Made by a program: the position numbers and the translations under genes
The notes under the pieces: generated by a model
Told to the model about the DNA's origin: nothing
Databases searched by the model: none
The model's input: the letters and a program-made list of their open reading frames with translations, nothing else
Source of the DNA: Clostridia bacterium
GTDB taxonomy: Bacteria; Bacillota; Clostridia; Oscillospirales; Acutalibacteraceae
Assembly (NCBI GenBank): GCA_017513525.1
Contig: JAFXFC010000023.1
Coordinates: 5,373 to 69,372, forward strand
Length of the DNA: 64,000 nucleotides
Reading direction: 5' to 3'
Part shown: positions 1 to 64,000 of the stretch, in pieces
How positions within the stretch are numbered: the stretch's first letter is position 1
Layout of the letters: every line of letters begins with the position of its first letter

Positions 1-1087
1 GTCTGCCGGAACGAATGCCGGGAATCATACCTGAGTTCTTTGCAAGGTTGTTAGCCATTTCTACGGGATTATACTGAATTGATGAATAGAAATATGCGAA
101 GAAGATTATGAGTAAGAAGTAGATGATTCCGTAAACCCAATGATCCGCTTTGAACCAACCGAAGAATGTTGTCCAGAAAGAATCTTCTGAAAGCTTATTG
201 GAAATAAACATTTCAATCGTGGGAGGAAGAGAAAGAATTGAGCTTGCGAAGATAACGGGAAGAACACCGGACATATTTACCTTGATCGGAATGTTGGAGC
301 TCTGACCGCCGTACATCTTACGGCCTACTACTCTCTTTGCATACTGAACAGGAATTCTGCGTTCACCTGCATCCATGAAGCAAATGTAGATAACCATTGC
401 TACAAGGCCTACAATTGCTAAAGGAGCAATGAGATAATACCATTTTCCTGTTGTCCACATTACCATTACAATATTGTATACGATATAGGGAAGTCTTGAA
501 ACAATACCGGCAAAAAGGATAAGAGAAATACCGTTTCCGATACCCTTTTCATTGATCTGTTCACCAAGCCACATAACAAGTGCGGAACCTGCAGTAAGAA
601 CAGAAACAACAACTAAACCCTGGAAAAATGCTCCGAAGCCTGTGTATGCTTTGCCGCTTGCATCAGGAGTAAGCATGCCCTGACTCCAAATGTAAACATA
701 GTAAGCAATACCCTGAAGGATTGCAAGACCTACTGTTACATAACGGGTAATGGCTGCCATCTTTTTACGGCCTTCCTCATCATGAGAAAGCTTTTCAAGA
801 GCCGGAATAGCAACAGCTAAAAGCTGAAGAATAATTGAAGCGTTAATATACGGTGTAATACCTAATGCAAAAACACGACCATAGTTAAATGCTTCACCGG
901 TCATCATTGAAAGATAGTTGAGGAAAGTACCGGTGTTGTCGCCTACAAGTCCGTTTTCACCAACGATGTTGATAAATGGAACAGGTATTGCGCAACCTAA
1001 TCTGAACAGGAAGAGAATGAACACTGTGTAAAGAATCTTTTTACGCAGATCAGCAATCTTCCATGCGTTAACCATAGTTTTAATCAT
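1..1087 (-). CDS. secY: Preprotein translocase subunit SecY, 5' portion (3' end lies beyond the left window edge)
   Basis: Reverse translation from ATG at 1087 reads MIKTMVNAWKIADLRKKILYTV. The frame at the window edge reads GMIPGIRSGR, the SecY IPGIRPG motif. It lies directly downstream of rplO, as in spc operons. It is absent from the ORF track because the window edge truncates it. Confidence 0.85.
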   Translation of the reverse strand, partial: MIKTMVNAWKIADLRKKILYTVFILFLFRLGCAIPVPFINIVGENGLVGDNTGTFLNYLSMMTGEAFNYGRVFALGITPYINASIILQLLAVAIPALEKLSHDEEGRKKMAAITRYVTVGLAILQGIAYYVYIWSQGMLTPDASGKAYTGFGAFFQGLVVVSVLTAGSALVMWLGEQINEKGIGNGISLILFAGIVSRLPYIVYNIVMVMWTTGKWYYLIAPLAIVGLVAMVIYICFMDAGERRIPVQYAKRVVGRKMYGGQSSNIPIKVNMSGVLPVIFASSILSLPPTIEMFISNKLSEDSFWTTFFGWFKADHWVYGIIYFLLIIFFAYFYSSIQYNPVEMANNLAKNSGMIPGIRSGR

Positions 1088-1139
1088 TCAAAAACACGCT
1101 CCTTCCTTTTCCGTTAAAAGTAAATATCAAAACAGGTTA

Positions 1140-1586
1140 TTATTCAATAACTTCAGCTGTGCCGCCTGCTGCTTCGATCTTTGCTTTTGCTTCTGCGGAA
1201 AAGGCGTGTGCCTTAACTGTGAACTTCTTTGTGAGTTCACCGTGTGCAAGGACCTTAATGCCGTCAAGTTCTTTCTTAACAAGACCTTTTTCGATGAGAG
1301 CTGCAGAATCAATTACTGCGCCGTCTTCAAAAGCTGCATCAAGAGCTGCTACATTAACAATAGCAATTTCCTTTGCGAAGATGTTATTGAAGCCTCTCTT
1401 GGGGAGTCTTCTCTGTAAGGGCATCTGACCGCCTTCAAAACCGGGATTCATACCACGGCCGGCTCTTGCCTTCTGACCCTTGTGACCCTTACCTGCGGTC
1501 TTACCCTGACCGGAAGCAGGTCCTCTGCCTATACGCTTAACCGGTCTGTTTGAACCGGGAGCAGGCGATAACTCGTGAATTTTCAT
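1140..1586 (-). CDS. rplO: 50S ribosomal protein L15 (uL15)
   Basis: 148 aa with a [22 protein letters not shown] motif. Position between rpmD and secY. Confidence 0.96.
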
Positions 1587-1608
1587 AATTTAAGCATCCT
1601 TTCTGCTC

Positions 1609-1788
1609 TTAAGCTTCAGTAACTTCGAGAAGGAAACCGATTTTGTTTACCTTACCTTTGGTCTGAGCGTTGTCGGGCTGTACCGAAACGTCACCAATTT
1701 TACGAAGACCGAGTGACTGTGCTGTGGCAATCTGGTCTTTCTTGCAACCAATAAGGCTCTTTACGAGCTTAACCTTGATTTCTGCCAT
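1609..1788 (-). CDS. rpmD: 50S ribosomal protein L30 (uL30)
   Basis: 59-aa ORF below the track cutoff, found by hand: [33 protein letters not shown].... It sits between rpsE and rplO as expected. Confidence 0.9.
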
Positions 1789-1802
1789 TAGTACTTCACT
1801 CC

Positions 1803-2306
1803 TTATCCTAAAATTTCCTTAACTGTCTTTCCTCTTACAGCTGCTACTTCGTCAGCGTTACGAAGAAGTGAAAGTCCGTTAAGTGTTGCTCTTACTACGT
1901 TACAGGGGTTATTTGAACGAAGAGCTTTTGTTCTGATATCCTTAATACCAACTGTTTCAACAACGGCACGAACGGGACCGCCGGCGATAACGCCTGTACC
2001 GGGTGCTGCAGGCTTAAGAAGAACTACGCCTGCGCCGAACTTACCGATGATCTCATGAGGAATTGTGGTGCCTCTGAGAGAAACCTTCATAAGGTTTTTC
2101 TTTGCATCTTCAATGCCCTTACGGATAGCATCCGGAACTTCACCGGACTTGCCGAGACCGAAGCCGATTGTGCCCTTACCGTCGCCAACTACTACGAGAG
2201 CGGTGAACTTAGCGATACGACCACCCTTAACAGTCTTTGATACACGGTTAATGGCAACAACTCTCTCCTGTAACTCGTTATCTTTCTGTGTTTCAAACTT
2301 AGCCAA
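1803..2306 (-). CDS. rpsE: 30S ribosomal protein S5 (uS5)
   Basis: 167 aa with [27 protein letters not shown]. Operon order fits. Confidence 0.96.
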
Positions 2307-2322
2307 AAGTCATTCCTCCTTC

Positions 2323-2682
2323 TTAGAACTTGAGGCCACCCTCACGGGCGCCTTCGGCCAAGCCCTGGACACGGCCGTGATAAATGTAACCGCCACGGTC
2401 AAATACGCATTCAACGATATTCTTCTCCGCAGCTCTCTGAGCTAATGCTAAGCCGACTTTCTTTGCGGCTTCTACGTTTCCGCCGTACTCTTCAAATGCC
2501 TTTTCAGCAGTTGATGCACTTGCAAGTGTTACACCCTTATCATCATCGATAAGCTGTGCATAGATGTGCTTGAGTGAGCGGAAAACATTAAGGCGAGGAC
2601 ACTCGGCAGTGCCGTGGATCTTGCCACGAACTCTCTTATGACGAGCCTGTCTTGCCTTTGCTGTGTTAGGTCTGTTAACCAT
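2323..2682 (-). CDS. rplR: 50S ribosomal protein L18 (uL18)
   Basis: 119 aa with [35 protein letters not shown]. Operon order fits. Confidence 0.96.
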
Positions 2683-2700
2683 AAAAGTATCCTCCTATAA

Positions 2701-3246
2701 TTATTTGCCGCCCTTACCGGCTTTACCTTCTTTACGGCGAACAACTTCATCAACATACTTGATGCCCTTGCCCTTGTAGGGCTCGGGAGGACGAACGCCT
2801 CTGACCTCTGCTGCAAACTGGCCGACCTTCTGCTTGTCGTAACCGTTTACAATAATTTTGTTGGGAGCGGGAACTTCGATAGTAACACCTTCGGGAGGAG
2901 TCATAGTTACCTGATGTGAATAACCTACGTTAAGAACGAGGTCTTTGCCCTGAAGAGCACAACGGTAACCGATACCTACGATTTCGAGCTCTTTCTTGAA
3001 GCCGTTAGAAACGCCTTCGATCATGTTGGCAATAAGAGTTCTTGTAAGACCGTGAAGAGCTCTGTTCTCTTTCTGGTCATTGGGACGGGTAACTGTAACT
3101 ACGCCGCCGTCAAGAGTGATTGCCATATTGCTGTTAAATGTTCCGGTAAGTGTGCCTTTTGCACCTTTTACGGTTACATTGCTGCCGTCGATTGTAACGT
3201 CAACACCGGCCGGAACAGTAATGGGTAATCTACCTATACGTGACAT
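2701..3246 (-). CDS. rplF: 50S ribosomal protein L6 (uL6)
   Basis: 181 aa starting [17 protein letters not shown]. Operon order fits. Confidence 0.96.
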
Positions 3247-3261
3247 CCCTAATGTTCCTCC

Positions 3262-3660
3262 TTACCAAATGAATGCAAGGACTTCGCCGCCTACATTAGC
3301 TTTGCGTGCATCCTTATCTGTCATAATGCCCTTAGAAGTTGAGAGAATTGCAATGCCGAGGCCTTTCATAACCTTGGGCATATTCTCGCAGTCTGTATAT
3401 ATACGCAGACCGGGCTTTGAAACTCTGCGTAAGCCAAGAAGAACCTGGCTCTTGTTGGGACCGTACTTGAGAGCGATTTCGATAACGCCCTGCTTGCCGT
3501 CCTCAATTACCTTGAAACTCTTTATATAACCCTCGTCCACAAGAATCTGAGCTATAGCCTTCTTCATGTTTGAAGCAGGAACAGAAACTGTGTCATGCTT
3601 AGCAGAATTAGCGTTTCTTATTCTTGTAAGCATATCAGCGATGGGATCGGTAATCTGCAT
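3262..3660 (-). CDS. rpsH: 30S ribosomal protein S8 (uS8)
   Basis: 132 aa with [13 protein letters not shown]. Operon order fits. Confidence 0.96.
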
Positions 3661-3691
3661 ACCGTAAACCTCCTTTTGCTTTAAGCTCTAA

Positions 3692-3877
3692 TTACCAGCT
3701 AGCTTTCTTAACACCGGGAATCTGTCCGGCATGTGCAAGTTCTCTGAAGCAGATACGGCATACACCGTACTTACGCAAATAAGCGTGGGGTCTACCGCAA
3801 ATCTTGCATCTGTTATAAGCTCTGGTTGAATACTTAGCGGGTCTAGCCTGCTTAACTTTCATTGCTGTCTTTGCCAT
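3692..3877 (-). CDS. rpsN: 30S ribosomal protein S14, type Z (zinc-binding short form)
   Basis: 61 aa with [23 protein letters not shown] (CxxC...CxxC). Lies between rplE and rpsH. Confidence 0.95.
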
Positions 3878-3889
3878 TTTTACCCCTCC

Positions 3890-4429
3890 TTATTTTGCGA
3901 AGGGAGCGCCCATAAGTGAAAGGAGCTCTCTTGCTTCTTCATCAGTTGCAGCGGTTGTTACGATACAAATATCCATACCGCGAACCTTGTCGATCTTGTC
4001 ATACTCAATTTCAGGGAAAATGAGCTGTTCCTTTACGCCGAGAGAGTAGTTACCTCTGCCGTCGAAGGAGTTGGGGTTAATGCCTCTGAAGTCACGAACT
4101 CTGGGAAGAGCGAGATTGAAGAGTCTGTCAAGGAACTCATACATTTTTTCTCCTCTGAGAGTAACTTTAACACCGTTGGGCATACCCTCACGAAGCTTAA
4201 AGTTAGCGACTGATTTCTTTGCAAGGCAAACTACGGGCTTTTGTCCGGTGATCTTACCGATATCGCCTACGATAGCGTCAACTGCCTTGGGGTTATCACG
4301 TGCTTCACCGCAGCCAACATTGATAACTACCTTATCAATCTTGGGAATCTGCATAACACTCTTATAGTTGAATTTCTTCATGAGTGCGGGAGCAACGTCA
4401 GCAGTATACATTGTCTTAAGTCTTGCCAT
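3890..4429 (-). CDS. rplE: 50S ribosomal protein L5 (uL5)
   Basis: 179 aa with conserved uL5 sequence. Operon order fits. Confidence 0.96.
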
Positions 4430-4448
4430 TTTTGTTGTCCTCCCTTAA

Positions 4449-4772
4449 TTACTCAATGTGTGCGCCGCACTTTTTGCAAACGCGAACTTTTTTACCTGCA
4501 TCATTAACTACATGGCCTACTCTTACTGCCTTGCCGCACTTGGGGCAAACGAGCTGAACCTTGTCAGCATAAAGAGCACTTTCAGCCTTAATGATGCCGC
4601 CTGCTTCGCCCATCTTTCTGGGCTTAACATGCTTTGAAACTACGTTGATACCTTCAACGATTACCTTGCCTTCGGAAGGAGAAACCTGCATAACCTTACC
4701 GGTCTTGCCTCTGTCCTTGCCGTTGATAACGATTACGGTATCGCCGGTTTTAACATGAACTTTCTTACTCAT
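4449..4772 (-). CDS. rplX: 50S ribosomal protein L24 (uL24), with an unusual CxxC...CxxC C-terminal segment
   Basis: 107 aa with a KOW-type N-terminus (VKTGDTVIVINGKDRGKTGKV). The C-terminus carries CPKC...CKKC. Confidence 0.95.
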   Translation of the reverse strand: MSKKVHVKTGDTVIVINGKDRGKTGKVMQVSPSEGKVIVEGINVVSKHVKPRKMGEAGGIIKAESALYADKVQLVCPKCGKAVRVGHVVNDAGKKVRVCKKCGAHIE

Positions 4773-4787
4773 TTTTCGCTCCTCCTA

Positions 4788-5156
4788 TTAAAGTACTTCG
4801 GGAGCGAGGCTGAGGATCTTGGAATAATCCTTATCACGAAGCTCTCTTGCTACCGGTCCAAAGATACGTGTACCTCTGGGGTTCTTATCTTCCTTAATAA
4901 TAACAGCTGCGTTTTCATCAAAACGGATGTATGTGCCGTCATCTCTTCTTACGCCCTTTGCAGAACGAACGATAACTGCCTTAACAACGTCACCCTTTTT
5001 AACAACGCCGCCGGGTGTAGCCTTCTTAACGGAAGCGACTACAACATCACCGATATTGGCATACTTTCTGCCTGTACCGCCAAGTACACGGATGCACATA
5101 AGCTCCTTAGCACCGGTATTATCGGCGACTTTGAGTAAAGTCTGTTGCTGAATCAT
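4788..5156 (-). CDS. rplN: 50S ribosomal protein L14 (uL14)
   Basis: 122 aa starting [17 protein letters not shown]. Confidence 0.97.
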
Positions 5157-5168
5157 GAATGTGCCTCC

Positions 5169-5423
5169 TTATTTTGCTTTCTCGATGATTTCAACCACAC
5201 GCCATCTCTTATCCTTAGAAAGAGGACGGGTTTCCATCAATAATACACGGTCACCAATGCCGCATTCGTTCTTTTCATCATGAGCCTTAAGCTTGATTGT
5301 ATGGTTCACGATCTTCTTGTAAAGAGGATGTCTTACCTTGTCCTTAACGGAAACAACAACGGTCTTATCCATCTTATCGCTTGTTACAATGCCGACACGG
5401 GTCTTTCTTAAATTTCTTTCCAT
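5169..5423 (-). CDS. rpsQ: 30S ribosomal protein S17 (uS17)
   Basis: 84 aa. Operon order (rpmC-rpsQ-rplN) and conserved sequence. Confidence 0.95.
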
Positions 5424-5442
5424 TTACGCTGTCCTCCCTGTC

Positions 5443-5646
5443 TTAAGCATCCTTGCCGTGAAGTTCTGCATCTCTGCGTACTGTGAGTACTCTTGCGATG
5501 TCCTTCTTAACGGCGCTGATACGCATGGGGTTGTCGAGCTGGTTGATGGCCTGCTGGAAGCGCAGCTTAAAAAGTTCATCCTTAAGTTCAAGGAGCTTAG
5601 CATCCAACTCCGCAGCGGACATCTTTCTGATTTCACTGGCTTTCAT
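5443..5646 (-). CDS. rpmC: 50S ribosomal protein L29 (uL29)
   Basis: 67 aa with ELKDELFKLRFQ. Follows rplP. Confidence 0.95.
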   Translation of the reverse strand: MKASEIRKMSAAELDAKLLELKDELFKLRFQQAINQLDNPMRISAVKKDIARVLTVRRDAELHGKDA

Positions 5647-6071
5647 TATGACTCACCACCCTGTTCTTCCTTAGTTACAAACTTACACTTAATGGGAAGT
5701 TTGTTTGCAGCAAGACGCATAGCTTCTCTTGCTACTACTTCGTCAACACCGGCGATTTCAAACATTACTCTGCCGGGCTTAACAACTGCTACCCAATATT
5801 CAGGTGAACCTTTACCTGAACCCATTCGGGTTTCAGCAGGCTTCTCTGTAATGGGCTTATCGGGGAATATCTTGATCCAAACCTGACCGCCACGCTTGAT
5901 ATATCTTGTCATAGCAATACGGGCTGCTTCAATCTGGTTTGAGGTGATCCATGCGGGCTCAAGAGCTACAAGGCCGAAATTGCCGTAAGTAACTTTATTG
6001 CCACGATGTGCAGCGCCCTTAAGGCGACCTCTCTGCTGTCTGCGGTATTTAACGCGCTTAGGCAATAACAT
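5646..6071 (-). CDS. rplP: 50S ribosomal protein L16 (uL16)
   Basis: 141 aa starting [16 protein letters not shown]. Confidence 0.97.
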
Positions 6072-6073
6072 TT

Positions 6074-6745
6074 TTAAGCCCTCCTGTCTCTTCTTTTCTT
6101 AGGTGCTGATTCGTGAAGAACCTCACCTTTGTAGATCCAAACCTTTACGCCGATACGGCCGTAGGTTGTCTTAGCTTCAGCAAAACCGTAGTCAATATCA
6201 GCTCTGATTGTCTGAAGCGGAATAGTACCTTCTTTGTAAGTCTCGGAACGAGCAATTTCTGCACCGCCGAGTCTGCCGCCGCACTGAATCTTGATACCGG
6301 CTGCGCCAAGTCTCATTGTGCTGCCGATAGCCTGCTTTACTGCACGACGGAAGGAAACTCTCTTTTCAAGCTGCATAGCGATCTTTTCTGCTACGAGCTG
6401 AGAATTGAGGTCAGGCTGCTTGATTTCGATGATGTTGATGAATACATCCTTGTTTTCACCGAGCATCTTCTTGCAAGTTGCCTTGATCTTTTCGATTTCT
6501 GCGCCGCCTTTACCGATAACCATACCGGGCTTTGCGCAGTGGATATTGATGCGGACTCTCTTGGGGTCACGTTCAATTTCAATTTTGGGAACACCTGCGG
6601 AGTTAAGTGCCTTGAGGAGATACTCACGAACATTGTAGTCAGCTACGAGAGTTTCACCGAAAGTGGACTTTCCTGCATACCAGCGAGATTCCCAATCCTT
6701 AATGACACCGATTCTTAAACCGGTAGGATTAATTTTCTGTCCCAT
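6074..6745 (-). CDS. rpsC: 30S ribosomal protein S3 (uS3)
   Basis: 223 aa starting [13 protein letters not shown], with a KH domain. Confidence 0.97.
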
Positions 6746-6766
6746 TGTTTAATTCCTCCTCCCCGA

Positions 6767-7102
6767 TTATTCCATTTCCTTGAGTACAAGGTTGATGTGT
6801 GATGTCTTCTTGTTTATTCTGAATGCTCTGCCGTGAGCTCTGGGTCTTATTCTCTTAAGAGTGGGACCCTGAGAAACAGAACACTCTGCAACATAAAGTC
6901 TGGATACATCCATATCATAGTTGTTTTCCGCATTAGCCATTGCGGACTTAAGAAGCTTTGCAACAGGTTCACAAGCTGCCTTGGGTGTGAACTTAAGGAT
7001 TGCCATAGCTTCTTCAGCGGGCTTATTTCTTATAAGGTCAAGAACTATCTGAACCTTACGGGGAGCTATACGCTCAAAAGTCGCTTTTGCTCTTGCTTCC
7101 AT
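6767..7102 (-). CDS. rplV: 50S ribosomal protein L22 (uL22)
   Basis: 111 aa. Operon order and conserved sequence. Confidence 0.95.
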
Positions 7103-7121
7103 TGTTTACACTCCTTTCGGC

Positions 7122-7403
7122 TTATTTACCGTTATTTGATGTCTTGGATCCTGCATGACCTTTGAAGGTTCTTGTAGGAGCAAATTCACCTAATTTGTGA
7201 CCAACCATATCTTCTGTTACATAAACCGGAACGTGCTTACGTCCGTCATGAACGGCAAAGGTGTGACCAACAAAATCAGGGAAGATTGTGGAGCTGCGGC
7301 TCCAGGTCTTAAGAACGATCTTTTCGCCCTTTTCATTCATTTTGATGACTCTTTCGAGAAGCTTAGGCTGCACGAAAGGTCCTTTTTTAACACTTCTACC
7401 CAT
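7122..7403 (-). CDS. rpsS: 30S ribosomal protein S19 (uS19)
   Basis: 93 aa starting [11 protein letters not shown]. Confidence 0.97.
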
Positions 7404-7423
7404 TATTTATTGCTCCTTTCCGC

Positions 7424-8257
7424 TTATTTAGCATTAGCGCGTCTTACGATAAGCTTATCGGAACGCTTATGCTTTGCACGAGTCTTATAACCAAGAGCGG
7501 GTTTACCCCAGGGGGTAACAGGGCCGGGACGACCGATGGGTGACTTACCTTCACCACCACCGTGGGGGTGATCACAGGGGTTCATAACTGAACCGCGGAC
7601 TGTGGGACGGATACCCATATGACGGGTACGACCTGCTTTACCGATCTTTACGTTGATGTGATCTTCGTTGCTTACTGTACCGATTGTTGCCATGCAATCA
7701 ACGGGAACATTACGAAGCTCACCTGAGGGAAGACGAAGGAGAGCATACTTTCCTTCTTTAGCCATAAGCTGTGCTGCGTTGCCTGCGCTTCTTGCAAGCT
7801 GACCGCCGCGGCCGGGATAGAGCTCTACGTTGTGAACAAAAGTACCTGTGGGGATGTTCACGAGAGGAAGAGCATTACCGATCTTAATATCAGCTGAGGG
7901 ACCTGCAACAACTGTATCTCCGACCTTGAGGCCTGAGGGAGCAATGATGTAGCTCTTTGTGCCGTCTTCATACTGAACAAGTGCAATAAATGCGGAACGG
8001 TTGGGATCGTATTCAAGAGTCTGTACAGTTGCGGGTAAATCGAACTTATTTCTCTTAAAGTCGATTATTCTGTACTTCTGACGGTTACCGCCGCCGTGAT
8101 GGCGAACAGTGATTCTGCCGTAGCTGTTTCTGCCGGAGGTCTTCTTAAGGGGTTCAAGAAGGCTTCTCTCGGGAGCTACCTTAGACAACTGAGTGTAGTC
8201 TGTTGTAGACATGTTACGGCGACCGTTTGTTGTCGGCTTATAGACTTTTATAGCCAT
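7424..8257 (-). CDS. rplB: 50S ribosomal protein L2 (uL2)
   Basis: 277 aa with the [19 protein letters not shown] motif. Confidence 0.97.
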
Positions 8258-8356
8258 TTTATTTCACACGCCTTTCATATTGTTGAAAATATTGTGTTCG
8301 GTTTCCGGAGAGTTTAGCGGCCTGGCTAAACCATACATCGCTGTCCGGAAGGTCTA

Positions 8357-8653
8357 TTAGAACATACCGTCAAAGAACTCAATTGTCTTGGAGTCTTCTG
8401 TAAGTGTTACAACTGCCTTTTTCCATGAGGGCTTGAAGCCTTCGAAACGGCCGTAACGACGTAAATGACCACGAACATTCATTGTATTGACCTTTTCAAC
8501 CTTAACGCCGAAAAGCTCTTCTACTGCTTTTGCGATTTCAATCTTGTTAGCATCCTTGGCAACAACAAATGTATATTTCTTAAATGCTGTGCCCATCATG
8601 CTTTCTTCGGTAACTACCGGCTTGAGGATTATATCCTGTGCGAACTTACTCAT
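8357..8653 (-). CDS. rplW: 50S ribosomal protein L23 (uL23)
   Basis: 98 aa. Lies between rplD and rplB. Confidence 0.95.
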   Translation of the reverse strand: MSKFAQDIILKPVVTEESMMGTAFKKYTFVVAKDANKIEIAKAVEELFGVKVEKVNTMNVRGHLRRYGRFEGFKPSWKKAVVTLTEDSKTIEFFDGMF

Positions 8654-9276
8654 TATGCATAAACCTCCTCAATCTTTGCTACCGCATCCTTGAGAACTAC
8701 GATGCTGTCGCAGTTAAGGATGTCATAAACATTGAGAGTGTTAACGAATGTTACGTTTACACCTTCGATGTTACGAGCGCTGCGATAGATAACATCATTC
8801 TTTTCGGGAAGAACTATAAGGGTCTTCTTAGCAGCCTTAACAGCAGTGAGAACCTTTACAACTTCCTTTGTCTTAATGGCATCAAGTGTAAGAGCATCAA
8901 GAACGATCATTTCACTTGCTGCAACCTTAGAAGAAAGAGCTGACTTAAGAGCAAGTCTCTTAACCTTCTTGTTGATTTCAAATCTGTAGCTGCGGGGCTT
9001 GGGACCGTGAGCAATACCGCCGTGATACCACTGGGGAGCTCTTGTTGAACCCTGTCTTGCACGACCGGTTCCCTTCTGTCTCCAAGGCTTCTTACCGCCG
9101 CCTGATACTTCAGAACGAGTGAGGGTGGACTGAGTACCCTGACGCTGATTTGCAAGATAATTAACAACTGCGATGTGCATTGCAGATGTGTTGGGCTCGA
9201 TAGCAAAAATGCTTTCACAAAGCTCAAGCTCGGATACCTTTGCGCCAGCCATATTTAATACATCAATTTTAGGCAT
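8653..9276 (-). CDS. rplD: 50S ribosomal protein L4 (uL4)
   Basis: 207 aa with GGGKKPWRQKGTGRARQGS. Confidence 0.97.
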   Translation of the reverse strand: MPKIDVLNMAGAKVSELELCESIFAIEPNTSAMHIAVVNYLANQRQGTQSTLTRSEVSGGGKKPWRQKGTGRARQGSTRAPQWYHGGIAHGPKPRSYRFEINKKVKRLALKSALSSKVAASEMIVLDALTLDAIKTKEVVKVLTAVKAAKKTLIVLPEKNDVIYRSARNIEGVNVTFVNTLNVYDILNCDSIVVLKDAVAKIEEVYA

Positions 9277-9290
9277 CTTCTATTCCTCCC

Positions 9291-9926
9291 TTACGCTTTC
9301 TTAACGGCATTTGTGATAACAACATAACCGCCCTTAGCACCGGGAACAGCGCCCTTAACAGCGATGAGGTTGTTTTCTGCATCTACCTTAACTACGTCCA
9401 GATTCTGAACTGTAACCTTTTCAGCACCGAGATGACCGGGCATCTTCTTTCCCTTGAAAACTCTTGAGGGGTCGGAGCATGCGCCCATTGAACCCTGATG
9501 TCTTGCTACGGGACCGGTACCGTGTGTTTCTTTAAGTCTGCCGAAGTTCCATCTCTTGATAGCGCCGGCATAACCTTTACCTTTGCTTGTGCCGCTTACA
9601 TCTACCTTCTCACCTGCTGCGAAAATGTCAGCCTTGAGAATGTCGCCTACATTAACAGCGTCGATGTCTGCGAGTCTGAACTCCTTGAGAACTTTCTTGG
9701 GGGCAACATCAGCCTTTGCGAAGTGACCCTTCATGGGCTTGTTCACACGGCTTACCTTCATGTCGCCAAATCCGAGCTGAACAGCATTGTAGCCATCCTT
9801 CTCTGTTGTCTTCTTCTGTACGACTGCGCAAGGACCAACTTCAAGAACTGTTACGGGAATTACTATACCCTTTTCGCCAAAAAGCTGAGTCATGCCAATC
9901 TTCTTACCGATAAGACCTTTTTGCAT
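9291..9926 (-). CDS. rplC: 50S ribosomal protein L3 (uL3)
   Basis: 211 aa starting [16 protein letters not shown]. Confidence 0.97.
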
Positions 9927-10018
9927 TTTGTTTTTCCTCCTTCAGATTATTGGTCGGCTGTTGCCGACTTGACCTGCGGTGCTTGGCAATCTTAACGATT
10001 GTCTATAGCCAACCGAAA

Positions 10019-10333
10019 TTACATCATCTTAATTTCGATATCAACGCCGGCGGGAAGCTCAAGATTTGTCAGAGCTTCAGCTGTCTTTGCTGAGGGTCTG
10101 ATGATATCAATGAGTCTCTTGTGGGTTCTCTGCTCAAACTGTTCACGTGAATCCTTATACTTGTGAACAGCACGAAGGATAGTAACTACTTCCTTCTCTG
10201 TGGGAAGCGGAACGGGACCTGAAACCTGAGCGCCTGTACGCTTTGCTGTTTCAACGATTCTTTCCGCAGCTTTGTCTACGAGTGAATGATCGTAGCCCTT
10301 AAGTCTGATTCTGATTTTTTCCTTAACTGCCAT
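10019..10333 (-). CDS. rpsJ: 30S ribosomal protein S10 (uS10)
   Basis: 104 aa with [14 protein letters not shown]. First gene of the cluster. Confidence 0.97.
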
Positions 10334-10684
10334 GGGAACGCCTCCTTAGAAATTTGGCGGGCTGCTTAGTTGAAAATTTCTACACGGCGCCGGGTTGTTC
10401 GCGCCTTCCATTTTTTAAATCCGGAATATTCGCAAGCTATTCCGGACATAATATCAGAAATTTTCGCCGCAAAAGGGCATTGGAAATCCGGTTAAGGCAC
10501 AGATTTCCCCCTTGAACGGTCATACTTCGCCCGGTTTTTTAATCGGACATACTCCACGGAAATTCCCTACGTCATGCGTAGCCACCTTCCGTATCATCGC
10601 ACATCAGCCTGTGAAAAAAGGGCATAATTTACCCAATCCATTCAGGCACTCGTGTATTCTACCATATAATTCTGTAAAATGCAA
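10334..10684 (-). promoter_or_regulatory. S10-operon promoter plus a roughly 310-nt structured 5' leader
   Basis: On the minus strand, TTGCAT (10679-10684), a 17-nt spacer, then TAGAAT (10656-10661). Downstream are several hairpins seen by eye. One is ACGGAA...TTCCGT enclosing CTACG/CGTAG. Others are GAAATC/GATTTC, CCGGAATA/TATTCCGG and GGCGC/GCGCC. The last, TAGAAATTT/AAATTTCTA (10347-10382), abuts the AAGGAGG Shine-Dalgarno. Confidence 0.55.
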
Positions 10685-10898
10685 CAATTTTTTGAAAAAT
10701 TTTTCGTAAAATGTGCTGTTTTTTTTATAATTTTCACCAAGTGCATACATATTCATTTTCAGATGAATAATGACTGTATTTTCTGAATATTTATTTAATT
10801 TCTATTACACCGAGCCACTTATTTTCTTTTATTTCGTGCTTTTTATAAAAAAGTAAAACGACAAGATATTTTTAACACACGAAACCGGGCAAATCCTG

Positions 10899-11546
10899 TT
10901 ATCTGACATCTTTTTCAACAGCAGGATATATTATTTCTTTAATAAGAACATTCATGCAGAACCAATTCTCAACCGAGGACACTTTTTCCTTCTCTGCTCC
11001 GTTTGAAGCTGCAACGCCGCTTATCTTACCGTCTGAATTAATAAGGTATACCCTTCTGATATCATCTACATCTCTTCCTGCTTCATCATTAAATTCAAAG
11101 ACATAATTTTGTCCTGACTCCGGAACAGCAAAAACCGCAACCAACAGCTGAGGCTCCAATCCCCTTTCATCACACACAATTCTAATATACTTGTTGTCTG
11201 ATGATTTATCGGTATACATATCACCGTTCTTTTCAGGCATTGTGATAGTAAGATCTATTTCTGTAACAGAGGACTCGCCGACAGTTTCGGAAGAAACGGT
11301 TTCTTTCTCCTGTACGGAAGTTGTTACTTCAGGTTGCGAAGGTATCTCTTCGGACACATCGGTTATTTGCGCTGTTGAAGCATTTTCAGTTTCTGACAGT
11401 TCTTCGCCTGATGCATATGAAGGATTAGCTTCAGTCGAAGTCTCGGGGCTCTCACTTATTGATTCCTCTTCCGAATTATCAAGAGCACATCCGCTCATTA
11501 TAAGAAGCAAGATAAAAAATATCACAGCAATTGATTTTCTCATCAC
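10899..11546 (-). CDS. Lipoprotein of unknown function
   Basis: N-terminus MMRKSIAVIFFILLLIMSGC has a signal sequence and lipobox Cys. A Ser/Glu/Thr-rich linker follows, then a roughly 110-aa C-terminal domain with no recognised family. Confidence 0.75.
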   Translation of the reverse strand: MMRKSIAVIFFILLLIMSGCALDNSEEESISESPETSTEANPSYASGEELSETENASTAQITDVSEEIPSQPEVTTSVQEKETVSSETVGESSVTEIDLTITMPEKNGDMYTDKSSDNKYIRIVCDERGLEPQLLVAVFAVPESGQNYVFEFNDEAGRDVDDIRRVYLINSDGKISGVAASNGAEKEKVSSVENWFCMNVLIKEIIYPAVEKDVR

Positions 11547-11661
11547 CGAAACTCCTTTAATAATTAATTACATTATATATAGCAAGTACCGTTTTATAAA
11601 AATTCAACCCGACAGATCATATCCATCGGGCAAAAAGTTATTTTCAAGAACAGCACATCAC

Positions 11662-11934
11662 TTATGCACCTGTTATTGTAGATAAAATTGAATTTACGGA
11701 ATCATCGGAAAGGATAGCCACTACACTCGACACCAACGATGAAATAATTGCAGAAATATCAGCAACGCTGATACCCGTCAATGCAGCAACTATACCTGTA
11801 AAAATATCCATAATACCGGAAAGAGAAGATGTATCACCCATCTGAATAGTTTCCAATACATTGTTAAAAGCATCGCTTATATATGATGAATCAAAACCGA
11901 GATTGGCAATAGTCTGTATTAATGTATCAAGCAT
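11662..11934 (-). CDS. Small Ser/Ile/Asp-rich hypothetical protein (90 aa from the RBS-supported start)
   Basis: The track ORF is 11662-12009. GGAGG lies 8 nt upstream of the internal ATG at 11934 (MLDTLIQTIANLGF...). No recognised family. Confidence 0.45.
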   Translation of the reverse strand: MLDTLIQTIANLGFDSSYISDAFNNVLETIQMGDTSSLSGIMDIFTGIVAALTGISVADISAIISSLVSSVVAILSDDSVNSILSTITGA

Positions 11935-12098
11935 ATATACAGCCTCCAGACAAATAAAAAACTCTTCAAATAAAAATATATCATAAACAAAACCGATTAT
12001 AATTCTCAAACAGAATTATAATCGGTTTTTGTTATATTTTTTGCCGATTTGTTAATATTTTTTGTATTTTTTCTTTACTTTTAACATTTTTGCCAAAT

Positions 12099-13289
12099 TT
12101 ACACATCCGACTGAGACGAAGTCTCAGTAACTTGTTCTGTCTCCTCGGAGTGTCTGTTTCTGAACAGAACAATAAGACCCGCATCATTAAACACTTTTAT
12201 GAGGATTACAATAAAAGGAAGAATAAAGAAACCTAATACACCTAATGTTTTTGATCCTACATACATGGCAATAATTGTAACGATAGAAGGAAGACCGACC
12301 TGTCCTGCGACGAGCTTTGGCTCAATTATTTGTCGGATAACAAGAATTATAACATAAATAATCAACAAGGCTATTCCAAGTCCGATTTTATTTGTGATAA
12401 ACGATATAACTGCCCAGGGGATCAATACTGTACCGGTGCCCAAAACAGGAATTATATCAATAATCGCAATTCCGAGAGCAATAAAAATAATATACTGATT
12501 GTCAAATAAGCCTATAAATTTCATGATATAAAGGCCTACCGTGAGCTCAAATGTCGTAATAAGAATAATAAGTGCATATGCCTTCAACATTTTCTTAAGC
12601 GACGACACACCAAGATGCCATGCAGTTGAAAGTTTTTCCATATGATGTGCGAATGCCTGTTTTACAAAAAATTCTTTTATTCTTTCATAGTCAGAGGATA
12701 TAAATACCGTTGATATCAGAAAAATAACAAAGGCAATAAGAAGAGAAGGTATTTTGCCTACGGTACCTGTAAGTACCTCTCCGCCCTTGCTCAGAAGAGC
12801 ACTCCAATCGATCATAGAAGTGTCAATAGAAATATTTTCAAAGCCGTTTTGAATTATATTATCAAAGAATAGAGTTACATTTTCATGTAAAACAGTTCTG
12901 ACAGACTCAGGCAAAAATGAAGTAAAATCAAGTATCCACAGCTTCAGGTCATTAAAAAGAATAGAAATATTTTGAAGCTGAGCCACAAGGTAATCATAAA
13001 ATCCGCTTATACGCTCAAACATCTCTATTCCGATAAGAAAGAATATTGCCGCTATGGCAACTAAAAGCAAAACAACAGCGGAGGCACTGAGCAGCGACCG
13101 CTTCAAAGGCGTTTTCTTTGTTATTGCCGTAATAGGACGGTTTATAATACTTGCTGTAATAAAAGCAAAAATAAAAGGCAGGAACAGAGGAAGAAGCCAC
13201 TTAAAAGCACAGTAAAATGCAGCCAACAACAATGCAAAATATAAAACATTAATTATTGTAGCCCTTCTTTTTTCTACAACAACACTCAT
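12099..13289 (-). CDS. AI-2E/PerM-family integral membrane protein, YtvI-like (sporulation integral membrane protein)
   Basis: 396 aa and polytopic. The C-terminal half (GLGIALLIIYVIILVIRQIIEPKLVAGQVGLPSIVTIIAMYVG) is typical of AI-2E/UPF0118 permeases. Confidence 0.7.
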   Translation of the reverse strand: MSVVVEKRRATIINVLYFALLLAAFYCAFKWLLPLFLPFIFAFITASIINRPITAITKKTPLKRSLLSASAVVLLLVAIAAIFFLIGIEMFERISGFYDYLVAQLQNISILFNDLKLWILDFTSFLPESVRTVLHENVTLFFDNIIQNGFENISIDTSMIDWSALLSKGGEVLTGTVGKIPSLLIAFVIFLISTVFISSDYERIKEFFVKQAFAHHMEKLSTAWHLGVSSLKKMLKAYALIILITTFELTVGLYIMKFIGLFDNQYIIFIALGIAIIDIIPVLGTGTVLIPWAVISFITNKIGLGIALLIIYVIILVIRQIIEPKLVAGQVGLPSIVTIIAMYVGSKTLGVLGFFILPFIVILIKVFNDAGLIVLFRNRHSEETEQVTETSSQSDV

Positions 13290-13414
13290 CAGAACACCTC
13301 AAAAATCAATATCACAACAAATTGTTTTTTTCTAATTATTATAATACTCCAAAATCTTAAAATAAACAATAAAATATTATAAAAAATACATTTATTTTTT
13401 AAATAAAAAAACTG

Positions 13415-13444
13415 TTGACAGGAAGCGGTCGCCTATTATATAAT
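13415..13444 (+). promoter_or_regulatory. Putative sigma-A promoter of rpmH
   Basis: TTGACA (13415-13420), an 18-nt spacer, then TATAAT (13439-13444), about 100 nt upstream of rpmH. Confidence 0.5.
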
Positions 13445-13545
13445 GTTTAACTGTAGAAACAGGGGCATATTGCGCCTTTTTTCGAGAATACAGCGTTTTT
13501 CCGTTACTTAGCTGTTAAAGAAGAAAAGAATGGAGGGGTTCTCAG

Positions 13546-13680
13546 ATGAAAAGAACATATCAGCCTAAAAAGCGTCAGCGTAAGATGGAGCACGGCTTCC
13601 GCAAGAGAATGGCAGACAGAAACGGCCGCAAGGTTCTTGCCCGCCGCAGAGCAAAGGGCAGAAAGCAGCTTTCTTACTAA
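13546..13680 (+). CDS. rpmH: 50S ribosomal protein L34 (bL34)
   Basis: 44-aa ORF below the track cutoff: [49 protein letters not shown] lies upstream. Confidence 0.96.
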
Positions 13681-13706
13681 TTGATAGCTGAAAGGATTCG
13701 TGGAAA

Positions 13707-14060
13707 TTGTCCCGATTCGTAACACTTAATTCCAACACTGATTTCCGCAGAGCATATGCTCGTGGAAAAGTATACACAAATCCTGCGTTGGTTACTTATG
13801 TAATAAAAAACCGCGCGGGAATTTGTCGTATTGGAATAACAACAAGCAAAAAAATCGGCAACGCAGTTCAGAGAAACCGTGCAAGACGTGTTATCAGAGA
13901 GGCTTTCCTTTCAATGACACCGATTCAAGGTGGCTTTGATATTGTTTTTGTTGCCCGAACAAAAACGGTCCACAAAAAAAGTACGGATATAAGCGCTATC
14001 ATGCGCAAACATTTAATATCGGCAGGTGTAATAAAGGATGCTAAGGAAAGCGGCACTTAA
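13707..14060 (+). CDS. rnpA: Ribonuclease P protein component
   Basis: 117 aa with a TTG start. Contains FRRAYARGK and [17 protein letters not shown]. Follows rpmH. Confidence 0.93.
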
Positions 14061-14277
14061 ATTAATTCGCTTTTATCAACGTTGCATTTCTCCGCTTTTT
14101 CCACCCGTATGCAGATACTATCCTACCTGTTCCCATTATACATTTGAAGCCATTGACCGTTACGGCTTCTTTCTCGGCGGTGCCATGGGAGCGCTGCGAA
14201 TCTTAAAATGCAACCCACTGTTTCCCGGTGGTGTTGATCCCGTCCCGGACTTGAAAATTAAAAGAAAGAAAAAATAA
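14038..14277 (+). CDS. yidD: Membrane protein insertion efficiency factor YidD
   Basis: 79 aa with [23 protein letters not shown]. Overlaps the rnpA 3' end. Confidence 0.93.
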
Positions 14278-14291
14278 TTCGGAGGTTTTTA

Positions 14292-15302
14292 ATGGGAGGT
14301 CTCAGAGATGTATTAGCCGTGCCTTTCGGATTTATACTCAGTGTGCTTTATGAATTCACGGATAACTACTTACTTTCACTTATCCTTATCACACTGGTTA
14401 TAAGACTTTTGCTTTTACCGCAGGCTGTAAAGCAGCAAAAGAATTCCGCAAAGCAAATGCGACTTCAGGCTAAAATTAATAAAATCAGAGCTAAATACTC
14501 AACTCTCAATCCGAGAGAAGCGCAAATGAAAATTTCCGAGGAAACGCAGGAGCTCTATAGACGTGAAGGCTTCAATGCAAGCACTGCAGGATGTCTTCCA
14601 ATGATTCTTCAGCTCCTTGTTATGTTGGGACTTTACGGAGCTATATACTCCCCTCTTTCACTTGTATTAAGACTTGAAGAATCTGTGATGGCAGAGATAA
14701 AAACAGTTTATAATGCTTTTATCAACGCTCTTCCTGCAGACAGCATAACTGCTAACATGAAGAGTGACTATTATCTTGAATTGAACGCTCTTAACCGTTT
14801 TTCACAGTTCAAGGATCAGCTTAATCCCGAAATCATATCAGAAGAAGTTATTGCAAGAATTGAAAATTTCATAACAAACTTCCAGATCTTCGGCATTGAC
14901 CTTACTGATGCTCCTTCACAGTTCAGAGAATTAGGATATGTACTTATACTTATTCCCGTTCTTGCAGGCGTTACTGCTATGTTCACAAGTGTTTATATGT
15001 ATTTGAAGCAGAGAAAGACAAATCCTGAAATGGCAAAAAATCCTGCTATGGGCTGTATGACTTTTATGTCACCCGTAATGTCAATCATGTTCTCTTACAA
15101 CCTGCCCGCAGGTATCGGTTTCTACTGGATCATTACAAACATTCTTTCATTTATTCAGACCGTCGGTCTTGCACTCACAATAAAGCCTGATGCTATAATC
15201 GCCGGACAGATGATAGATGAAACCGTGCAAAGACGTTCGAGAGAACAAAATGTAAAAATCAAAGCAGAGCTTATGAAAAAACACGAAGAATCAAACGAAT
15301 AA
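14292..15302 (+). CDS. yidC: Membrane protein insertase YidC/SpoIIIJ family
   Basis: 336 aa and multi-TM, with the LLLLPQAVKQQKNSAKQMRLQ motif. Its position is conserved in the rnpA-yidD-yidC-jag order. Confidence 0.9.
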   Translation: MGGLRDVLAVPFGFILSVLYEFTDNYLLSLILITLVIRLLLLPQAVKQQKNSAKQMRLQAKINKIRAKYSTLNPREAQMKISEETQELYRREGFNASTAGCLPMILQLLVMLGLYGAIYSPLSLVLRLEESVMAEIKTVYNAFINALPADSITANMKSDYYLELNALNRFSQFKDQLNPEIISEEVIARIENFITNFQIFGIDLTDAPSQFRELGYVLILIPVLAGVTAMFTSVYMYLKQRKTNPEMAKNPAMGCMTFMSPVMSIMFSYNLPAGIGFYWIITNILSFIQTVGLALTIKPDAIIAGQMIDETVQRRSREQNVKIKAELMKKHEESNE

Positions 15303-15362
15303 TCTGAAAATAATGCTGTATTTATTTACAGCCGCACATATTTAGAAAGGATTTCGTTATCA

Positions 15363-16439
15363 ATGATAATCGAGAAAATCGGCACAGGTAACAGCATTGC
15401 TGAAGCCTATGAAAATGCCAAAGTATTATTGGCAGCACCCGAAGACGCGGAACTTCATCAGGAAATAATTCAGGATGTAAAGAAAAAGCTCTTCGGACTG
15501 AAAACTGAACCTGCAAAGGTCAGAGTATGGTATGAAATTCCCGACGCTCCCGTAAGGGAAGAAAAACCTGCAAAACCCGTTCAAAAAACAAAGAAACCCG
15601 TGGAGCAAAAACCCGGCCCCAAAGCTCATTCAGAAAAAACCTCAATCAAGGAAACACCTAAGAATGCAGCACCTAAAGCCAACGCGGTAAAAGAAGAAGT
15701 TCTCAAGGCAGTTAAAGCTGATACCGCTAAAGATGAAGCTTCCAAAACAAAAGTTGTGCCCAACATGATCAAAGAAGAAATCAACGAAAATGACAGCGCA
15801 GCTAATTACCTTAAAATGATTATTGAGGGTATAGGCATCACAGATTACTCTCTTTCACTTGCAAAAGCAGAAGACTCCAATGAATATGTTTATACTATAG
15901 AGTGTGAAGAAGACGGTACTCTTATAGGAAGAAGAGGCGAAACTCTTGACTCCATTCAGTACCTCCTCAGACTTTCCATTAATAAAGGTATAGACGATGA
16001 CAAGCACCGTAAGATATCCGTTAATATCGGCAATTACAGAGAAAAGAGAATAGATAATTTAAGAGCTCTTGCTCACAGAAGCGCAAAACAGGTTCTTAAA
16101 TACGGCAGAAATGTTGTTCTTGATCCCATGAACCCTTATGAGCGCAGAATTATACACACTGCTATTCAAGAAATTGATGGTGTTACTTCTCATTCAACAG
16201 GTGTAGATGCCGGCAGAAAGGTTGTTATTTCTCTTGAAGAAGGCGTTCAGCCTACACATCCCTCAAAGGGCGGATACAACAACCGCGGTCCTCGCAGAGA
16301 TAACCGCAGAGGCGGCGGGAAAGGCTCATATCAGAAGAAAGAAGCCTATCAGCCTGAAAAGACAAGAGAACCCAGAAAAGATGCTGCAGGTTCCCTTTAC
16401 GGCAAAATAGAAATACCAAAGAAAACAGTAGAAGAATAA
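15363..16439 (+). CDS. jag: Jag/KhpB RNA-binding protein (KH plus R3H domains) with a long Lys/Pro/Glu-rich linker
   Basis: 358 aa. The C-terminal half has GRRGETLDSIQYLL (KH) and MNPYERRIIHTAIQE (R3H). Follows yidC. Confidence 0.9.
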   Translation: MIIEKIGTGNSIAEAYENAKVLLAAPEDAELHQEIIQDVKKKLFGLKTEPAKVRVWYEIPDAPVREEKPAKPVQKTKKPVEQKPGPKAHSEKTSIKETPKNAAPKANAVKEEVLKAVKADTAKDEASKTKVVPNMIKEEINENDSAANYLKMIIEGIGITDYSLSLAKAEDSNEYVYTIECEEDGTLIGRRGETLDSIQYLLRLSINKGIDDDKHRKISVNIGNYREKRIDNLRALAHRSAKQVLKYGRNVVLDPMNPYERRIIHTAIQEIDGVTSHSTGVDAGRKVVISLEEGVQPTHPSKGGYNNRGPRRDNRRGGGKGSYQKKEAYQPEKTREPRKDAAGSLYGKIEIPKKTVEE

Positions 16440-16454
16440 TTATATCTTCATAAT

Positions 16455-16490
16455 CAAGGCCACCGGTCAAACGGTGGTCTTGATTTTTTT
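16455..16490 (+). terminator. Rho-independent terminator of jag
   Basis: CAAGGCCACCG gtcaaa CGGTGGTCTTG followed by a T-run. Confidence 0.8.
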
Positions 16491-16542
16491 ATAAATAAAA
16501 ATCATAATTTAGCTGTTATATGCCGAGAGGCACTTGCTTCTT

Positions 16543-16698
16543 GTAGGGGAGGGGTCTCCCCTCCCGTTGCAAATGAGTTGTAACTTTAAAATATTTTTTG
16601 TTTTATAAATATAAGCATTTACTTTTACTTCCCCATAAACAATCTTTATATAATCAATTATCTTCTCCCACTTACGGGAGGGGGAACCCCTCCCCTAC
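16543..16698. repeat. Inverted pair of 25-nt G/C-rich palindromic hairpin elements flanking about 105 bp of AT-rich DNA (REP/PATE/MITE-like)
   Basis: The two elements are GTAGGGGAGGGGTCTCCCCTCCCGT (16543-16567) and ACGGGAGGGGGAACCCCTCCCCTAC (16674-16698). The second is the near reverse complement of the first. Each is itself a GGGGAGGGG/CCCCTCCCC hairpin. Confidence 0.6.
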
Positions 16699-16797
16699 AA
16701 ATTGTTGATTTATTTTGTGCCTTTTGGGTATTAAAAATTAACAGTCTTTTCGACAGATAAATTATTTTTTTTGCAACTTCTTTTTTGCTTCATACTT

Positions 16798-16840
16798 CAA
16801 AAAAATACCCCTCTGCACCGAAGTGCAGAGGGGATTTTTA
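16798..16840 (-). terminator. Rho-independent terminator of the giant gene (hairpin usable in both directions)
   Basis: CCCCTCTGCAC cgaa GTGCAGAGGGG, flanked by an A-run on the left and a T-run on the right. It lies 40 nt beyond the stop at 16878. Confidence 0.8.
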
Positions 16841-16877
16841 GTTAGTTATTGAAAATAACTCTTAGTTCAAGAAATTC

Positions 16878-19800
16878 TTATGAGAAGAGATTTCTGAAGA
16901 AATCAGCTATCTTCTGGAAGAAGTCCTTGATTGCCTGGAAGAACTTCATTAAGCCGTTCTGAGCAACACCTTCGGAACCGATGATATCGCCATTCTGGAA
17001 GTTATCAAGAAGTCCGCCGAGAGAAGCACCGATATTCTTAATGAAATCAAGATCACTTGTAGCGAAGAGGTTGCCGAGGAAGGTATAGTCGTCATTCAAT
17101 TCGCCCATGAAATCTTCAGTTTCGTGAACTGCTACGTTAGCAGTATAGAATATCTGGTATACGGTGTAGAGGATTGCATCCATACCGTCTTCAGTTGCAG
17201 CCATCTGTGAGAAGTTCTCAAGAAGAGAGGTAAGGAAGATGTAACCTTCTTCGCTGAGACTATCTGCAAGAAGAACTTCAAGAGCTTCAACATTTTCGGG
17301 AATTGATACGAAGTTAAGAACAAGACGAAGAATTATTGTAACAAAGTCAATCTGATCTGCGCCGGTTGCTAACTTCATTGTGTAAGCTGTATCACCGTTC
17401 TTTGACTCGAAGGATACGATTGTTCCCATTGTAAGCTCATTGAGAGCATTCATAGCAACTGCCTTAAGTTCAAGGCCTGTGCCTTCTGTTACAAGACCAA
17501 GAAGCATATCAACGAGTGCATCGAATGAACCTAAATCAGCACTGTCAATACCAACAAGTTCATAAAGATCAACATCAACGAGAGGCTCGAGGTTTGCAAG
17601 AACTGTGAATACTGCTCTGAGAGCGTTATTAAGAACTGTATTAACACCGTTGGAGTTAATGAAGTAAATAAGTCCGGGAAGAGTTTCAAGTAATCCTGCA
17701 ACAGGATCAGCAAGAATTGCATCAATCTTGTTAAGAAGAGGATTGAGGATGTTGAGGAGAAGTCCGTCTGTATCTGCTGCATATTCTGCAGGAGTGAGAA
17801 CGCCTTCACAGCCGAGTGCTTCAAGTAACGGAATGATACCGTAAGCATAGCCGTCTGCACCTTCAATAACTACATAGTTTTCGCCTTCGATATCGCTGAA
17901 GAATGCAAGATCCTTACTTGTAAAGAGCCATTCAAGAATGGGATTTACGGGCTTGAGCATTTCAACAAGCTGAGCTACGAATGCATCACGATCACCTGTT
18001 GCGATTTCTGCTACTGTGTAGTTATCCCAAACAGTTACATCAACGCCGAGTGAAGCATTAAGTATTGCTGCTGCCTGTGCGAACAAGTCGTCACCAAGAA
18101 GTTCCTTGAGCTGACCTACAAGACCCTTAAGAGTATCAGCGAGAGCAACAAGATTGTCTGTTGTGTAAATGGAAGTACCGATAAGATCGTTGAGAAGTCC
18201 TTCGATGCTTTCTACATTTTCACCGTTAGCATTCTGATATCCGATAAGTGTAATTGTTGTATCAATGAATTCAGGTAACCACTTATTGATATATTCAGCC
18301 TGTTCTCTTGTGTAGAGATCGCCGTAAACATAGTCATAAAGTGCATTGTCAGCTACAACAGGAGAAATTACTTCGCCTGTATCAGCTTTATCAGTGTACT
18401 GCCAGCTGAATTCAAGAACATCAACTACCTTCTTGTCTGCATCAGCAAGATATCTCATGAGAACTGTGTAGACATCATCGCCTATAAGTTCCTTAACCTT
18501 AGCTGCGTTAGCTTCAGAAGTGAATACATCAGCAACGAGAGAGATAAGAACTGTTATAAAGTCAATTCTTGTTTCTTCTTCTGTGTAAACCATAGTGTAA
18601 GCAGGTAATCCGTTTGCAGATGTTTCCTTTTCAAGCTTACCGATATAGAAGCCTGTAAGGAAATTCTGAAGTTCTGCAGGAACAACGATTCCAAGCTGTT
18701 CTTCAAGAATCGCGAATACTGCTGCTAAATCAAGATTTGTAATATCAATGCCTTCGATAAGTGTTGCAAAGTCAACGCTTAAGCCCATAGGTTCAAGAGT
18801 ATCAAGGATAAACTGAACGGGAGCAAGGAGGTTATTAACAACAACCTTAAGACCGCCTGCATTGATGAAATAGATAAGGTTGGGAAGAAGATCAAATGCT
18901 TCAGTAACTGTTACGGAAGTATTATCTTCATTTACACCGTTGCAGATATAAGCAATTCTTTCAGTAAGCTTACCAAAGATGCTTGTAACTGCCTTTGTCA
19001 TATCAAGAACGCCATTTACATAGAAGGTTTCAGCATTTTCTGCTTCTACGCCGAATGCCTCAAGGAGAGGAACAAGAGCATAGTTATAGCCTTCGCCGCC
19101 CTTGATTGTGATAATAACATTATTATCAACACCTGTGAAGAATTCGAAATCTTCACCGAAGAGGAGCCATGCAAGAAGTCTGTTTGCGGGAGCAAGTGCT
19201 TCTGCAAATGCATTTACAAATGCTACTCTCTTAGCTTCTGCTGTTTCAGCAGCATCAATGCCCCAGTCATATTCACATGTAACTGTGCCATCTTCAGCTA
19301 TATCGCAGTAATCATCGAACCAAGCTGCAAGTCCTTCTGCACCGATTACAGCGCCTGCACCCTTAATGATATCTTCATATTCTACAAGGAAGCCGACTGC
19401 CATTTTGATAAGACTGTTAAGGATACTATCCTGATAAAGTCCACCAACAATAGCATCTTCGAGAAGCTGACCGAGGTCTGCGTCTGCACCCTTTACAAGT
19501 GCCATTACACCGTCAACGATTGCTTCAAGATTTTCATCAAGTACTGCTGCAACATCTTCATTCCAGTTGTTCTGGTACTTGGTGTAGTTAGAGAATATAT
19601 CGCCTTCTACACGAGCAGGAAGCTTGCCGTCTGCGGGTACTGTATTATCGTCATACATGTAGCCCCAGTTGAGGTTGGAGTATACGAAATCATTTTCATA
19701 GCCCTTCATAAGGGTAAGTATTGCATCGTATACGGCTTCGTCTTTAATAATACCTGCGAAGAGAGCTTCATTGCTCTTGAATACTTCAAGTGCAAGTGTG

Positions 19801-22800
19801 AGGATTATTGTAAGAACATCGTGTTCATAGTCAGTAACATCAACTCTGAATGCCTGCTTGCCGTTTGCTGCTGTAAATTCAGCAGGTACACCAACAGCGA
19901 GTGTCTTTACTACATCCTTAAGTGCATCTGAAAGAACTACACCGTTTGCTTCAGCAAGATCAAGAAGTGCATCAGTTGTAATGTTAAGAATATCAAAGCC
20001 TTCAACAAGTCCGCCAAGAAGGCCTTCGAGTGAAAGGTCTGCATCAATAGCAGGATCAAGAGTATCAAGGATAACCTTTGCGGGAGCAAGAAGGTTATTT
20101 ACAGCCGTCTTAGCGCCGCCTGCATTGATGAAGTAGATAAGGTTGGGAAGAAGCTCAAATACCTTAGCTACTAAGCTGTCTGCAGCTGCAAGTTCATCAA
20201 CAAATGCCAATGCCTTTGCAAGAATATCTACTATAGCATCTGTTACATTTGCATATGCTCTTGCGGGTGCCATTTCTAAGCCGAGAGCTTCGAAGATAGG
20301 TGCAAGACCGTATGCATAGCCTTCGCCGCCGTTAAGAGTGATGAGAGTTTCACCTGTGGAGCTGCTGAGGAATTCATACTTGCCGCCGAAGAAGAGCCAG
20401 TTAAGAAGCGGGTTAGCGGGTTCAAGAACTGTAATGATAGCATTAATGAAAGCTGTTTCTTTATCTTCTGCTTCATCAATACCCCAGTCATATTCGCAGA
20501 TGTAATTTTCTTCTGCATCTGTTCCGGTGATGTAATTATAGAACCATCCGTCAAGCTCAACACCGAGAACTGCATCAACATTTTTAATTATATCTTCAAA
20601 GTCTTTAACTGCGTTTACAATAAGACTGATTACAGAGTTTACAACTGCATCTGAGTAAACATTATCTTCAAGAATGCCGTTTACAAGAGTTGCAACATTC
20701 TTACCCTTAAGACTGTCTACAGAATCAAATACCATTGCGAGTATGTCATCAAGAGCAGAATATACTCCGGTAGCTGCAGCGTCTGTCCAGTCTTTGCTGT
20801 AACCGAGCTTATTAATTGTCGGTTCGCCGAAGCCTTCAGCTCTGAGCTTTTCAATTGCTGCATTTATGTCTGTAGCTTCATCCTCATACATATAACCCCA
20901 ATGGATTTCAGAGAATGTAACCTCAAGACCGCCAACAAGTGTTACTATTGCATCGTAAAGCTTTTCGTCAAGAAGACCGCCAAAGAGCTCTTTGTTGGTT
21001 GTGAATAACTCTACTGCAAGGCTGAGAACTATTGTAAGAACATCATGTTCATAGCCTTCAACATTGAGTCTGTAAGCATAATCACCGTTTACAGATGTGA
21101 ATTTTTCAAGCTTACCAACATAGAGATTCTTAACGATATTAAGCATCTCATCTGAAAGTGTAAGACCTGCATCAGCACCAAGGCCGAGGAGTTCTTCTGT
21201 TGTGAGATTTGTAATATCAATGGGAAGAGTTCCGTCAGGAATAAGATCTGTAATGGAAGCAGGAATATCTTCTGATATAGCTGCAACCTTTTCAAGAATT
21301 CCATTTACGGGAGCAAGGATATTGTTTACACTTGCCTTAATACCGTCAACATTGAGGAAGTAAATAAGGTTGGGAAGAAGATCGAATACCTTAGCTACTG
21401 TGCTTTCGGCTGTTGCGAGGCTATCGACAAGGCCTAATACAGCATTAAGTATATCAGCTACTGCAGCAACTGCATCATACTCTCCGTTTACGAGGTATGC
21501 AGAAGCAGGCTTCATTGTTAAGCCGAGAGCTTCGAATATGGGTACAAGACCCTTTGCATAGCCTTCGCCACCGTTAAGAGTGATAAGGCTCTTATAAGTG
21601 TAATTGCCGTTAGCATCAACTTCAGAATCTGTGAAGAATTCATAGCTGTCGCCGAAGAAGAGGAATGCAAGAAGTCTGTTTGCGGGAGCAAGAGCTTCCT
21701 TAAGAGCGTCTACAAATGCTTCGCCCTTATCTTCTGCTTCGTCTACGCCCCAAGCCTTTGTGCATTCATATTTGCCTGTTTCTTCATTGAGAGTGCAGAA
21801 TGTGAACCATGTTGCAATATCTGTATCAAGTACAACATCAACAGTTTCAAAGAGAGAAGCGTCGAGGCCTGCAAGAAGATTTACAACAGCTTCAATAAGA
21901 GTATTAAGTATCTCATCTGAATATACCTTTTCTTCAAGCATGCCGTTGATAAATGCTGCTATTGTTTCATTTTCACCGAGAAGTGAAGGAAGAAGAAGAT
22001 TAAGAATTTCATCAAGTGAAGCATAAACACCCTTTGCTGCATCTTCTGTCCAGTCATTTGCATAACTGAGATATTCAATTGAGGGCTTAGCATCAACTGT
22101 CAGATAAAGGTCAGGATCAGCATTTTCAGCGTTAAATTCAATTGTGAAAATCTTATCCCAGTCGGGCTGGTCATATTCGTAAACGACGACGCCGATAAGT
22201 TCAAGAACTGCATTAACGATATTTCCAATCTGGTCGTTCTCTGTCTTTTCTGCAATATAGCCGAAGATAGCATCTGCATTTGTCTTGGTAGTATCAGCTG
22301 CGGGCTGACCAAGAGCATCAATAAGAGATGAAAGGATAATTGTGAGTGCGTCTGCAGCATCTACATCAGCATTGCAAAGACCCTTAAGACCTATTGTTGC
22401 AAATGAGCTGTGAACAAGATCAGAGCCAAACATTGCGTCAACAATACCGAGAACTTTTGTAAGAGTGAGATTGTCGATTGTAACTGTAACAGTTATATCG
22501 TCATTACCTTCATAGGTTCCGAGAACAAGACCGAGAACCTTATCCATATCAAGTTCGTTTCCTGCTACGAGGTCAGAAACGATTACTGAAAGAATTGTAT
22601 TTACATCTACATTGATAAGAGGTCTTACTGTATCAACGAGAGCAAGTACGGGAAGAAGAAGGTTATGAAGAAGAACTGAAAGACCGTTGCTTTCGATGTA
22701 GCGAATGAGATTAGTAATAAGATTAATTGCTGTTTCAACAAGTGCGTCGGATGCAAGAGTTGCATCAAGCCATGTAAATACAGCATTAATTACGCTGTTA

Positions 22801-25800
22801 AGTGATCCCATAGGATCAGCTGCGAAATTAACTGCGGGAACAGTAACACCGAGTGTTTCAAGAAGAAGTCCGAGTGTTGAATCGAAGGATTCGTAACCCT
22901 TAAGCTCAACTATACCGAATACACCGAGGTCTTCACCTCCGAGAAGGAATGCAACTGCGGGAGCGAGAGGAGCAAGAACTGCGCAAAGAGTATCAACAAA
23001 TACTGCCTTGTCACCGTCTGCAAGACCGTTCCATACAATGTTGCCTTCAGAATCCTTAACAGCTGTTACGCCGAGAACTGTTGCATCGGGAGCCTCTAAT
23101 TCTTCATTGAAGAGGTAACCGAAGTCATTAGCCCATGCGCCCATGTTAACACCAAGCTGGTCAACAAGGATGTCGCTGAGAATTTCAGGAAGTTCAATTC
23201 CTGCGAATGTTTCAACAAGCTTTGTGATTGTCTCATTTGTGAAGAGACCGCCTAAGAGACCGTCAACCTTTTCTTTGAGGAATGCATTGATATCCTCTGG
23301 CATTGCATCAGAACCTGTCATTCCAAGAACTGCCTTAACGATATCCATAGCGTTATCAATAAGATACTGTGATTCAGACTTAGTCCAATCGTTTGCATAG
23401 TGAAGGTAAACGATAGATTCGTCTGCACCTTCTGCCCATGTCATTTCCTTGAGTTCATACTCAACGGGGTTGAGAAGCTCAACGAGAGCTGCGATAGCAT
23501 CGTCGGGATCATCTGCGATTGAACCGAAAACCTTATTGAGAACTGTACCGAGAGTACCTTCAAGGTCAAGTCCTCCATCTTCACCGCCAACCATGCCGAT
23601 AATAGCATTGAGGAATTCGGGGTTAAGAGCACTTACAAGATAGTCAAGGAGGAAGAAGAGAACGTCTGCCTTGTCAGCTGTAAGGCTGTTTTTGCTGTTC
23701 CACTTTGCACATTCAATGAGACCTGTCTGGTCGATGTCGGGAAGATCAAGATCAACTTCGAGAGATTCGAAGAGGAAGTCAAGGAGTGAATTGATATTGC
23801 TGATGTCAATACCAACAAGATCCTTAAGTGTTGCTGCACCTGCGATGTCAGCAATACCCATCTGATCAGCGAATACTTCAAAGCTCAATGAATCGCCAAG
23901 CCAATTCAGCAATGTGCCGAAAAGACCGCTTGCATTGGAGCCTGCAATACCGAGTTTAACTGAGAAGTCAAGAAGGATACTGCCAAGGAAGGAATCAATG
24001 AAGTCTGTGGAAAGAATATATGCAAGATTGGGAAGAAGTCCCAGAATTGTATCAAGGGGTGCTGCTACTACCTTATCAAGAAGTGAGAAGATAGGATCAA
24101 GAATAGCCTTTGCATAATCAATACCATTAGAGGATGTTGTAAGATTTGCATTAGCAGTAAGTCCGAGAAGTGAGAAGAGAGGCTGGAAGAGATTTGCATA
24201 AAGATTCAAGGGCTGAACTGCTAAGCTAAGGGAAGCATAAAATTCGGCATTATTAATATTAACAATAGAAATAGCAGAAATGCTACCGTAACCTACACCT
24301 GCAGGGTTATCAGCAGAACCGAGAGTCTTATCAAATGCCTGATTCAGGAAGAGAGTGGGAAGAAGAGAACCTACTGAATCAAGAACACCGCCGAGAACCT
24401 TAGTAAAGGAGGCTCTGTCTGTGATACCCCAATCAAGGTTGAGGTTATATGTGAAGGTTTCTGTTTCAGGATCAAATACACCGAGAGCTGTCCATGAATT
24501 ACCTGCAGCCTTCAGCATCTTATGAGCTTCACTTGATGTTGTGAGAACACCTGATGAAACCATGCTGTCTGCAAGTGTGGAGGGGAATATATAAAGACCG
24601 GCAGACTTGAGAAGCTCAGCAAAGGACATCTGTATTCTTTCCTGACCTTCTTTTGTTACATCGCCAAGATATACATCAATACCGCCGCTTATCTGATCAA
24701 CTAATGCAGAAAGGTCAACATAACCTACAGCACCGGGGTTCTGAGGAGGTATCTTATTGGGGTTAACATCTTCACTATTAAGAAGATTACTAAGTTCTGT
24801 AACAAGAAGGTCTTCAATCATGGGGAAGAGCATACCGATAACCATATTAATAAGGTCATTGTTGAAGAGCATTTCGCCCAACATACCGTAAAGGTAATCA
24901 CCGAGACCTACTGCATTACCGTCAGCGTCTTCAAAGCCGAGAAGAGCACCGAAGTCTTCTGAAGCAAGGAAGTTATCAAGCTTAACGATAGTATCATTAA
25001 TCTTTGCTTCATCAACTGTGTAAGCATCTTCCTTTACAAGGTCTTCATCCATAACATCACGGACAACATAAACGCCGTTTTCGTCGAGTTCAACCTTCTG
25101 GAAGCCGCTTGTGTTAATTTTATTAACAAATGCATTGTATGCATTGATAACAGCCTGAACATCACTGTAAAGAGCCTGGTCAGCTGCGCTTACCCAACCG
25201 TTATCTGCGCAAAGCTGATAAAGAGCCTGGTCGAAGTTTTTAACAGCTGTGCTTACAATAACAAGGTTGTCGAAGTTAACGTTAGCTGCCATATCCTTAT
25301 AGCCTGCAGCGATTGCTATCTGAGCACTGTTTCTTGCAACAAGTTCAGTCTGAATAGAATTCTTTGAAATTACATTCTGAATAAGTGCGGGTGAGCCACC
25401 TTCACCGATTGTTACACTGAACAAGGGGTTAACAACTGCAGCACCGTATTTTGTAACCTGCTCATTATAAACAGCTATCAGAGCCTCACGATTTACATCG
25501 TAGTCTGAATACATTGTCATAACATCAGCAGTTGCCATAGCAGAGTAGTTACCGAAGAGAACAGGTGTGTAGTAGTTATACTGCACATTGAAAGCTGCTT
25601 CAGTTTCTGCGGGAGATCTTGCTTCAATGTTTGCCTTAACACTATTAATAAGATTGTTAAGGTTGTTTACTGTGGTGCCCATTACGGAGCTTACTGCAGT
25701 TTGGTTTGCAGCACCAATAGTACCCTTATAGCCGTTGAGCTTATTAAGAAGAGTCTTGAGAACGGGAATATCAAGAGTATTAAGATTTACTCCGTTGTAT

Positions 25801-27053
25801 GCAGCAAGGTCAGCATCAATTGTTGCCTTAAGACCGGGAAGGGTAATAAGGTCCATTGCCTTCTTCATATCGTTAAGATATTCTTTTGCTGCTGCAATAT
25901 CAAAGTCTGCATATTCAGCCTTTGTCTTGATGTAATCAAATACTTCGGAGCCATAGCCCTTGATTGCATTATAAGCTGAGTTTGCGGGAGCATAGATGGC
26001 TGCCATCTCATCGTAATTTTCGCTATCATATTCTGTGCCTACCTTATCCATAAGGATATCGATAGCGGGCAAGGAGAGATTAATCTGCATTGCCTTGAGA
26101 AGATCACGGAAATACTGATTGTAGCTACCAAATAACTTATCAACATTTGCGAATGTATACTTGTCTATCATTGCCTGATAGGGAGCATAATTCTCATTGT
26201 AGATAGCTTCGAGTTCAGAAGCGGGAAGAGCTATCATTTCATCGAATGTCATTGAAAGATCTTCGGAAGCAAGAACTTTACCGAATTCCTTGAGCTCGTC
26301 AATGGAAACGATGTTCTTGATTTCTGTTCTCTTTAAGGATGATAAATAGTTCCATCTGTAACCCATACAGTCATAATCACAGTTTTTGGAACTATAATTC
26401 TGGTCAAGACAAGCCTGGTCAGCAACCATTGAGTATGTGAATGTTACACCCTGAAGAAGAGAAACAGGAATATCATCAACAGAATTGTATTTTTCAAGAA
26501 GAGAACTAACAGTGCCATAAACCTTTACAGTCTTCTGGGTTTTATCTGTGGGGATTGTATTGTATACGTACTTATGGTCACAACCATTACACTTTCCGCC
26601 ATTAACGGGAGTAACCTGTTCAATACCTGTGACAGTATCTCCGGGAGGATCAAGAATGTACTGCAATGCCAAATACTTGTCACCTGATGTAAAACCAGTG
26701 TTTGCAGCAACTTTAGCTAACAAAGTGGAAGTTGCATTTACCTGAGCGGTAGAAGCCATACCCTCATGAGCTGTATTGGCATTTGCTTCTTTTAAGCTTA
26801 TTGCATAAGCATAAATCTCGTCAGCTGCAACTGCTACTGCAGCATCACCTTTGTATGTATATGAGTTGTATTCAAGATGACCTTTATAAACAATCTCATT
26901 TACTACATCATCGGTGAGTGCGTTCTTTACCGATTGGACAGTTCCCGTTGCAGCATAAGCTGTAAAGTCCAGACCGGCAAAGCCTACTGAGCAAGCTGTG
27001 TATATCATTAATAATGATAAGAACAAGCTCAGCGATTTCTTCGCGATTTTCAT
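16878..27053 (-). CDS. Giant secreted modular protein of unknown function (about 3,391 aa)
   Basis: One uninterrupted 10.2-kb ORF. GGAAGG lies 6 nt upstream of the ATG at 27053; the track starts 14 codons earlier at 27095. The signal peptide is MKIAKKSLSLFLSLLMIYTACSVGFAGLDFTAYA. There are internal tandem modules. I saw no LPXTG, SLH, dockerin or other recognisable domain. Confidence 0.9.
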   Translation of the reverse strand: MKIAKKSLSLFLSLLMIYTACSVGFAGLDFTAYAATGTVQSVKNALTDDVVNEIVYKGHLEYNSYTYKGDAAVAVAADEIYAYAISLKEANANTAHEGMASTAQVNATSTLLAKVAANTGFTSGDKYLALQYILDPPGDTVTGIEQVTPVNGGKCNGCDHKYVYNTIPTDKTQKTVKVYGTVSSLLEKYNSVDDIPVSLLQGVTFTYSMVADQACLDQNYSSKNCDYDCMGYRWNYLSSLKRTEIKNIVSIDELKEFGKVLASEDLSMTFDEMIALPASELEAIYNENYAPYQAMIDKYTFANVDKLFGSYNQYFRDLLKAMQINLSLPAIDILMDKVGTEYDSENYDEMAAIYAPANSAYNAIKGYGSEVFDYIKTKAEYADFDIAAAKEYLNDMKKAMDLITLPGLKATIDADLAAYNGVNLNTLDIPVLKTLLNKLNGYKGTIGAANQTAVSSVMGTTVNNLNNLINSVKANIEARSPAETEAAFNVQYNYYTPVLFGNYSAMATADVMTMYSDYDVNREALIAVYNEQVTKYGAAVVNPLFSVTIGEGGSPALIQNVISKNSIQTELVARNSAQIAIAAGYKDMAANVNFDNLVIVSTAVKNFDQALYQLCADNGWVSAADQALYSDVQAVINAYNAFVNKINTSGFQKVELDENGVYVVRDVMDEDLVKEDAYTVDEAKINDTIVKLDNFLASEDFGALLGFEDADGNAVGLGDYLYGMLGEMLFNNDLINMVIGMLFPMIEDLLVTELSNLLNSEDVNPNKIPPQNPGAVGYVDLSALVDQISGGIDVYLGDVTKEGQERIQMSFAELLKSAGLYIFPSTLADSMVSSGVLTTSSEAHKMLKAAGNSWTALGVFDPETETFTYNLNLDWGITDRASFTKVLGGVLDSVGSLLPTLFLNQAFDKTLGSADNPAGVGYGSISAISIVNINNAEFYASLSLAVQPLNLYANLFQPLFSLLGLTANANLTTSSNGIDYAKAILDPIFSLLDKVVAAPLDTILGLLPNLAYILSTDFIDSFLGSILLDFSVKLGIAGSNASGLFGTLLNWLGDSLSFEVFADQMGIADIAGAATLKDLVGIDISNINSLLDFLFESLEVDLDLPDIDQTGLIECAKWNSKNSLTADKADVLFFLLDYLVSALNPEFLNAIIGMVGGEDGGLDLEGTLGTVLNKVFGSIADDPDDAIAALVELLNPVEYELKEMTWAEGADESIVYLHYANDWTKSESQYLIDNAMDIVKAVLGMTGSDAMPEDINAFLKEKVDGLLGGLFTNETITKLVETFAGIELPEILSDILVDQLGVNMGAWANDFGYLFNEELEAPDATVLGVTAVKDSEGNIVWNGLADGDKAVFVDTLCAVLAPLAPAVAFLLGGEDLGVFGIVELKGYESFDSTLGLLLETLGVTVPAVNFAADPMGSLNSVINAVFTWLDATLASDALVETAINLITNLIRYIESNGLSVLLHNLLLPVLALVDTVRPLINVDVNTILSVIVSDLVAGNELDMDKVLGLVLGTYEGNDDITVTVTIDNLTLTKVLGIVDAMFGSDLVHSSFATIGLKGLCNADVDAADALTIILSSLIDALGQPAADTTKTNADAIFGYIAEKTENDQIGNIVNAVLELIGVVVYEYDQPDWDKIFTIEFNAENADPDLYLTVDAKPSIEYLSYANDWTEDAAKGVYASLDEILNLLLPSLLGENETIAAFINGMLEEKVYSDEILNTLIEAVVNLLAGLDASLFETVDVVLDTDIATWFTFCTLNEETGKYECTKAWGVDEAEDKGEAFVDALKEALAPANRLLAFLFFGDSYEFFTDSEVDANGNYTYKSLITLNGGEGYAKGLVPIFEALGLTMKPASAYLVNGEYDAVAAVADILNAVLGLVDSLATAESTVAKVFDLLPNLIYFLNVDGIKASVNNILAPVNGILEKVAAISEDIPASITDLIPDGTLPIDITNLTTEELLGLGADAGLTLSDEMLNIVKNLYVGKLEKFTSVNGDYAYRLNVEGYEHDVLTIVLSLAVELFTTNKELFGGLLDEKLYDAIVTLVGGLEVTFSEIHWGYMYEDEATDINAAIEKLRAEGFGEPTINKLGYSKDWTDAAATGVYSALDDILAMVFDSVDSLKGKNVATLVNGILEDNVYSDAVVNSVISLIVNAVKDFEDIIKNVDAVLGVELDGWFYNYITGTDAEENYICEYDWGIDEAEDKETAFINAIITVLEPANPLLNWLFFGGKYEFLSSSTGETLITLNGGEGYAYGLAPIFEALGLEMAPARAYANVTDAIVDILAKALAFVDELAAADSLVAKVFELLPNLIYFINAGGAKTAVNNLLAPAKVILDTLDPAIDADLSLEGLLGGLVEGFDILNITTDALLDLAEANGVVLSDALKDVVKTLAVGVPAEFTAANGKQAFRVDVTDYEHDVLTIILTLALEVFKSNEALFAGIIKDEAVYDAILTLMKGYENDFVYSNLNWGYMYDDNTVPADGKLPARVEGDIFSNYTKYQNNWNEDVAAVLDENLEAIVDGVMALVKGADADLGQLLEDAIVGGLYQDSILNSLIKMAVGFLVEYEDIIKGAGAVIGAEGLAAWFDDYCDIAEDGTVTCEYDWGIDAAETAEAKRVAFVNAFAEALAPANRLLAWLLFGEDFEFFTGVDNNVIITIKGGEGYNYALVPLLEAFGVEAENAETFYVNGVLDMTKAVTSIFGKLTERIAYICNGVNEDNTSVTVTEAFDLLPNLIYFINAGGLKVVVNNLLAPVQFILDTLEPMGLSVDFATLIEGIDITNLDLAAVFAILEEQLGIVVPAELQNFLTGFYIGKLEKETSANGLPAYTMVYTEEETRIDFITVLISLVADVFTSEANAAKVKELIGDDVYTVLMRYLADADKKVVDVLEFSWQYTDKADTGEVISPVVADNALYDYVYGDLYTREQAEYINKWLPEFIDTTITLIGYQNANGENVESIEGLLNDLIGTSIYTTDNLVALADTLKGLVGQLKELLGDDLFAQAAAILNASLGVDVTVWDNYTVAEIATGDRDAFVAQLVEMLKPVNPILEWLFTSKDLAFFSDIEGENYVVIEGADGYAYGIIPLLEALGCEGVLTPAEYAADTDGLLLNILNPLLNKIDAILADPVAGLLETLPGLIYFINSNGVNTVLNNALRAVFTVLANLEPLVDVDLYELVGIDSADLGSFDALVDMLLGLVTEGTGLELKAVAMNALNELTMGTIVSFESKNGDTAYTMKLATGADQIDFVTIILRLVLNFVSIPENVEALEVLLADSLSEEGYIFLTSLLENFSQMAATEDGMDAILYTVYQIFYTANVAVHETEDFMGELNDDYTFLGNLFATSDLDFIKNIGASLGGLLDNFQNGDIIGSEGVAQNGLMKFFQAIKDFFQKIADFFRNLFS
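17661..24038 (-). repeat. At least six tandem coding modules (about 400-440 aa each) inside the giant gene
   Basis: The anchor motif LLPNLIYF(I/L)N recurs on the minus strand at 21357-21380, 20130-20153, 18867-18890 and 17661-17684, the last as TLPGLIYF. Spacings are 1227, 1263 and 1206 nt. Degenerate copies lie near 22695-22715 (NLIRYIESNG) and 24013-24038 (LLPNLAYILS). Co-recurring motifs are WG(V/I)D(E/A)AE...AF(V/I).A...L.PAN.LL..L.FG and ITLNGGEGY..GL.PIFEALGL. Confidence 0.85.
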
Positions 27054-27112
27054 AAAAAACCTTCCTTTCATTTTTTTCGGCAGTTTTTCTGCCAAAACGG
27101 GGCTTCGGGCAA

Positions 27113-27272
27113 GATAAACATATGAAACCTCGTCTTTTTAGATAAAACAACCAAAAAATAATTTGTTGGTATTGGTTCAACCGTAATGAATACATAAAAA
27201 TTTGCTTTCATTCATATACAGTGCACCATTATCAAGAGAATTTTAACAAGTTTTGATAAACTAAAGATAAAC
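27113..27272. promoter_or_regulatory. GATAAAC repeat boxes in the divergent region between the giant gene and the response regulator (candidate response-regulator binding sites)
   Basis: GATAAAC occurs at 27113-27119, 27255-27261 and 27266-27272. The last two form a tandem direct repeat with 11-bp period. GATAAAAC occurs at 27141-27148. Confidence 0.3.
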
Positions 27273-27386
27273 TTTTGAGGCAAAATTATGAACAATCTAT
27301 TAACAGATGCGCGGAGTTTATTTTTTGTTTATTTTTCTGTGATATCATACAAAACGCAAAGAGAATTAAGAAAAAGGGTGTTTTTT

Positions 27387-28076
27387 ATGTTTCAAATACT
27401 TGTTGCAGAAGACAATGCAAACTCTGCAAAGCTTATGAGAATAATACTCAATCAGGCTGGTTATAAGGTTATATTAGTGTCAAACGGCTATGAAGCCCTT
27501 GAAGTTATGGACACGAAGCACATAGACCTTATAGTGCTTGATGTCATGATGCCTAAAATGGACGGCTTCGAGTTTACAAGACAGCTTCGGCAGGCAGGAA
27601 ACACAACTCCCATTCTTATGGTAACGGCAAAATATCAGAATGAAGACAAGTGCGAGGGCTTTATTGCGGGAACAGACGACTATATGGTAAAGCCCGTAAA
27701 CGAAATGGAGCTTTTACTGAGAATTAAAGCACTTCTTCGCCGCTCTCAGATGATAAGCGAGCATAAGCTTCAGATAGGCGACGTAACACTTGATTATGAC
27801 TCATTAAGTGTCAGCAGAAAGGGAGAAATGCAGATACTGCCTCAAAAAGAATTCTATTTATTATATACACTTCTCTCCTCCCCCGAAAAGGTTTTTACAA
27901 GACTGCAGCTAATGGACAGAATATGGGGTATGAACTCGGAAACGGTCGATACCACCGTTAATGTTCATGTAAACCGCCTGAGAAAGCGCTTTGACGGCTG
28001 GACTGAATTTGAAATAGTGGCTATCAGAGGTGTAGGCTACATGGCGGTGATTAAGGATGAAAAAAAAGAAGGATAA
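27387..28076 (+). CDS. OmpR/PhoB-family response regulator
   Basis: MFQILVAEDN... receiver domain (DLIVLDVMMPKMDG, KP) plus a winged-helix domain (VHVNRLRKRF...IRGVGY). The start is set at the internal ATG at 27387 with an AAGGGTG RBS. The track ORF begins at 27288 with an implausible hydrophobic extension. Confidence 0.92.
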   Translation: MFQILVAEDNANSAKLMRIILNQAGYKVILVSNGYEALEVMDTKHIDLIVLDVMMPKMDGFEFTRQLRQAGNTTPILMVTAKYQNEDKCEGFIAGTDDYMVKPVNEMELLLRIKALLRRSQMISEHKLQIGDVTLDYDSLSVSRKGEMQILPQKEFYLLYTLLSSPEKVFTRLQLMDRIWGMNSETVDTTVNVHVNRLRKRFDGWTEFEIVAIRGVGYMAVIKDEKKEG

Positions 28077-29112
28077 AAAAAGAAGCATTTACAGAAACAT
28101 AAGAACAACCTTGCTCATTGGCATTGCCGCTTTTATTATACTGACCTTGACCCTTACAATAGCTTCATGGATATTCCAACTGTTATATAAATATAATCTT
28201 ATAGATGAAACTAACTACAAAACCGTTATGTTCTATGATTATGCAGCTGTAAGCACTGTTATCGGCTGTATATTATCTGTTATTATCATCCACCGCCCGA
28301 TGTCAAGAATGCAAAGACTTCTTGATGCAATGGAGCAGATATCAAACGGTAACTTTTCCGCAAGACTGCACGCCAAAAGCAAGACCGACCTGATAAAAAG
28401 AAGCGTTGCCATATTCAACAACATGGCAACACAGCTTGAAAATATTAACATGCTGAGCCACGATTTTATAAACAATTTCTCCCATGAAATCAAGACTCCG
28501 ATAGCTTCAATAAACGGTTTTGCAAAGCTCCTTAAGAACGAAAATCTTACAGATGAAGAAAGAAATGAATATCTTGATATCATTATTCAGGAATCCGACC
28601 ATTTAAGCAATCTTTCGGCAAATATACTGACTTTATCAAGGCTTGAGCATCAGTCCGTTGTAACAAATAAGACATATTTTAATGTCAGCGAACAAATCCG
28701 CATAACTATCGGCTCTTTATACAATAACTGGTCCAAAAAAAACACCGAAATAGTGTTTAATTCAGACGAATACTATATCAATGCAAATAAAGAAATGATA
28801 GGTCAGGTATGGATAAATCTCATTGATAACGCCATTAAATTCTCCCCCGATAAAACGGATATCGATATTTCCCTTAAAAGTGACGGTGAAACACTGATTT
28901 TTTCTATCAGCAACTTCGGAAAACCAATACCGCCCGAAAACGAAAAACGCATATTCGACAAATTCTATCAGGGTGATGAATCACATTCAACAAGCGGAAA
29001 CGGTCTGGGACTTCCGATGGTCAAAAAAATCGTTGAATTGCACAACGGAGAAATAAAGCTTAAAACCAATAACGAATTAATAACATTTGAAGTATCACTT
29101 CCTACAGAATAA
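28057..29112 (+). CDS. Sensor histidine kinase, short intramembrane-sensing type
   Basis: 351 aa with two N-terminal TM helices separated by about 20 residues. H-box is SHEIKTPIASINGF, N-box is NLIDNAIKFSP and G-box is GNGLGLPMVKKIV. It overlaps the response-regulator stop. Confidence 0.9.
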   Translation: MKKKKDKKRSIYRNIRTTLLIGIAAFIILTLTLTIASWIFQLLYKYNLIDETNYKTVMFYDYAAVSTVIGCILSVIIIHRPMSRMQRLLDAMEQISNGNFSARLHAKSKTDLIKRSVAIFNNMATQLENINMLSHDFINNFSHEIKTPIASINGFAKLLKNENLTDEERNEYLDIIIQESDHLSNLSANILTLSRLEHQSVVTNKTYFNVSEQIRITIGSLYNNWSKKNTEIVFNSDEYYINANKEMIGQVWINLIDNAIKFSPDKTDIDISLKSDGETLIFSISNFGKPIPPENEKRIFDKFYQGDESHSTSGNGLGLPMVKKIVELHNGEIKLKTNNELITFEVSLPTE

Positions 29113-29139
29113 AAAGCTGCCCAAATGGGCAGTTTTTTA
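29111..29139. terminator. Bidirectional terminator between the histidine kinase and the deacetylase
   Basis: aaaaaG CTGCCC aaat GGGCAG tttttt. Confidence 0.75.
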
Positions 29140-29155
29140 TTATTACTTATTATAG

Positions 29156-29914
29156 TTATTTTTCTTTTTGCCTTCCGTTATTATCAACATATGTTTCACC
29201 TGTAAGAAGCAGCTCCCCTACTGTTACAAACGAATAATCCTGTGCCTTCAGTGCATCAATTATATCAGGCAAAGCCTCTAAGGTGTTATCTTTTCCCAAA
29301 TGAAATAATACTATTGAGCCGTTTGTTACCTTAGAAGTAACACGGCTCTTTATTTTTTCGGGCGAAGGGTCCTTCCAGTCGATGCTGTCAACATCCCATT
29401 GTATCGTTTTCATGCCAAGACTTTCAGAGGCTTCTATGGTTTTATTGTCATATGAGCCTGACGGAGCCCGATAGAGGGTGGGAGAACATCCTGTGAGATA
29501 ATATAAAAGCTCGTTACAGGCATTTATGTCACTTACGATGTCAGAATACTCCTGTTTTACGGGATCAGTATGCTTCATTGAGTGATTTCCTATTTCGTGA
29601 CCGTAATTATATATCATTCTGACCGCTTCGGGGTACTTTTCGGCAAAATCCCCGACAAAAAAGAAGGTGCATTTCATATTTTCTTCCTCAAGAAGCGAGA
29701 GCAAATTGTAAAGGTTTTTACTTTCCCATGCACAATTGAATGTAAAGGCGATCTCCTTTACATTTTTATCGACACTGTATATGGGAATTCGCCTGTTTTG
29801 TGAGGCTACTGAGGTATATAATGTTGCTGACACCACAGATACCAGCACAATAATCCATATAATCATTATAACTATTAAAGACACGTCTTTTTTTGTCACT
29901 ACTGCAAATTTCAT
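29156..29914 (-). CDS. Polysaccharide deacetylase (NodB homology domain), membrane-anchored
   Basis: 252 aa with an N-terminal TM helix. Contains FTFNCAWE, HEIGNHSMKH and LYRAPSGSY motifs of CE4 enzymes. Confidence 0.85.
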   Translation of the reverse strand: MKFAVVTKKDVSLIVIMIIWIIVLVSVVSATLYTSVASQNRRIPIYSVDKNVKEIAFTFNCAWESKNLYNLLSLLEEENMKCTFFFVGDFAEKYPEAVRMIYNYGHEIGNHSMKHTDPVKQEYSDIVSDINACNELLYYLTGCSPTLYRAPSGSYDNKTIEASESLGMKTIQWDVDSIDWKDPSPEKIKSRVTSKVTNGSIVLFHLGKDNTLEALPDIIDALKAQDYSFVTVGELLLTGETYVDNNGRQKEK

Positions 29915-30011
29915 AATTTTTCTCCCTCAAATTTATAAATCTTAACATTACATCTTTATTGTTTTAGCTATAATAATATGATAAAATAAAAATAATAAAG
30001 GAGGTACGCCT

Positions 30012-33000
30012 ATGCTATATAAGAAAAACATTGAAAAGTCACTTCAAAAATCACTTTTTGAAAAACCCACCTCTGAATACAGAGGAACTCCCTTCTGGGC
30101 ATTGAACTCTTACCTTACAAAAGAGGAGCTGTGCCGTCAGATAGATGTTTTTAAGGAAATGGGACTTGGCGGTTTTCATTTACATGTAAGAACAGGACTT
30201 GAAAACAAGTATTTAAGCGATGAATATATGGAGCTTATAAAAGCAACGGTAGATAAAGCAAAAAATGAAGAAATGCTCGCGTGGCTCTATGACGAGGACC
30301 GTTGGCCCTCAGGCGCTGCAGGCGGATTTGTAACTAAAGACGAAAAATACAGAGGAAGATGTCTTCTTTTCACTCCCTTTAAGGATGCTGATATTTATTC
30401 ATCAAATGATTCACGCTCCAAGGGCGGAAGATCCGGTAAAGGCACACTTATTGCCTGTTATGATATCGTTCTCGATAATGACGGATATCTTGAAAGCTAC
30501 AGGCGAATAGACGAAAACGAAGAAGCGACAGGCACAAAATGGTATGCTTTTCTTGAAATACATGCTCCGTCGAGCTGGTATAACGGCGAGTCTTATGCTG
30601 ATACATTAAGTAAAGAAGCCATTGAAAAATTCATTGAAGTTACCCATGAAAGATATAAGGACAAAGTAGGCGACGAATTCGACAAGACCGTTCCCGCCAT
30701 ATTTACCGATGAGCCTCAGTTTACAAGAAAAAGAGTTCTCGACAACTCCTTTGATAAAATGGACATCACTATGCCATGGACAGATAAAGTTCCCGAGCTT
30801 TATAAAGAAGCCTACGGCGAGGATATTCTCGATTTTCTTCCCGAAGTGTTCTGGGATCTTCCTGAGTCCGCTCCAAGTATTCACCGTTACCGTTATCACG
30901 ATTTTATTGCAGAGCTTTTCGCCGTTTCTTTTGCAGACACGGTAGGCTCATGGTGTGATAAAAATAACATTGCTCTTACAGGTCATATGATGGAAGAGCC
31001 CTCACTTCATTCACAGACAGCAGCTCTCGGTGAAGCAATGCGTTCCTACAGAAGCTTTCAGCTTCCCGGCATTGATATGCTTTGCAATTCACATGAATTC
31101 ACTACAGCAAAGCAAGCTCAGTCTGCCGTTCATCAGTTCGGATATGAGGGTATGCTTTCAGAGCTTTACGGTGTTACAGGCTGGGACTGTGATTTCAGAA
31201 CCTACAAGCATCAAGGCGACTGGCAGGCATGTCTTGGTGTCACTATCCGTGTTCCTCATTTATCATGGTATGCTATGAAGGGTGAAGCAAAGCGTGACTA
31301 CCCTGCTTCAATTCATTATCAGTCCCCTTGGTATAAGGAATATAATATAATAGAAGACCACTTCGCAAGAGTAAACACAGCGCTTACCCGCGGCAAGCCC
31401 GTAGTTAAGGTCGGTGTTATTCATCCCGTAGAGAGCTTCTGGCTTCACTGGGGACCCAATGACAAATCCGCTGTTTTCAGAGAAAGTCTTGATGAGAGAT
31501 TTTTCAATGTAACAAACTGGCTTCTTGAAGGAAGCATTGACTTCAACTTTATTTCCGAAGCACTTTTGCCCACACTCTGTAAAGAGGGCAGCGCCCCCCT
31601 TAAGGTTGGCGAAATGGAATATGATGCCATTATCGTTCCCGGTTGCGAAACTCTGAGAAAAACCACCCTCGAAAGACTTAAAGCCTTCAAAGAAAAGGGC
31701 GGTAAGCTTATATTCATGGGAGATGCTCCCACTCTTATTGATGCTGTACCCGATGAAAGCGGAAAAGCTCTTTTCAACGAATGCCAAAACATAGATTTTT
31801 CAAGAGCTTCACTTCTTACGGCCCTCGAAGACATAAGAAGCCTTACAATAAGATATGCTGACGGCAGACTTACGGATAATTTCATTTATCAGCTTCGAAA
31901 AGATACTGATTGCAGCTGGCTTTTCATCTGCAATTCGAAAGAGCCCGACAACAAGCATATTGACGGCGGAGACGATATTCAGATAATTCTTAACGGTATC
32001 TACTCCCCCGAAATATATGACACCGCAAACGGAGATATTTATCCTTATAAAGCTGAATACTTAAACGGCAAAACTATAATAAGATATAAATTATTCGGCT
32101 ATGACTCCTTACTTCTGAGACTCACTCAGGGTGAAGGCAATTGCGAAAACACCCAAAAGCTTTTAACTCAGGCTGAAGAAGCCAAAGGAATATTTGTTGA
32201 TTATTCTCTTTCAGAGGATAATGTTCTTGTTCTTGATATGGCTGAATTCAAGCTCGACGGTGACACTGAATTTTCACCCAAAGAAGAAATTCTCCGCCTT
32301 GATAATATTATAAGAGAAAGACTCGGTCTTAAAGAAAGAGGCGGTCATGTAGTTCAGCCCTGGGTGCTCGGAGATATGCCAAAGCCGCACAAGGTAACAC
32401 TTAAATTTACTTTCATGAGTGAAATTGACTACTCAGGTGCAGTTCTTGCTCTTGAAGATGCCGATGTTGCAGAAGTTGTATTCAACGGAAAGAAAGCAGA
32501 TACCCGACTTTCGGGATACTATGTTGACATATCTATTGGTAAAATTGCACTTCCCGATATCATCAAGGGAGAAAATACTCTTGAAATAACCCTTCCTTTC
32601 GGTGAAACCGCAAACCTTGAAAATGTGTTCATATTAGGAAAGTTTGGTGTTAATGTTAACGGCAGCTTCGCTTTCATTACCGCTCTTCCCGAAAAGCTTA
32701 CCTTCGGTTCATTACTTTCACAGGGACTTCCCTTCTACGGCGGTGCCGTTACATATAAGCTCACATCCGAAACCGAAAATGACGATCTTATTATTACAGC
32801 AAGTGATTACATGGGCGCACTTATAAAAGTAAGTGTTGACGGCAAGGAAGCCGGAAACATTATATATCCGCCCTATACACTCGAAGTCAAGGGTGTTGGA
32901 GCAGGTAAACACGAGGTTGAGCTTACAGCCTATCTTCACAGATATAACACCTTCGGACCCATTCACCTTGTAAATGTAAAAGAATCATGGCACGGTCCCG

Positions 33001-33086
33001 GAGCATGGCGTTCAAGCGGCATAAACTGGAGCTATGAATATATTCTTCGCACAACAGGTATATTGAAAACTCCCGGAATAAATTAA
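30012..33086 (+). CDS. Large putative glycoside hydrolase (family not assignable by eye)
   Basis: 1,024 aa with no signal peptide. The N-terminus RGTPFWALNSYLTKEELCRQIDVFKEMGLGGFHLHVRTGL resembles the TIM-barrel start of large glycosidases annotated as glycosyl hydrolase with a jelly-roll C-terminus. This assignment is from memory of such families only. Confidence 0.5.
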   Translation: MLYKKNIEKSLQKSLFEKPTSEYRGTPFWALNSYLTKEELCRQIDVFKEMGLGGFHLHVRTGLENKYLSDEYMELIKATVDKAKNEEMLAWLYDEDRWPSGAAGGFVTKDEKYRGRCLLFTPFKDADIYSSNDSRSKGGRSGKGTLIACYDIVLDNDGYLESYRRIDENEEATGTKWYAFLEIHAPSSWYNGESYADTLSKEAIEKFIEVTHERYKDKVGDEFDKTVPAIFTDEPQFTRKRVLDNSFDKMDITMPWTDKVPELYKEAYGEDILDFLPEVFWDLPESAPSIHRYRYHDFIAELFAVSFADTVGSWCDKNNIALTGHMMEEPSLHSQTAALGEAMRSYRSFQLPGIDMLCNSHEFTTAKQAQSAVHQFGYEGMLSELYGVTGWDCDFRTYKHQGDWQACLGVTIRVPHLSWYAMKGEAKRDYPASIHYQSPWYKEYNIIEDHFARVNTALTRGKPVVKVGVIHPVESFWLHWGPNDKSAVFRESLDERFFNVTNWLLEGSIDFNFISEALLPTLCKEGSAPLKVGEMEYDAIIVPGCETLRKTTLERLKAFKEKGGKLIFMGDAPTLIDAVPDESGKALFNECQNIDFSRASLLTALEDIRSLTIRYADGRLTDNFIYQLRKDTDCSWLFICNSKEPDNKHIDGGDDIQIILNGIYSPEIYDTANGDIYPYKAEYLNGKTIIRYKLFGYDSLLLRLTQGEGNCENTQKLLTQAEEAKGIFVDYSLSEDNVLVLDMAEFKLDGDTEFSPKEEILRLDNIIRERLGLKERGGHVVQPWVLGDMPKPHKVTLKFTFMSEIDYSGAVLALEDADVAEVVFNGKKADTRLSGYYVDISIGKIALPDIIKGENTLEITLPFGETANLENVFILGKFGVNVNGSFAFITALPEKLTFGSLLSQGLPFYGGAVTYKLTSETENDDLIITASDYMGALIKVSVDGKEAGNIIYPPYTLEVKGVGAGKHEVELTAYLHRYNTFGPIHLVNVKESWHGPGAWRSSGINWSYEYILRTTGILKTPGIN

Positions 33087-33126
33087 AATTTTTTCATAAA
33101 ACATAATAAGACAAGTTTTTCACTGA

Positions 33127-33165
33127 AACTCCGTTACAATGATACGTAACGGAGTTTCTTTTTTT
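33127..33165 (+). terminator. Rho-independent terminator after the glycosidase gene
   Basis: AACTCCGTTAC aatgata c GTAACGGAGTT followed by tctttttttt. Confidence 0.8.
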
Positions 33166-33178
33166 GGAGTGATAAAAA

Positions 33179-33478
33179 TTGCAGACAGTAATAGCGGACA
33201 AGTCCTTAACTGTTTTTTTAAGCGGAGAAATAGATCACCATACGGCAGGAAGAATAAGAGAAAAAGCAGACAGTGAGATAATAAAATATTCTCCAAAAGA
33301 GCTTATACTCGATTTTTCTGATGTTACCTTTATGGATTCCTCAGGCGTGGGACTTGTTATCGGAAGATATAAGCTTGCAAGTAATAACGGCTGTAAAACC
33401 GTTGTTACGGGACTTAAAGAGCGGGACAAAAAAATACTTATGATGTCAGGACTGCAAAATAAAATTGAATTCAGGTGA
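33179..33478 (+). CDS. spoIIAA: Anti-sigma F factor antagonist SpoIIAA (STAS domain)
   Basis: 99 aa with a TTG start after GGAGTGA. Contains LSGEIDHHTAGRIREKAD and DFSDVTFMDSSGVGLVIGRYK. First gene of a three-gene spoIIA arrangement. Confidence 0.9.
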   Translation: MQTVIADKSLTVFLSGEIDHHTAGRIREKADSEIIKYSPKELILDFSDVTFMDSSGVGLVIGRYKLASNNGCKTVVTGLKERDKKILMMSGLQNKIEFR

Positions 33479-33921
33479 TAAAAATGAAAAAGCCTATTAA
33501 TGATTTTAAGATGAATGTTTTATCGAAATCCGTAAATGAAGGATTTTTACGGGCGGTAACATCGGCATTCTGTTCTCTCGCCGATCCGACGCTTGAAGAA
33601 ATAAGTGACATAAAAACAGCCGTCAGCGAAGCTGTTACAAACGCTATCGTGCACGGCTATAAAGAAAAACAGGGAAGAATTTACATAGATGCCGCACTTT
33701 ATCCCGATAACATCATAAAGATAAAAATACGGGATAAGGGCTGCGGTATCGAAGATGTGCAAAAGGCAATGGAGCCTCTGTTTACAACTGCAGGCGATGA
33801 CCGTTCGGGACTCGGTTTTTCCGTAATGGAAAGCTTTACCGACAAATTAAGCGTGCGTTCAGCACCAAACAAGGGAACCGTTGTCACACTCACAAAAAAA
33901 ATATCGGGAAAGTGTGAATAA
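33475..33921 (+). CDS. spoIIAB: Anti-sigma F factor SpoIIAB (GHKL Ser kinase)
   Basis: 148 aa with AVSEAVTNAIVHGY, IRDKGCGIED and SGLGFSVMESF. A GTGA overlap links it to spoIIAA; an ATG at 33484 is an alternative start. Confidence 0.9.
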   Translation: MIKMKKPINDFKMNVLSKSVNEGFLRAVTSAFCSLADPTLEEISDIKTAVSEAVTNAIVHGYKEKQGRIYIDAALYPDNIIKIKIRDKGCGIEDVQKAMEPLFTTAGDDRSGLGFSVMESFTDKLSVRSAPNKGTVVTLTKKISGKCE

Positions 33922-34577
33922 TGTTAAATTCTTCTGCAAATGACTCTTTAGTTACTGAAAACATCGGCCTTGTCCACTCATGCGCAAACCGCTTTAAAGG
34001 CAGAGGTGTGGAATATGAGGATCTGTTTCAGGCAGGCTGTGTGGGGCTTATTAAAGCTGCCGCAGGCTTTGACCCTGAAAAAGGCTTCAAGTTTTCAACC
34101 TATGCCGTTCCTGCCATTCTCGGAGAAATACGAAGGATATTCCGTGACGGAGGAACAGTAAAAATAGGACGGGCAGCAAAAGAAAAAGCAAGACAGCTTT
34201 TAAGCATTAAAGAAGAGCTCGCCGCAATTACGGGGAAAGAGCCTACCATAACTGAAATAGCAAAAAAGGCAGATATCGAGATTGCAGAAGCGGCGGCACT
34301 GGTAAGTGCGTGTCTTCCCGTAATATCTCTTACTGCCGAAGAGGATGACTCGCAAACGGATATACCTGTTGCCTCCCCCGACGAAAAGCTTTCCGAAAGA
34401 CTTGATCTCAGAAAAGCATTATCCTCTTTGGAGGATAATGAGCAAAGAATAATAGAGCTGCGATATTTCAAGGGACTTACGCAAACGGTCACAGCCGAAA
34501 AGCTGGGGCTTTCTCAGGTACAAGTATCAAGAAAAGAAAAAGCTATTCTCGGAAAATTAAGAAAAATGCTTGCTTGA
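33921..34577 (+). CDS. sigF: Sporulation sigma factor SigF
   Basis: 218 aa. Sigma-70 regions 2-4 are present (DLFQAGCVGLIKAAAGFDPEKGFKFSTYAVPAILGEIRR; LGLSQVQVSRKEKAILGKLR). Its position is after spoIIAB. Confidence 0.88.
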   Translation: MLNSSANDSLVTENIGLVHSCANRFKGRGVEYEDLFQAGCVGLIKAAAGFDPEKGFKFSTYAVPAILGEIRRIFRDGGTVKIGRAAKEKARQLLSIKEELAAITGKEPTITEIAKKADIEIAEAAALVSACLPVISLTAEEDDSQTDIPVASPDEKLSERLDLRKALSSLEDNEQRIIELRYFKGLTQTVTAEKLGLSQVQVSRKEKAILGKLRKMLA

Positions 34578-34639
34578 CATTCTTTTCTTATTGTGTTAAC
34601 CTTTCTTTTTGGAAAATGAGAAAAAAGAGGATAACATAA

Positions 34640-35581
34640 ATGCAAAAAAGTCAGTTCAAGGGCATTTTTATGCTCTTTCTTACAGCCTTCATCTGGGGCT
34701 CTTCCTTTGTTGCACAGTCCCTCGGCATGGAAAGTGTTGAGGCCTTTACCTTTAACGGAATAAGAACACTTTTCGGTGCTGCGGCACTCTTACCGTTCAT
34801 AATAGCAAAAGACCTGATAAATATAAAAAAGCACGGGAAGCCCCCGAAAGAAAAAGTAAAAGCCGAAACTAAAAAGATACTTATAGGCGGTACCGTTATG
34901 GGTCTTGCGCTTTGTATTGCAAGTAACTTTCAGCAGTATGCTTTCACATATGAAGATCATTCAGCAGGAAAAATAGCATTTATCACTGCTTTTTATATGT
35001 TCTTTGTGCCTCTTATAGGACTTCTTTTCAGAAAGCGTGTACCCTTAGTTACATGGCTGTGCGTTATTATAGGCACTGTTGGTCTTTATTTCTTATGTGT
35101 CGGAGAAGAAGGCTTCTCTGCTATTACAAAAAGCGATATTTTTTCTTTTATATGTTCAATATGCTATGCTGTGCACATTCTCGTCATAGAGAAATTTGCC
35201 GCAGATTCAGATGCCGTAAAGCTCTCATTTACACAGTTCACGGTATCGGGAGTTATTACCTGCATAATCATGTTTATTGTTGAAACACCAACTGTTACTG
35301 CTATAAACCAGAGTATTCTTCCTCTTCTTTATTCGGGAATAATGAGCTGCGGACTCGCCTATACATTCCAGATTATAGGACAAAAATACACAGAGTCTAC
35401 AGTAGCATCACTTATAATGTGCCTTGAATCCGTTTTCGGAGTACTGTGCGGAGCTCTTTTCTTACAGGAAAGACTGACACAAAGAGAAATTATAGGCTGT
35501 GTAATTATGTTCGCTGCCATAATTCTTTCACAGTTCAGCGAACAGATACACGAAAAAGCAAAAACTAAAAGACAAGCATAA
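34640..35581 (+). CDS. EamA/DMT-family transporter
   Basis: 313 aa with about 10 TM segments and a duplicated EamA-like pattern (FIWGSSFVAQ...). Confidence 0.8.
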   Translation: MQKSQFKGIFMLFLTAFIWGSSFVAQSLGMESVEAFTFNGIRTLFGAAALLPFIIAKDLINIKKHGKPPKEKVKAETKKILIGGTVMGLALCIASNFQQYAFTYEDHSAGKIAFITAFYMFFVPLIGLLFRKRVPLVTWLCVIIGTVGLYFLCVGEEGFSAITKSDIFSFICSICYAVHILVIEKFAADSDAVKLSFTQFTVSGVITCIIMFIVETPTVTAINQSILPLLYSGIMSCGLAYTFQIIGQKYTESTVASLIMCLESVFGVLCGALFLQERLTQREIIGCVIMFAAIILSQFSEQIHEKAKTKRQA

Positions 35582-35584
35582 ACT

Positions 35585-35616
35585 AAGACCGTTCCAAAAA
35601 AACTCGGAACGGTCTT
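35585..35616. terminator. Hairpin between convergent EamA and M23 genes (weak U-tracts)
   Basis: AAGACCGTTCC ...loop... GGAACGGTCTT. Confidence 0.4.
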
Positions 35617-35619
35617 AAA

Positions 35620-36366
35620 TTATTCTTCTTCACCGGCAAGTCCCATTATCTCAAGAGGATCAACGAGCTCTCCGTTTACTCTCATTTCAAGATGCACATG
35701 AGAATCCTCGCCGCTTTCAACGGGAATATCACCTACGATACCGATAACCGTATCAGTATACACCTGTGCCCCTACTGAAATCAGTGCTTCGTCGGCAAGA
35801 CCTGAAACTGCTGAGGTTATACCGTTTCCGTGGTCAACGGTAACTGTGTTTCCCCATACGGCATTCTTTTCTACTGATACTACAGTACCCTCGGCTACAG
35901 TCTTTACATTCTCACCCTTAACGCCCTTGAAATCAACACCGTTATGTGTGCGGTAATCATTCATGGTCTGAGAAAACACGGGAATACCCATGCTGTAATC
36001 CATACCCATTGAAAATGACAAAGGTGAAGTAAATACAAGTTTTTGCGCTTCAGTTGTTTCTTCTATTACTTCGGCATTATTATCAAACACCGCAGCAGTA
36101 GAGGGCTCTTCGGGAGCCTTTGTTGTAAATTCATCAATATTTATCTCTACAATGAAGCTTGTTTCCTCTTCCTTTTCGGCAATTTCGCCAAAGGTTATGC
36201 TTTCGATCTGCTTTGTAGTGTTTTCCGCCATGACAGAAGGAGTTTTGTTGTTTGTTGCCGTAAAGCCCACCACTCCTGCCGCAAGAAGACAAAGTCCCAA
36301 TGCAAAATAAAGTCCGTTGCTTTTGAGCATCTTCTTAAAGTTACTCTTATTATCATCATTTATCAT
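35620..36366 (-). CDS. M23/LytM-family metallopeptidase with an N-terminal membrane anchor, SpoIIQ-like
   Basis: 248 aa with an N-terminal TM helix (LYFALGLCLLAAGVVGF). LytM motifs HNGVD (HxxxD) and SHVHLEM (HxH) are present. A sigma-F-type promoter-like sequence lies upstream. Confidence 0.75.
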   Translation of the reverse strand: MINDDNKSNFKKMLKSNGLYFALGLCLLAAGVVGFTATNNKTPSVMAENTTKQIESITFGEIAEKEEETSFIVEINIDEFTTKAPEEPSTAAVFDNNAEVIEETTEAQKLVFTSPLSFSMGMDYSMGIPVFSQTMNDYRTHNGVDFKGVKGENVKTVAEGTVVSVEKNAVWGNTVTVDHGNGITSAVSGLADEALISVGAQVYTDTVIGIVGDIPVESGEDSHVHLEMRVNGELVDPLEIMGLAGEEE

Positions 36367-36406
36367 ATTATTACCTCCTATAAGAATTTTGTCCTGTGAA
36401 GTAAAA

Positions 36407-36434
36407 AATATTCCGAAAAAAATTTAAAAAATGC
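36407..36434 (-). promoter_or_regulatory. Possible forespore (sigma-F-type) promoter of the M23 gene
   Basis: On the minus strand, GCATT (36430-36434), a 15-nt spacer, then GGAATATT (36407-36414). This resembles the GCATR-15-GG... pattern recalled for sigma-F. The -10 match is imperfect. Confidence 0.3.
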
Positions 36435-36436
36435 AA

Positions 36437-36474
36437 AACAAATGTTTGCTTTTTCTGAACATTTGTGCTATAAT
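36437..36474 (+). promoter_or_regulatory. lexA promoter region with two LexA (Cheo/SOS) box-like sites
   Basis: AACAAATGTTTG (36437-36448) and GAACATTTGTGC (36457-36468) lie immediately before TATAAT (36469-36474), 32 nt upstream of lexA. Confidence 0.6.
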
Positions 36475-36505
36475 ACCCTTGAAGTAATATTTAGCGGAGG
36501 CAAAT

Positions 36506-37096
36506 ATGAAAGAATTAAACAGTACACAAAGAAAAATATATGAATTTTTAGCTGAACGCTCACAAAACGGCGTTCCTCCCACTGTAAGAGAGATCTGTGC
36601 CGCAGTAGGTCTTAAATCCACCTCTTCCGTTCAAAGTAACCTTGATGCGCTTGAAGCGGCAGGCTACATTGAAAGAGATCCTATGCTCAAACGCTCCATA
36701 AGAGTCAGAGGTCAGGAAAATAATGTAACACATGTCCCTCTCATAGGCACTGTAACGGCAGGTATGCCGATTTTAGCAGTTGAAGCTATTGAGGGTTATG
36801 TCCCCTTTTCGGGAAATGAATCCTCCGATAAGCCTTTGTTTGCGCTGAGAGTCAAGGGTGACAGTATGATTAAATGCGGAATTTTAAGCGGTGATATTAT
36901 TATTGCCGAAAAAACTCCCGTAGCATCTAACGGAGATATCGTTGTAGCTCTTCTTGATGACGAAGCTACAGTCAAAAGATTTTATAAAGAAGACGGTCAT
37001 TTCCGTCTGCAGCCCGAAAATGACGATTATGCACCTATCATATCCGATGAAATAATAGTTCTCGGCAAGGTCATTTCTCTTATCAGACACTTTTAA
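36506..37096 (+). CDS. lexA: LexA repressor
   Basis: 196 aa with an N-terminal winged HTH (PPTVREICAAVGLKSTSSVQSNLDALEAAGYIERD). The S24 peptidase part carries VKGDSMI (Ser) and ATVKRFY (Lys). Confidence 0.95.
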   Translation: MKELNSTQRKIYEFLAERSQNGVPPTVREICAAVGLKSTSSVQSNLDALEAAGYIERDPMLKRSIRVRGQENNVTHVPLIGTVTAGMPILAVEAIEGYVPFSGNESSDKPLFALRVKGDSMIKCGILSGDIIIAEKTPVASNGDIVVALLDDEATVKRFYKEDGHFRLQPENDDYAPIISDEIIVLGKVISLIRHF

Positions 37097-37140
37097 TAAC
37101 AGCGGCATTTCCGAATATTCCGGAAGTGCCGCTGTTATTT
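37096..37140. terminator. Bidirectional hairpin between lexA and the GT2 gene
   Basis: ATAACAGCGGCA ...loop... TGCCGCTGTTAT followed by ttt. Confidence 0.65.
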
Positions 37141-38501
37141 TACTGCATTGCAAGGCCTTTCTTTTTAAGATAAGTCTTAGCTGAATACTGCTTTCTTTTA
37201 CTTGTAAACATATACTGAATAAATGATCTCGGTGCTTTTGTAAGAGAAAGCTCCGACAAAATTCTCGGATCAAGGGGTGTGGGATCTTTCACATTAATAG
37301 TAATACCGCTTGCCTCGGCTCTGGCTTTTGCAAAAAAGCCTTCATCGGGAAGAACAATAATATTTTCAACATTTCTCCATCTTTCGGGGAAGGATGGATC
37401 TTCTGCAGCACTCTTTTTAACAAAAAGCTCAAAGAATGGGAACTTCTGAACATAAAGAGAATTAATAAATTCGTCAAGCTGTGTGTTATCGGAAAGATCC
37501 GCAAGAATACTGAAAAGCGGAATATTTGCCGCATCCTGTCTTGTTATATACATCTGCGGGAAGCGAAGATCTGAGAAGGTTTTATTAAGCTTATTTCGTC
37601 TTTCCTCTGTAAGAAGTGCAGAAATTCCCTCAAACTTACTTCTGAGCTTTTCGAGTGAAGCATCTGAAAGATACCAGAAATATCTGTAAAAACAATTTGT
37701 GAGCATTTCAAAATAAACAGTCAGAATTTCCTGAACGGTGTATTCATCACCGTCAACAGCACCTGTTTCTTCCTCAATAATGCTTCTGATATTGGCATAT
37801 GCTTCCTCATACACAGAAATCAGAACATCAAGATTTTTCTCGGAGGGTTCACCCATTTCAGGGAAGCCGTCACTGAATATACCTCTTCTTCTTGCGTATA
37901 TAGCCCCTGCAACACCTGTCATTTTTGCATCACAGCCGAAAATGCACTTTACCATAAATGCTGCATTATAAAAAACGGGAACTGCGGGAAATGACAGTGA
38001 ATAAAGATCGAAAAACTTCTTTTTATATACTCTGCCGTCAAAGTCGAGAGTATTGAGAAGCGCTCTGTCAAAGCGGTCTATATCGGGAACAGTTGCAAGC
38101 ATATCCATCCAGCCGTCATAATAAGGCTCATTTTCTCCTGACACATAAAAGCGGGGAGAGAAAATATCTGCCTTTGTTTCATCAGCGGCTTTAAGTATGC
38201 TTTCAATTGTATCGGGAGAAATATAGTCACCGCCGTCAACGAAATACACAAGCTCCCCTTTAGCTTTTTTTACACCTTCGTTTCTTGCCTCGGGGACAAG
38301 GCAGTGGGGTATTTCAAAAGCTTCAAAGCCTACATATTCATCGCAGTATTCTCTGATAACGGCTTTTGCTTCCATATCACAGCCTGTATCAACAATTACT
38401 ACGTCAAATTCCTCGCTTGACTGTTCAACAAGTCCCTCAAAAGTATATTTAAGCTTCTCGGCATTATTAAATGCCGTAACAATTACGGTAAGTGTTGCCA
38501 T
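37140..38501 (-). CDS. Family 2 glycosyltransferase (GT-A fold) with a large C-terminal extension
   Basis: 453 aa with TVIVTAFNNAEKLKYTFEGLVEQS, FDVVIVDTG and VYFVDGGDY (DxD-like). Confidence 0.8.
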   Translation of the reverse strand: MATLTVIVTAFNNAEKLKYTFEGLVEQSSEEFDVVIVDTGCDMEAKAVIREYCDEYVGFEAFEIPHCLVPEARNEGVKKAKGELVYFVDGGDYISPDTIESILKAADETKADIFSPRFYVSGENEPYYDGWMDMLATVPDIDRFDRALLNTLDFDGRVYKKKFFDLYSLSFPAVPVFYNAAFMVKCIFGCDAKMTGVAGAIYARRRGIFSDGFPEMGEPSEKNLDVLISVYEEAYANIRSIIEEETGAVDGDEYTVQEILTVYFEMLTNCFYRYFWYLSDASLEKLRSKFEGISALLTEERRNKLNKTFSDLRFPQMYITRQDAANIPLFSILADLSDNTQLDEFINSLYVQKFPFFELFVKKSAAEDPSFPERWRNVENIIVLPDEGFFAKARAEASGITINVKDPTPLDPRILSELSLTKAPRSFIQYMFTSKRKQYSAKTYLKKKGLAMQ

Positions 38502-38514
38502 TATTTTTCTCCGT

Positions 38515-39237
38515 TCAGTTAAAATATTGTTTTATTATATTCTCGGCTCTGCCGATATCATCGGGATAGGTAATTTTTATATTATAATTTTCGCCTTGTA
38601 CTATATACACGTTTTCTTTGTGATAAGTAAACACGGAGCAACCGTCTGTTAAGGCATCAAAAATCTCTTTGGGAGTGTTTTTAATAAGAGCAAAAAGCTT
38701 TTCGGCATCAAAGCTCTGCGGGGTCTGAGCATGAAAAACAGTATTTCTGTCGGGAACAAAATCTATGTATTCACCGTTTTCACTTAAAAGCACCGTATCA
38801 ACTGCCCTGACACAGGTATTACAAGCACCGTATTTTTTTGCCGCCTCAATATTATCGTTGATTATTCTGTCTGTAATAAAGGGTCTTACGGCATCATGAG
38901 TGAGAACGATACTTCCTGTGAGCATATCATTTTCTTTCATAAAGGCAAGAACACCGAAAAGAGTGTCACCTCTTGTTTTTCCGCCTTCAATAACGAAAAT
39001 ATCCTTGGGAGAGTCGATAAATTCCGATATAAGCTCTTCAGTGAATTTCAGATAATCAGAGGATACACTTACAATACATTTATCAACCTCGGAATTTTTA
39101 AGAAAAGCCTTTATACTTCTTATAATTACAGGCTCTCCTCCTATTTCGAGGAATTGCTTGGGAACACTTGTCCCCATTCTTGTGCCGCTGCCTCCTGCAA
39201 GAACTGCTGCGATTATCATTTTATCACTCCCCGACAT
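38515..39237 (-). CDS. IspD/TarI-family cytidylyltransferase (ribitol-5-P or MEP cytidylyltransferase)
   Basis: 240 aa with IIAAVLAGGSGTRMGTSVPKQFLEIGGEPVI. Adjacency to a GT2 favours a TarI-like cell-wall role, but this cannot be decided by eye. Confidence 0.8.
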   Translation of the reverse strand: MSGSDKMIIAAVLAGGSGTRMGTSVPKQFLEIGGEPVIIRSIKAFLKNSEVDKCIVSVSSDYLKFTEELISEFIDSPKDIFVIEGGKTRGDTLFGVLAFMKENDMLTGSIVLTHDAVRPFITDRIINDNIEAAKKYGACNTCVRAVDTVLLSENGEYIDFVPDRNTVFHAQTPQSFDAEKLFALIKNTPKEIFDALTDGCSVFTYHKENVYIVQGENYNIKITYPDDIGRAENIIKQYFN

Positions 39238-39284
39238 ATTATTTTGTTATTTTATCATATCCGTGAATTTTTCACAAGATATTT

Positions 39285-39851
39285 TTATTTACTTTCATTT
39301 TCAATTTTTTCTATGGTCCATCGGTCAATGACTTCTTTTAATTCTGTAAGATACGAAGAAAACTTTACTTCCTCACTGCCGTAGGTCAACTGAAGGTCAT
39401 ATTCAAGCGGAAGCCATGTTTTTATATCACTCTCATTATGCTGTATTACCGCTTCAAGCTTGTCAAGTGCCTTATAAAGCTTTGCCTCTTTTGTTTTCAT
39501 TTCTTCCATTTCGTTTATAAGGCTCAAAAACTCGTGTCTTTGATATTCGGGAAAACCATTGACCCAATTCAGATAAAGCTCTTTTTCCCTGAGAGAGTCG
39601 GCTCCCGTCTTCTTAAATGTCGCAATATCACCCGTAAAGGCTTCACCTAAATCGTGAATAAGGCACATTCTTATAACCTTATTTATATCAGTATCAGAAA
39701 ATTCATCCTCTAAAAGAAGAGCCAAAAGAGCCAATCTCCAGCTGTGCTCTGCAACACTTTCTTTTCTGTCATCACTTAAATCACAGTGTCTGGTAACACT
39801 CTTAAGACTTCCTGCAACCGACAACACAGAAAGAAGTTCTTTAGGTTTCAA
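39285..39851 (-). CDS. HD-domain phosphohydrolase, YfbR-like 5'-nucleotidase family
   Basis: 188 aa with ESVAEHSWRLALLA and LIHDLGEAFTGDI. Confidence 0.8.
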   Translation of the reverse strand: MKPKELLSVLSVAGSLKSVTRHCDLSDDRKESVAEHSWRLALLALLLEDEFSDTDINKVIRMCLIHDLGEAFTGDIATFKKTGADSLREKELYLNWVNGFPEYQRHEFLSLINEMEEMKTKEAKLYKALDKLEAVIQHNESDIKTWLPLEYDLQLTYGSEEVKFSSYLTELKEVIDRWTIEKIENESK

Positions 39852-39882
39852 AATTCATTCCTCCGTAATTTTTATCAACAAT

Positions 39883-40212
39883 TTATCCGAGCTTATCTCC
39901 GTTTTTAATTTCTTTATCGGAAGTTATAAGCACTACACCGCCGTCTGAATATGTGCCCAGCACCAAAACCTCAGACATAAAATCAGCTATTTGTCTTGGA
40001 GGGAAATTTACAACAGCCAATACCTGTTTTCCCGGTAATTCATCCACAGAATAAAGCTCTGTTATCTGTGCCGAGGATTTTTTTATCCCTATCTCCTCTC
40101 CGAAATCAATCCAAAGCTTATATGCGGGTCTTTTTGCCTTTTCAAAAATCTTTGCGTCTATGATAGTTCCCGCTCTTATATCAAGCTTCATAAAATCGTC
40201 AAATGTTGCCAT
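39883..40212 (-). CDS. csaA: tRNA-binding domain protein CsaA
   Basis: 109 aa with DIRAGTIIDAKIFEKAKRPAYKLWIDFGEEIG...VVNFPPRQIADFMSEVL. Confidence 0.85.
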   Translation of the reverse strand: MATFDDFMKLDIRAGTIIDAKIFEKAKRPAYKLWIDFGEEIGIKKSSAQITELYSVDELPGKQVLAVVNFPPRQIADFMSEVLVLGTYSDGGVVLITSDKEIKNGDKLG

Positions 40213-40371
40213 ATAAGAATTATCTCTCCCGATATCGTTTTAATATATATTACCATAATCAAGAAAAATTAACAACACTTCCCTAAAACAATCTTTACAC
40301 AAAAAAACTATAGAAAATTCAATATATTTATGATAATATATATAGTATTATAAAAGAAACGGGTTAACATT

Positions 40372-41334
40372 ATGAGTTTTAAAGAATATATAAAAAAAGC
40401 GTCCCTTGCCCCCGAAGAGGGTGACATAATTGAATACATGAGTATAAGAGATCGTCTTACAAGCAATGTGCTTGTAAACTCTCAGAGAGATATTCCCGGC
40501 ACTGCCTGCAGCTATGAAGCGGATGTGACTGAGCTTTACCGAGAATTTAAAAAGCTTAAAAGTGAGTGCGGGTATGAACTTACTTTTAATACTCTCATGC
40601 TCAAAATTCTTGTTGAAGGTTTAAAAGCAGCTCCGAGACTCAATGCTCACTTTGAATATAACCATCGTGCCACAAGCGGCAGACTTATTATAAAAAAGCA
40701 TATTGATGTTGCCATGGCAGTATGTCTTCAAAACGGTGAAACCTTTCAGATAAAGGTAAAGCAGCTTGAAGACAAGACCCTACAGGAAACCGCTTTTGAA
40801 GCAGAAGAGGTAAAAAGAAAGCTTCTGAACACAAATCTTAAAAGAGTGATGTTCAAGGTGGGCGGTCAAAGAATGCTTGGCCTTGCCGCTCGCGGTAAAA
40901 TTATTTCTACACTGTCACAGTTTCGCTCTGCCTATTTCGGTAAAGCAAAAATCGCAAAATTCAGTAAGCTTTTCAAGAAAAAATACCGTTCTGTGAATAC
41001 CTCAAATAAGCCTTACGACGGTCTTAAGGTCGATGATTTTACGGAAGGCACCGTTTGCTTTACAAACTGGGGCACACTCTATGAAAATCTTGATGTAAAC
41101 ATCACCTACATTCCTCCCCTTTATCCTCAGGTCTTCCTCTTCGGAACGGGAAGAATAAAGGATACTGAAAAAGTTTATAAAGATGGAAACGGTAATTTAC
41201 AGCTTCAAGCAAAAAAAGTGTTACCCATCACACTCGTTTTCGACCACAAAATAGGCGGTGCCGCAGACATTATGCCATTTATTAAAAAACTGGATGAAAT
41301 ATTCCAGAATTCCGAAATAATACATACATGGTAA
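40372..41334 (+). CDS. Stand-alone 2-oxoacid dehydrogenase E2-type (CAT-fold) acyltransferase catalytic domain, no lipoyl domain
   Basis: 320 aa. The C-terminal LVFDHKIGGAADIMPFIKKLDEIFQN matches the DHRxxDG catalytic motif region of E2 and CAT-fold acyltransferases. A Lys-rich insertion of about 50 aa sits mid-domain. Confidence 0.65.
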   Translation: MSFKEYIKKASLAPEEGDIIEYMSIRDRLTSNVLVNSQRDIPGTACSYEADVTELYREFKKLKSECGYELTFNTLMLKILVEGLKAAPRLNAHFEYNHRATSGRLIIKKHIDVAMAVCLQNGETFQIKVKQLEDKTLQETAFEAEEVKRKLLNTNLKRVMFKVGGQRMLGLAARGKIISTLSQFRSAYFGKAKIAKFSKLFKKKYRSVNTSNKPYDGLKVDDFTEGTVCFTNWGTLYENLDVNITYIPPLYPQVFLFGTGRIKDTEKVYKDGNGNLQLQAKKVLPITLVFDHKIGGAADIMPFIKKLDEIFQNSEIIHTW

Positions 41335-41338
41335 AAAG

Positions 41339-41374
41339 ACCTTGGGAGTAAATTTTGCTCCCAAGGCCTTTTTT
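41339..41374 (+). terminator. Rho-independent terminator
   Basis: CCTTGGGAG taaattttg CTCCCAAGG cc tttttt. Confidence 0.8.
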
Positions 41375-41471
41375 GTTATAGTTTTTTTGTCAGACAAGTC
41401 TTCAGGTATATTCTGTCGTGTAAAGTTTGACACAAATGCAATTTATTTGTTACTGAAAGTGTACTTGCCCG

Positions 41472-43934
41472 TTACAGTACACTTACATCCCAACCGCTGA
41501 AATCTCCGCTGATGCAGGTGATATCGCATTTACCGTCTGTGAATGTAACCTTAGCTAAAATATCAGGCAGACAAAGAGGAAAGTTTATATTTTTATCAAT
41601 GGGATTAAAGGTAAGCTTTTTGTTTTCGAAATCTACTGACATACCCGATACAGCGAGCAGAGTTGTCCAGCTTGACATAGGGCGTGTATAGTGATGACCG
41701 CATTCCCAATGATCCCAGAAATAACCGAATCTTAACTGATTGCTGTGTATTGAACCAACTACGGTGTCGGATACTTCAGTGGCACCCACAGAAAGTGCAA
41801 GAGCCGAGAAGGCATAGCCTATGCCTGTCCAGACAGCAGTTGTCTGACAGTTTTTGTAGGTGTGTATGGTTGTCCTTCTGTTTTCCGGAACAGTAGCATT
41901 TAAAAGACCTTGCTCATTATCAAAATTGTAGTGGAAGATCAAATCAACTACCGCACGGACTCTTTCATCGGGAATATTGCCGCTAAGGCCTGTCATTCGC
42001 AAAAACCATTCTCCGTCAAGCTGATCGGTCATAAGAGATTCATCGGTTTCGTCATTGTTTCTCCAAAGATTATAATACTCGCCGTTCCAGAGCTTTTCTT
42101 CAAGGGATTTTTTGCCCTTTTCGAGGAGAGTGCTCCATTTGTCAAAGCAAGTCCTATCCCCTATTCTGTCGGCGATGATTGTTGCAGCCTTCAAAGAAGC
42201 TAACCAAAGGACAGAAATATATACGGGTGTGCCCGAGAAATTCCATGCATCGTAGGTGTTTCTTTTTGTATTGTAATCGGGCAAACCGTCTTTATCTGTA
42301 TCAAGCTTTTCTATGGCATCCATTGCCCGTTTGACATTATCCCACAGGGAGGTAAGATACTCTCTGTCGCCTGTAAAAAGATAATCGCGAAGCACCATTA
42401 AGACAAACTGTATACTGATATCAACACGGTCAAAGCCGTTATTGGTGCTTTTCATATCAGGTCTGAAGCAGTGATGCACTCTGCCGTCATCTCGCTGGTA
42501 TCGGGCACCCATTTTCATCTGTTTTTTCTGCAAATCGGGGAAAAGACTTATAAGGGAAAATGATGCATGATAGGTTATATCCGTGGTATGAAGTCCGCAA
42601 TAGCCGAGCCCCTCCCACAAGCCAAAATTTCCGTTTTTGAGATAAACGGAGTCCTTTATCAGCTGTGAAAGATTGGATGACCATGCATCAGGATAAATTG
42701 ACGGTAAATCTGTTGAATAAAGAAGCTCCGAAAAACCGACGGCAGACTTAAAAATACGGTCATAGCCTTCCTCAAGAGCTCTGTTTGCATCAAGGGAGCT
42801 TTTGTAAAGATTTTCGTAATAATGTCCGATTCTTTCACCGTCCGCGGCAAAGTGATTGGGGAAATACCATGTAAGAATGAAACGGATATTTTTCTTTTCG
42901 CCGGGGAAAAGCTTCACCTGTGAACAAAGAGCACAGGCACCGAAATCCTCTCCTCTTCTCTTATCCTCATCGCAACCGAAAAATTTGATTTTATCCTCCC
43001 TTGAAGCAGGAAAATCAGGTTTACAGAATCTGATACGGCTGAGTATGGAATCAGCAAAGGGGTACTTTTTATATTCCTCAAACAAGGTATCAAGCTCAGT
43101 GTCGCTGAGCGTTTCGGGATTTTCGGGGATGGCTTTGGGCTTTGTGCCGATCTCACCGTTGGGCAAAAAGCCCTTTTCTCTGAAGCCGAACAGAACGGAT
43201 TCCTGTGTTACACCTAAGTCCGAATCCGAACAAGCTATATATTCCCTCATAAAACGGTAGTAATCAGCCGTGATGTATGACTTTTCTCCGTCACCGTTTA
43301 CCGAAAAACAGAGATTACCGCAAGACGGTGAGTCAGAAAGCACTTCGGGCTCTATATGAACACTGACACCGTCGTCGGTCTTGTGAAGTGAGTTCTTGTT
43401 GCCCTCTTTTTGGTTTGCAAAATTCGGCTCAAGAGTACCTAAAAGGCTTATATTCAGTTCGCTGTCTGTGGGGTTTTCTACGGTAAAATCCATATAGAAG
43501 CCCGGTGTTGACGAAATGTCACTGTTATGCGGCACAAAGGGAGAAACCGCTTTAAGGCTGAGTTTACAAGACAATGCACTGTCAACAAAATTTAAGTCAC
43601 ACATAGGAAATTTGCCGTCAAATTCGATTTTTTCAACAGGCTTATTCCAGGAAAACATACGGTATGTAAAGTCATCAGCATCGGTCTTCATGCCAAGCTT
43701 TCGGACGATAGGCTTACCTTCAGCCTTCTTTTCTCTCACATAGAAAGAAAGTGCACCCGTGCTCCCCTCTCCGTCATCAGCCTTTTCCTCGAAGCAGACC
43801 TTGGTTATTCTCGGCTGGTTTGCAATAAGCCAGCTGTGGAACTCACCATCAGGAAAAAGCTCAACACTGCCGGCACCAATCCCGCCAAGAGCAATACCGC
43901 TTGAATGTTTTTTTGTTGTGGTAATTTTTGGCAT
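41472..43934 (-). CDS. GH116-family beta-glucosidase (GBA2-type glucosylceramidase-like)
   Basis: 820 aa. N-terminal GIALGGIGAGSVELFPDGEFHSWLIANQ and C-terminal DGLPDYNTKRNTYDAWNFSGTPVYISVLWLASL are characteristic of GH116. Confidence 0.85.
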   Translation of the reverse strand: MPKITTTKKHSSGIALGGIGAGSVELFPDGEFHSWLIANQPRITKVCFEEKADDGEGSTGALSFYVREKKAEGKPIVRKLGMKTDADDFTYRMFSWNKPVEKIEFDGKFPMCDLNFVDSALSCKLSLKAVSPFVPHNSDISSTPGFYMDFTVENPTDSELNISLLGTLEPNFANQKEGNKNSLHKTDDGVSVHIEPEVLSDSPSCGNLCFSVNGDGEKSYITADYYRFMREYIACSDSDLGVTQESVLFGFREKGFLPNGEIGTKPKAIPENPETLSDTELDTLFEEYKKYPFADSILSRIRFCKPDFPASREDKIKFFGCDEDKRRGEDFGACALCSQVKLFPGEKKNIRFILTWYFPNHFAADGERIGHYYENLYKSSLDANRALEEGYDRIFKSAVGFSELLYSTDLPSIYPDAWSSNLSQLIKDSVYLKNGNFGLWEGLGYCGLHTTDITYHASFSLISLFPDLQKKQMKMGARYQRDDGRVHHCFRPDMKSTNNGFDRVDISIQFVLMVLRDYLFTGDREYLTSLWDNVKRAMDAIEKLDTDKDGLPDYNTKRNTYDAWNFSGTPVYISVLWLASLKAATIIADRIGDRTCFDKWSTLLEKGKKSLEEKLWNGEYYNLWRNNDETDESLMTDQLDGEWFLRMTGLSGNIPDERVRAVVDLIFHYNFDNEQGLLNATVPENRRTTIHTYKNCQTTAVWTGIGYAFSALALSVGATEVSDTVVGSIHSNQLRFGYFWDHWECGHHYTRPMSSWTTLLAVSGMSVDFENKKLTFNPIDKNINFPLCLPDILAKVTFTDGKCDITCISGDFSGWDVSVL

Positions 43935-43997
43935 AACAAAACCTCCCCATCAGTTATGAATTAAGTATACTGTAAATTTCACAATAATTCAAGCGAC

Positions 43998-44053
43998 AAA
44001 AAAACAGACACATCATAGTGAAAAACTCCAAAATGATGTGTCTGACTTTTTTT
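43998..44053. terminator. Bidirectional terminator downstream of micro-ORF copy 1
   Basis: aaaaaaa CAGACACATCAT ...16-nt loop... ATGATGTGTCTG ac ttttttt. Confidence 0.75.
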
Positions 44054-44086
44054 AATGATTAAATCTGTGATTTCAAGAAAAACTGA

Positions 44087-44140
44087 TTACTTGCTTGCTT
44101 CTTCGATAGCAACTGCACAAGCAACTGTCATACCAACCAT
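44087..44140 (-). CDS. Conserved 17-aa micro-ORF, copy 1 (MVGMTVACAVAIEEASK)
   Basis: ATG...TAA with AAGG upstream. An in-frame TAA lies 4 codons upstream of the ATG, so this is not the tail of a longer ORF. Its peptide is identical to copy 2 despite 4 nucleotide differences. Confidence 0.35.
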   Translation of the reverse strand: MVGMTVACAVAIEEASK

Positions 44141-44298
44141 GGGGTTGTTACCTTAAAATATTACCTGTATTCAAGTGTATTTACCCTACTTTTTATGCCA
44201 AAAAACAGCACTTTTCATCGTCTTCTGTATCTTGGTGTATTTTTGTGCTGTAAAGTTTTGTAAAGTTTCATAGGGCGGATTAGTTTGTAAAGTCCGGA
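44087..44298 (-). repeat. Copy 1 of a roughly 210-bp repeat unit (TTTACAA-repeat promoter-like block plus 17-codon micro-ORF)
   Basis: Aligns with 45377-45585 in direct orientation. The conserved blocks are CTTTACAAA...TTTACAAAACTTTACA.CACAAAAATACACCAAGATACA and the micro-ORF. The central part has diverged. Confidence 0.8.
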
Positions 44299-44314
44299 AT
44301 TGAACAATATAGAA

Positions 44315-44602
44315 TCAATCAACAATCTCATACGAAAAAGAATTGAAATTATGTTCTTTGCGAAATTCTACAGTATCATCCAAAACCTCATGCATTAAGG
44401 CAAGCTGTTCAGTAAATTCTTTGGGCATTGTGTGCTCACCTTTTATAATAAGCTTATCAGCATCACATTCACTCCACATCATATCCCAAAATGCATTCCA
44501 ATTCCTTCCGGTATCTTCATCAAAACCAAAAGCATCTCTTATTCTTCTGTGAAGATCATCCCAGTATTTGCATCCGGTTAAATCTAATTCAATGATTTTC
44601 AT
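44315..44602 (-). CDS. Barstar-family ribonuclease inhibitor (immunity protein)
   Basis: MKIIELDLTGCKYWDDLHRRIRDAFGFDEDTGRNWNAFWDMMW matches the barstar pattern (...yyG.N.dAlwD...). AAGGAGG lies 6 nt upstream of the ATG at 44602; the track uses a TTG at 44608. It lies immediately downstream of the barnase-like gene. Confidence 0.8.
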   Translation of the reverse strand: MKIIELDLTGCKYWDDLHRRIRDAFGFDEDTGRNWNAFWDMMWSECDADKLIIKGEHTMPKEFTEQLALMHEVLDDTVEFRKEHNFNSFSYEIVD

Positions 44603-44613
44603 AAACAACCTCC

Positions 44614-45180
44614 TTAAACTATTTCATAGAAAGTTTCATAATGGTCATATGTAACAAAAATCAACCCATCGTTAGACCATACAATTCTTTGTTTATTCCG
44701 TTTTCCTTTTTTGTAATTAATATCAGCTTCATACCAAATTCTGCCGACTGCATCGGGTAAATGTTTATCTTTATTCTTATATATTTCTCCACCAATCATT
44801 TTCCCCGGAACAAAGTTTGATGGCCATTTACCTGATTTCCAACCTTTTTGTTCGGCATCTGTTTTACTGATATAATTGACAGGCAATTGGTTATTATAAA
44901 AAATTGACCAATCAGTCCCTGCAACACCGTCAACAGTTGCAGTACCTGCTGTAATTGTTTCCAAGGGCAAAATCAGACAACGGTCAAAAAAGTGGATGGG
45001 CGGTTTGGGCTTTTTTATATTACCTTTTTCCCAGACTTTACCGTGATTCGATTCACAGTCAAGGCATCGTTTTTCATCGGGAATGCTTTTCCAATATTTA
45101 TAATTTTTACTCGTGCCGAGCTGAGCCGCTAATTTTTCACCATTAGCAGTTGCCTCTAAAACAGCTTTAATTAAACTCAC
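44614..45180 (-). CDS. Toxin: SPP1-gp7/Mu-F domain C-terminal fragment fused to a barnase/RNase Sa-type ribonuclease
   Basis: 188 aa with a GTG start after AAGGAG. The N-terminal part WKSIPDEKRCLDCESNHGKVW...PPIHFFDRCLILP resembles the conserved end of the Phage_Mu_F domain. The C-terminal part GGEIYKNKDKHLPDAVGRIWYEADINYKKGKRNKQRIVWSNDGLIFVTYDHYETFYEI matches microbial guanyl-RNase (barnase family) motifs. Confidence 0.75.
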   Translation of the reverse strand: MSLIKAVLEATANGEKLAAQLGTSKNYKYWKSIPDEKRCLDCESNHGKVWEKGNIKKPKPPIHFFDRCLILPLETITAGTATVDGVAGTDWSIFYNNQLPVNYISKTDAEQKGWKSGKWPSNFVPGKMIGGEIYKNKDKHLPDAVGRIWYEADINYKKGKRNKQRIVWSNDGLIFVTYDHYETFYEIV

Positions 45181-45224
45181 TTTAATCTCCTTGAAAATGA
45201 ATTTTCCTTATGCATAAGAACTTC

Positions 45225-45272
45225 AGAACATTTGTTCGCTTTAATTATATCAATTTTAATTTACATTGTCAA
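45225..45272 (-). promoter_or_regulatory. Consensus sigma-A promoter with an overlapping LexA (Cheo) box, driving the toxin-immunity pair
   Basis: On the minus strand, TTGACA (45267-45272), a 17-nt spacer, then TATAAT (45244-45249). CGAACAAATGTTCT (45225-45238) follows, spanning the predicted start site. It contains a perfect GAAC-N4-GTTC palindrome. Confidence 0.7.
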
Positions 45273-45307
45273 GCCGAATTGTGTCGAGTATACATAAAAA
45301 CTTTTCG

Positions 45308-45342
45308 AAAAAAAATCCCCTGTCCGAATAAACGAACAGGAG
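45308..45342 (-). terminator. Rho-independent terminator downstream of micro-ORF copy 2
   Basis: On the minus strand, CCTGTTCG tttatt CGGACAGG gg followed by a U-run (a run of 8 A at 45308-45315 on the plus strand). Confidence 0.7.
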
Positions 45343-45376
45343 AAATTTACTTTATTATCCGTACAGAATTATATTC

Positions 45377-45430
45377 TTACTTGCTTGCTTCTTCAATAGC
45401 AACAGCACATGCAACAGTCATACCAACCAT
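45377..45430 (-). CDS. Conserved 17-aa micro-ORF, copy 2 (MVGMTVACAVAIEEASK)
   Basis: Same peptide as copy 1. The 4 differences (ACT/ACA, GCA/GCT, GCT/GCA, ATT/ATC) are all third-position synonymous. A GAGG RBS is present. Confidence 0.4.
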   Translation of the reverse strand: MVGMTVACAVAIEEASK

Positions 45431-45585
45431 GGGGTTGTACCTCAGAGCAACACCTGTATTTTGGCATATTTACCACGCCTTTTCTGCCCCTTTACGGCAC
45501 TTTTTATACTCTATTGTATCTTGGTGTATTTTTGTGTTGTAAAGTTTTGTAAAATTTTATGGGGCAGATTATTTTGTAAAGTTTT
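45377..45585 (-). repeat. Copy 2 of the roughly 210-bp repeat unit
   Basis: See copy 1. On the minus strand there is a promoter-like TTACAA-18-TACAAT, then a leader of about 90 nt, then GAGG 9 nt upstream of the micro-ORF ATG. Confidence 0.8.
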
Positions 45586-45634
45586 TTGATAATATAGCAA
45601 AATGCTCACAAAAGAAATTCAGAGTTATATATTA

Positions 45635-46456
45635 TTAAGTTTTAAAAATGATATCATACAGTTGATTTAGTGGATGATCATATGTACTTGCAAACAACCC
45701 TCCATAGGGACTGGATTTATTTTTAGTGTGCTTTTCATACCATGTATTTAATATTTGCGAATCAATAAGCGTGAAATCATTTATAGGAGTTCGATATGCA
45801 ATTTTTAAATAATCAGAGGATGTCTCATATAACGAATGGTTTAATGATCGTTTGGAACGATAAACAGACCAATTAACCTGCCTCAACAACTTAGCATTCA
45901 TAACTTCTTGATATATCCAAGGCGATAATGTATATTCAGATGTTTCATTCATAACATTCTTTATAGATGGAAAAGACTCTTTTGTGTTTAAGAAAAATAT
46001 CACTTCAGAATTATCCATTACCGAATGTATTGCAGTGGAAAGCATAGCGTGTACATGACTCGTAGTAAAGTTTCTTTTTTTGTAATTGTAAGTTTTTGTG
46101 TCTTCCTGATAACAGTATTTTTCATCCAATTGTTTTAACAATTCATCCGCACTACCCCATACCACTTCATCTAAAAACACATCTAAATCAAACTCTTTTT
46201 TCAACCATCCAGTTAAAGCAAAAGCTAAATCAGCATCATTGTGTGAGTGTGAGATAAAAATATCACTTTCAATATTTTTAAACCATGCATTAGATAATTT
46301 TTCGCCATCAATAACTTCATCTGACAGCATAAAATCGCCTAATTCTTCTTTTGCAAGTTTTTTTAATGTATCTTTTTGCTGTTTTCCGATATTTATATAC
46401 TCATCTACACATGAAAAATCTTTCAACCTGATTTGCAAATCAAAAGCGGTAAACAT
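45635..46456 (-). CDS. thsB: TIR-domain protein, ThsB-like
   Basis: 273 aa with SDIFISHSHNDADLAFALTGWLKKEF (TIR beta-A/alpha-A), LDVFLD, EVIFFLNT and SPWIYQEV (the W..E catalytic-Glu region). Confidence 0.7.
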   Translation of the reverse strand: MFTAFDLQIRLKDFSCVDEYINIGKQQKDTLKKLAKEELGDFMLSDEVIDGEKLSNAWFKNIESDIFISHSHNDADLAFALTGWLKKEFDLDVFLDEVVWGSADELLKQLDEKYCYQEDTKTYNYKKRNFTTSHVHAMLSTAIHSVMDNSEVIFFLNTKESFPSIKNVMNETSEYTLSPWIYQEVMNAKLLRQVNWSVYRSKRSLNHSLYETSSDYLKIAYRTPINDFTLIDSQILNTWYEKHTKNKSSPYGGLFASTYDHPLNQLYDIIFKT

Positions 46457-46476
46457 ATAACAGCCCCATCCTTTAT

Positions 46477-47346
46477 TTAATATTTTAGTATTGCAACATC
46501 TGCTTTCTTTGTTTCATGAACAATAATATGTATATTTCCATGGATTTTTTGTTTGTTAATTCTTAATAAAGAAACCATAAAATACAACATATCTTCAGTT
46601 GATCTTGTAGGACGAATAATATGGTCACCAAATACTGGACAATAAAGATCTATGCACTGTCCATGAGCATCGTAGTAATCTATAAGACTCTGCAATGCAA
46701 TAAAATAGTCAAATTCTGTGCTATTTGCTTTTAAATTACTATCAAATTCAGAAACTCCCCACAGATAAAAAATTATTCCATTGGTTTCATTGAGTTCAGC
46801 AATAGTGCCAGAAGAATAACGTTTTAAGTAGCCGCTTTTTTTATTCATAAAATCAATCTCTTTATATTCAGCATTACAATCGGAAAGACACTGTTCAATC
46901 TTCTGATGTAATTCCACTCGATCTTTTTCGGAAGAAATATAATTATTTAACCATTGACCATGTATGCTTTTCTCTGAAATTAGATTGTTTTCACAACTAA
47001 GATCAAAACATCTGTTTACTGGAATTACAATGATTTTTTTATCTTTTCTTCGATTATCAAATCCAAGCTCAATTATATCTCCATATTGAATAAAAATTTC
47101 TTTATCTGTATCTCCAAAGATTGATTTTTTATTTCGTATTAAAACTATTGATGCGGAAACAATAAAAGATAAGATTACTATGCCACTAAAGATTATTATT
47201 TTTAAGGTAACTTTTTGAATTCCAAGTTCATCCCACGAAAAAAAATCAAGCAATATACTGGCCAAAGCAGAAAGGGTACCCCATACCGACACAAAACATT
47301 TAAAAAGAACTTTACCGTTAATCTTTAGACGAGTTAAAAAATTCAT
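46477..47346 (-). CDS. thsA: Two-TM N-terminus plus a Macro-like effector domain, type II ThsA-like
   Basis: 289 aa with two N-terminal TM helices. IFIQYGDIIELGF...KIIVIPVNRCFD then resembles the GDI...(I/V)VxxxN start of Macro domains. It lies 20 nt upstream of the TIR gene. The Macro assignment is from motif memory only. Confidence 0.5.
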   Translation of the reverse strand: MNFLTRLKINGKVLFKCFVSVWGTLSALASILLDFFSWDELGIQKVTLKIIIFSGIVILSFIVSASIVLIRNKKSIFGDTDKEIFIQYGDIIELGFDNRRKDKKIIVIPVNRCFDLSCENNLISEKSIHGQWLNNYISSEKDRVELHQKIEQCLSDCNAEYKEIDFMNKKSGYLKRYSSGTIAELNETNGIIFYLWGVSEFDSNLKANSTEFDYFIALQSLIDYYDAHGQCIDLYCPVFGDHIIRPTRSTEDMLYFMVSLLRINKQKIHGNIHIIVHETKKADVAILKY

Positions 47347-47748
47347 AAAAAAACCTCACAATGACAATATTTCTAATATTATATTACAAAATATGGCAAA
47401 CAACAATATGTTTTATTGCAAATATATTATACTCGCTTATATTTATAAGACTCAGTATAGCAGTTGCCTTTATCACTAAGGTCATCTACACCTGTACTTT
47501 TTTATTAACAAAAATTGGAAGTTTTTAATTAAGAAGATGAATCGTTATTGTACCCATGACAATCTTCTGTCAAAGAAATATATTTTGTAGCAAAAATATA
47601 TAATTTTTTATATGTTTTCAATGATATTAAAAAATTCAGATTTTCGGTTATATATCCTTTCTATCTATCATTATATATATGAATCATTAAAGACGTACGG
47701 AGTTACATCTTTGACTGATTAAATATATATGAAAAGGAAGTAATAACA

Positions 47749-48738
47749 ATGGAAATTGAGAAACTCTTTGAAAATACCCGTGATGCTCTGATTATAGCTT
47801 CACAGTATGGTGAAACGAAAGATGTACTGAAGGTTTGTGTTCAGAAATGTAAAAGCGATCCCGATTATCTTTACAAGAGAACAACCTGCCTTTATGAATC
47901 GTTTGATTATGCTATTCTGAGAGTGGCGAAAGATATTAAATCCGCTGATTGCATCATCTTTGAGGATGAAATTACTGCGAACGAGTTGATGAAATGTTTT
48001 TCGCTTGATGCTAAAAAGGTGTATTTGTTTTTCGAAGATATTGTATCTGAGATTTTGCCTGCAGAAAAAATAGCCCTGTTAAAAGGAAACAAAACCGTTG
48101 ATGATGTTTATGGATTGATTTTTGATGAAATAACTTCGAGCGGCGATATCCCCGAGCTTTTTACAGAGGTTGAAAAATGCCGTAGGACTATCAATGCTCT
48201 GCTTCGATATCATAATCTTCACAGCAATGCTCTTAAGTTAAAGCATAAGCACAGCAGCTACATAGAATATATCAGAGAGTTGCTTAAAAATGATGATAAT
48301 GTTGCAGTGCTGTATTTTGTGAATAAAAGAGGAATAGACAGCCTTTCGGGGGCAAAGCCTGATTCAGATGGTCTTCCCGGAGAGCGATTCTTTGCAACAG
48401 ACTGCAAAAATAATATTTCATCAAAAGAGCTGATTTTGGATTTTCTTGAAAATATAAAAACGGTCATTATTTTTGATGAAAATGAAAAAGAAATAATGGA
48501 ATATCTGAAAGATATTTTTGAAGATAATCCATTTAACTTTGATGTAATCAATCTTTTTAAATTCGCAAATGAAATGTTTGTGAATGTACCGGATGGGCTT
48601 TCTGTGTTGAATTATTACCTTTTGTCTTTTGATGTGTTATATGGTTGTTTCTGGGACAAGTTTGACAGATTAAACGACTATCACACATTACTTCGCTGTA
48701 TGCTCGCACACTATGAAAACATAGCAAAAAAGCTATGA
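47749..48738 (+). CDS. Hypothetical protein, paralog A of an unrecognised family
   Basis: 329 aa with an AGGAAG RBS. It aligns end to end with the 49070-50035 product. No recognisable motif. Confidence 0.8.
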   Translation: MEIEKLFENTRDALIIASQYGETKDVLKVCVQKCKSDPDYLYKRTTCLYESFDYAILRVAKDIKSADCIIFEDEITANELMKCFSLDAKKVYLFFEDIVSEILPAEKIALLKGNKTVDDVYGLIFDEITSSGDIPELFTEVEKCRRTINALLRYHNLHSNALKLKHKHSSYIEYIRELLKNDDNVAVLYFVNKRGIDSLSGAKPDSDGLPGERFFATDCKNNISSKELILDFLENIKTVIIFDENEKEIMEYLKDIFEDNPFNFDVINLFKFANEMFVNVPDGLSVLNYYLLSFDVLYGCFWDKFDRLNDYHTLLRCMLAHYENIAKKL

Positions 48739-48840
48739 TAAAAAACCTGTATGCTTACATAAACGGAGTTCCACCATAGCCATTTTGTCAGTTTTATCCT
48801 TTGTTTTAATTAGTCATAACATATTTATCCTTTGTTTTGT

Positions 48841-48882
48841 GATCCCTGAAGTTTGTGTCGGCTTCAGGGATCGCTTTTTTTT
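48841..48882 (+). terminator. Rho-independent terminator of paralog A
   Basis: GATCCCTGAAG tttgtgtcgg CTTCAGGGATC gc tttttttt. Confidence 0.8.
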
Positions 48883-49069
48883 GCAAATAATGCACAAGAG
48901 TGCGCCGTTTTCACGACGCACTCTTGCTTTGCTGATGGTTATAAAGGAGTTTTTTTGGAGAAATTATGTCAACACGTTAAGGGGCAAATGTTATGTAGAA
49001 AAACATACTTAAAAGATCCATCAGCTTTATCTCCAAGCATGTTACGAGCGAAATTTAAATATGGGTTAA

Positions 49070-50035
49070 TTATTCAGGAAGGTTATCTCTGACTTCTTTG
49101 TATTCTTCAATGAGGTTTTCTAAAATCAGAAGCAAATCCTTGTGCGTTTCGCCTTCAACACAAAAATCAAGCCAGCTTGACTGTAAAAATCTGCGGAAAA
49201 GTAATGATAAATCCGTCGGCGGAAGCTTAAAAATTTGAGAAGAAATATCTTTCAGATCAACTGTTATAAAATTAAATTGAGCATTGTGTTTTTTGTAAAT
49301 AGATTCTAAATATTGCGAAGCTTCATCACCATAACAAACGATGTATTTTATGTTATTGAACACATTCTGTATTCTGTTAAAATAATCATCTGAGGAGTTA
49401 TAATGATATCTACACTCAAAAATGCGGTTTTCTGTTGCTGTAAAGTTAGAGCAAATGTAGAAATTCTCATCATAAGTATTTTCAACAGTAGTAATTGAAG
49501 CAAACATTTCCGGGGATGCGTTTTGCTCAATAATATTATCAAGAATCTGATTTCTTTGTTTTATCGGAAAAACGTCTTTTGTAATGTAACGGAAAAACAG
49601 CAATTCGTTCGTCGCTGCAAGCAGTTGTCGTTGTGTGTCCCGGATATCTTCTTCACCTGCCGTCAGCAAAAAGAAAAGAGCGAATACATCCCGGGTAGTT
49701 GTTAAGTTGTTCTCTTCGAGAGCATATTTAGGAAGTATCTCTTTTGCTAAATCAATAATTGAAATAACGGTTTTCTTCGTTAAGTTAAATTGTTTGATCA
49801 GAATGTCTTTGGTTTCATCTGAATCGGTAACAATGTACTTGTTTTGTTTTAGCATCTTTTTTGCTTTACGGGGATTTTCATTAAGAAACTCCATGTGACT
49901 GTACTTATCCTGAAAGAAAGCATTATCGTTTATTGCTACTTCAATGGAAATAAGTTGTTTTTCTTTGTCTTCGGGATTGTTTATAACGACGAATGCCGCC
50001 TTTCTGCAGTTGATTAATTGTGATATTGATTCCAT
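49070..50035 (-). CDS. Hypothetical protein, paralog B of the same unrecognised family
   Basis: 321 aa with an AAAGGA RBS. It shares blocks with paralog A, for example ILIKQFNLTKKTVISIIDLAKEILP against ELMKCFSLDAKKVYLFFEDIVSEILP. Another is NIKYIVCYGDEASQYLESIY..FNF against NIKTVIIFDENEKEIMEYLKDIF..FNF. Confidence 0.8.
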   Translation of the reverse strand: MESISQLINCRKAAFVVINNPEDKEKQLISIEVAINDNAFFQDKYSHMEFLNENPRKAKKMLKQNKYIVTDSDETKDILIKQFNLTKKTVISIIDLAKEILPKYALEENNLTTTRDVFALFFLLTAGEEDIRDTQRQLLAATNELLFFRYITKDVFPIKQRNQILDNIIEQNASPEMFASITTVENTYDENFYICSNFTATENRIFECRYHYNSSDDYFNRIQNVFNNIKYIVCYGDEASQYLESIYKKHNAQFNFITVDLKDISSQIFKLPPTDLSLLFRRFLQSSWLDFCVEGETHKDLLLILENLIEEYKEVRDNLPE

Positions 50036-50286
50036 ATGTAGTCCTTTCTGATATACTGATTTTACTTGGAGAATTGATTTTCTCCATCCGTCAGTGTTTC
50101 ATTAAGAGTATGACAGATAGGAACATATAACAATTGAACAAATATGTAAAAATACGCTTTTTGTTGTATTTTTTTATTGTTTTTGCACTTAAAATCAACA
50201 CTTTTGCAGTCGAGCATTCAAAGTTATTGACAATTCACGGAATCGGTATTAAAATTAAATAAATTATAGAAAGGCAGGTGGACAAA

Positions 50287-50343
50287 ATGACAATGACTAT
50301 TATTTTACGAAATCGAAGTGCCGTTTTGTCCGTTTGCGATTGA
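50287..50343 (+). CDS. Candidate 18-aa leader peptide (MTMTIILRNRSAVLSVCD)
   Basis: ATG at 50287, preceded by AGGCAGGTGGAcaaa, with a stop at 50341-50343. Its codons 9-12 form one arm of an anti-terminator helix. Confidence 0.35.
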   Translation: MTMTIILRNRSAVLSVCD

Positions 50344-50406
50344 TGTAATACAATCTTTCTGAATTAGCAAGGCATCTTCGATTTTAGGAGGTGCCTTAAA
50401 TTTTTT
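50312..50406 (+). promoter_or_regulatory. Candidate transcription attenuator (mutually exclusive helices plus a U-tract) upstream of the GNAT operon
   Basis: Helix 1 pairs ATCGAAGTGCC (50312-50322) with GGCATCTTCGAT (50371-50382), giving 11 bp with a 1-nt bulge. Helix 2 pairs AAGGCAT (50369-50375) with GTGCCTT (50391-50397) and is followed by AAATTTTTT. The two helices share 50371-50375. Confidence 0.4.
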
Positions 50407-50422
50407 AGAAAGAGGTTGTTTT

Positions 50423-51421
50423 ATGTATTATGTAAAACCATTAGTGGTAGAAGATGTTCATTATGTAGCATCAATAATGTCTGAAACAAGTAACATTGCA
50501 GCTCTCCATTCAACATATCATTCGTTGTCAGAATGGAAATGTATTTTTGATAAAAATGCTTGTGATGCTGATGAAGAAAACTTTTTGATTTGTGTTGATA
50601 ACAATATCTGTGCTTGGTTGAAGCTAAACGGCTTGCTAAACGCCGATACAGCTTGGATATCAATGCTTGTTGTTGCAGATAAGTATAAGCATCAAGGTGT
50701 CGGAAAATTTGCTGTTGAATATGCTTTTGAATATCTGCATTCTAAAGGATTTAATCAAATCGGAGTTCAGACAACAAAAGATAATCTTGCAGCAATAAAT
50801 CTGTATAAGAAATATGGTTTCAATATTGTGGAACTTAAAAAGTTTAAAACAGAAGACGTCACAAAGACAAAAGCTTATCTTATGATGAAAACTCTGGAAC
50901 CAAAGAAATATTCACTTGTGATTCCTGATGAAACTTATAAAGAAGCATATATTCAAATGATGAACAAATGGGAGTCTGTTGAAGATAATATTCAGCCTGA
51001 ATTATTAAGACGGTACAGTAAAAGTTTAGGGGCAAATGTATCCTATTCAAAGTGGCTCGAATGGTGTGAGGATGACAGAACAACAGGTTCTATGTTGTCA
51101 ACAGGTGTTCCTTGTACTCTATACTTTTTTATTGATGATACAAGTGAAATATTAGGTGCAATTGAAATCAATCAGAAGAATACCCACAGAGGTCATCTGC
51201 ATGCAGGAATAGTACCTTGGCACAGAGGCAAGGGGCTTGGCACAAAAATACTTGAATCAGCCTTGGAAATTTGCAGAAATATGGGTATGACAAGTGTTGA
51301 TATTGTTCCGTATAAGACCAACAAATCAGCTATTAAAACTATACTCAAAAACGGCGGAATTTTAATAGATGAATTCTATGAAGACGAAAAATGGTCGCAA
51401 AGATACAGAGTATCATTATAA
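50423..51421 (+). CDS. Tandem double-GNAT N-acetyltransferase
   Basis: 332 aa. It has two acetyl-CoA-binding-like motifs: VVADKYKHQGVGKFAVEYAFEYL and VPWHRGKGLGTKILESALEICRNMG. Confidence 0.8.
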   Translation: MYYVKPLVVEDVHYVASIMSETSNIAALHSTYHSLSEWKCIFDKNACDADEENFLICVDNNICAWLKLNGLLNADTAWISMLVVADKYKHQGVGKFAVEYAFEYLHSKGFNQIGVQTTKDNLAAINLYKKYGFNIVELKKFKTEDVTKTKAYLMMKTLEPKKYSLVIPDETYKEAYIQMMNKWESVEDNIQPELLRRYSKSLGANVSYSKWLEWCEDDRTTGSMLSTGVPCTLYFFIDDTSEILGAIEINQKNTHRGHLHAGIVPWHRGKGLGTKILESALEICRNMGMTSVDIVPYKTNKSAIKTILKNGGILIDEFYEDEKWSQRYRVSL

Positions 51422-51432
51422 AGAGGTGTAAA

Positions 51433-52305
51433 ATGACAAAAACAATAAATGTATCAATAACAAACATACCTTCCATATCGGCAATTTATTATGCACTGTT
51501 ACAGTCGGGGTATGATTACTACGCTATCGGAAGAACACAAGAGCAAATCGAAGCAGTTAAATCATTTTACAAGCCTGAATTATCTTCCTGTTTCTTTTCA
51601 CAAGCAAAGCAAAACACTTGCGAAGCATATTCATATTGGCCGAGAGCAGCTTTATTGGAAACTGCCGTGTTTTATATGGATGCAGATTTAGCTCAGTTTT
51701 CGGATTTTGAATCTTATAAAGCATTTGTAATGACTGCAAGTAATTTGCAAGATATAGAAAGAGATGAAAATTTCTGGTCTTGGATTGCTGATTTCCCTAA
51801 GGAATTGAACAAGATTATAAATAGCGAGTCTTTTAATAGATATTTAATTTGGGAAAACACTTGGATAGAGGAACAAAACAAAGCGAATGCAGTGAATTTA
51901 AAAACTTTTCAGGAAATCATTAAAACTTGTATAAGCCATTACAATGCAAAAATTAGTAATATTAAAATAACATTATCTCCCATTAAATGTGCATATTCAA
52001 GTGATTATCACTTTGTAGACGGACAGTTTATTTTTAGTTCAGGTCAATTTAGTATAGAATCTTTAATACATGAGTTTTTGCATCAGATAGTTCATCCGCA
52101 TGTGTGTAAAAATCAAAATATAATTTTAGTGAACAAAAAAGTTTTTGATTGTATAGATTCTTCATATTACCTTTCCAATAGTGAAAACGGAAAACTTAAT
52201 GCCTTTGAGGAATATTTAGTAAAGGCATTAACAAGAGATTTTATAGACAAAACGCCACCGAATGACTTAGACAAATACATCGTATCTTTATTAAACGAGG
52301 TGTGA
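51433..52305 (+). CDS. Hypothetical protein with an HExxH motif (possible zinc-dependent hydrolase)
   Basis: 290 aa from the ATG at 51433, with RBS AAGAGGTG; the track starts at 51391. HEFLHQIVHPH is present. No family recognised. Confidence 0.6.
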   Translation: MTKTINVSITNIPSISAIYYALLQSGYDYYAIGRTQEQIEAVKSFYKPELSSCFFSQAKQNTCEAYSYWPRAALLETAVFYMDADLAQFSDFESYKAFVMTASNLQDIERDENFWSWIADFPKELNKIINSESFNRYLIWENTWIEEQNKANAVNLKTFQEIIKTCISHYNAKISNIKITLSPIKCAYSSDYHFVDGQFIFSSGQFSIESLIHEFLHQIVHPHVCKNQNIILVNKKVFDCIDSSYYLSNSENGKLNAFEEYLVKALTRDFIDKTPPNDLDKYIVSLLNEV

Positions 52306-52307
52306 AA

Positions 52308-53195
52308 ATGGCAAAACGAGTTGTAGTTGTTCCGTATAACGAACAATGGAAAACAGATTTTGAGATAATCAAGCAACATCTTTTTCCGGCAGTAAAAGAT
52401 TTAATAATCAGCATTGAACATATCGGCAGCACTTCTGTTGAAGGTCTTTCTGCGAAACCTATTATTGACATTGATATTGTTATCAAAGACTATTCTGTAT
52501 TTGATACAGTAGTTGAAAGATTAGCAATTCTCGGCTACATACACGAAGGAAATCTCGGCATAAAAGACAGAGAAGCTTTTAATTATAAAGGCAATATGGA
52601 TTTACCGAAGCATCATTTATATGTTTGTCCGCAATTTTCAGAAGAACTTCAAAGACATATTGCTTTCAGAGATTATCTGAAAAATAATTCCGAAGCCGTA
52701 CTGAAATACAGCAAGGTCAAAGAAGAAGGTGCAAAGTTATTCCCCGACAGCATAGATGATTATATTGCTTATAAATCACCTTTTATTGAAGAGATTTACA
52801 TGGAATGTAAATTAGAAGGATTTATCAAACAGCGGGATATAAAAGTAAGAAATGATGAACATTTGAGGGTTATCAAGTGTTTCTATCTATATCTCCGAAG
52901 CGTTTCAGGCGATGAACGATTACTGCCATCAGTTCTTGAAAAATTACTTGGCATTGATTTGACAAATATTTCAGTTGTTACGGCTTGTTTCAATGGTGTC
53001 AACGATGATAGCAAACCTCCTTGTGACAATGTTGATCTTTATATTAAGTTAAATAACGGCGTAAAAGTTTTTGTTTACGGCAGAAAACAGAGGCTTCCTA
53101 ATGTTCCGAAAGAAAATGAATATGTGATATTTTTTATTTCAGATAATTTGTCAAGTAATATTACTTATATAGAAAGTAATCAAATCATTGTGTGA
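52308..53195 (+). CDS. GrpB-family (nucleotidyltransferase-fold) protein with an extra C-terminal domain of about 120 aa
   Basis: VVVVPYNEQWKTDFEIIKQHL...IEHIGSTSVEGLSAKPIIDIDIV is the GrpB/UPF0157 signature. The ATG at 52308 follows GAGGTG; the track uses a GTG at 52302. Confidence 0.75.
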   Translation: MAKRVVVVPYNEQWKTDFEIIKQHLFPAVKDLIISIEHIGSTSVEGLSAKPIIDIDIVIKDYSVFDTVVERLAILGYIHEGNLGIKDREAFNYKGNMDLPKHHLYVCPQFSEELQRHIAFRDYLKNNSEAVLKYSKVKEEGAKLFPDSIDDYIAYKSPFIEEIYMECKLEGFIKQRDIKVRNDEHLRVIKCFYLYLRSVSGDERLLPSVLEKLLGIDLTNISVVTACFNGVNDDSKPPCDNVDLYIKLNNGVKVFVYGRKQRLPNVPKENEYVIFFISDNLSSNITYIESNQIIV

Positions 53196-53201
53196 CGTCA
53201 G

Positions 53202-53765
53202 GTGAAATGCACTAAAATTTGCACAACGCCTGTTTCGTTACCTAAAGGCTATAGCTTTAAGATGTATGATGTGGGTGATGAAAAATATTGGGCAAAACTT
53301 GAATATGAAATCGGTGATTTTTCATCCGTTGAAGAAGCTGAAATGTATTTCAAAACAAATTATTGCAATCAAATTGATGAACTGAAAAAACGTTGTGTGT
53401 TTGTTGCTGATGCTTATGGCGATGTTGTAGGTTCGTGTATCGCTTGGCACGATTTGAAAGGCAATGATACAGTCGCATCACTTCATTGGCTCGTTGTTTC
53501 CCCTGAACATCAAGGTAAACATATAGGTTTGACTCTTTGTCAAAAGGTAATGGATATATTCAAAGAGCGTGGTGAAACTCCCGTATATATTCATACGCAA
53601 CCGTGGAGTTATAAAGCAATCCTGCTCTATATTAAACTCGGCTTTAAAATTCAGAAAACTGAAACTTTTTCGCATTATGAGAATCAGTACAAAAAAGCCA
53701 TAAAAACTTTAGAAAATCTGCTTTCCGAAAGTCAGTTTAATCAAATTATTTTAAGTTCGGAGTAA
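53202..53765 (+). CDS. GNAT-family N-acetyltransferase
   Basis: 187 aa with LVVSPEHQGKHIGLTLCQKVMDIF. It has a GTG start, and the start position is uncertain. Confidence 0.75.
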   Translation: MKCTKICTTPVSLPKGYSFKMYDVGDEKYWAKLEYEIGDFSSVEEAEMYFKTNYCNQIDELKKRCVFVADAYGDVVGSCIAWHDLKGNDTVASLHWLVVSPEHQGKHIGLTLCQKVMDIFKERGETPVYIHTQPWSYKAILLYIKLGFKIQKTETFSHYENQYKKAIKTLENLLSESQFNQIILSSE

Positions 53766-53784
53766 AACATTCGGAGATACGAAA

Positions 53785-54246
53785 ATGCACATTGTAAGAA
53801 AAATAAAAACAACAGATTTGCTACTTTTAACTCAACTTTTCAATTACAAAGATGTCAATGACATGATTGCCGAAAACACAAGAGATATTGAAGCCGGTAT
53901 TATTGATATTTTCGCTTTGTTTGATGGGGCTAAAATTATCGGTGAATTAAGAGTAAAATACATTAGTGATGATAACCGCTTTACTGAAAAATGTAAACGA
54001 GCATATCTTTATGCTTTTCGTGTTCATCAGAAATATCAAGGCAAGGGATTAGGTAGTTTCTTGCTTGAAAATGTGTTGCTAATTCTTGCAGAAAATGGTT
54101 ATAGAGAATTTACCGTCGGTGTTGAAGATGATAATTTAAGAGCTCGTTATATGTACGAAAAGAACGGCTTTAAAGAACCTATTGCAAGAATAAAAGAAAG
54201 TTATCAGGGTGACAGTTATGAATATGATTTGTTGCTGAAGGCTTAA
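53785..54246 (+). CDS. GNAT-family N-acetyltransferase
   Basis: 153 aa with FRVHQKYQGKGLGSFLLENVL and YEKNGF. Confidence 0.8.
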   Translation: MHIVRKIKTTDLLLLTQLFNYKDVNDMIAENTRDIEAGIIDIFALFDGAKIIGELRVKYISDDNRFTEKCKRAYLYAFRVHQKYQGKGLGSFLLENVLLILAENGYREFTVGVEDDNLRARYMYEKNGFKEPIARIKESYQGDSYEYDLLLKA

Positions 54247-54276
54247 TTTTTTATTCTGACATAAGGAGCGACAATT

Positions 54277-55065
54277 GTGATTTATAGAGTAGATAATTTT
54301 ATAGAAAACAATATAAATCCTATAACAAAAAGTGAATATGATTCCTCTTGGTTAGTATTGGTTCTTTCTTCCGATATGGATACTGCTATGATTGTTGGTG
54401 CGAACAATGGTTGTGCTTATACCATAAAAATCAGTAAACAGCTTCACGATGATTGGAAAATGGCTATCGGTGATTTTATCGGATACTGCGATGCAAATAA
54501 TCTGAACGGCATTTTAGCAATTTCAGAAGATGAATATAATGATGTTCAAAGCTATTACGCAGGACACAATAATAATGAAACAACCTTGCGTGATTATGAA
54601 CCGAAAATTTTAGTGCACAGCACATCAATGGAGAATTGGCATCAGATACAAAAAGACGGTATGCTTAAAAGTTGGAACAGACTTAATATTACTAACAAAG
54701 AGCCTATTGGGAAGCAACTTGGAGACCCTGTTCATTTTAGTGATTACATAATGTTCGGTGGTGGTGTCAGCGGAGAAATCGTTGTTAATTCTAAACAATC
54801 AGGCAAAATTATAATGGATATTAATGCTGAATACAAAACAGGTGCAAGACTTTATTTTGATGCCGAGAAGATTGCAAAAGACGGGTTGCTTGTTCGTGAC
54901 GGTGCACATATGAAAGTCAAGGATTTCTTACCGCTTGAACCGTATCTTATTTGGGTAGCAACTTGGGATAGCATTGGATTGGAAAGTCAATTCTCCACAC
55001 CAAAAATATTTGCAGAATTGTCAAATGATAAGTTCGATGATTTTCAAATTTTCGATAAAACATGA
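54277..55065 (+). CDS. Hypothetical protein; the C-terminal half has weak ADP-ribosyltransferase/Tpt1-like features
   Basis: 262 aa with a GTG start 8 nt after AAGGAG. ILVHSTSMENWHQIQKDGMLKS resembles the H-x-T...G(L/M)L start of H-Y-E ART-fold proteins. This is a very tentative reading. Confidence 0.6.
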   Translation: MIYRVDNFIENNINPITKSEYDSSWLVLVLSSDMDTAMIVGANNGCAYTIKISKQLHDDWKMAIGDFIGYCDANNLNGILAISEDEYNDVQSYYAGHNNNETTLRDYEPKILVHSTSMENWHQIQKDGMLKSWNRLNITNKEPIGKQLGDPVHFSDYIMFGGGVSGEIVVNSKQSGKIIMDINAEYKTGARLYFDAEKIAKDGLLVRDGAHMKVKDFLPLEPYLIWVATWDSIGLESQFSTPKIFAELSNDKFDDFQIFDKT

Positions 55066-55073
55066 GGTAAATT

Positions 55074-55796
55074 ATGAAAAAGTTAGTTGACCAATGGGAT
55101 AAAGCAGCCAAGAAATATACACAAGACCAAGAACAGTCCGATTTTGTTGAAAGCAACAAACGGGTAGTCAAGACTCGTTTTCAAGATATGTCAGGTAAAA
55201 AAGTATTAGATTTGGGTTGCGGATACGGATATTATACCGATTATTTTCAAAGCATCGGAGCAAATGTAATAGGTGTTGACGGCTCTGCTAATATGATTGA
55301 TATTGCCCATTCACGCTATAAAAACTGTACTTTTGAAATATGTGATATTACAGAAGAACTGCCCTTTGTAAATGAAAGTTTTGATTTAATATTTTGCAAT
55401 CAGGTGCTAATGGATGTTGAAAATATAGAAAAAGTATTTTCTGAATGTTACAGAATGTTAAAGCCGGGCGGCATTTTTTACTACTCTATTGTACACCCTG
55501 CATTTTATGACAGTGAATGGGTTAAAGATAAGAAAGGCTTTTGTTACGGTAAAACTATCAGCTCATATATTGAACCTTATTCCTTTACAAATGAGTTTTG
55601 GGGCAAAACTGAACATTTCCATCGCTCTTTGGCTTACTATCTGAATGTAGCCGCAGAACAAGGTTTCTCATTAAGACATACTGAAGAACCTGTGTCATAT
55701 GACGGTGTAACAAAAAATAAAGATTTGCCGTTGTTTTTCTTTGCCGAGTATGAAAAGCTCAGCAAAAAAACTATCTCGCAAAATAAAGCAATATAA
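55074..55796 (+). CDS. Class I SAM-dependent methyltransferase
   Basis: 240 aa with VLDLGCGYGYYT (motif I), VIGVDGS and LKPGGIFYYS. Confidence 0.85.
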   Translation: MKKLVDQWDKAAKKYTQDQEQSDFVESNKRVVKTRFQDMSGKKVLDLGCGYGYYTDYFQSIGANVIGVDGSANMIDIAHSRYKNCTFEICDITEELPFVNESFDLIFCNQVLMDVENIEKVFSECYRMLKPGGIFYYSIVHPAFYDSEWVKDKKGFCYGKTISSYIEPYSFTNEFWGKTEHFHRSLAYYLNVAAEQGFSLRHTEEPVSYDGVTKNKDLPLFFFAEYEKLSKKTISQNKAI

Positions 55797-55865
55797 ACAA
55801 ACAATAAGAGACAAATAAGAGATATATAAGTTTTATATATATTGTAGTAAGTTGAAAAAAATGAG

Positions 55866-55905
55866 AAAAGGGGTGGGAACTGCGCTGCAGTTCTCACCCC
55901 TTTTC
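55866..55905. terminator. Bidirectional terminator between the methyltransferase and Rep genes
   Basis: aaaa GGGGTGGGAACTGC gct GCAGTTCTCACCCC tttt. Confidence 0.8.
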
Positions 55906-57576
55906 TTACATATCAGTCAGTTCGTTTTTATATCTGTAAAAAGTGGCGGTTGATATCTGAAATCTGTCTGTCACTTCCTTATAATCGGCTTCAGGGTTTT
56001 CTCTCATATATTTCATACAAGCTTGCTTTTTGCGAGCAGCTTTGTTATCGGCTCTGTTTGTGCGGTAATAATCCCTTTCATATTTTCTTCGTCTTGCTTC
56101 GCGTTCTTCTCTGCTGAAACTGCAAAAGGAATTCATTATGTCTTCTTTTGTAAAACCGATAGCATCAGCGATTGTTTCTAATTTGTATGGGTAGAAATTA
56201 CCGCTGAAGTTTGCATATATCGTGATGCACATTTCATCATAGTAATTACTTGTTTCGTCACAATACTGAGTGCAGTATTCAATAAAATCTTCAGGCTCTT
56301 CAAAGATGTGTCTGCCGATGTTTGAAAGTATGTGAAAAAACAGATTCCTTTTATGAAGAAGCAGGTGTTTGTTTGCGGAGTGGTGAACCAAAAAATTGTG
56401 GATGTCAACTAAAACATTCCAGTATGAAAAGCCTTGTGTTCTGTAATCATTCCTGTAACGAAGCTTACTGAAATCAAGGTCATAATCCTTGTCATAAGAA
56501 AAATCGGCTACAAGTACATCTTTATCTGGTTCGTTAAGTGTTTCGGAGGAAGGCTTTTTATCGCAGGATTTGTTTACCGCAGGCTTTGTGTTTTTAGGCT
56601 TTTTCGGTTTTCTTTTAAGATATTCTTTGTTTTCAATCTGCTCCATAGTAAAGCCTGCATCAAGAAGCTTTTGTATGTTAGTCTTTCTTCGTTTTTTATT
56701 AGAGGCCTCTTTGCTTTTACTGAAGTATTCGTCAATTTCTTCCTGTGGTTTCAGGTATGGTAAAAATCTTTCAAGACTGTGATCGTTTCCGTTGTCATAG
56801 AGAAAAAGACGGGTGCGAATAGGAGTAGAGTCTTTCAGATTAAAACTGGTCGGGCACCTGTATTTCCTCGCACCATTCCTCACGGCGACATCGCCGGAAA
56901 GCAAAACTATCAAGCTGTCATAAATGCGTTGTCTGAGATCAAAGTTTTCTTTAGTGCATTCCTCTATGTAATACGTAATGTGAGCACCGTGTCCGCTTAA
57001 GGTAATTGCATCCGGATAAAGAGCCGGAGGAAGGCAGTATTTCTTTATGAAGAAATTTCTTACTGTTTCCTTATCTGCTGTATGTGGATCAAAATCAAAC
57101 AGTACCGTATCAATGTCAACAATTATTGAACGGAAAGAAATTGCATTTCTGTCTGCTGTCCAATAACGGAACGGTGTTGCATGGTAATAGAGGGTGATTT
57201 CATCGCAATTTGCAAGTCTTGACAAATAGTGAATATGTTTCTTTCTGCCGTAATGGAACAGATTAACAAGATTGCCGTGCTTGTCCGCTGCGAAGATAAA
57301 AAAGCGATGCTTTTCATCGTCTGACAGAATGTTATTGAAATATGTAACAACATCCTCATCAGTTTCCCCGGTGTAGTCTTCAACATACTTTTCCAGATTG
57401 TGCTTTAACATAGCCTGTCGGCATATGCGAACAAGCATTCTGATTCGCTTGTCTGTGTTTTTGTCCCCTGTCTGAATTTCCTTTAACGGAGCATTGTTGT
57501 AAATGTAGTTTTCGAAACCATAATCTAAAATTTCTTCAACGATTTCAGGGTCAACTAAATGATTTATTATTTTCAT
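55906..57576 (-). CDS. Archaeo-eukaryotic-primase (Prim-Pol)-type replication protein with a C-terminal HTH
   Basis: About 556 aa. Contains IIVDIDT (DxD), LSGHGAHITYY (sGxGxH) and a C-terminal ISTATFYRYKNEL HTH. The start is probably the ATG at 57576, after AAAGGA; the track starts at 57585. Confidence 0.65.
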   Translation of the reverse strand: MKIINHLVDPEIVEEILDYGFENYIYNNAPLKEIQTGDKNTDKRIRMLVRICRQAMLKHNLEKYVEDYTGETDEDVVTYFNNILSDDEKHRFFIFAADKHGNLVNLFHYGRKKHIHYLSRLANCDEITLYYHATPFRYWTADRNAISFRSIIVDIDTVLFDFDPHTADKETVRNFFIKKYCLPPALYPDAITLSGHGAHITYYIEECTKENFDLRQRIYDSLIVLLSGDVAVRNGARKYRCPTSFNLKDSTPIRTRLFLYDNGNDHSLERFLPYLKPQEEIDEYFSKSKEASNKKRRKTNIQKLLDAGFTMEQIENKEYLKRKPKKPKNTKPAVNKSCDKKPSSETLNEPDKDVLVADFSYDKDYDLDFSKLRYRNDYRTQGFSYWNVLVDIHNFLVHHSANKHLLLHKRNLFFHILSNIGRHIFEEPEDFIEYCTQYCDETSNYYDEMCITIYANFSGNFYPYKLETIADAIGFTKEDIMNSFCSFSREEREARRRKYERDYYRTNRADNKAARKKQACMKYMRENPEADYKEVTDRFQISTATFYRYKNELTDM

Positions 57577-57779
57577 AAAAATCATCCTTTCTATATTATT
57601 TTTTAGTCAAAAAGCTTTGACATAAATAATATGAAAGAAGCAATATGAAAATAGGTGCAAATTTTTATCAAAAACCGCTTTTTTTGAGAAAAAAATTGAA
57701 AAAAGTTTAAAAAATAGCGAAAATATATGCGTATGAATAAAATAATAGCAGCAAGTCATTTCTCTTGCCGCTATTTTTG

Positions 57780-58598
57780 TTATATGATTCTTTCTGCAAC
57801 TAATACATTCTTGCAGTGCTTATGCGGAACACCGCTGCTGTTGCAATCAAAAATAATTTCTTCGCTTTTATGAAAAAGCCAGTCGTGGTAATAGGTGAAC
57901 AGTTCGCCTGATTTCCAGATATCAACCTGTAATTCTTCTTTTTCCATATCAGGAGCAGGAGAAACAAAAGGTTTTCCGACAAAAACATTTATGATATTCA
58001 ATCCGCCAATTTTTGTATGTGCTTTCAAATTGTCGATCAAGTCTTGTCTTAAATTAAGAGGGATATAATGAAAAACACCGCTTGAAAAAATGATATCATA
58101 ATCAGTATTTACTCTAAAATCTTTTATATCCGCTTTGAAAAAATTAATTTCCACATCGTGGATGCTTGCAAGTTTTTTCGCTTTTTGTATTCCGGTTTTT
58201 GAAATATCAAATGCCGTAACATCATAACCGTTTTTAGCAAGAAACACCGCATCTTTACCTTCACCGCAGCCGATATCAAGTACCTTATATGGCTTAACCG
58301 GTGGTTTTCTTTTCATTATTTCATAGCAAAGCATGTTTGGCTCTAATCCCCAATAGTATTCTTTGCCCGAATAGTGATTGTCGTATTCCGTTAAAGATCT
58401 TGCGGGATAGCCCAGAAGAGAGTCTATTGAAATATTAAGTGCTGATGCAATAAGCGGTAATGTTTCAATATCGGGATAGGATATTCCATTCTCCCACTTT
58501 GAAACTGCCTGAAATGAAACATGTAAATTTTCCGCTAACATTTGTTGCGTGATTCCAAGTTCCTTTCTTTTAGCAGCTATAACTTTACTGATATTCAT
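57780..58598 (-). CDS. XRE-family HTH fused to a TehB-like SAM-dependent methyltransferase
   Basis: 272 aa. The HTH is LGITQQMLAENLHVSFQAVSKWENG. The methyltransferase motif I is VLDIGCGEGKDAVFLAKNGYDVTAFDIS. Confidence 0.8.
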   Translation of the reverse strand: MNISKVIAAKRKELGITQQMLAENLHVSFQAVSKWENGISYPDIETLPLIASALNISIDSLLGYPARSLTEYDNHYSGKEYYWGLEPNMLCYEIMKRKPPVKPYKVLDIGCGEGKDAVFLAKNGYDVTAFDISKTGIQKAKKLASIHDVEINFFKADIKDFRVNTDYDIIFSSGVFHYIPLNLRQDLIDNLKAHTKIGGLNIINVFVGKPFVSPAPDMEKEELQVDIWKSGELFTYYHDWLFHKSEEIIFDCNSSGVPHKHCKNVLVAERII

Positions 58599-58791
58599 AA
58601 TCTCAGCTCCTTTACAAATTAATTATATCATTCGTAGTATTGAAATAAAATAACATATTTATTGAGATAGGTTGATTTATTCAACCATTGTTTGAGCAAA
58701 ATGGTAATTATATATGAACATTGAATTATACGTACAGAAGTGATATAATAGAATTATTACAGATGCAGAAAAGGATAAAATTTAGCAGCGT

Positions 58792-59253
58792 ATGGAAAAT
58801 ATTTACTCTCTTGTGCAACTCTTCAGAAACGCAATTGAATATGCGAAAGAAAATTGCGAAACAGATCCTCTCGGTTTTTTCAAAAGATTTCCTAATGGTT
58901 GTTGTGGAGAAGCAAGCTGTTTGTTAGGACAGTTTCTTTTAGAAAATGGAATAAACTCATATTATATTTGTCGTATGTGTTTTTTTCAAGATCATAGCGG
59001 AGATTTTCAATCTCATGCATGGCTACAATTAGAGGATGATACAATAATTGATATTACTGGTGATCAATTTAATACAGATGAAAGTTTATTAAAATATAAC
59101 TATCCAATATACATTGGTGAAACAGATGATTTCCATAGATTATTTATGTCAGAATCCAGCATCAGAAAAAGTGTTTTTCTTGACGATTTGCAGTCAGATA
59201 ATTATTATATTTTTTTAGAATTATACACCAAAATAAAAAAGTATTTACAATGA
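58792..59253 (+). CDS. Hypothetical protein with a Cys-His-Asp (transglutaminase/papain-like) motif arrangement
   Basis: 153 aa with FPNGCCGEASCLLG, SHAWLQL and TIIDITGDQF. The RBS is weak, so the start is uncertain. Confidence 0.55.
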   Translation: MENIYSLVQLFRNAIEYAKENCETDPLGFFKRFPNGCCGEASCLLGQFLLENGINSYYICRMCFFQDHSGDFQSHAWLQLEDDTIIDITGDQFNTDESLLKYNYPIYIGETDDFHRLFMSESSIRKSVFLDDLQSDNYYIFLELYTKIKKYLQ

Positions 59254-59291
59254 TTATTTTTCTGAAAACTTATTTAATAAGGTGATATTTA

Positions 59292-59867
59292 ATGAAGAAT
59301 TTGGATGAAATTAATTCAATAAAAAATTACTATCTTACTAACAACAAAGAAGATGTACTAAAGCATATTGAAGATGTAGCAGAAATTGCTGTCGGATTAG
59401 CAACTGCATATAACCTTGATATTACAAAAACAAAACTTGCTGCATTGCTTCATGACATAAGTGGGATTATGACACCGCAGAAAATGTATGATTTTGCAAA
59501 AATTCGAAGTTTAGAAATAGATCCCGCAGAAGAAAAATATCACGCTCTTTTACATCAAAGAGTTTCAAAAATCATTGCACAAGATGAGTTTGGGGTTACA
59601 GATTCTGATATTTTAAATGCTATTGAATGTCATACAACCTTAAGAAAAAATGCAAGTCTGTATGATAAGATTATATTTATTGCAGACAAAATTTCTTGGG
59701 ATCAAAAGTTTGCCCCTTTTTTTGACGATTTAATAAAAAATGCCACGATTGAAGCACTGAACAAAGCCTGTTACAGCTACATAAAATATCAGTTTGATAA
59801 TAATTTGTTGGTTATGGCTCATCAGTGGCTTATTGACGCTTTTGACGAGCTGAAGATGAACATATAG
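59292..59867 (+). CDS. HD-domain hydrolase, YqeK-like
   Basis: 191 aa with HIEDVAEIAVGLA...AALLHDISG...ECHTT...IFIADKIS. Confidence 0.7.
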   Translation: MKNLDEINSIKNYYLTNNKEDVLKHIEDVAEIAVGLATAYNLDITKTKLAALLHDISGIMTPQKMYDFAKIRSLEIDPAEEKYHALLHQRVSKIIAQDEFGVTDSDILNAIECHTTLRKNASLYDKIIFIADKISWDQKFAPFFDDLIKNATIEALNKACYSYIKYQFDNNLLVMAHQWLIDAFDELKMNI

Positions 59868-59936
59868 AATCTCCGTATTCAACAGAGGATTACATATGAC
59901 GCATTCTGAAGAGTTCGGTTTTTATGAGGTATATTT

Positions 59937-60473
59937 ATGGTAAATGAAAAAGCTTTACTTGAATTTGCAAGTCCGTATTATGAAGATAAAGATATTATGC
60001 ATAATATGTGGCATATTGAACTGGTGCAAAGAATGGTAAACCGAATACTGTCTCTTTGTGATTATGAAATTGATAAAGAAGCCTTAAAATTAGCTACATA
60101 TTTTCACGGCTTTATATACAGCGATGAAGAAAAAATAAGACAGTGGTTGATTGAACAGAATTATAATAAAGAAATGATTTCTAAAACAATCAAAATAGCA
60201 TGGGAATCCCAGCGAAGTGAAATACCTGAAACCATAGAAGGAAAGATTTTGCATGATGCTCACGTATTAGAAGGTGGCAAAACCTACTTGGTTGTTAAAA
60301 CTTTGATTACAGGCTCTGTCAGAGGTCAATCGTTAACTGAAACTTTAGACTTTATGGAAAAGAATGTACTGAATCAAAACAAATGCTATCTACCTGAAAC
60401 AATTCCGCTGTGTGAAGAAATGAATCGTTATTCAAATAATTTCTTCGCAGACTTAAAGGAAGGGATTCAATAA
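59937..60473 (+). CDS. HD-domain phosphohydrolase (divergent)
   Basis: 178 aa with NMWHIELVQRM and ILHDAHVLEGG. Confidence 0.6.
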   Translation: MVNEKALLEFASPYYEDKDIMHNMWHIELVQRMVNRILSLCDYEIDKEALKLATYFHGFIYSDEEKIRQWLIEQNYNKEMISKTIKIAWESQRSEIPETIEGKILHDAHVLEGGKTYLVVKTLITGSVRGQSLTETLDFMEKNVLNQNKCYLPETIPLCEEMNRYSNNFFADLKEGIQ

Positions 60474-60480
60474 AGTATTT

Positions 60481-60520
60481 TTCCCGACAATACTTAACAC
60501 AGAATGTCGGGAAATCTTTT
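60481..60520 (+). terminator. Rho-independent terminator
   Basis: CCCGACA ...loop... TGTCGGG aaatctttt. Confidence 0.65.
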
Positions 60521-60653
60521 CAGCCTTCTGTTAGAATTAAGTCAGCCAAGGAGGGATAACAATGGATTGGATTATTGGAATACGGTGGGCTACAAATTAT
60601 AATATAACTCCTTCTTATTATACCTATTATTTTGCAAAAAATGGGGATAATAA

Positions 60654-60682
60654 TTGACAGATGCATATACTAATGATATAAT
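60654..60682 (+). promoter_or_regulatory. Consensus sigma-A promoter of the ATPase/RloB pair
   Basis: TTGACA (60654-60659), a 17-nt spacer, then TATAAT (60677-60682), 42 nt upstream of the GTG at 60725. Confidence 0.65.
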
Positions 60683-60724
60683 TACAGTGTAATTTGCAAT
60701 ATTTTTGCAAAATGAGGTGATTTT

Positions 60725-62050
60725 GTGTTATTGAGCTTCAAAGTAGGAAATTACAAATCCTTTAAAGATGAATTGAATTTCTCTATGACACCAGCCCCAA
60801 AACAAAAAGGGTTGGATTATAGTGTTCAAACAACATCTGTCGCAGGAAAAAAATATCGTTCCTTGTCTTCGGCAGTGATTTACGGACCTAATGCATCAGG
60901 AAAAACAAACATAATTGGTGCAATGGATACTATGAAGGAAATTATTCTTAGGGGTAATATTAAAAATGTTAATGAGAAATCTTTCAATCAAGCTGCTAAT
61001 ACATTAGAATTAATTCCATTTAAAGGTCTGCAGAATGTACCGACATATTTTTATATCAAATTTATTGAAAATAATTTGTTAATTGAGTATTCTTTTTCAG
61101 TTAATTTAGGTGCTTTTTTAGATAGATCTTTTTCACGTTTCATAGAAAATGAAGAATTGAGAATAAATGAAGACGTTGTATTTAAACGTAGCAATAAGCT
61201 TTATATAGAGATTTCAAATATTAGAAAAAAATATCTTAACAATAGAATAGCAAATAACATTGATAGTGCAAAAGAAATTGCTAAAAATAGTCTAATTGAA
61301 GATGAATTGTTTTTAACAAACGGTTTTAAAAATATTTTTGCAAAAGAATTGGTTTCACTAATAACAAATTGGTTTGAAACTAAATTCATTGTTATATATC
61401 GTTCAGATTCCATTAGAGTTCTTCGTAAGTTTACGGAATCAGAAGATAAAAAATTCTATGTGGAAAAAACACTGACCGATGCCGCACAAGAATTTGGTAT
61501 TCATTCTAATGCCTTAGGTTATGTTGTCTCCAAGGATAATGGACCAGCTGTTCTTAGTTCAATTATTGATGATGGACTCGTTAAAGCTGTTTTACCCGCT
61601 GAAATGTATGAATCTTATGGAACTGTACGATTTGTAAATGAATTTCCTTTAATTATTGATGCCTTATTAAATGGCGGAACATTGGTAATGGATGAATTTG
61701 ACGCTTCCATTCATCCGATGGCACTTATGAATATAATTAATATTTTTCATAATGATGAGATTAATATTCACCAAGCTCAATTGATATTTAATACTCATAA
61801 TCCTATTTTCTTAAATGCGAATCTTTTCCGTAGGGATGAGATAAAATTTGTAGAAAGAAATGACATGACACATATAAGTGAACATTATTCTCTTTCCGAC
61901 TTTAAGACATCTGGGAAAAAAGGGGTTCGCAAAGGCGAGGATTATATGAAAAACTATTTTGTGAACCAATATGGTGCTATTAAAGATGTTGATTTCTCCT
62001 CTATTTTAGAAGAGTTGCTTATTGGCGAGGTAAATACCGATGGCAAATGA
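60725..62050 (+). CDS. AAA/ABC-type ATPase (AAA_15/21-like), AbiLi-like
   Basis: 441 aa starting MLLSFKVGNYKSFKDELNFSM. Walker A is GPNASGKTN, Walker B is TLVMDEFDASIHP and the C-terminal region has QLIFNTHNP. Confidence 0.8.
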   Translation: MLLSFKVGNYKSFKDELNFSMTPAPKQKGLDYSVQTTSVAGKKYRSLSSAVIYGPNASGKTNIIGAMDTMKEIILRGNIKNVNEKSFNQAANTLELIPFKGLQNVPTYFYIKFIENNLLIEYSFSVNLGAFLDRSFSRFIENEELRINEDVVFKRSNKLYIEISNIRKKYLNNRIANNIDSAKEIAKNSLIEDELFLTNGFKNIFAKELVSLITNWFETKFIVIYRSDSIRVLRKFTESEDKKFYVEKTLTDAAQEFGIHSNALGYVVSKDNGPAVLSSIIDDGLVKAVLPAEMYESYGTVRFVNEFPLIIDALLNGGTLVMDEFDASIHPMALMNIINIFHNDEINIHQAQLIFNTHNPIFLNANLFRRDEIKFVERNDMTHISEHYSLSDFKTSGKKGVRKGEDYMKNYFVNQYGAIKDVDFSSILEELLIGEVNTDGK

Positions 62051-62705
62051 AAGAAAAGAAACTAAAAAATATACTTTTACTGTTGAAGGTGAAACAGAAA
62101 AATGGTATTTAGAGTGGTTACAAGCAAGAATTAATTCACAGGCAAATACCCTGTATAATGTTAGTATTGTTGCTAAAGTACAGCAAAGTCCGAGAAAATA
62201 TGCAAAAACTATTAATCCGTTATCAACACCAATTATTACTCATATTTTTGATTATGAAAGTAATTCGTCTGAGCATATTAAAAAATTTAAAAATGTGCTA
62301 ACTGAGATAAAAGAAGCAAATTCAATAAAAGGCAAAAAATTTAAATATACTCCAGCATATAGTAATTTAACTTTTGAGCTTTGGATGGTATTACACAAAC
62401 AATCGTGTAATTGTCATTTGACGAACAGAACTCAGTATTTAAGACATATAAATCGTGCATATGCGGAATCCTTTGAAAGTTTAGAGCAGTATAAAGAAGA
62501 AACAAATTTTAAACGCTGTTTATCTAAACTTTCACTGGAAAATGTTTTTGCAGCTATCCATAGAGCAAAAATAATAATGGATATTAAAACTCAAAATGGT
62601 GAAGTTCCAACGCAACATGATGGATTCTATTATTATACAGACAATCCTGCTCTTACGATCTTTGAAAGCATTGAAAAGATACTTAAAGAATGTGGCTTAA
62701 TTTAA
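62040..62705 (+). CDS. RloB-domain protein, AbiLii-like
   Basis: 221 aa. YTFTVEGETEKWYLEWLQ is the RloB N-terminal (E-G-x-T-E) signature. An 11-nt overlap with the ATPase gene suggests translational coupling. Confidence 0.7.
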   Translation: MANERKETKKYTFTVEGETEKWYLEWLQARINSQANTLYNVSIVAKVQQSPRKYAKTINPLSTPIITHIFDYESNSSEHIKKFKNVLTEIKEANSIKGKKFKYTPAYSNLTFELWMVLHKQSCNCHLTNRTQYLRHINRAYAESFESLEQYKEETNFKRCLSKLSLENVFAAIHRAKIIMDIKTQNGEVPTQHDGFYYYTDNPALTIFESIEKILKECGLI

Positions 62706-62725
62706 AAAGAAAATTATAATCAAAA

Positions 62726-62761
62726 ATCAAGGTAGTGAACTTACTGCCTTGATTTTTTTTC
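62726..62761 (+). terminator. Rho-independent terminator
   Basis: ATCAAGGTAGT gaactt ACTGCCTTGAT tttttttt. Confidence 0.8.
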
Positions 62762-62924
62762 GTATATGTATCATTTTTATCTTGCATATTATAAGCAAGG
62801 AAAACTTCGTTGGACAGCAGTAAAGAAATTGCTTGTTTTGCTACCCTCGGAGAGCCCGGACCTTTCGGAAGAAAGGTGTAAAGGGCTATACCTTTTTGAA
62901 AAAAGAAAAAAGAAGGTGATTAAA

Positions 62925-63653
62925 ATGGCACATATTGAAAAGTTCAAAAGAAAGGATGTGGCGAGAGTATGTAATCATTTTGAAAGAAAGTTTTCAGGAG
63001 ATGGCATTCCCGATAACAGAAATATTGATCCGACAAGGACACATCTTAACTACAATCTTGCAGAGCATAATGAAGCTCAGATGGAGTTTATAAACAGAAG
63101 GTGTGCGGAGGTAAGATGCAATCCCAGAGCAGATTTGAATATCCTTGCTTCCTGCTGTCTGTTTCTCCCGAAAGATGTTCCGCCTGAAGATGAACGGAGA
63201 TTTTTTGAAAGTGCATACAGATTTTTATCTGACAGATATGAAAAGAACAATATTGTTTCTGCATGGGTTCACAAAGATGAGGGAATTAAGACGTCTGAAG
63301 GAGTGCTGATTAATAGTCCTCATATCCATTTTGCCTTTATTCCAGTTGCCAATCGTGACACCGATAAGGAGTGCATTTCGGCGAAATTAGTGATTAACAG
63401 ATGTGATTTGCAAACGTTACACACGGATATGGAAACGGCAATAAGCAATGATTTTGGACGAAAAATAAGCATATTAACAGGTGCTCTGAAAGACCGAAAG
63501 CTGATGTCTATGCCTGAATATCGCAAATATAAACAGTTGCAAAGAGATATTGTAGAAATGGAAAGACGAAAAACAGAATTACAGGATGAAATCTTTGACA
63601 TAGAAGGAACTGATTTCCGTCCACTGTTTAATACAAACGAAATGATTTTGTAA
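62925..63653 (+). CDS. MobV-family (Pre/Mob) relaxase, short form (242 aa)
   Basis: MAHIEKFKRKDVARVCNHFERK is a Mob_Pre N-terminus. WVHKDEG...SPHIHFAFIPV is the HxDE...PHxH motif. AGAAGGTGA lies upstream of the ATG at 62925; the track begins at 62766. Confidence 0.75.
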   Translation: MAHIEKFKRKDVARVCNHFERKFSGDGIPDNRNIDPTRTHLNYNLAEHNEAQMEFINRRCAEVRCNPRADLNILASCCLFLPKDVPPEDERRFFESAYRFLSDRYEKNNIVSAWVHKDEGIKTSEGVLINSPHIHFAFIPVANRDTDKECISAKLVINRCDLQTLHTDMETAISNDFGRKISILTGALKDRKLMSMPEYRKYKQLQRDIVEMERRKTELQDEIFDIEGTDFRPLFNTNEMIL

Positions 63654-63744
63654 TTTTTTCGGTTATTGCTTTAACAAAAATATCATTATATAAAGGGAGA
63701 CATTTTTACCACGGTGTTTCCTCTCCAAATGTGTGTATGAGTTC

Positions 63745-63786
63745 GCAAAACAGGGCGCTGCTTCGCAGCGTCCTGTTTGCTTTTTT
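63745..63786 (+). terminator. Rho-independent terminator after the relaxase gene
   Basis: GCAAAACAGGGCGCTG cttc GCAGCGTCCTGTTTGC tttttt. Confidence 0.8.
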
Positions 63787-64000
63787 CGGTTAAGCGATAG
63801 TGGTAAAAATCATATTATTAGATGAAAATATGACGAAATGGAGTGATAAATAGGTGTTTTTGTAGCTGAAAAAAATATTTTTGAAAAATTTTCAATTTTC
63901 TCAAAATGCGAAAACCGTTGATATATAAGGGCTCACGGCACTTTTTCGTAAAAATACTTATGCAGGATTAATTTTTTTAGTGAATATCTTGCATACTCTC

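Follow-up and report, generated by a model that had tools for sequence, protein, structure and literature searches.

Giant helical-rod surface proteins are known from staphylococci. Ebh of Staphylococcus aureus and Embp of S. epidermidis carry a C-terminal membrane tether, and the number of modules sets the length of the rod. In E. coli, the low-molecular-weight penicillin-binding proteins PBP5 (DacA) and PBP6 are exported by means of a cleavable signal peptide, after which a short amphipathic helix at the C-terminus keeps them on the outside of the cytoplasmic membrane. Type VII (MacB/FtsEX) ABC transporters have extracytoplasmic partners, e.g., MacA, YknX, PcsB and EnvC. Gut Oscillospirales are abundant and mostly uncultured, and to our knowledge their cell surfaces are almost unstudied. 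Here we describe a gene of an uncultured gut Clostridia bacterium that encodes an exported protein of 3,391 amino acids (aa), and we compare it with these systems.

The gene occupies positions 16878..27053 on the minus strand of the window, by which we mean the whole 64,000-nucleotide stretch of DNA that was analysed. The ORF list and translation give a single intact ORF, which spans 16878..27095 when the open sequence ahead of the ATG is included. The likely start codon is the ATG at 27053, which follows a ribosome-binding site (AAAGGAAGG, 27060..27068, minus strand) read from the sequence 6 bases upstream. Past the stop codon, at a distance of 45 nt, lies a G+C-rich hairpin with a T-run behind it, resembling an intrinsic terminator (16808..16833, minus strand). 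With an intact ORF, a ribosome-binding site and a terminator, this is a real, standalone gene. It is the largest ORF of its genome, a scan of the genome contigs returns a single locus, and five contigs on record encode the identical protein.

The encoded protein starts with a signal peptide and a ∼720-aa head, continues with six modules in tandem, of which one is degenerate, and ends in a 23-aa amphipathic tail. From its composition, the mature protein has a mass of ∼362 kDa and is very acidic, with a pI of 4.05. The Sec-type signal peptide comprises aa 1–34 (MKIAKKSLSLFLSLLMIYTACSVGFAGLDFTAYA, then A; 26952..27053, minus strand), and the same N-terminus recurs across the protein family described below. 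Its hydrophobic core contains a conserved cysteine, so it is possible that the protein has a lipoprotein N-terminus and would then be tethered at both ends; a lipobox-like pattern is present in 118 of 226 family members.

The conserved head spans aa 35–751 (24801..26951, minus strand) and shows full-length homology in 76 family members at 22–68% identity. The original prediction assigned ∼1,000 aa to a unique N-terminal region; this region is in fact ∼750 aa long, because a degenerate module begins at aa 752. In an AlphaFold model (pLDDT 80.7, pTM 0.46), aa ∼35–250 of the head fold as an alpha/beta subdomain that includes two long beta-hairpins, and the remainder is helical. A Foldseek search of the PDB with this model yielded no fold match (best E 0.38), and Pfam recognised no significant family in the heads of four distant members.

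Self-comparison and alignment delimit six modules of ∼420 aa with pairwise identities of 24–48%, and in the genome ORF all six match a profile of the modules, with scores of 146–457 bits. All are encoded on the minus strand. Module 0 (aa 752–1209, 23427..24800) is degenerate, with 23% identity to the other modules and the lowest profile score, 146 bits. Self-comparison, alignment and profile together define module 1 (aa 1210–1654, 22092..23426), module 2 (aa 1655–2076, 20826..22091) and module 4 (aa 2485–2896, 18366..19601). Between the last two lies module 3 (aa 2077–2484, 19602..20825), which was used for structure modelling. Module 5, delimited by alignment and profile, runs together with an acidic linker from aa 2897 to 3368 (16950..18365). 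The original prediction, which gave no strand, of a signal peptide followed by at least six modules of about 400–440 aa is confirmed. All three of the recurring motifs that it reported are seen, and the tandem modules match the profile in these motifs (WG(I/V)D, GGEGY..GL.P..EALG and LLPNLIYFIN). LLPNLIYF itself occurs at aa 1892, 2301 and 2722 and as TLPGLIYF at aa 3124, which correspond exactly to the four positions predicted for this type of motif (21357, 20130, 18867 and 17661, respectively). The two degenerate copies expected upstream are located at aa 1006 and ∼1446.

Conservation across the modules falls on Gly, Pro, Asn, Tyr, Trp and hydrophobic residues, so the work of the protein is probably not catalysis. 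The GGEGY..GL.P..EALG and LLPNLIYFIN motifs may nonetheless mark a binding or working site that goes beyond a mere spacer. An AlphaFold2 model of module 3, built from 33 aligned modules (pLDDT 77.9, pTM 0.74), contains 17 helices and three beta-hairpins; the pTM indicates only that a single module is predicted to be compact. Foldseek searches with this model, a check that had been proposed for a single module, matched no known fold in the PDB (best E 0.8) or in BFVD (best E 0.025). For module and head together nothing fell below E 0.02, and TM-scores were ≤0.16 (PDB for both, BFVD for the module). Sequence searches agree that the module is of an unrecognised type, as first described. The whole protein gave no hits against Pfam (0 families at E ≤ 1), NCBIfam or PDB sequences, and the A2 module profile reached only a non-significant E of 0.13 against the PDB. 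These searches likewise returned no enzyme, toxin or known anchor domain, and among Pfam and NCBIfam families no SLH, CWB2, dockerin/cohesin or LysM domain. The C-terminal sequence lacks an LPXTG-like motif with hydrophobic segment and basic tail. The LPXTG, SLH, dockerin, Ig-like and RHS elements reported missing at the outset were thus not found here either. In the literature, module and tail were found nowhere described.

Proteins with this module form a large, as yet unnamed family. Profile matches at E ≤ 1e-3 among 1.84 billion protein representatives fall into at least 679 clusters, and a word-index search with the giant protein returned 330 matches. Members reach 7,691 aa and contain 2–12 or more modules in a constant layout of signal peptide, ∼750–1,180-aa head, 2–12 modules and ∼46-aa tail. 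The giant protein has the same architecture, with its signal peptide, homologous head, modules and short amphipathic tail. All named members are ‘hypothetical’ proteins in Clostridia metagenome-assembled genomes (MAGs), and the carriers so far are only uncultured Clostridia, from MAGs labelled Oscillospiraceae, Ruminococcaceae and Acutalibacteraceae. The neighbourhood of giant members is not conserved (four giant homologues examined), and gene context therefore lends no functional support. For example, a divergent two-component system in the window is absent beside the homologues and was rejected as a general regulator of giant genes. Sigma factor genes also lie within the window, and SpoVAD lies near one homologue.

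On sequence comparison, duplication changes the number of modules in the family: of the syntenic orthologues L018 and L019, the former has seven modules and the latter six, and the extra module is a copy of its neighbour at 74% identity. Within the giant protein the picture is different. Near-identity between modules at the DNA level had been pointed out at 18859–18897, and this segment does match 20122–20160 at 37 of 39 nt; the explanation offered, recent duplication or gene conversion, is countered by two observations. The five clear modules are 39–59% identical to same-position modules in proteins of other species, above the identity to their own neighbours, except for module 3 (51% to a module of L020, 47% to neighbouring module 2). 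The nearest relatives of module 1 are the first full modules of L020, L018 and L001, and those of module 5 are the last modules of L021, L001 and L018. By this measure the modules are positional orthologues. Moreover, residues identical between modules use the same codon 41–68% of the time, and the longest runs of identical codons (9–11 codons) are about as long as expected by chance. On positional orthology and the codon test, gene conversion between modules was rejected, and no sign of recent duplication was seen in this protein. The 39-nt near-identity is accordingly explained by codon bias acting on the best-conserved motif.

The best clue to the location of the protein is its tail, which from sequence comparison is portable and common to many exported proteins. 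The amphipathic end noted originally is a Phe-rich helix of 23 aa (aa 3369–3391, MKFFQAIKDFFQKIADFFRNLFS; 16881..16949, minus strand), a candidate in-plane membrane anchor. Its hydrophobic moment of 0.78 is the highest of any 18-residue window in the 3,391 aa, and a C-terminal moment of 0.7 is reached by only 0.7% of the ORFs of the genome. The pattern is strictly heptad, with three FFxxIxx heptads and hydrophobic residues at three positions in each. The C-terminus contains no transmembrane (TM) segment. Among 249 family endings, 202 are amphipathic helices, 17 are a Cys/His-flanked form, and seven instead carry a TM helix with a basic KKKK stub; a two-module paralogue in the same genome also ends in a TM helix and basic stub. 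Since some relatives have a TM helix with a Lys-rich stub in its place, the tail is probably a membrane anchor that pins the C-terminus to the membrane, a prediction made from composition and anchor swaps only. The tail recurs at the end of about 20 further ORFs of the genome, and signal peptides are present in 20 of 22 candidate tail-bearing ORFs. The domains found on tail-bearing proteins are those of surface proteins or exo-enzymes (Flg_new, Big_2, YDG/MBG, CotH, GDSL lipase, metallophosphoesterase and alpha/beta hydrolases). Elsewhere, too, CotH homologues have this tail, or its Cys/His-flanked form, at their end. Searches of NCBIfam and Pfam with eight tails returned only sub-threshold compositional matches (e.g., FtsA_C at E 0.025). 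A degenerate DNA pattern for the tail, run over metagenomes, proved too loose: of its 120 matches, nearly all were low-complexity A/T-rich noise, and only three had the look of genuine tails. The genome also contains sortase-like genes, and an LPXTG-like ending is found only in about four small pilin-like ORFs of the LPETGG type next to them.

We propose, with about an even chance of being right, that this acidic ∼362-kDa protein is exported through Sec and remains attached to the cell, where it forms a long surface structure of modules with anchor, stalk and head. After export, the last 23 residues would tether the C-terminus as a Phe-rich amphipathic helix lying in the plane of the cytoplasmic membrane, in its outer leaflet. 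The six mostly helical modules of ∼420 residues would stack into a stalk, longer or shorter according to the number of modules, and the ∼720-residue head would be held at its distal end, in the cell wall or outside it. Rod-like stacking of the modules is a guess. The work of such a protein, judged from its sequence, would most likely be envelope scaffolding, spacing or adhesion.

The two-module, TM-anchored paralogue (P0265) points to a more active role for the module. In all five contexts examined, those of P0265 and of four homologues (33–58% identity), a fused ABC_tran+FtsX gene (914–926 aa) lies 3–37 bases downstream on the same strand. The encoded ABC protein has the topology of MacB: TM1 and TM2 are separated by an outside domain of ∼490 aa. 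Two of the five contexts have a TetR gene immediately upstream. This directly adjacent gene order, the topology of the ABC protein, the TetR genes and module motifs much more conserved than a spacer requires all favour a reading in which a mechanotransmission ABC transporter of MacB/FtsX type has the modules as its extracytoplasmic working partner (adaptor, lever or conduit), and the giant protein is an extended version of this part instead of a passive stalk or adhesin. We regard this as unlikely. No FtsX-type ABC gene lies beside the giant gene in the window or in the contexts of the four giant homologues examined, and the operon adjacency of a paralogue is not automatically transferable to the giant form. 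Furthermore, the outside domains of the ABC proteins lack similarity to the giant protein, in which Pfam detects no HlyD or adaptor family; the paralogue has no Pfam match, and hence no HlyD-family domains were found in it. A further elaboration, in which a new kind of envelope machine, driven by MacB-type ABC transporters, has the module as its external working element, with the two-module form as core partner, giants of 6–12 modules carrying force or cargo across the thick Gram-positive wall and the tail docking them at the membrane by the motor, is a quite unlikely conjecture. A second MacB-type ABC gene in the genome adjoins a tail-bearing CotH gene; this adjacency is conserved in neither of two cases and was therefore treated as coincidence. 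The pairing of two-module gene and MacB-type transporter is nevertheless a concrete and testable entry to module function.

The tail itself can be read in another way. If the protein were released, or sorted by other machinery, the tail would be an oligomerisation element (a Phe-zipper bundle) or a cleaved recognition tag. A strict heptad with three hydrophobic positions is seen in higher-order helical bundles, the tail is extremely conserved in its sequence and not in amphipathicity alone, and its Cys/His-flanked form resembles a folded mini-domain. However, the TM helix with Lys-rich stop-transfer stub in relatives favours anchoring over cleavage or bundling, the contexts of giant members offer no conserved neighbour as a candidate processing enzyme, and a protein with a Sec signal peptide does not need a second export signal, all of which makes this reading unlikely. 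We consider it very unlikely that the protein is a spore-surface component (coat, exosporium or appendage), a location among those that the original prediction proposed to check. The lineage does have sporulation genes, as indicated by the sigma factors and SpoVAD mentioned above, and one tail-bearing protein of the genome carries a CotH domain; but such domains are common among ordinary secreted proteins, and sporulation genes are not conserved in the neighbourhood. A Sec signal with a C-terminal membrane tether would also be an unusual route to the coat, and no sporulation-type promoter was identified. Finally, that the gene is a pseudogene or arose as an assembly artefact, or that its product is one of the known large toxins (large clostridial toxin, Tc or RHS), is suggested only by the size and repetitiveness of the protein; we think that this reading has next to no chance, and it is already refuted as far as sequence evidence allows. 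The frame is open across 10.2 kb, and full-length homologues number in the hundreds. The repeat array is not an artefact, because DNA repeats within the gene are only 62–83% identical and five contigs yield the identical protein. Against a toxin, Pfam, NCBIfam and PDB sequence searches found no toxin, RHS or enzyme domain, and conservation within the protein is highest at the C-terminus, in contrast to a variable toxin tip.

The anchored, modular surface stalk remains our preferred reading. The gene stands for hundreds of giant proteins annotated as ‘hypothetical’. If the proposal is correct, a new type of module serves these bacteria for building long structures on their surface, with a bearing on how they attach to particles, hosts or each other, and annotators would gain two new models, for module and tail. 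It would also mean that a new portable anchor holds many enzymes and adhesin-like proteins and largely replaces LPXTG sorting.

Among known systems, Ebh and Embp are likewise very large exported Firmicute proteins with tandem, mostly alpha-helical modules, and some members of the present family have the Ebh-type anchor of TM helix and basic stub. There is, however, no sequence relation: Pfam (0 families at E ≤ 1) finds no FIVAR or GA match in the giant protein, which lacks a YSIRK signal and has a conserved 720-aa head. Its modules are ∼420 aa long and include beta-hairpins, whereas those of Ebh are helix bundles of ∼126 aa, and most family members, including the giant protein, end in an amphipathic helix instead of a TM helix and basic stub. 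The two-module paralogue, largely helical, membrane-anchored, extracytoplasmic and directly upstream of a MacB-topology ABC gene in five of five contexts, recalls MacA, YknX, PcsB and EnvC, but it shares no HlyD, CHAP or LytM domain or sequence similarity with them, and giant genes do not lie beside such transporters. The lipoyl, beta-barrel and hairpin domains of HlyD/MFP adaptors are matched by Pfam in neither the giant protein nor the paralogue. Unlike sortase substrates, the giant protein does not end in an LPXTG-like C-terminus. Its strongly amphipathic last ∼20 residues (moment 0.78), on a protein with a signal peptide, instead suggest a predicted anchor of the PBP5 type. The tail has no sequence similarity to PBP5 or PBP6 and differs from their helices in being Phe-rich, strictly heptad and highly conserved. 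It also exists in a Cys/His-flanked variant and, like a portable tag, occurs on many unrelated proteins.

The giant gene is a single open frame of 10.2 kb in the ORF listing of the window (16878-27095). The original prediction had the frame right; its strand, minus, is supplied here as a correction. The likely start codon is the ATG at 27053 on that strand, six bases 3′ of AAAGGAAGG, which yields a product of 3,391 residues. A strong hairpin and T-run (16808-16833, minus strand) follow the stop codon, which suggests a monocistronic gene. No ORF in the 2.59-Mb genome is longer. From its composition, in which Leu, Ala, Val, Asp and Asn are abundant and Cys occurs only 17 times, the mature protein has a mass of ∼362 kDa and a pI of 4.05. 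The signal peptide (window 26952-27053, minus strand) carries a Cys within its hydrophobic core. This Cys is kept in 170 of 226 family members, a loose lipobox fits 118 of the 226, and an AxA cleavage site lies ∼12 residues beyond the Cys; the N-terminus may be lipid-modified. Transcribed divergently from the giant gene are an OmpR-type response regulator and a histidine kinase (window 27288-29112). This pair was not found in the four homologue contexts with gene neighbourhoods listed; a regulatory link, if there is one, would be confined to the window's lineage. More broadly, comparison of the window with four homologue contexts revealed no conserved neighbour genes around the giant gene.

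Comparison of pieces of the protein with the whole, followed by alignment of the units, delimits six modules of 408-495 residues: a degenerate module 0 (aa 752-1209) and modules 1 (aa 1210-1654), 2 (aa 1655-2076), 3 (aa 2077-2484), 4 (aa 2485-2896) and 5 (aa 2897-3391). Identity between modules is 24-48%. The three recurring motifs originally described, and their coordinates, are correct in both the translated protein and the module alignment; the unique N-terminal region, put at about 1,000 aa, measures ∼750 residues. A word-indexed search returned 330 relatives, and a profile search of 1.84 billion representatives returned 679 at E<=1e-3 and 399 at E<=1e-30, the longest matched protein having 7,691 residues. 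The 249 retrieved sequences share a constant plan of signal peptide, head, 2-12 full modules and then ∼46 residues, with the head homologous over its whole length in 76 members. All source names are ‘hypothetical’ except for one ‘InlB B-repeat’ label, and the labelled sources are metagenome-assembled genomes (MAGs) of Clostridia, Oscillospiraceae/Ruminococcaceae and Acutalibacteraceae. Only 3 of 401 sampled genomes of the same order contain a family match, indicating that the family is patchy among species representatives. The giant protein is a real, modular member of a large unnamed family and is predicted to be exported.

Neither the modules nor the head resemble known proteins in the databases searched. 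The giant protein had zero matches at E<=1 to Pfam, NCBIfam or PDB sequences, and the best PDB hit of a 33-module profile had an E of 0.13. An AlphaFold2 model of module 3 built with 33 aligned modules (pLDDT 77.9, pTM 0.74; fair) is predicted to contain 17 helices and three β-hairpins. Foldseek found no match for it in the PDB (best E 0.8, TM 0.16 or less) or in BFVD (best E 0.025, TM 0.10). For the head (aa 35-760), a model built with 40 homologues (pLDDT 80.7, pTM 0.46) predicts an α/β subdomain that bears two long hairpins and is succeeded by helices; it too had no fold match in the PDB. Known domains are thus absent from the giant protein, and its modelled folds have no counterpart in the PDB or, for the module, in BFVD, in keeping with the earlier view of the module as an unrecognised type. 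As modelled, the module fold would be new relative to the PDB and BFVD only, and the head fold relative to the PDB only.

The array was at first suspected of recent duplication or gene conversion because of near-identical DNA stretches, for example one of 39 nt. That stretch does match at 37 of 39 positions, which is accounted for by codon bias acting on the best-conserved motif. For every one of the five clear modules the closest counterpart (43-59%) lies in a protein of another species, and for modules 1 and 5 it occupies the same position, which argues that the array is old and diverged position by position; module 3 also shares 47% identity with its own neighbour, module 2. Between modules, the same codon is used at 41-68% of identical residues, and the longest identical-codon runs (9-11) are about those expected by chance. 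We therefore reject recent duplication and gene conversion, and regard the modules, on these alignments, as old and positionally conserved. Nor is the array an assembly artefact: its DNA repeats are only 62-83% identical, and the identical protein is recorded from five contigs. Module number does vary elsewhere. A single 408-aa module separates the syntenic orthologues L018 (8001-19841; 3,946 aa, seven modules) and L019 (8001-18617; 3,538 aa, six modules), which come from two MAGs; the additional module is 74% identical to the adjoining one, by sequence a clean case of module gain through tandem duplication.

The most conserved stretch across the family is the tail, the last 23 residues of the giant protein (MKFFQAIKDFFQKIADFFRNLFS). 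It holds the top 18-residue hydrophobic moment of the entire protein (0.78); among ORFs in the genome with at least 150 aa, just 0.7% have a C-terminal moment >=0.7. Such an amphipathic helix ends 202 of the 249 members; 17 end in a Cys/His-cluster-flanked form, seven in a transmembrane (TM) helix followed by KKKK, and 23 are truncated or otherwise ended. In the flanked variant (CxCxCH ... FIRFFFKIANFFRRLFGM ... CxCGxxH[WY]), which takes the place of the plain tail, the clusters may provide a metal- or disulfide-stabilised version of the same anchor. It occurs in family members P0009, P0014, P0017, P0053 and others, at C39:96737-97831 in the genome that contains the window, and in homologues of a tailed CotH protein (P0403, P0408, P0464 and others). 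Within the genome, a 1,601-aa paralogue ends in the tail, and a 1,008-aa two-module paralogue ends in a TM helix with a long Lys-rich stub, a predicted type I membrane topology with the modules outside. A third paralogue (C50:59045-63811; ∼1,588 aa, two recognisable modules) has the tail ..FARIKAFFEKIKLFFQRLFGII, and the next gene (C50:64096-65622) encodes an exported lipase-like protein of the PGAP1/α/β-hydrolase type with the amphipathic tail ..FIMMLRSFIDTIKAFIANLFK. Swaps between tail and TM helix among relatives would place the C-terminus at the membrane. By analogy with the C-terminal helix of PBP5, we infer that the tail fixes the C-terminal end of the giant protein on the membrane's outer face.

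Approximately 20 ORFs of the genome end in the tail (tail HMM and regular expression together), and 20 of 22 tail candidates have signal peptides. Beyond the window they include C10:336-7331, C4:22644-28925, C41:31008-37772, C42:86702-92065, C25:182-1138, C4:82527-84257, C29:62667-64376, C29:116515-118521, C51:14205-16217, C39:2929-4503, C46:27961-28458, C47:82485-83357 and C50:64087-65619. Four are giants of 1,784-2,328 aa with adhesin-type repeats, namely Listeria-Bacteroides repeats (Flg_new), Big_2 or YDG/MBG; others carry the exo-enzyme domains CotH, GDSL lipase, metallophosphoesterase or α/β-hydrolase, or a GLUG domain. Among 120 CotH-protein homologues, the C-terminus is amphipathic in 99 and Cys/His-flanked in 13. 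The tail is therefore conserved, common to many putatively exported proteins and apparently interchangeable with a TM anchor, and it resembles a tag by which the source organism retains proteins at its surface in general. We found no curated model or paper describing it. A metagenome pattern scan, whose other matches were mostly spurious, gave tail-like ORF ends in loci L033 (907-aa frame), L058 (438-aa frame) and L097 (..FFENIFGFFKNLFN, ..LFFRSIIQFFSNLFTSGTGN, ..FFSKIGNFFKNLFN); such endings may occur outside gut Clostridia. LPXTG-type signals are confined to ∼4 small pilin-like ORFs beside sortase-like genes. Two small loci (C7:67725-71625 and C8:2111-4643) encode class-C-like sortases (TLVTCTPYG) together with pilin-like substrates of the LPETGG type, so sortase anchoring is present but seemingly limited to a few proteins.

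We propose that the giant protein serves in scaffolding or adhesion. The main rival is that the modules act as extracytoplasmic partners of a MacB-type ABC transporter. At least 124 proteins, all lacking a functional name, make up the subfamily headed by the two-module TM-anchored paralogue. In five of five contexts (this genome and four others, with homologues 33-58% identical), the two-module gene is followed after 3-37 bases by a co-oriented fused ABC_tran+FtsX gene of 914-926 residues, and a TetR gene lies directly upstream in two of the five. The genome's own set (C11:31983-38532) comprises TetR (31983-32732), the paralogue (32707-35733) and ABC-FtsX (35755-38532); related pairs occur at loci L022, L023, L024, L029 and L030. 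The paired transporter shows the topology of MacB, its outside domain spanning ∼490 residues, and transporters of the MacB, FtsEX and LolCDE types perform mechanical work outside the membrane via partner proteins. However, the giant genes, in the window and four homologue contexts, have no FtsX-type ABC neighbour, and we therefore rank the transporter-partner role as the main rival only.

We place the protein among giant modular surface proteins, a known kind, as one built from an unrecognised module and probably held by an undescribed anchor. Although the giant protein lacks the FIVAR and GA modules of Ebh, we propose that it works like Ebh, in that its modules would form a stalk bearing the head outward.

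What the first reader, a model, noticed from the sequence alone, without database searches (positions are those of the whole stretch)
44087..45585. Two diverged copies of a roughly 210-bp unit encoding an identical 17-aa peptide, with all substitutions synonymous
Units at 44087-44298 and 45377-45585 lie in the same orientation on the minus strand. Each has the following layout:
- a conserved upstream block with three TTTACAA repeats and a promoter-like TTACAA-18-TACAAT
- a diverged spacer of about 60 nt
- a purine-rich RBS (GAGG or AAGG)
- ATG GTT GGT ATG AC. GTT GC. TGT GC. GTT GCT AT. GAA GAA GCA AGC AAG TAA, encoding MVGMTVACAVAIEEASK
- a copy-specific intrinsic terminator

The two ORF copies differ at four positions, and all four are third-position synonymous changes. 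The flanking spacer has diverged heavily. This is the signature of selection on the peptide.

In-frame stops lie 4 codons (copy 1) and 13 codons (copy 2) upstream, so these are not tails of larger genes. The two copies bracket the barnase/barstar cassette. Each sits directly upstream of an unrelated gene: GH116 for copy 1 and the toxin for copy 2.

Possible explanations include a secreted or signalling micro-peptide, a small membrane-active peptide, a regulatory upstream ORF, or recombination sites that mobilised the toxin cassette.
Basis: seen in the sequence. Interest (0 to 1): 0.6.

Follow-up and report, generated by a model that had tools for sequence, protein, structure and literature searches.

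The report
Attachment-site scars of integrated mobile elements
The two "micro-peptide genes" are the duplicated tail of a normal 332-residue gene, left at the junctions where two mobile elements inserted one after the other, so this is ordinary mobile-element biology and not a new peptide.

Summary
Two about 210-bp direct copies lie on the minus strand, and both contain an ORF reading MVGMTVACAVAIEEASK with four synonymous differences.

The 17 residues are the C-terminus of a full 332-aa GGGtGRT (PF14057) gene on another contig of the same genome. Next to that gene lie a terminator, a TTTACAA pair, a tyrosine integrase and an excisionase-like HTH. In a same-genus relative (G005) the GGGtGRT gene runs straight into the GH116 gene, which is the empty site. 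In another relative (G063) one contig holds the whole 15-kb element between the gene end and an arm+core copy next to GH116.

The window copies are therefore attR-type junctions: an element arm carrying TTTACAA repeats, plus a core that copies the target gene's 3' end. They sit in tandem:
- a mobilizable island of about 21 kb with a MobV relaxase and defence cargo;
- a 1.29-kb integrase-less barnase/barstar unit, which fits the definition of a cis-mobilizable element (CIME).

The synonymous-only differences are the normal codon variation of real GGGtGRT genes. Orphan copies in relatives show a lost ATG, frameshifts and amino-acid changes.

This is a new member of a known kind, of low to moderate interest.

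The parts
44087..44152 (-). Core of copy 1, the attR next to the host flank. It is 66 nt, GGTAACAACCCC + ATG...TAA, and copies the last 21 codons plus stop of the GGGtGRT gene.
   Evidence: It is 93% identical to the gene end at G000:C11:2330-2386, and the homology starts at GGTAAC.
44153..44298 (-). Element-side arm of copy 1, belonging to the barnase/barstar mini-element. It carries ACTTTACAA, then the pair TTTACAAAACTTTACAG, then conserved blocks CACAAAAATACACCAAGATACA, GAAAAGTGCTG..GGCA, GGTAAATA and AATACAGGT.
   Evidence: aligned with the other full arm-bearing copies; the repeat pair is nearly unique to the att sites in the genome.
43997..44043 (-). Hairpin plus T-run after copy 1 (AGACACATCAT / ATGATGTGTCT, then GTTTTTTT). 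Read as the host-side terminator of the original GGGtGRT gene.
   Evidence: Read directly. The homologous stretch sits upstream of GH116 in relatives (query positions 93-150). The terminator scan did not list it because the loop exceeds 8 nt.
45377..45441 (-). Core of copy 2, the internal hybrid att site (attI) between the large island and the mini-element. It has a 1-nt deletion in GGT-ACAACCCC.
45442..45585 (-). Element-side arm of copy 2, the distal arm of the large mobilizable island, with three TTTACAA repeats.
45306..45343 (-). Intrinsic terminator carried by the mini-element just after the copy 2 core. It resembles the native GGGtGRT terminator of relative G005.
   Evidence: 11-bp stem plus T-run; the G005 sequence ctgtacggata...ggcaggggattttttt.
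44614..45180 (-). Barnase-type ribonuclease toxin with a MuF-like N-terminal fragment. Cargo of the mini-element.
   Evidence: PF00545 at 1.4e-11, and a weak PF04233 match.
44315..44608 (-). Barstar immunity gene, cargo of the mini-element. Its stop codon lies 51 nt before the arm repeat pair in every cassette examined.
   Evidence: PF01337, 1.5e-14; constant 51-nt spacing in G016, G060 x2, G048, G009 and the window.
44153..45441 (-). One 1.29-kb integrase-less unit (CIME-like): core tail, terminator, promoter, barnase, barstar, arm.
   Evidence: The same unit occurs in G060 (two in tandem), G016 and G048. Variants that lack the barnase gene occur in G057 and G009.
45442..64000 (-). Distal part of the large integrative mobilizable island. 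It carries a Thoeris-like pair, GNAT and methyltransferase genes, an AAA_21/RloB pair and a MobV relaxase at 62766-63653. It continues to the end of contig C19 and, by inference, onto C11:1-2319, which holds the excisionase-like HTH, the integrase and the P' arm.
   Evidence: Pfam; collinear with the single-contig element of G063; integrase and HTH_17 on C11.
41472..43934 (-). GH116 glycosidase gene, the original right-hand neighbour of the GGGtGRT gene (host flank).
   Evidence: PF04685, PF12215. Searches show GGGtGRT, terminator and GH116 contiguous in G005.

Best explanation
The two 210-bp units are attR-type junctions of site-specific integrative elements. These elements target the 3' end of a housekeeping-type GGGtGRT gene (PF14057).

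**How each unit is built.** Each unit is an element-borne arm of about 145 nt plus a 66-nt core. The arm carries ACTTTACAA repeats, which I infer to be arm-type binding sites of the element's tyrosine integrase. The core duplicates the last 21 codons and stop of the target gene. The element carries its own copy of the gene tail, so integration rebuilds an intact gene at attL and pushes the previous tail to the far end of the element.

**What happened here.** Two elements accreted in tandem. In gene orientation the order is:
1. GGGtGRT gene (contig C11), ending in an element-type tail
2. terminator and a TTTACAA pair
3. integrase and excisionase-like HTH
4. contig break
5. MobV relaxase and defence or other cargo, about 21 kb in all
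6. arm and core (copy 2)
7. terminator, barnase, barstar
8. arm and core (copy 1)
9. host terminator and GH116

The 1.29-kb barnase/barstar unit has att sites on both sides but no integrase or transfer genes. It is therefore CIME-like and could only move using the neighbour's integrase.

**Why the differences are synonymous.** Both ORF copies descend from functional gene tails, which are under purifying selection as part of the 332-aa protein.

**Shown versus inferred.** Shown: the homology to the gene end, the adjacent integrase, the empty site, the complete element in a relative, the decay of orphan copies, and the recurrence of the repeats next to related integrases. Inferred: that the integrase binds TTTACAA, the position of the crossover (within AACCCCATGGTTGGTATGACTGTTGCATGTGC), the adjacency of C11 and C19, the order of the integrations, and any present-day mobility.
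For: 1. **Third copy in the genome.** A third copy of the ORF in the same genome is the end of a 332-aa ORF...GAGNNPMVGMTVACAVAIEEASK*. It matches PF14057 GGGtGRT at E 4.6e-197 over the full profile.
2. **Integrase next to it.** Directly downstream lie a terminator, ACTTTACAAAACTTTACAA, and a convergent 492-aa tyrosine integrase (PF00589 at 1.2e-21, with SAM-like and central domains). An HTH_17 excisionase-like gene follows.
3. **Empty site.** In same-genus genome G005 the left flank (an unnamed upstream ORF plus GGGtGRT), a terminator and GH116 are contiguous. The stop-to-start gap is 167 nt.
4. **Complete element.** G063 has it on one contig: gene, terminator, TTTACAA pair, integrase (95% identical), MobV, cargo, a 3xTTTACAA arm, core, GH116. 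The attL-attR distance is 15.2 kb. It is collinear with C11 (reverse) and then C19 (reverse) of this genome.
5. **Same tail in real genes.** All 17 full-length genes sampled in the genus end in the same 17 residues (one reads EEACK). Their codon choices vary at the same sites where the two copies differ: ACA/ACT/ACC, GCT/GCA, GCA/GCT, ATC/ATT.
6. **Element-borne tails.** The tail GCTTCTAAATAA (same amino acids, Ser codon AGC changed to TCT) occurs only in genes that are followed by the TTTACAA pair (L003, L075, L065).
7. **Orphan copies decay.** G009 has lost the ATG, G048 has lost the ATG and has an indel, both G016 copies share a 1-nt frameshift, and G063 has A>S and S>N changes.
8. **The repeat pair is specific.** TTTACAR-N3-TTTACAR occurs 4 times in 2.59 Mb, and 3 of these are the att sites. 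The same pair lies beyond the 3' end of the integrase match in 8 of 10 loci encoding 55-95% identical integrases in Acutalibacteraceae and other Clostridia genomes. In 6 of the 10 a GGGtGRT gene converges on the integrase.
9. **Cargo fits a mobilizable island.** It has a Mob_Pre relaxase and no conjugation-machinery genes among the annotated ORFs.
Against: - No direct evidence of excision or of a circular form.
- All 7 public contigs that carry the exact barnase protein show the same arrangement.
- The 1311-bp Logan contig that runs from core to core is explained by shared k-mers.
- The C11-C19 junction is not bridged by any contig. About 560 nt at the two contig ends have no counterpart in G063.
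- The N-terminal arm-binding domain of the integrase scores below threshold (PF14657, E 0.07), so the arm-site assignment rests on repeat architecture and co-occurrence only.
- About half of the orphan copies still keep an intact ORF. That could reflect constraint as recombination substrates or recent origin, but it does not exclude translation.
Confidence: 0.93

Rival explanations
1. Free-standing micro-peptide genes. Each unit would be a promoter-RBS-ORF-terminator module making the 17-aa peptide MVGMTVACAVAIEEASK, a signalling or membrane-active peptide kept by selection on the peptide itself.
For: Both window copies have an ATG, an intact frame, a stop and a downstream terminator, and they differ only synonymously. 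Five of the 10 orphan copies in the genus keep the ORF unchanged.
Against: - The peptide is the tail of a 332-aa GGGtGRT protein, and its codon variation is that of the real genes.
- The supposed RBS is part of the gene homology.
- Orphans with a lost ATG, frameshifts or substitutions exist in G009, G048, G016 and G063.
- The supposed promoter is not conserved among copies and is not called by the scan.
Confidence: 0.03
2. A regulatory leader (upstream ORF or attenuator) or a structured small RNA that controls the downstream gene, the toxin for copy 2 and GH116 for copy 1.
For: Each unit sits directly upstream of a gene, and each ends with a hairpin plus T-run.
Against: - No Rfam family matches the units at E up to 1.
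- The folding energy of the units is not distinguishable from shuffles, with z between -0.35 and -1.3.
- In the empty-site relative, GH116 is preceded by the full gene and its terminator with no arm at all.
- The same arm precedes unrelated genes in different genomes.
Confidence: 0.02
3. Segmental duplication by homologous or replication-slippage events, unrelated to site-specific recombination. Under this view the gene-tail fragments are pseudogene debris.
For: Tandem direct repeats can arise by unequal crossing-over. Some relatives carry partial arms, for example the remnant between the two barstar genes of G048.
Against: - The fragment boundary is the same (GGTAAC) in every arm-bearing copy across species.
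- It is always joined to the same conserved arm.
- A tyrosine integrase with matching repeats sits at the other junction.
- A clean empty site exists.
- Later unequal recombination between att copies probably does reshuffle the cassettes, but it does not explain their origin.
Confidence: 0.02

Closest known systems
Tandem accretion of an integrative element with a cis-mobilizable element (CIME). The model case is the ICESt1/ICESt3-related elements at the 3' end of fda in Streptococcus thermophilus (Pavlovic et al. 2004; Bellanger et al. 2011, as cited in PMC5704250).
   Same: - Integration into the 3' end of a protein-coding gene, with the element supplying a replacement tail.
- An attL - element - attI - decayed element - attR array.
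- The small unit keeps att sites but has no integrase or transfer genes, which is the CIME definition in PMC5704250.
   Different: - The target gene (GGGtGRT) and the host (Acutalibacteraceae gut MAGs) differ from the model case.
- The large partner is a MobV-type mobilizable element, not a conjugative one.
- The small unit is only 1.29 kb, carries just a barnase/barstar pair, and recurs as tandem cassettes in several species.
- No excision or cis-mobilization has been shown.
Integrative and mobilizable elements (IMEs) of Firmicutes with a tyrosine integrase and a MobV relaxase (review PMC5704250).
   Same: Tyrosine integrase, excisionase-like HTH, a Mob_Pre relaxase, no conjugation machinery seen, variable cargo that includes defence genes, and frequent tandem arrays with decayed elements.
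   Different: I found no report of GGGtGRT as a target. The 13 papers that contain the word use it only as a protein name, judged from the 10 titles and abstracts listed. Transfer was not tested.
Lambda-type attP organisation: a core flanked by arm-type integrase sites.
   Same: Direct 9-nt repeats occur on both sides of the core, three on one arm and two on the other. They are co-conserved with the integrase family.
   Different: Binding has not been demonstrated. The N-terminal arm-binding domain match is sub-threshold.

Membership tests
att junction of a tyrosine-recombinase integrative element inserted in a gene's 3' end | The direct repeat at the element ends equals the 3' end of the target gene. 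| tested here: met
   The cores at 44087-44152 and 45377-45441 are 92-93% identical to the end of the GGGtGRT gene on C11.
att junction of a tyrosine-recombinase integrative element inserted in a gene's 3' end | An integrase gene lies next to one junction. | tested here: met
   A 492-aa PF00589 integrase is convergent with the GGGtGRT gene, about 195 nt from its stop.
att junction of a tyrosine-recombinase integrative element inserted in a gene's 3' end | Related genomes have an unoccupied site with the two flanks contiguous. | tested here: met
   In G005, GGGtGRT, its terminator and GH116 lie on one contig.
att junction of a tyrosine-recombinase integrative element inserted in a gene's 3' end | Excision to a circular attP form and a restored attB. 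| not testable with these tools
Contig look-ups gave no informative junction.
Integrative and mobilizable element (IME) | Own integrase plus relaxase, but no conjugative pore or coupling machinery. | tested here: inconclusive
   Integrase and Mob_Pre relaxase are present. No T4SS family was found among the annotated ORFs. However, the element spans an unbridged contig break.
Cis-mobilizable element (CIME) | Flanked by attL- and attR-type sites and lacking integration and transfer genes. | tested here: met
   The 1.29-kb unit between the two cores holds only barnase and barstar. The same unit recurs in relatives.
Cis-mobilizable element (CIME) | Moves in cis with, or through the integrase of, a neighbouring element. 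| not testable with these tools
   No reads were available. The only hint is that the cassette is 88% identical between G000 and G016, against 79.5% for the adjacent GH116 start.
Independent small-protein gene | The ORF is intact and under purifying selection in all copies, independent of any larger gene. | tested here: not met
   The ORF is the tail of a 332-aa gene. Five of the 10 orphan copies are broken or changed.
Known structured RNA (Rfam) | A match to a curated covariance model. | tested here: not met
   There is no match over the units at E up to 1. The three weak hits nearby are terminator-like and fall below gathering scores.

The most novel reading that the evidence does not exclude
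The 1.29-kb units (gene tail, terminator, promoter, barnase, barstar, arm) would not be mere debris of a decayed island. They would be a family of minimal, integrase-less toxin/immunity cassettes, each with its own attP-like arm, which related integrases capture, stack and exchange at the GGGtGRT 3' end. That would be an integron-like cassette array built on an arm-dependent tyrosine integrase. It would explain three observations:
- tandem cassettes and orphan barstar genes in several species;
- the invariant 51-nt barstar-arm junction;
- the cassette being more similar between species than the flanking host gene.
Probability: 0.2. Interest if true: 0.55.

Novelty: new member of a known kind. 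Interest (0 to 1): 0.22.

Why it matters
- It removes a false lead. There is no new micro-peptide here.
- It fixes the boundaries of the defence-rich island that fills much of this window. The right end is at 45441/45585. The left end is at the GGGtGRT gene on contig C11.
- It identifies the GGGtGRT 3' end as a recurrent integration hot spot in this Acutalibacteraceae genus. That helps delimit islands and cargo in other gut MAGs.
- It shows why 'all substitutions synonymous' in a short duplicated ORF is expected for att sites that copy a gene tail. This is a useful caution for scans of this kind.
- The small att-flanked barnase/barstar cassettes are a modestly interesting side product.

Tried and rejected
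- **Rfam.** A scan of 40-50 kb found nothing over the units.
- **RNA structure.** The consensus fold is weak (-13.8 kcal/mol) and single-sequence z-scores are -0.35 to -1.3, so an RNA-element reading was rejected.
- **Sequencing runs.** I tried to find runs in which to look for excision joints or circles.
- **Public contigs with the exact barnase.** All show the same arrangement. A 1311-bp Logan contig spanning core to core looked like a possible circle, but its ends coincide with k-mers shared with the gene end or with other species' genes, so it is not evidence.
- **Public contigs with the exact integrase.** I looked for one that bridges C11 and C19. Only a 2.3-kb contig was shown.
- **Promoter reading of the arm.** It is not conserved and was not called by the scan.
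- **Literature search for GGGtGRT as an integration target.** Only proteomics and annotation mentions came back.
Full report
**1. The observation**

On the minus strand, the units at 44087-44298 and 45377-45585 align at 82-83% identity. Each has three parts:
- a well-conserved upstream block with ACTTTACAA repeats;
- a less conserved middle;
- a 54-nt ORF reading MVGMTVACAVAIEEASK in both.

The two ORFs differ at four third-codon positions. The degenerate back-translation matches only these two places in the window, against 0 expected in shuffles. In-frame stops lie 4 and 13 codons upstream. Copy 2 is followed by a clear intrinsic terminator. Copy 1 is followed by an 11-bp hairpin with a long loop and a T-run. 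The description is therefore accurate, apart from three details:
- Copy 1 has TTTACAG as its third repeat.
- The 'promoter' exists only in copy 2.
- The 'RBS' is reinterpreted in section 2.

**2. What the ORF really is**

A search of the whole assembly with copy 1 found a third copy of the ORF part on contig C11, 93% identical. There it is the end of a 332-aa ORF...GAGNNPMVGMTVACAVAIEEASK*. That ORF is a full-length GGGtGRT protein (PF14057, E 4.6e-197, profile positions 1-327 of 327).

Homology between the window copies and this gene begins at GGTAACAACCCC, 12 nt before the 'start codon'. The purine-rich 'RBS' is therefore simply the codons for Gly-Asn of the parent gene.

In gene orientation, the features downstream of the C11 gene are:
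- a hairpin terminator;
- ACTTTACAAAACTTTACAA;
- a convergent 492-aa tyrosine integrase (PF00589 at 1.2e-21, plus SAM-like and central domains);
- an 81-aa HTH_17 excisionase-like protein;
- the end of the contig.

**3. Comparative evidence**

*Empty site.* In same-genus genome G005, the unnamed upstream ORF, the GGGtGRT gene, a terminator and the GH116 gene are contiguous. This joins the left flank found on C11 to the right flank found in the window.

*Complete element.* Genome G063 carries a whole element on one contig, 15.2 kb between the cores. Its order is:
1. GGGtGRT
2. terminator
3. TTTACAA pair
4. integrase (95% identical)
5. MobV relaxase
6. cargo
7. arm with three TTTACAA repeats
8. 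core
9. GH116

This element is collinear first with C11 (reverse) and then with the end of C19 (reverse) of the present genome. The window copies are therefore the far junctions of an island whose near junction is on C11. The junction of the two contigs is inferred and is not bridged.

**4. Why the differences are synonymous**

Seventeen full-length GGGtGRT genes of the genus end in the same 17 residues, with one exception reading EEACK. They vary in codon choice at exactly the positions where the two copies differ. The copies are former gene tails, so the differences between them are the ordinary silent polymorphism of a conserved protein.

The tail now attached to the C11 gene (ATAGAGGAAGCTTCTAAATAA) encodes the same residues with different codons, including Ser AGC changed to TCT. 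This variant occurs only in genes that are followed by the TTTACAA pair: G000, G063 and G020. That is what is expected if the element brings its own tail and the crossover lies upstream of it. Comparing the three sites in this genome places the crossover within AACCCCATGGTTGGTATGACTGTTGCATGTGC. This placement is an inference.

**5. The orphans are not maintained as ORFs**

Ten arm-bearing orphan copies were collected from six genomes:
- G009 reads CCCCAGGCTTCAATGAC, so the ATG is gone.
- G048 has lost the ATG and carries an indel.
- Both G016 copies share a 1-nt deletion that shifts the frame.
- G063 reads EESNK.
- The other five, including the two window copies, keep the ORF unchanged.

**6. 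The arms**

The upstream block is the best-conserved part across copies: ACTTTACAA, then about 16 nt, then AAACTTTACAAAACTTTACAACACAAAAATACACCAAGATACA, with further blocks after it.

The pair TTTACAR-N3-TTTACAR occurs four times in the 2.59-Mb genome, and three of these are the att sites. Ten loci in Acutalibacteraceae and other Clostridia genomes encode integrases 55-95% identical to this one. Eight of them show the same 10-nt-spaced pair beyond the 3' end of the integrase match, and in six a GGGtGRT gene converges on the integrase.

I read the repeats as arm-type integrase sites, three on one arm and two on the other. This is an inference. The integrase's N-terminal match to an arm-binding domain is sub-threshold (E 0.07).

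**7. The tandem structure**

The large element matches the description of an integrative mobilizable element. The region from 45442 to the window end carries:
- a Thoeris-like ThsA-Macro gene with a TIR-like neighbour;
- GNAT, GrpB and methyltransferase genes;
- HD proteins;
- an AAA_21/RloB pair;
- a Mob_Pre relaxase.

No conjugation genes were detected.

Between copy 2 and copy 1 lie only a terminator, a consensus promoter, a barnase-type toxin (PF00545) and barstar (PF01337). This 1.29-kb unit has att sites on both sides and no integrase, which is the definition of a CIME in PMC5704250.

The same unit recurs in relatives:

| Genome | Arrangement |
|---|---|
| G048 | Directly after the GGGtGRT gene, with an extra orphan barstar |
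| G060 | Two units in tandem |
| G016 | Barnase with two barstar genes |
| G057 | Barstar genes only |
| G009 | One barstar gene before the arm, no barnase found |

The barstar stop lies 51 nt before the arm pair in every case where the pair is found.

The cassette is 88% identical between G000 and G016, whereas the adjacent GH116 start is 79.5% identical. This is a weak hint of exchange rather than pure vertical descent.

The terminator carried by the unit resembles the native terminator of G005. This fits element-borne tails having been copied from host genes.

**8. Rivals**

- *Free-standing peptide.* Rejected on the evidence in sections 2, 4 and 5.
- *Leader or RNA element.* There is no Rfam match and no folding signal. 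The empty-site genome has GH116 with no arm in front of it.
- *Non-site-specific duplication.* This does not explain the fixed boundary, the fixed arm or the integrase. Later unequal recombination among att copies probably does reshuffle cassettes, as the partial arm in G048 suggests.

**9. What could not be done**

Contig look-ups gave no strain lacking the elements. A 1311-bp Logan contig running from core to core is explained by shared k-mers.

**10. Verdict**

The micro-peptide interpretation is refuted.

The feature is a set of attachment-site junctions from tandem accretion of a mobilizable island and a CIME-like barnase/barstar unit at the 3' end of a GGGtGRT gene. It is a new member of a known kind.

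Earlier notes of this scan had already called the 55.9-63.7 kb region an integrated mobilizable element (e1-3898845, e1-3898841). This report supplies the element's ends and its target.

Noticed in passing
G060:C3 (L076), G016:C91 (L079), G048:C67 (L078), G057:C42 (L077), G009:C245 (L051): Between the GGGtGRT gene and GH116, several species of the genus carry arrays of barnase/barstar cassettes and orphan barstar genes. The barstar proteins are 53-92% identical to the window's. Most arrays are punctuated by the same arm+core, and the barstar-arm spacing is a fixed 51 nt. It looks like a toxin/immunity cassette array at an integration hot spot.
   Followed up: partly
G015:C24:23417-23482 (L054 about 2675): A second GGGtGRT tail fragment with 36 in-frame gene codons upstream and no TTTACAA arm, about 5.4 kb before GH116. 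A different element type, with a longer duplicated segment, appears to use the same target gene.
   Followed up: no
G020:C177 (L065 648-1203): The GGGtGRT gene has the element-type tail (GCTTCTAAATAA) and the TTTACAA pair, yet GH116 starts only about 500 nt downstream. This may be the scar of a nearly completely deleted element.
   Followed up: no
window 45244-45272 (-): A perfect TTGACA-17-TATAAT promoter with a TG extension lies upstream of the barnase gene, inside the mini-element. Another first-stage note proposes a LexA box just downstream of it. I did not test that.
   Followed up: no
window 45635-47346 (-): A ThsA-Macro protein (PF20016, 5.9e-33) lies next to a 273-aa protein with only a weak TIR_2 match (E 0.018). 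This Thoeris-like pair is the last cargo before the island's distal arm.
   Followed up: partly
G000:C11:157-345 versus G063 (L075 3500-3692 and 4109-4299): A stretch of about 190 bp upstream of the excisionase-like gene is present twice in the G063 element. A repeat here may be why the assembly of the present genome breaks between C11 and C19.
   Followed up: no

Follow-up and report, generated by a model that had tools for sequence, protein, structure and literature searches.

What do two neighbouring genes of an unnamed family do in an island of bacterial DNA that is crowded with defence genes? The genes, here called A and B, face each other in the window, a stretch of 64,000 nucleotides from a Clostridia bacterium of the Acutalibacteraceae (contig JAFXFC010000023.1). 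An earlier note, made from the sequence alone, had proposed them as an undescribed defence module. Below we consider the genes and their relatives at other loci (numbered L001, L003 and so on), the predicted structure of the proteins, and the element on which they travel.

Gene structure and kinship of A and B

The features of the pair are as follows.

47629..50152, no strand: conserved A/B pair unit, from blastn of the loci against the window
47749..48738, + strand: paralog A, A-type family member, 329 aa, ORF confirmed, pI 4.9
48839..48882, + strand: intrinsic terminator of A, a 15-bp stem with a T8 run behind it (stem-loop 48839-48874)
48894..48927, - strand: hairpin downstream of B with a weak U-tract
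49070..50035, - strand: paralog B, B-type family member, 321 aa, ORF confirmed

Both reading frames had been placed correctly in the earlier note (329 and 321 aa, separated by 331 bp), and its account of their signals holds as well: AAGGA-type ribosome-binding sites precede both start codons, the terminator of A is strong, with its T8 run, and B has only a hairpin with a poor U-tract. Each gene forms a monocistronic unit, with a promoter region and a terminator of its own. In the blastn comparison, the pair unit, which takes in about 115-120 bp upstream of each gene, is common to L003 at 88-94% identity and falls within the block common to L001/L002, and the flanks outside it differ from locus to locus. 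In L003, a 206-aa JukB-like gene is inserted between the hairpin of B and the terminator of A (at about 48889-48895). Both genes are under purifying selection at dN/dS 0.15-0.29 (0.15-0.19 for A, 0.22-0.29 for B).

The full-length similarity of A and B is real. It is marginal by pairwise BLASTP (E=0.087, 22% identity, 24% gaps), which alone is not significant, but profile tests, bridging homologs and the same predicted fold bear it out. Aligning the two small families with hhalign gave 88% probability (E=2.9e-6) over 218 columns; an HMM built from A-type members only scored 36.4 bits on B of the window, and one built from B-type members only scored 47.3 bits on A, with 9 bits as the best of 2000 shuffled decoys. 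The four shared blocks that had been picked out by eye are in register in our alignments A3 and A4. A and B are true but distant paralogs, at about 20% identity, which diverged anciently.

A rare family with a predicted tandem RNase H-like fold

The family is very rare and unnamed, with 13 clusters among 1.84 billion proteins and no library match, so it was rightly called unrecognised. A and B matched nothing in Pfam, NCBIfam, PHROGs or PADLOC (0 families at E<=1 in PADLOC 2.0), and Pfam gave no match, exonucleases included, for any of the 17 family members. The family profile found nothing among PDB sequences, the B-family profile nothing in GTDB genomes or IMG/VR, and the C-type profile nothing in JGI metagenomes; tblastn of A, B and the Rep protein described below gave no match in PLSDB plasmids, nor did B and Rep in INPHARED phages. 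Library and motif scans bear out the earlier note in finding neither a P-loop nor a TM segment nor an HTH in A and B; nor is any known domain present. All members are acidic, with pI 4.6-5.5 and net charge -7 to -24.

An alpha/beta fold had been guessed from the pattern of strands and helices, and the AF2 models of A (pLDDT 71, pTM 0.71) and B (pLDDT 84.6, pTM 0.82) agree. Both run beta-beta-beta-alpha-beta-alpha-beta-alpha in two tandem copies, the RNase H-like topology; each copy has a mixed five-stranded sheet in the order beta1-beta2-beta3-alphaA-beta4-alphaB-beta5-alphaC. All Foldseek matches fall within the RNase H-like superfamily but are weak (best PDB E 7.7e-4, best BFVD E 6e-6, TM at most 0.45). 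The protein is soluble and acidic, about 325 aa long, and predicted to form tandem RNase H-like domains with an ASKHA-like topology. An hhalign comparison of its two domains found a weak in-register similarity (local 72%, E 3e-5), which is consistent with a possible origin by internal duplication.

The fold is not accompanied by the residues of known enzymes. The carboxylate set of an active RNase H-like nuclease (beta1, the end of beta4, the helix after beta5) is absent: in none of the subfamilies does beta1 of domain 1 or 2 carry a conserved acidic residue, and the equivalent position varies between N, D and E even among close B orthologs. The only conserved carboxylates are E/D73 and D95 in domain 1, with none in domain 2. 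DEDD motifs are likewise missing, with no DxE[TS] on beta1 and no conserved H....D. Regex and conservation scans found no phosphate-1 (DxG..), phosphate-2 or adenosine (GGx) motif in any subfamily, and superposition on levoglucosan kinase, BT_3980 and YeaZ gave TM 0.15-0.21, far from a global ASKHA match (TM >= 0.5). On the absent motifs, a ParM-like or other ASKHA ATPase and an active DEDD exonuclease were both rejected as candidates. The protein is predicted to be catalytically inactive, although the partly conserved E/D73, D95 and D116 (B numbering) could form an unconventional active site.

Defence neighbours and the pair

Next to the pair lies the following feature.

45635..47346, - strand: ThsB (TIR) and ThsA (Macro), type II Thoeris, which currently fills the variable slot from the family member to the end of the element

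The neighbours are what the earlier note had described: ThsA-Macro and ThsB-TIR (PADLOC 5e-69 and 1.5e-74), barnase/barstar, and AAA_21 with RloB. Relatives at other loci, too, always adjoin defence-type genes. They do not generally occur as pairs: pairs are limited to one close lineage (window, L001/L002, L003), and members are single in the C-type, P0014 and A-type (P0012) branches. An obligate A+B two-gene module is ruled out by this majority of single relatives. Of the proposed defence module, what stands is an unrecognised family of divergent alpha/beta paralogs among defence genes; what does not is the two-gene module; the family behaves as element backbone.

The pair is also not a Thoeris accessory, which is excluded by its occurrence without Thoeris and by discordant dS values. 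L003 has the A/B pair and no Thoeris, and no Thoeris was found at the relatives' loci L003, L005-L013, L015, L017 and L021. A and B match no ThsA or ThsB model in PADLOC, and their co-occurrence with Thoeris is not obligate. Between the window and L001, dS rises from ThsA (0.05) through ThsB (0.15), A (0.32) and B (0.68) to GH116 (1.8). The Thoeris values lie far below those of A and B, which indicates a separate history, and the gradient as a whole points to cassette exchange anchored on the older A/B genes. A recurring downstream partner was considered and rejected, since the 206-aa gene of L003 and a 208-aa gene of L013 are not homologous.

The mobile element and its backbone

The island is an integrative mobilisable element (IME) of Acutalibacteraceae, bounded by att sites, with a tyrosine integrase, a Mob_Pre relaxase and a Rep protein; it inserts at the 3' end of a 332-aa gene adjoining GH116. 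In the window, the element is represented by these features.

44087..44293, no strand: outer copy of the att-containing sequence, adjoining the chromosomal GH116 gene
45377..45582, no strand: inner copy of the att-containing 208-bp sequence
55906..57585, - strand: Rep-like protein of 559 aa in which the DxD and SGHGxH motifs are invariant, C-terminal HTH
62766..63653, + strand: Mob_Pre relaxase, 74% identical to the L013 copy

The extent of the element can be read from L013, where a 57-bp direct repeat is present at 2549-2605 and again within 17692-17899, everything from the integrase through the family member lies between its two copies, and the gene order is integrase, Mob_Pre, an R-M system, Rep, cargo, family member, one gene and GH116. 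The core of the outer att copy in the window (44097-44153) is this same 57-bp repeat, and the att-flank adjoins GH116 in the window, L001, L011 and L013. The inner copy probably marks one end of the element with Thoeris, A, B and Rep. A and B are located to the inside of this copy, and the opposite end of the element is beyond the window. A search of 43900-50500 against Rfam gave noise only, so the repeat of about 208 bp is not a known RNA but the att-flank. Cassette junctions have no repeats except att, and there are none near A or B. The Rep-like protein has no match in any library, and its profile none in IMG/VR or JGI metagenomes; from our own reading of the conserved DxD and SGHGxH motifs, we take it to be primase-polymerase-like.

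Rep is the sole other gene that co-occurs with the family across copies of the element. In five linkages (the window, L005, L011, L013 and L017), a Rep homolog is followed 1.4-6 kb downstream by a family member with the same orientation, and this arrangement holds in all contexts that reach far enough upstream. In the window, the copy so placed is B, not A. The linkage persists in L017, where Rep is only 23% identical. The only genes common to L005, L011 and L013 are Rep (89-92% aa identity) and the member (83-88%), which show similar dS and dN/dS. The two are not in an operon; variable cargo lies between them, and the genes downstream of the member differ in each case: Thoeris, a JukB-like gene, HaeIII R-M, ApeA/PDC-S58, the 208-aa gene, for which no function was recognised, or an AAA_13 ATPase.

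In a small sample (long contexts from about six independent loci, all gut metagenomes), the family member looks like a backbone gene: it is present in all related copies, lies within att-bounded DNA, diverges together with Rep and has variable flanks. It is linked to Rep while the surrounding defence genes are swapped, a pattern that fits a core gene flanking a hotspot rather than defence cargo. At the end of the element is a variable slot in which defence cassettes are exchanged, and the family gene forms the inner border of this slot. Against the backbone reading stands the long-term divergence: between element lineages, the family retains 15-29% identity against 60-64% for Rep, as would be more usual for proteins of an arms race or of specificity than for accessories of replication.

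Discussion

We propose, with a probability of roughly 45%, that A and B are anciently diverged paralogs of a backbone gene of the IME and encode a non-catalytic binder that serves the life cycle of the element. Most likely, the protein would act by binding, as a homo- or heterodimeric scaffold or adaptor, and would either help Rep to replicate or maintain the excised circle or help the element to become established; it is most likely not a stand-alone anti-phage effector. The conserved sequence of the member and the att-flank probably supply the homology for cassette exchange.

Every known context is rich in defence genes, and guilt by association thus still allows a defence role. It is possible, though we doubt it, that the tandem, inactive RNase H-like pseudo-nuclease is a defence or counter-defence factor, for example a decoy by which a nuclease of phage or host, or a nucleotide signal, is sensed or sequestered, with A and B as two specificities; it would then be kept in the backbone for protecting the element or the host whatever the cassettes. 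The idea of the earlier note, a new anti-phage defence protein stably carried by the element family as a single gene or as an A+B sensor/partner pair, seems to us unlikely. Contexts packed with defence genes, dedicated promoters and terminators, fast long-term divergence and the two paralogs of one lineage would all suit such a protein, but it has no effector-type domain, TM segment or catalytic motif and no PADLOC match, most members are single and the pair is not obligate, and the gene is retained and tracks Rep while true defence cassettes turn over. Still less likely is an anti-defence or establishment protein, such as a decoy or inhibitor of a host nuclease or of restriction on entering a new cell. 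Some 13 kb separate the gene from that of the relaxase, so that it is not obviously in a leading region, and the protein resembles no known anti-defence protein; its acidity (net charge -7 to -24) fits in kind but is moderate beside that of known DNA mimics. What commends this reading is that a backbone gene of a transferable element diverges quickly between lineages despite short-term purifying selection, that a non-catalytic nuclease-like fold could mimic or sequester a partner, and that duplication of the paralog could widen specificity.

Enzymatic readings are very improbable. An ASKHA ATPase, whether actin-like (ParM/Alp-type) or not, with a role in segregating the excised element or as some other ATP-dependent enzyme, would match the size of about 320 aa, the tandem topology, the location on a replicating mobile element and the best full-length Foldseek alignments (levoglucosan kinase, BT_3980, YeaZ/TsaB). 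Those alignments, however, reach TM-scores of just 0.15-0.21, no subfamily has the phosphate-1, phosphate-2 and adenosine motifs, and no conserved small adaptor gene adjoins. An active atypical RNase H-fold nuclease or recombinase, capturing or exchanging cassettes at the adjacent hotspot, is hardly to be expected from an acidic protein that lacks the beta1 carboxylate in all subfamilies and has a fully degenerate domain 2, nor do the cassette junctions carry repeats besides att; this is set against its position directly at the variable slot, the conserved acidic residues after beta4 and beta5 of domain 1, and domain-level matches to integrase cores, Hermes transposase, UvrC-C and terminase nuclease.

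Neither the element family nor its Rep nor the flanking gene is described. If A and B do belong to the backbone, the gene pair is a landmark rather than a new immune system: it defines an undescribed IME family in uncultured gut Clostridia and pinpoints the slot for defence cassettes between the member and attR, with at least two unannotated candidates among the cassettes. If they prove to be a defence or anti-defence factor, this would be a new mechanistic class without a recognisable effector domain. With this family, the RNase H-like superfamily gains a new architecture, of two domains and apparently non-catalytic.

Comparison with known systems

Integrated MGEs, IMEs included, are known carriers of defence systems (PMC10201445, PMC11551731). 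Type II Thoeris adjoins A and B in the window and in L001/L002, and A is transcribed divergently from ThsA, but neither A nor B resembles ThsA or ThsB. ParM/Alp segregation systems differ in that here no conserved small neighbour gene recurs across loci and no repeats lie near A and B.

At the level of fold, the nearest likeness is to TsaB/YeaZ, ASKHA pseudo-enzymes with tandem RNase H-like domains in the same strand order and the best full-length Foldseek group for B. The family shares with TsaB the absence of nucleotide-binding motifs, and this suggests that its role is to bind partners. It departs from TsaB/YeaZ in that TM is only 0.15-0.2 with no detectable sequence similarity, in a length greater by about 100 residues, with a long helix between the domains and another helix at the C-terminus, and in being encoded on a mobile element and not by a housekeeping gene. 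Individual domains match DEDD (DnaQ-like) and YprB-type proteins in BFVD (CcrBL9 exonuclease domain, TMt 0.45; YprB-like proteins), and by eye the acidic residues after beta4 and beta5 of domain 1, with a D in the next helix, resemble Exo II/III; unlike DEDD enzymes, the family lacks the Exo I D-x-E on beta1 and the H/Y-x4-D, and domain 2 lacks all motifs.

In its genomic behaviour, the family gene is comparable to the core genes that flank hotspots in the SXT ICE, P2/P4 and pipolins, where a conserved element gene borders a slot of changing defence systems. Unlike in these known cases, the flanking gene here is present twice, and the two copies can even have a cassette between them, as in L003.

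Relatedness of A and B

The two genes form convergent ORFs separated by 331 bp, as the earlier note had claimed, and each has its own ribosome-binding site, an AAGGA-type sequence ahead of the start codon.

Genes A and B and their downstream signals
47749-48738 (+), A, ORF of 329 aa
49070-50035 (-), B, ORF of 321 aa
48839-48882, terminator of A, 15-bp stem and T8 run
48927-48894, hairpin of B, poor U-tract

Both genes are under purifying selection (dN/dS 0.15-0.29), and the DNA that the window shares with related loci stops abruptly about 110-120 bp upstream of A (47629) and of B (50142-50152). A direct BLASTP match between the two proteins is marginal (E=0.087, 22% identity, 24% gaps), making paralogy unsafe to claim on BLASTP alone. 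It is settled by four further results: the A-family and B-family profiles match each other with 88% probability (E=2.9e-6, 218 columns); an HMM built from A-type sequences alone scores window B at 36.4 bits and one from B-type sequences alone scores window A at 47.3 bits, against a top score of 9 bits among 2000 shuffled decoys; sequences intermediate between A and B turned up in the exhaustive search; and the same fold is predicted for both. The relatedness proposed in the earlier note is thus confirmed, and its four common blocks stand in register in the alignments.

The family is small. An indexed search of 5.8 billion sequences returned two relatives for A and five for B, and an exhaustive HMM scan over 1.84 billion cluster representatives gave 13 clusters and no more. 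All full-length clusters are 321-333 aa long, every member is acidic (pI 4.6-5.5), and the sequences split deeply into four subfamilies (A-type, B-type, C-type and P0014) with 14-25% identity between them. Sequence searches of Pfam, NCBIfam, PHROG, PADLOC and PDB gave no match for any member.

Predicted fold and missing catalytic residues

AF2 models were obtained for B (17-sequence alignment; pLDDT 84.6, pTM 0.82) and A (pLDDT 71, pTM 0.71). In both, a beta-beta-beta-alpha-beta-alpha-beta-alpha unit occurs twice in succession (residues 12-100 and 178-268 in B), with a long helix connecting the units and a long C-terminal helix after the second. The predicted architecture pairs two RNase H-like domains in tandem and has the ASKHA-superfamily topology. 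A local hhalign comparison of one half with the other gives a weak but in-register match (72%, E 3e-5), which fits an ancient internal duplication. Foldseek matches were weak throughout (query-normalised TM-score at most 0.35, top target-normalised 0.45), all within the RNase H-like superfamily. In PDB they comprised ASKHA proteins (levoglucosan kinase, BT_3980, YeaZ/TsaB, Ppx) together with retroviral integrase cores, RT RNase H, NurA, RuvX, UvrC-C, terminase nuclease and Hermes transposase; in BFVD, retroviral Pol, YprB-like proteins and DnaQ-like exonuclease domains. The whole architecture had no match among the known structures of PDB and BFVD.

These matches raise two enzymatic readings, on which residue conservation bears directly. 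An ASKHA/ParM-like ATPase would share the predicted topology; the ASKHA phosphate and adenosine motifs are absent from the family, as is a P-loop, whose absence the earlier note had already remarked on, and we consider this reading very improbable. An atypical active recombinase or nuclease would suit the integrase, transposase and nuclease matches. However, neither domain keeps an acidic residue on beta1 across the family, the would-be catalytic position varies between N, D and E even among close B orthologs, and the motif scan found neither DxE nor H-x4-D; an active enzyme of this kind is thus hardly credible. Domain 1 conserves E/D73 (after beta4), D95 (after beta5), D116 and N143, domain 2 conserves none of the canonical catalytic positions, and Y312 is invariant. 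From models and conservation together, we infer a non-catalytic (pseudo-enzyme) member of the RNase H-like fold class.

The integrative element and its probable Rep

The island that holds A and B is an integrative mobilisable element (IME). From 44 kb to the window end, GC drops from about 0.40-0.47 to 0.30-0.35.

Gene order in the window, outward from GH116, the chromosomal gene next to the insertion site
44315-45180, MuF-barnase toxin and barstar
45635-47346, ThsB and ThsA-Macro (type II Thoeris pair)
47749-50035, A and B
50423-55796 (+), block of GNAT, putative methyltransferase and family-less genes
55906-57585 (-), Rep (working label), 559 aa
57780-58598, HTH-methyltransferase
59292-60473, two ORFs, both read as HD-type; 59937-60473 (+) is homologous to genes of loci L011 and L013
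60725-62705 (+), AAA_21 and RloB
62766-63653, Mob_Pre relaxase

The AAA_21 ATPase and the RloB/OLD-TOPRIM-like protein, an AbiL/PARIS-like pair, lie between the two HD-type ORFs and the relaxase.

Among 185,579 species genomes the single match was L013, an Acutalibacteraceae MAG in which the whole element is visible: a 332-aa target gene, a tyrosine integrase, Mob_Pre, a methyltransferase with MjaI R-M, Rep, NUDIX and AraC cargo, a family member, one gene of no known family, and GH116. A 208-bp sequence adjoins GH116 in the window (44087-44293), L001, L011 and L013, and its 57-bp core is found again next to the L013 integrase, where the 332-aa ORF has its 3' end. The two L013 repeats (2549-2605, and within 17692-17899) are attL and attR of an element of about 15 kb. 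A second full copy in the window (45377-45582), in direct repeat with the first, sets barnase/barstar apart from the rest, which places Thoeris, A, B and Rep inside an inner element. The separated pair (MuF-barnase 44614-45180 and barstar 44315-44608 (-)), in which a weak Phage_Mu_F-like N-terminal region precedes a barnase-type RNase, is a polymorphic-toxin-like toxin/immunity pair and seems to be a mini-cassette acquired separately at this att site. At L021 (1735-5648) a C-type member is followed by one AAA_13 ATPase gene and a class II aminoacyl-tRNA synthetase (Pfam tRNA-synt_2), suggesting another insertion site of the element family.

Searches of NCBIfam, PHROGs and PDB gave no name for Rep, and Pfam gave only a weak HTH_7. 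The protein carries invariant DxD and SGHGxH motifs, kept also in a 23%-identical homolog, which we take to be those of a primase-polymerase-type replication protein. It is probably an undescribed Rep of this type belonging to the element.

A constant partner among exchangeable cassettes

The earlier note had treated A and B as a candidate two-gene module. This does not hold as a standing arrangement: the convergent pair is confined to the window, L001/L002 and L003 (A 88-92%, B 74-79% identical to the window copies), and the other members are single, namely C-type (L005-L013, L021-L024), P0014 (L017) and the A-type P0012 (L015, where a tyrosine integrase adjoins the member). Its adjacency to Thoeris holds in the window and L001 and fails in L003, where the pair neighbours a PDC-S06 ATPase and two genes of no known family. 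These two genes (L003 6889-8044; 132 and 242 aa) are adjacent, divergent from A and in the position of ThsA/ThsB in the window; neither has a PADLOC or PHROG match, and they are a candidate uncharacterised two-gene cassette of the same hotspot.

Long genomic contexts cover about six independent loci, all from gut metagenomes. Five loci (window, L005, L011, L013 and L017) have a Rep homolog with a member on the same strand 1.4-6 kb further downstream, and Rep is the family's constant partner. L005, L011 and L013 have only Rep (89-92% identity) and the member (83-88%) in common, with similar dS and dN/dS for both. The slot between member and element end differs in each lineage.

Content of the slot
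Window, L001: A and Thoeris
L003: JukB-like gene
L005: HaeIII R-M and HEC-07/HicA-like gene
L011: ApeA-HEPN / PDC-S58
L013: 208-aa gene of no known family
L021: AAA_13 ATPase

The L003 gene (4778-5398; 206 aa, weak JukB-like N-terminus, E 1e-6) is an insertion with the A terminator on one side and the B hairpin on the other, so the A/B intergenic region can itself accept a cassette. When the window is compared with L001, dS is lowest for ThsA (0.05) and ThsB (0.15), higher for A (0.32) and B (0.68), and reaches 1.8 for GH116; the Thoeris cassette was thus recently exchanged, and A and B are older residents.

Between B and Rep, the same-strand cargo at 50423-55796 includes several GNAT genes (one a double GNAT), several family-less genes and a 240-aa ORF (55074-55796) that we read as a methyltransferase. 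In place of this cargo, L011 and L013 carry NUDIX/HD/AraC genes, L005 an LRR gene and L001 a 1443-aa Metallophos protein; the stretch is a second variable region, not defence-like. The 178-aa product of 59937-60473 is 92% identical to its L011 and L013 copies, while the Reps are only 60-63% identical to that of the window, so cargo was recently exchanged between diverged elements.

Discussion

Within the element the family has the behaviour of a core (backbone) gene that borders a defence-cassette hotspot, not that of a swappable cassette. We propose that its product most likely works without catalysis as a binding or scaffold protein, probably a dimer, and would serve the element itself in replication, maintenance or establishment. 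Two points weaken the backbone reading, and rivals are kept because of them: the member gene and Rep are not one operon, and between lineages the member diverges much faster (15-29% identity) than Rep (60-64%). Such divergence also fits arms-race proteins and would favour defence, the function the earlier note had in mind, or anti-defence; the constant pairing with Rep amid changing cassettes speaks for the backbone. We regard a defence function as unlikely, and an anti-defence or establishment function as quite unlikely. A pseudo-nuclease defence or counter-defence factor is a tentative possibility.

A backbone gene at the edge of a defence hotspot is a known kind of arrangement, since integrated mobile elements, including IMEs, are established carriers of defence systems (PMC10201445), and pipolins, which are replicative integrative elements, have been described as platforms for exchangeable defence genes (PMC11551731). 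New here are the element family with its unannotated Rep, a protein family with a predicted doubled and apparently inactive RNase H-like architecture, and the duplication of this flanking gene in the window lineage.
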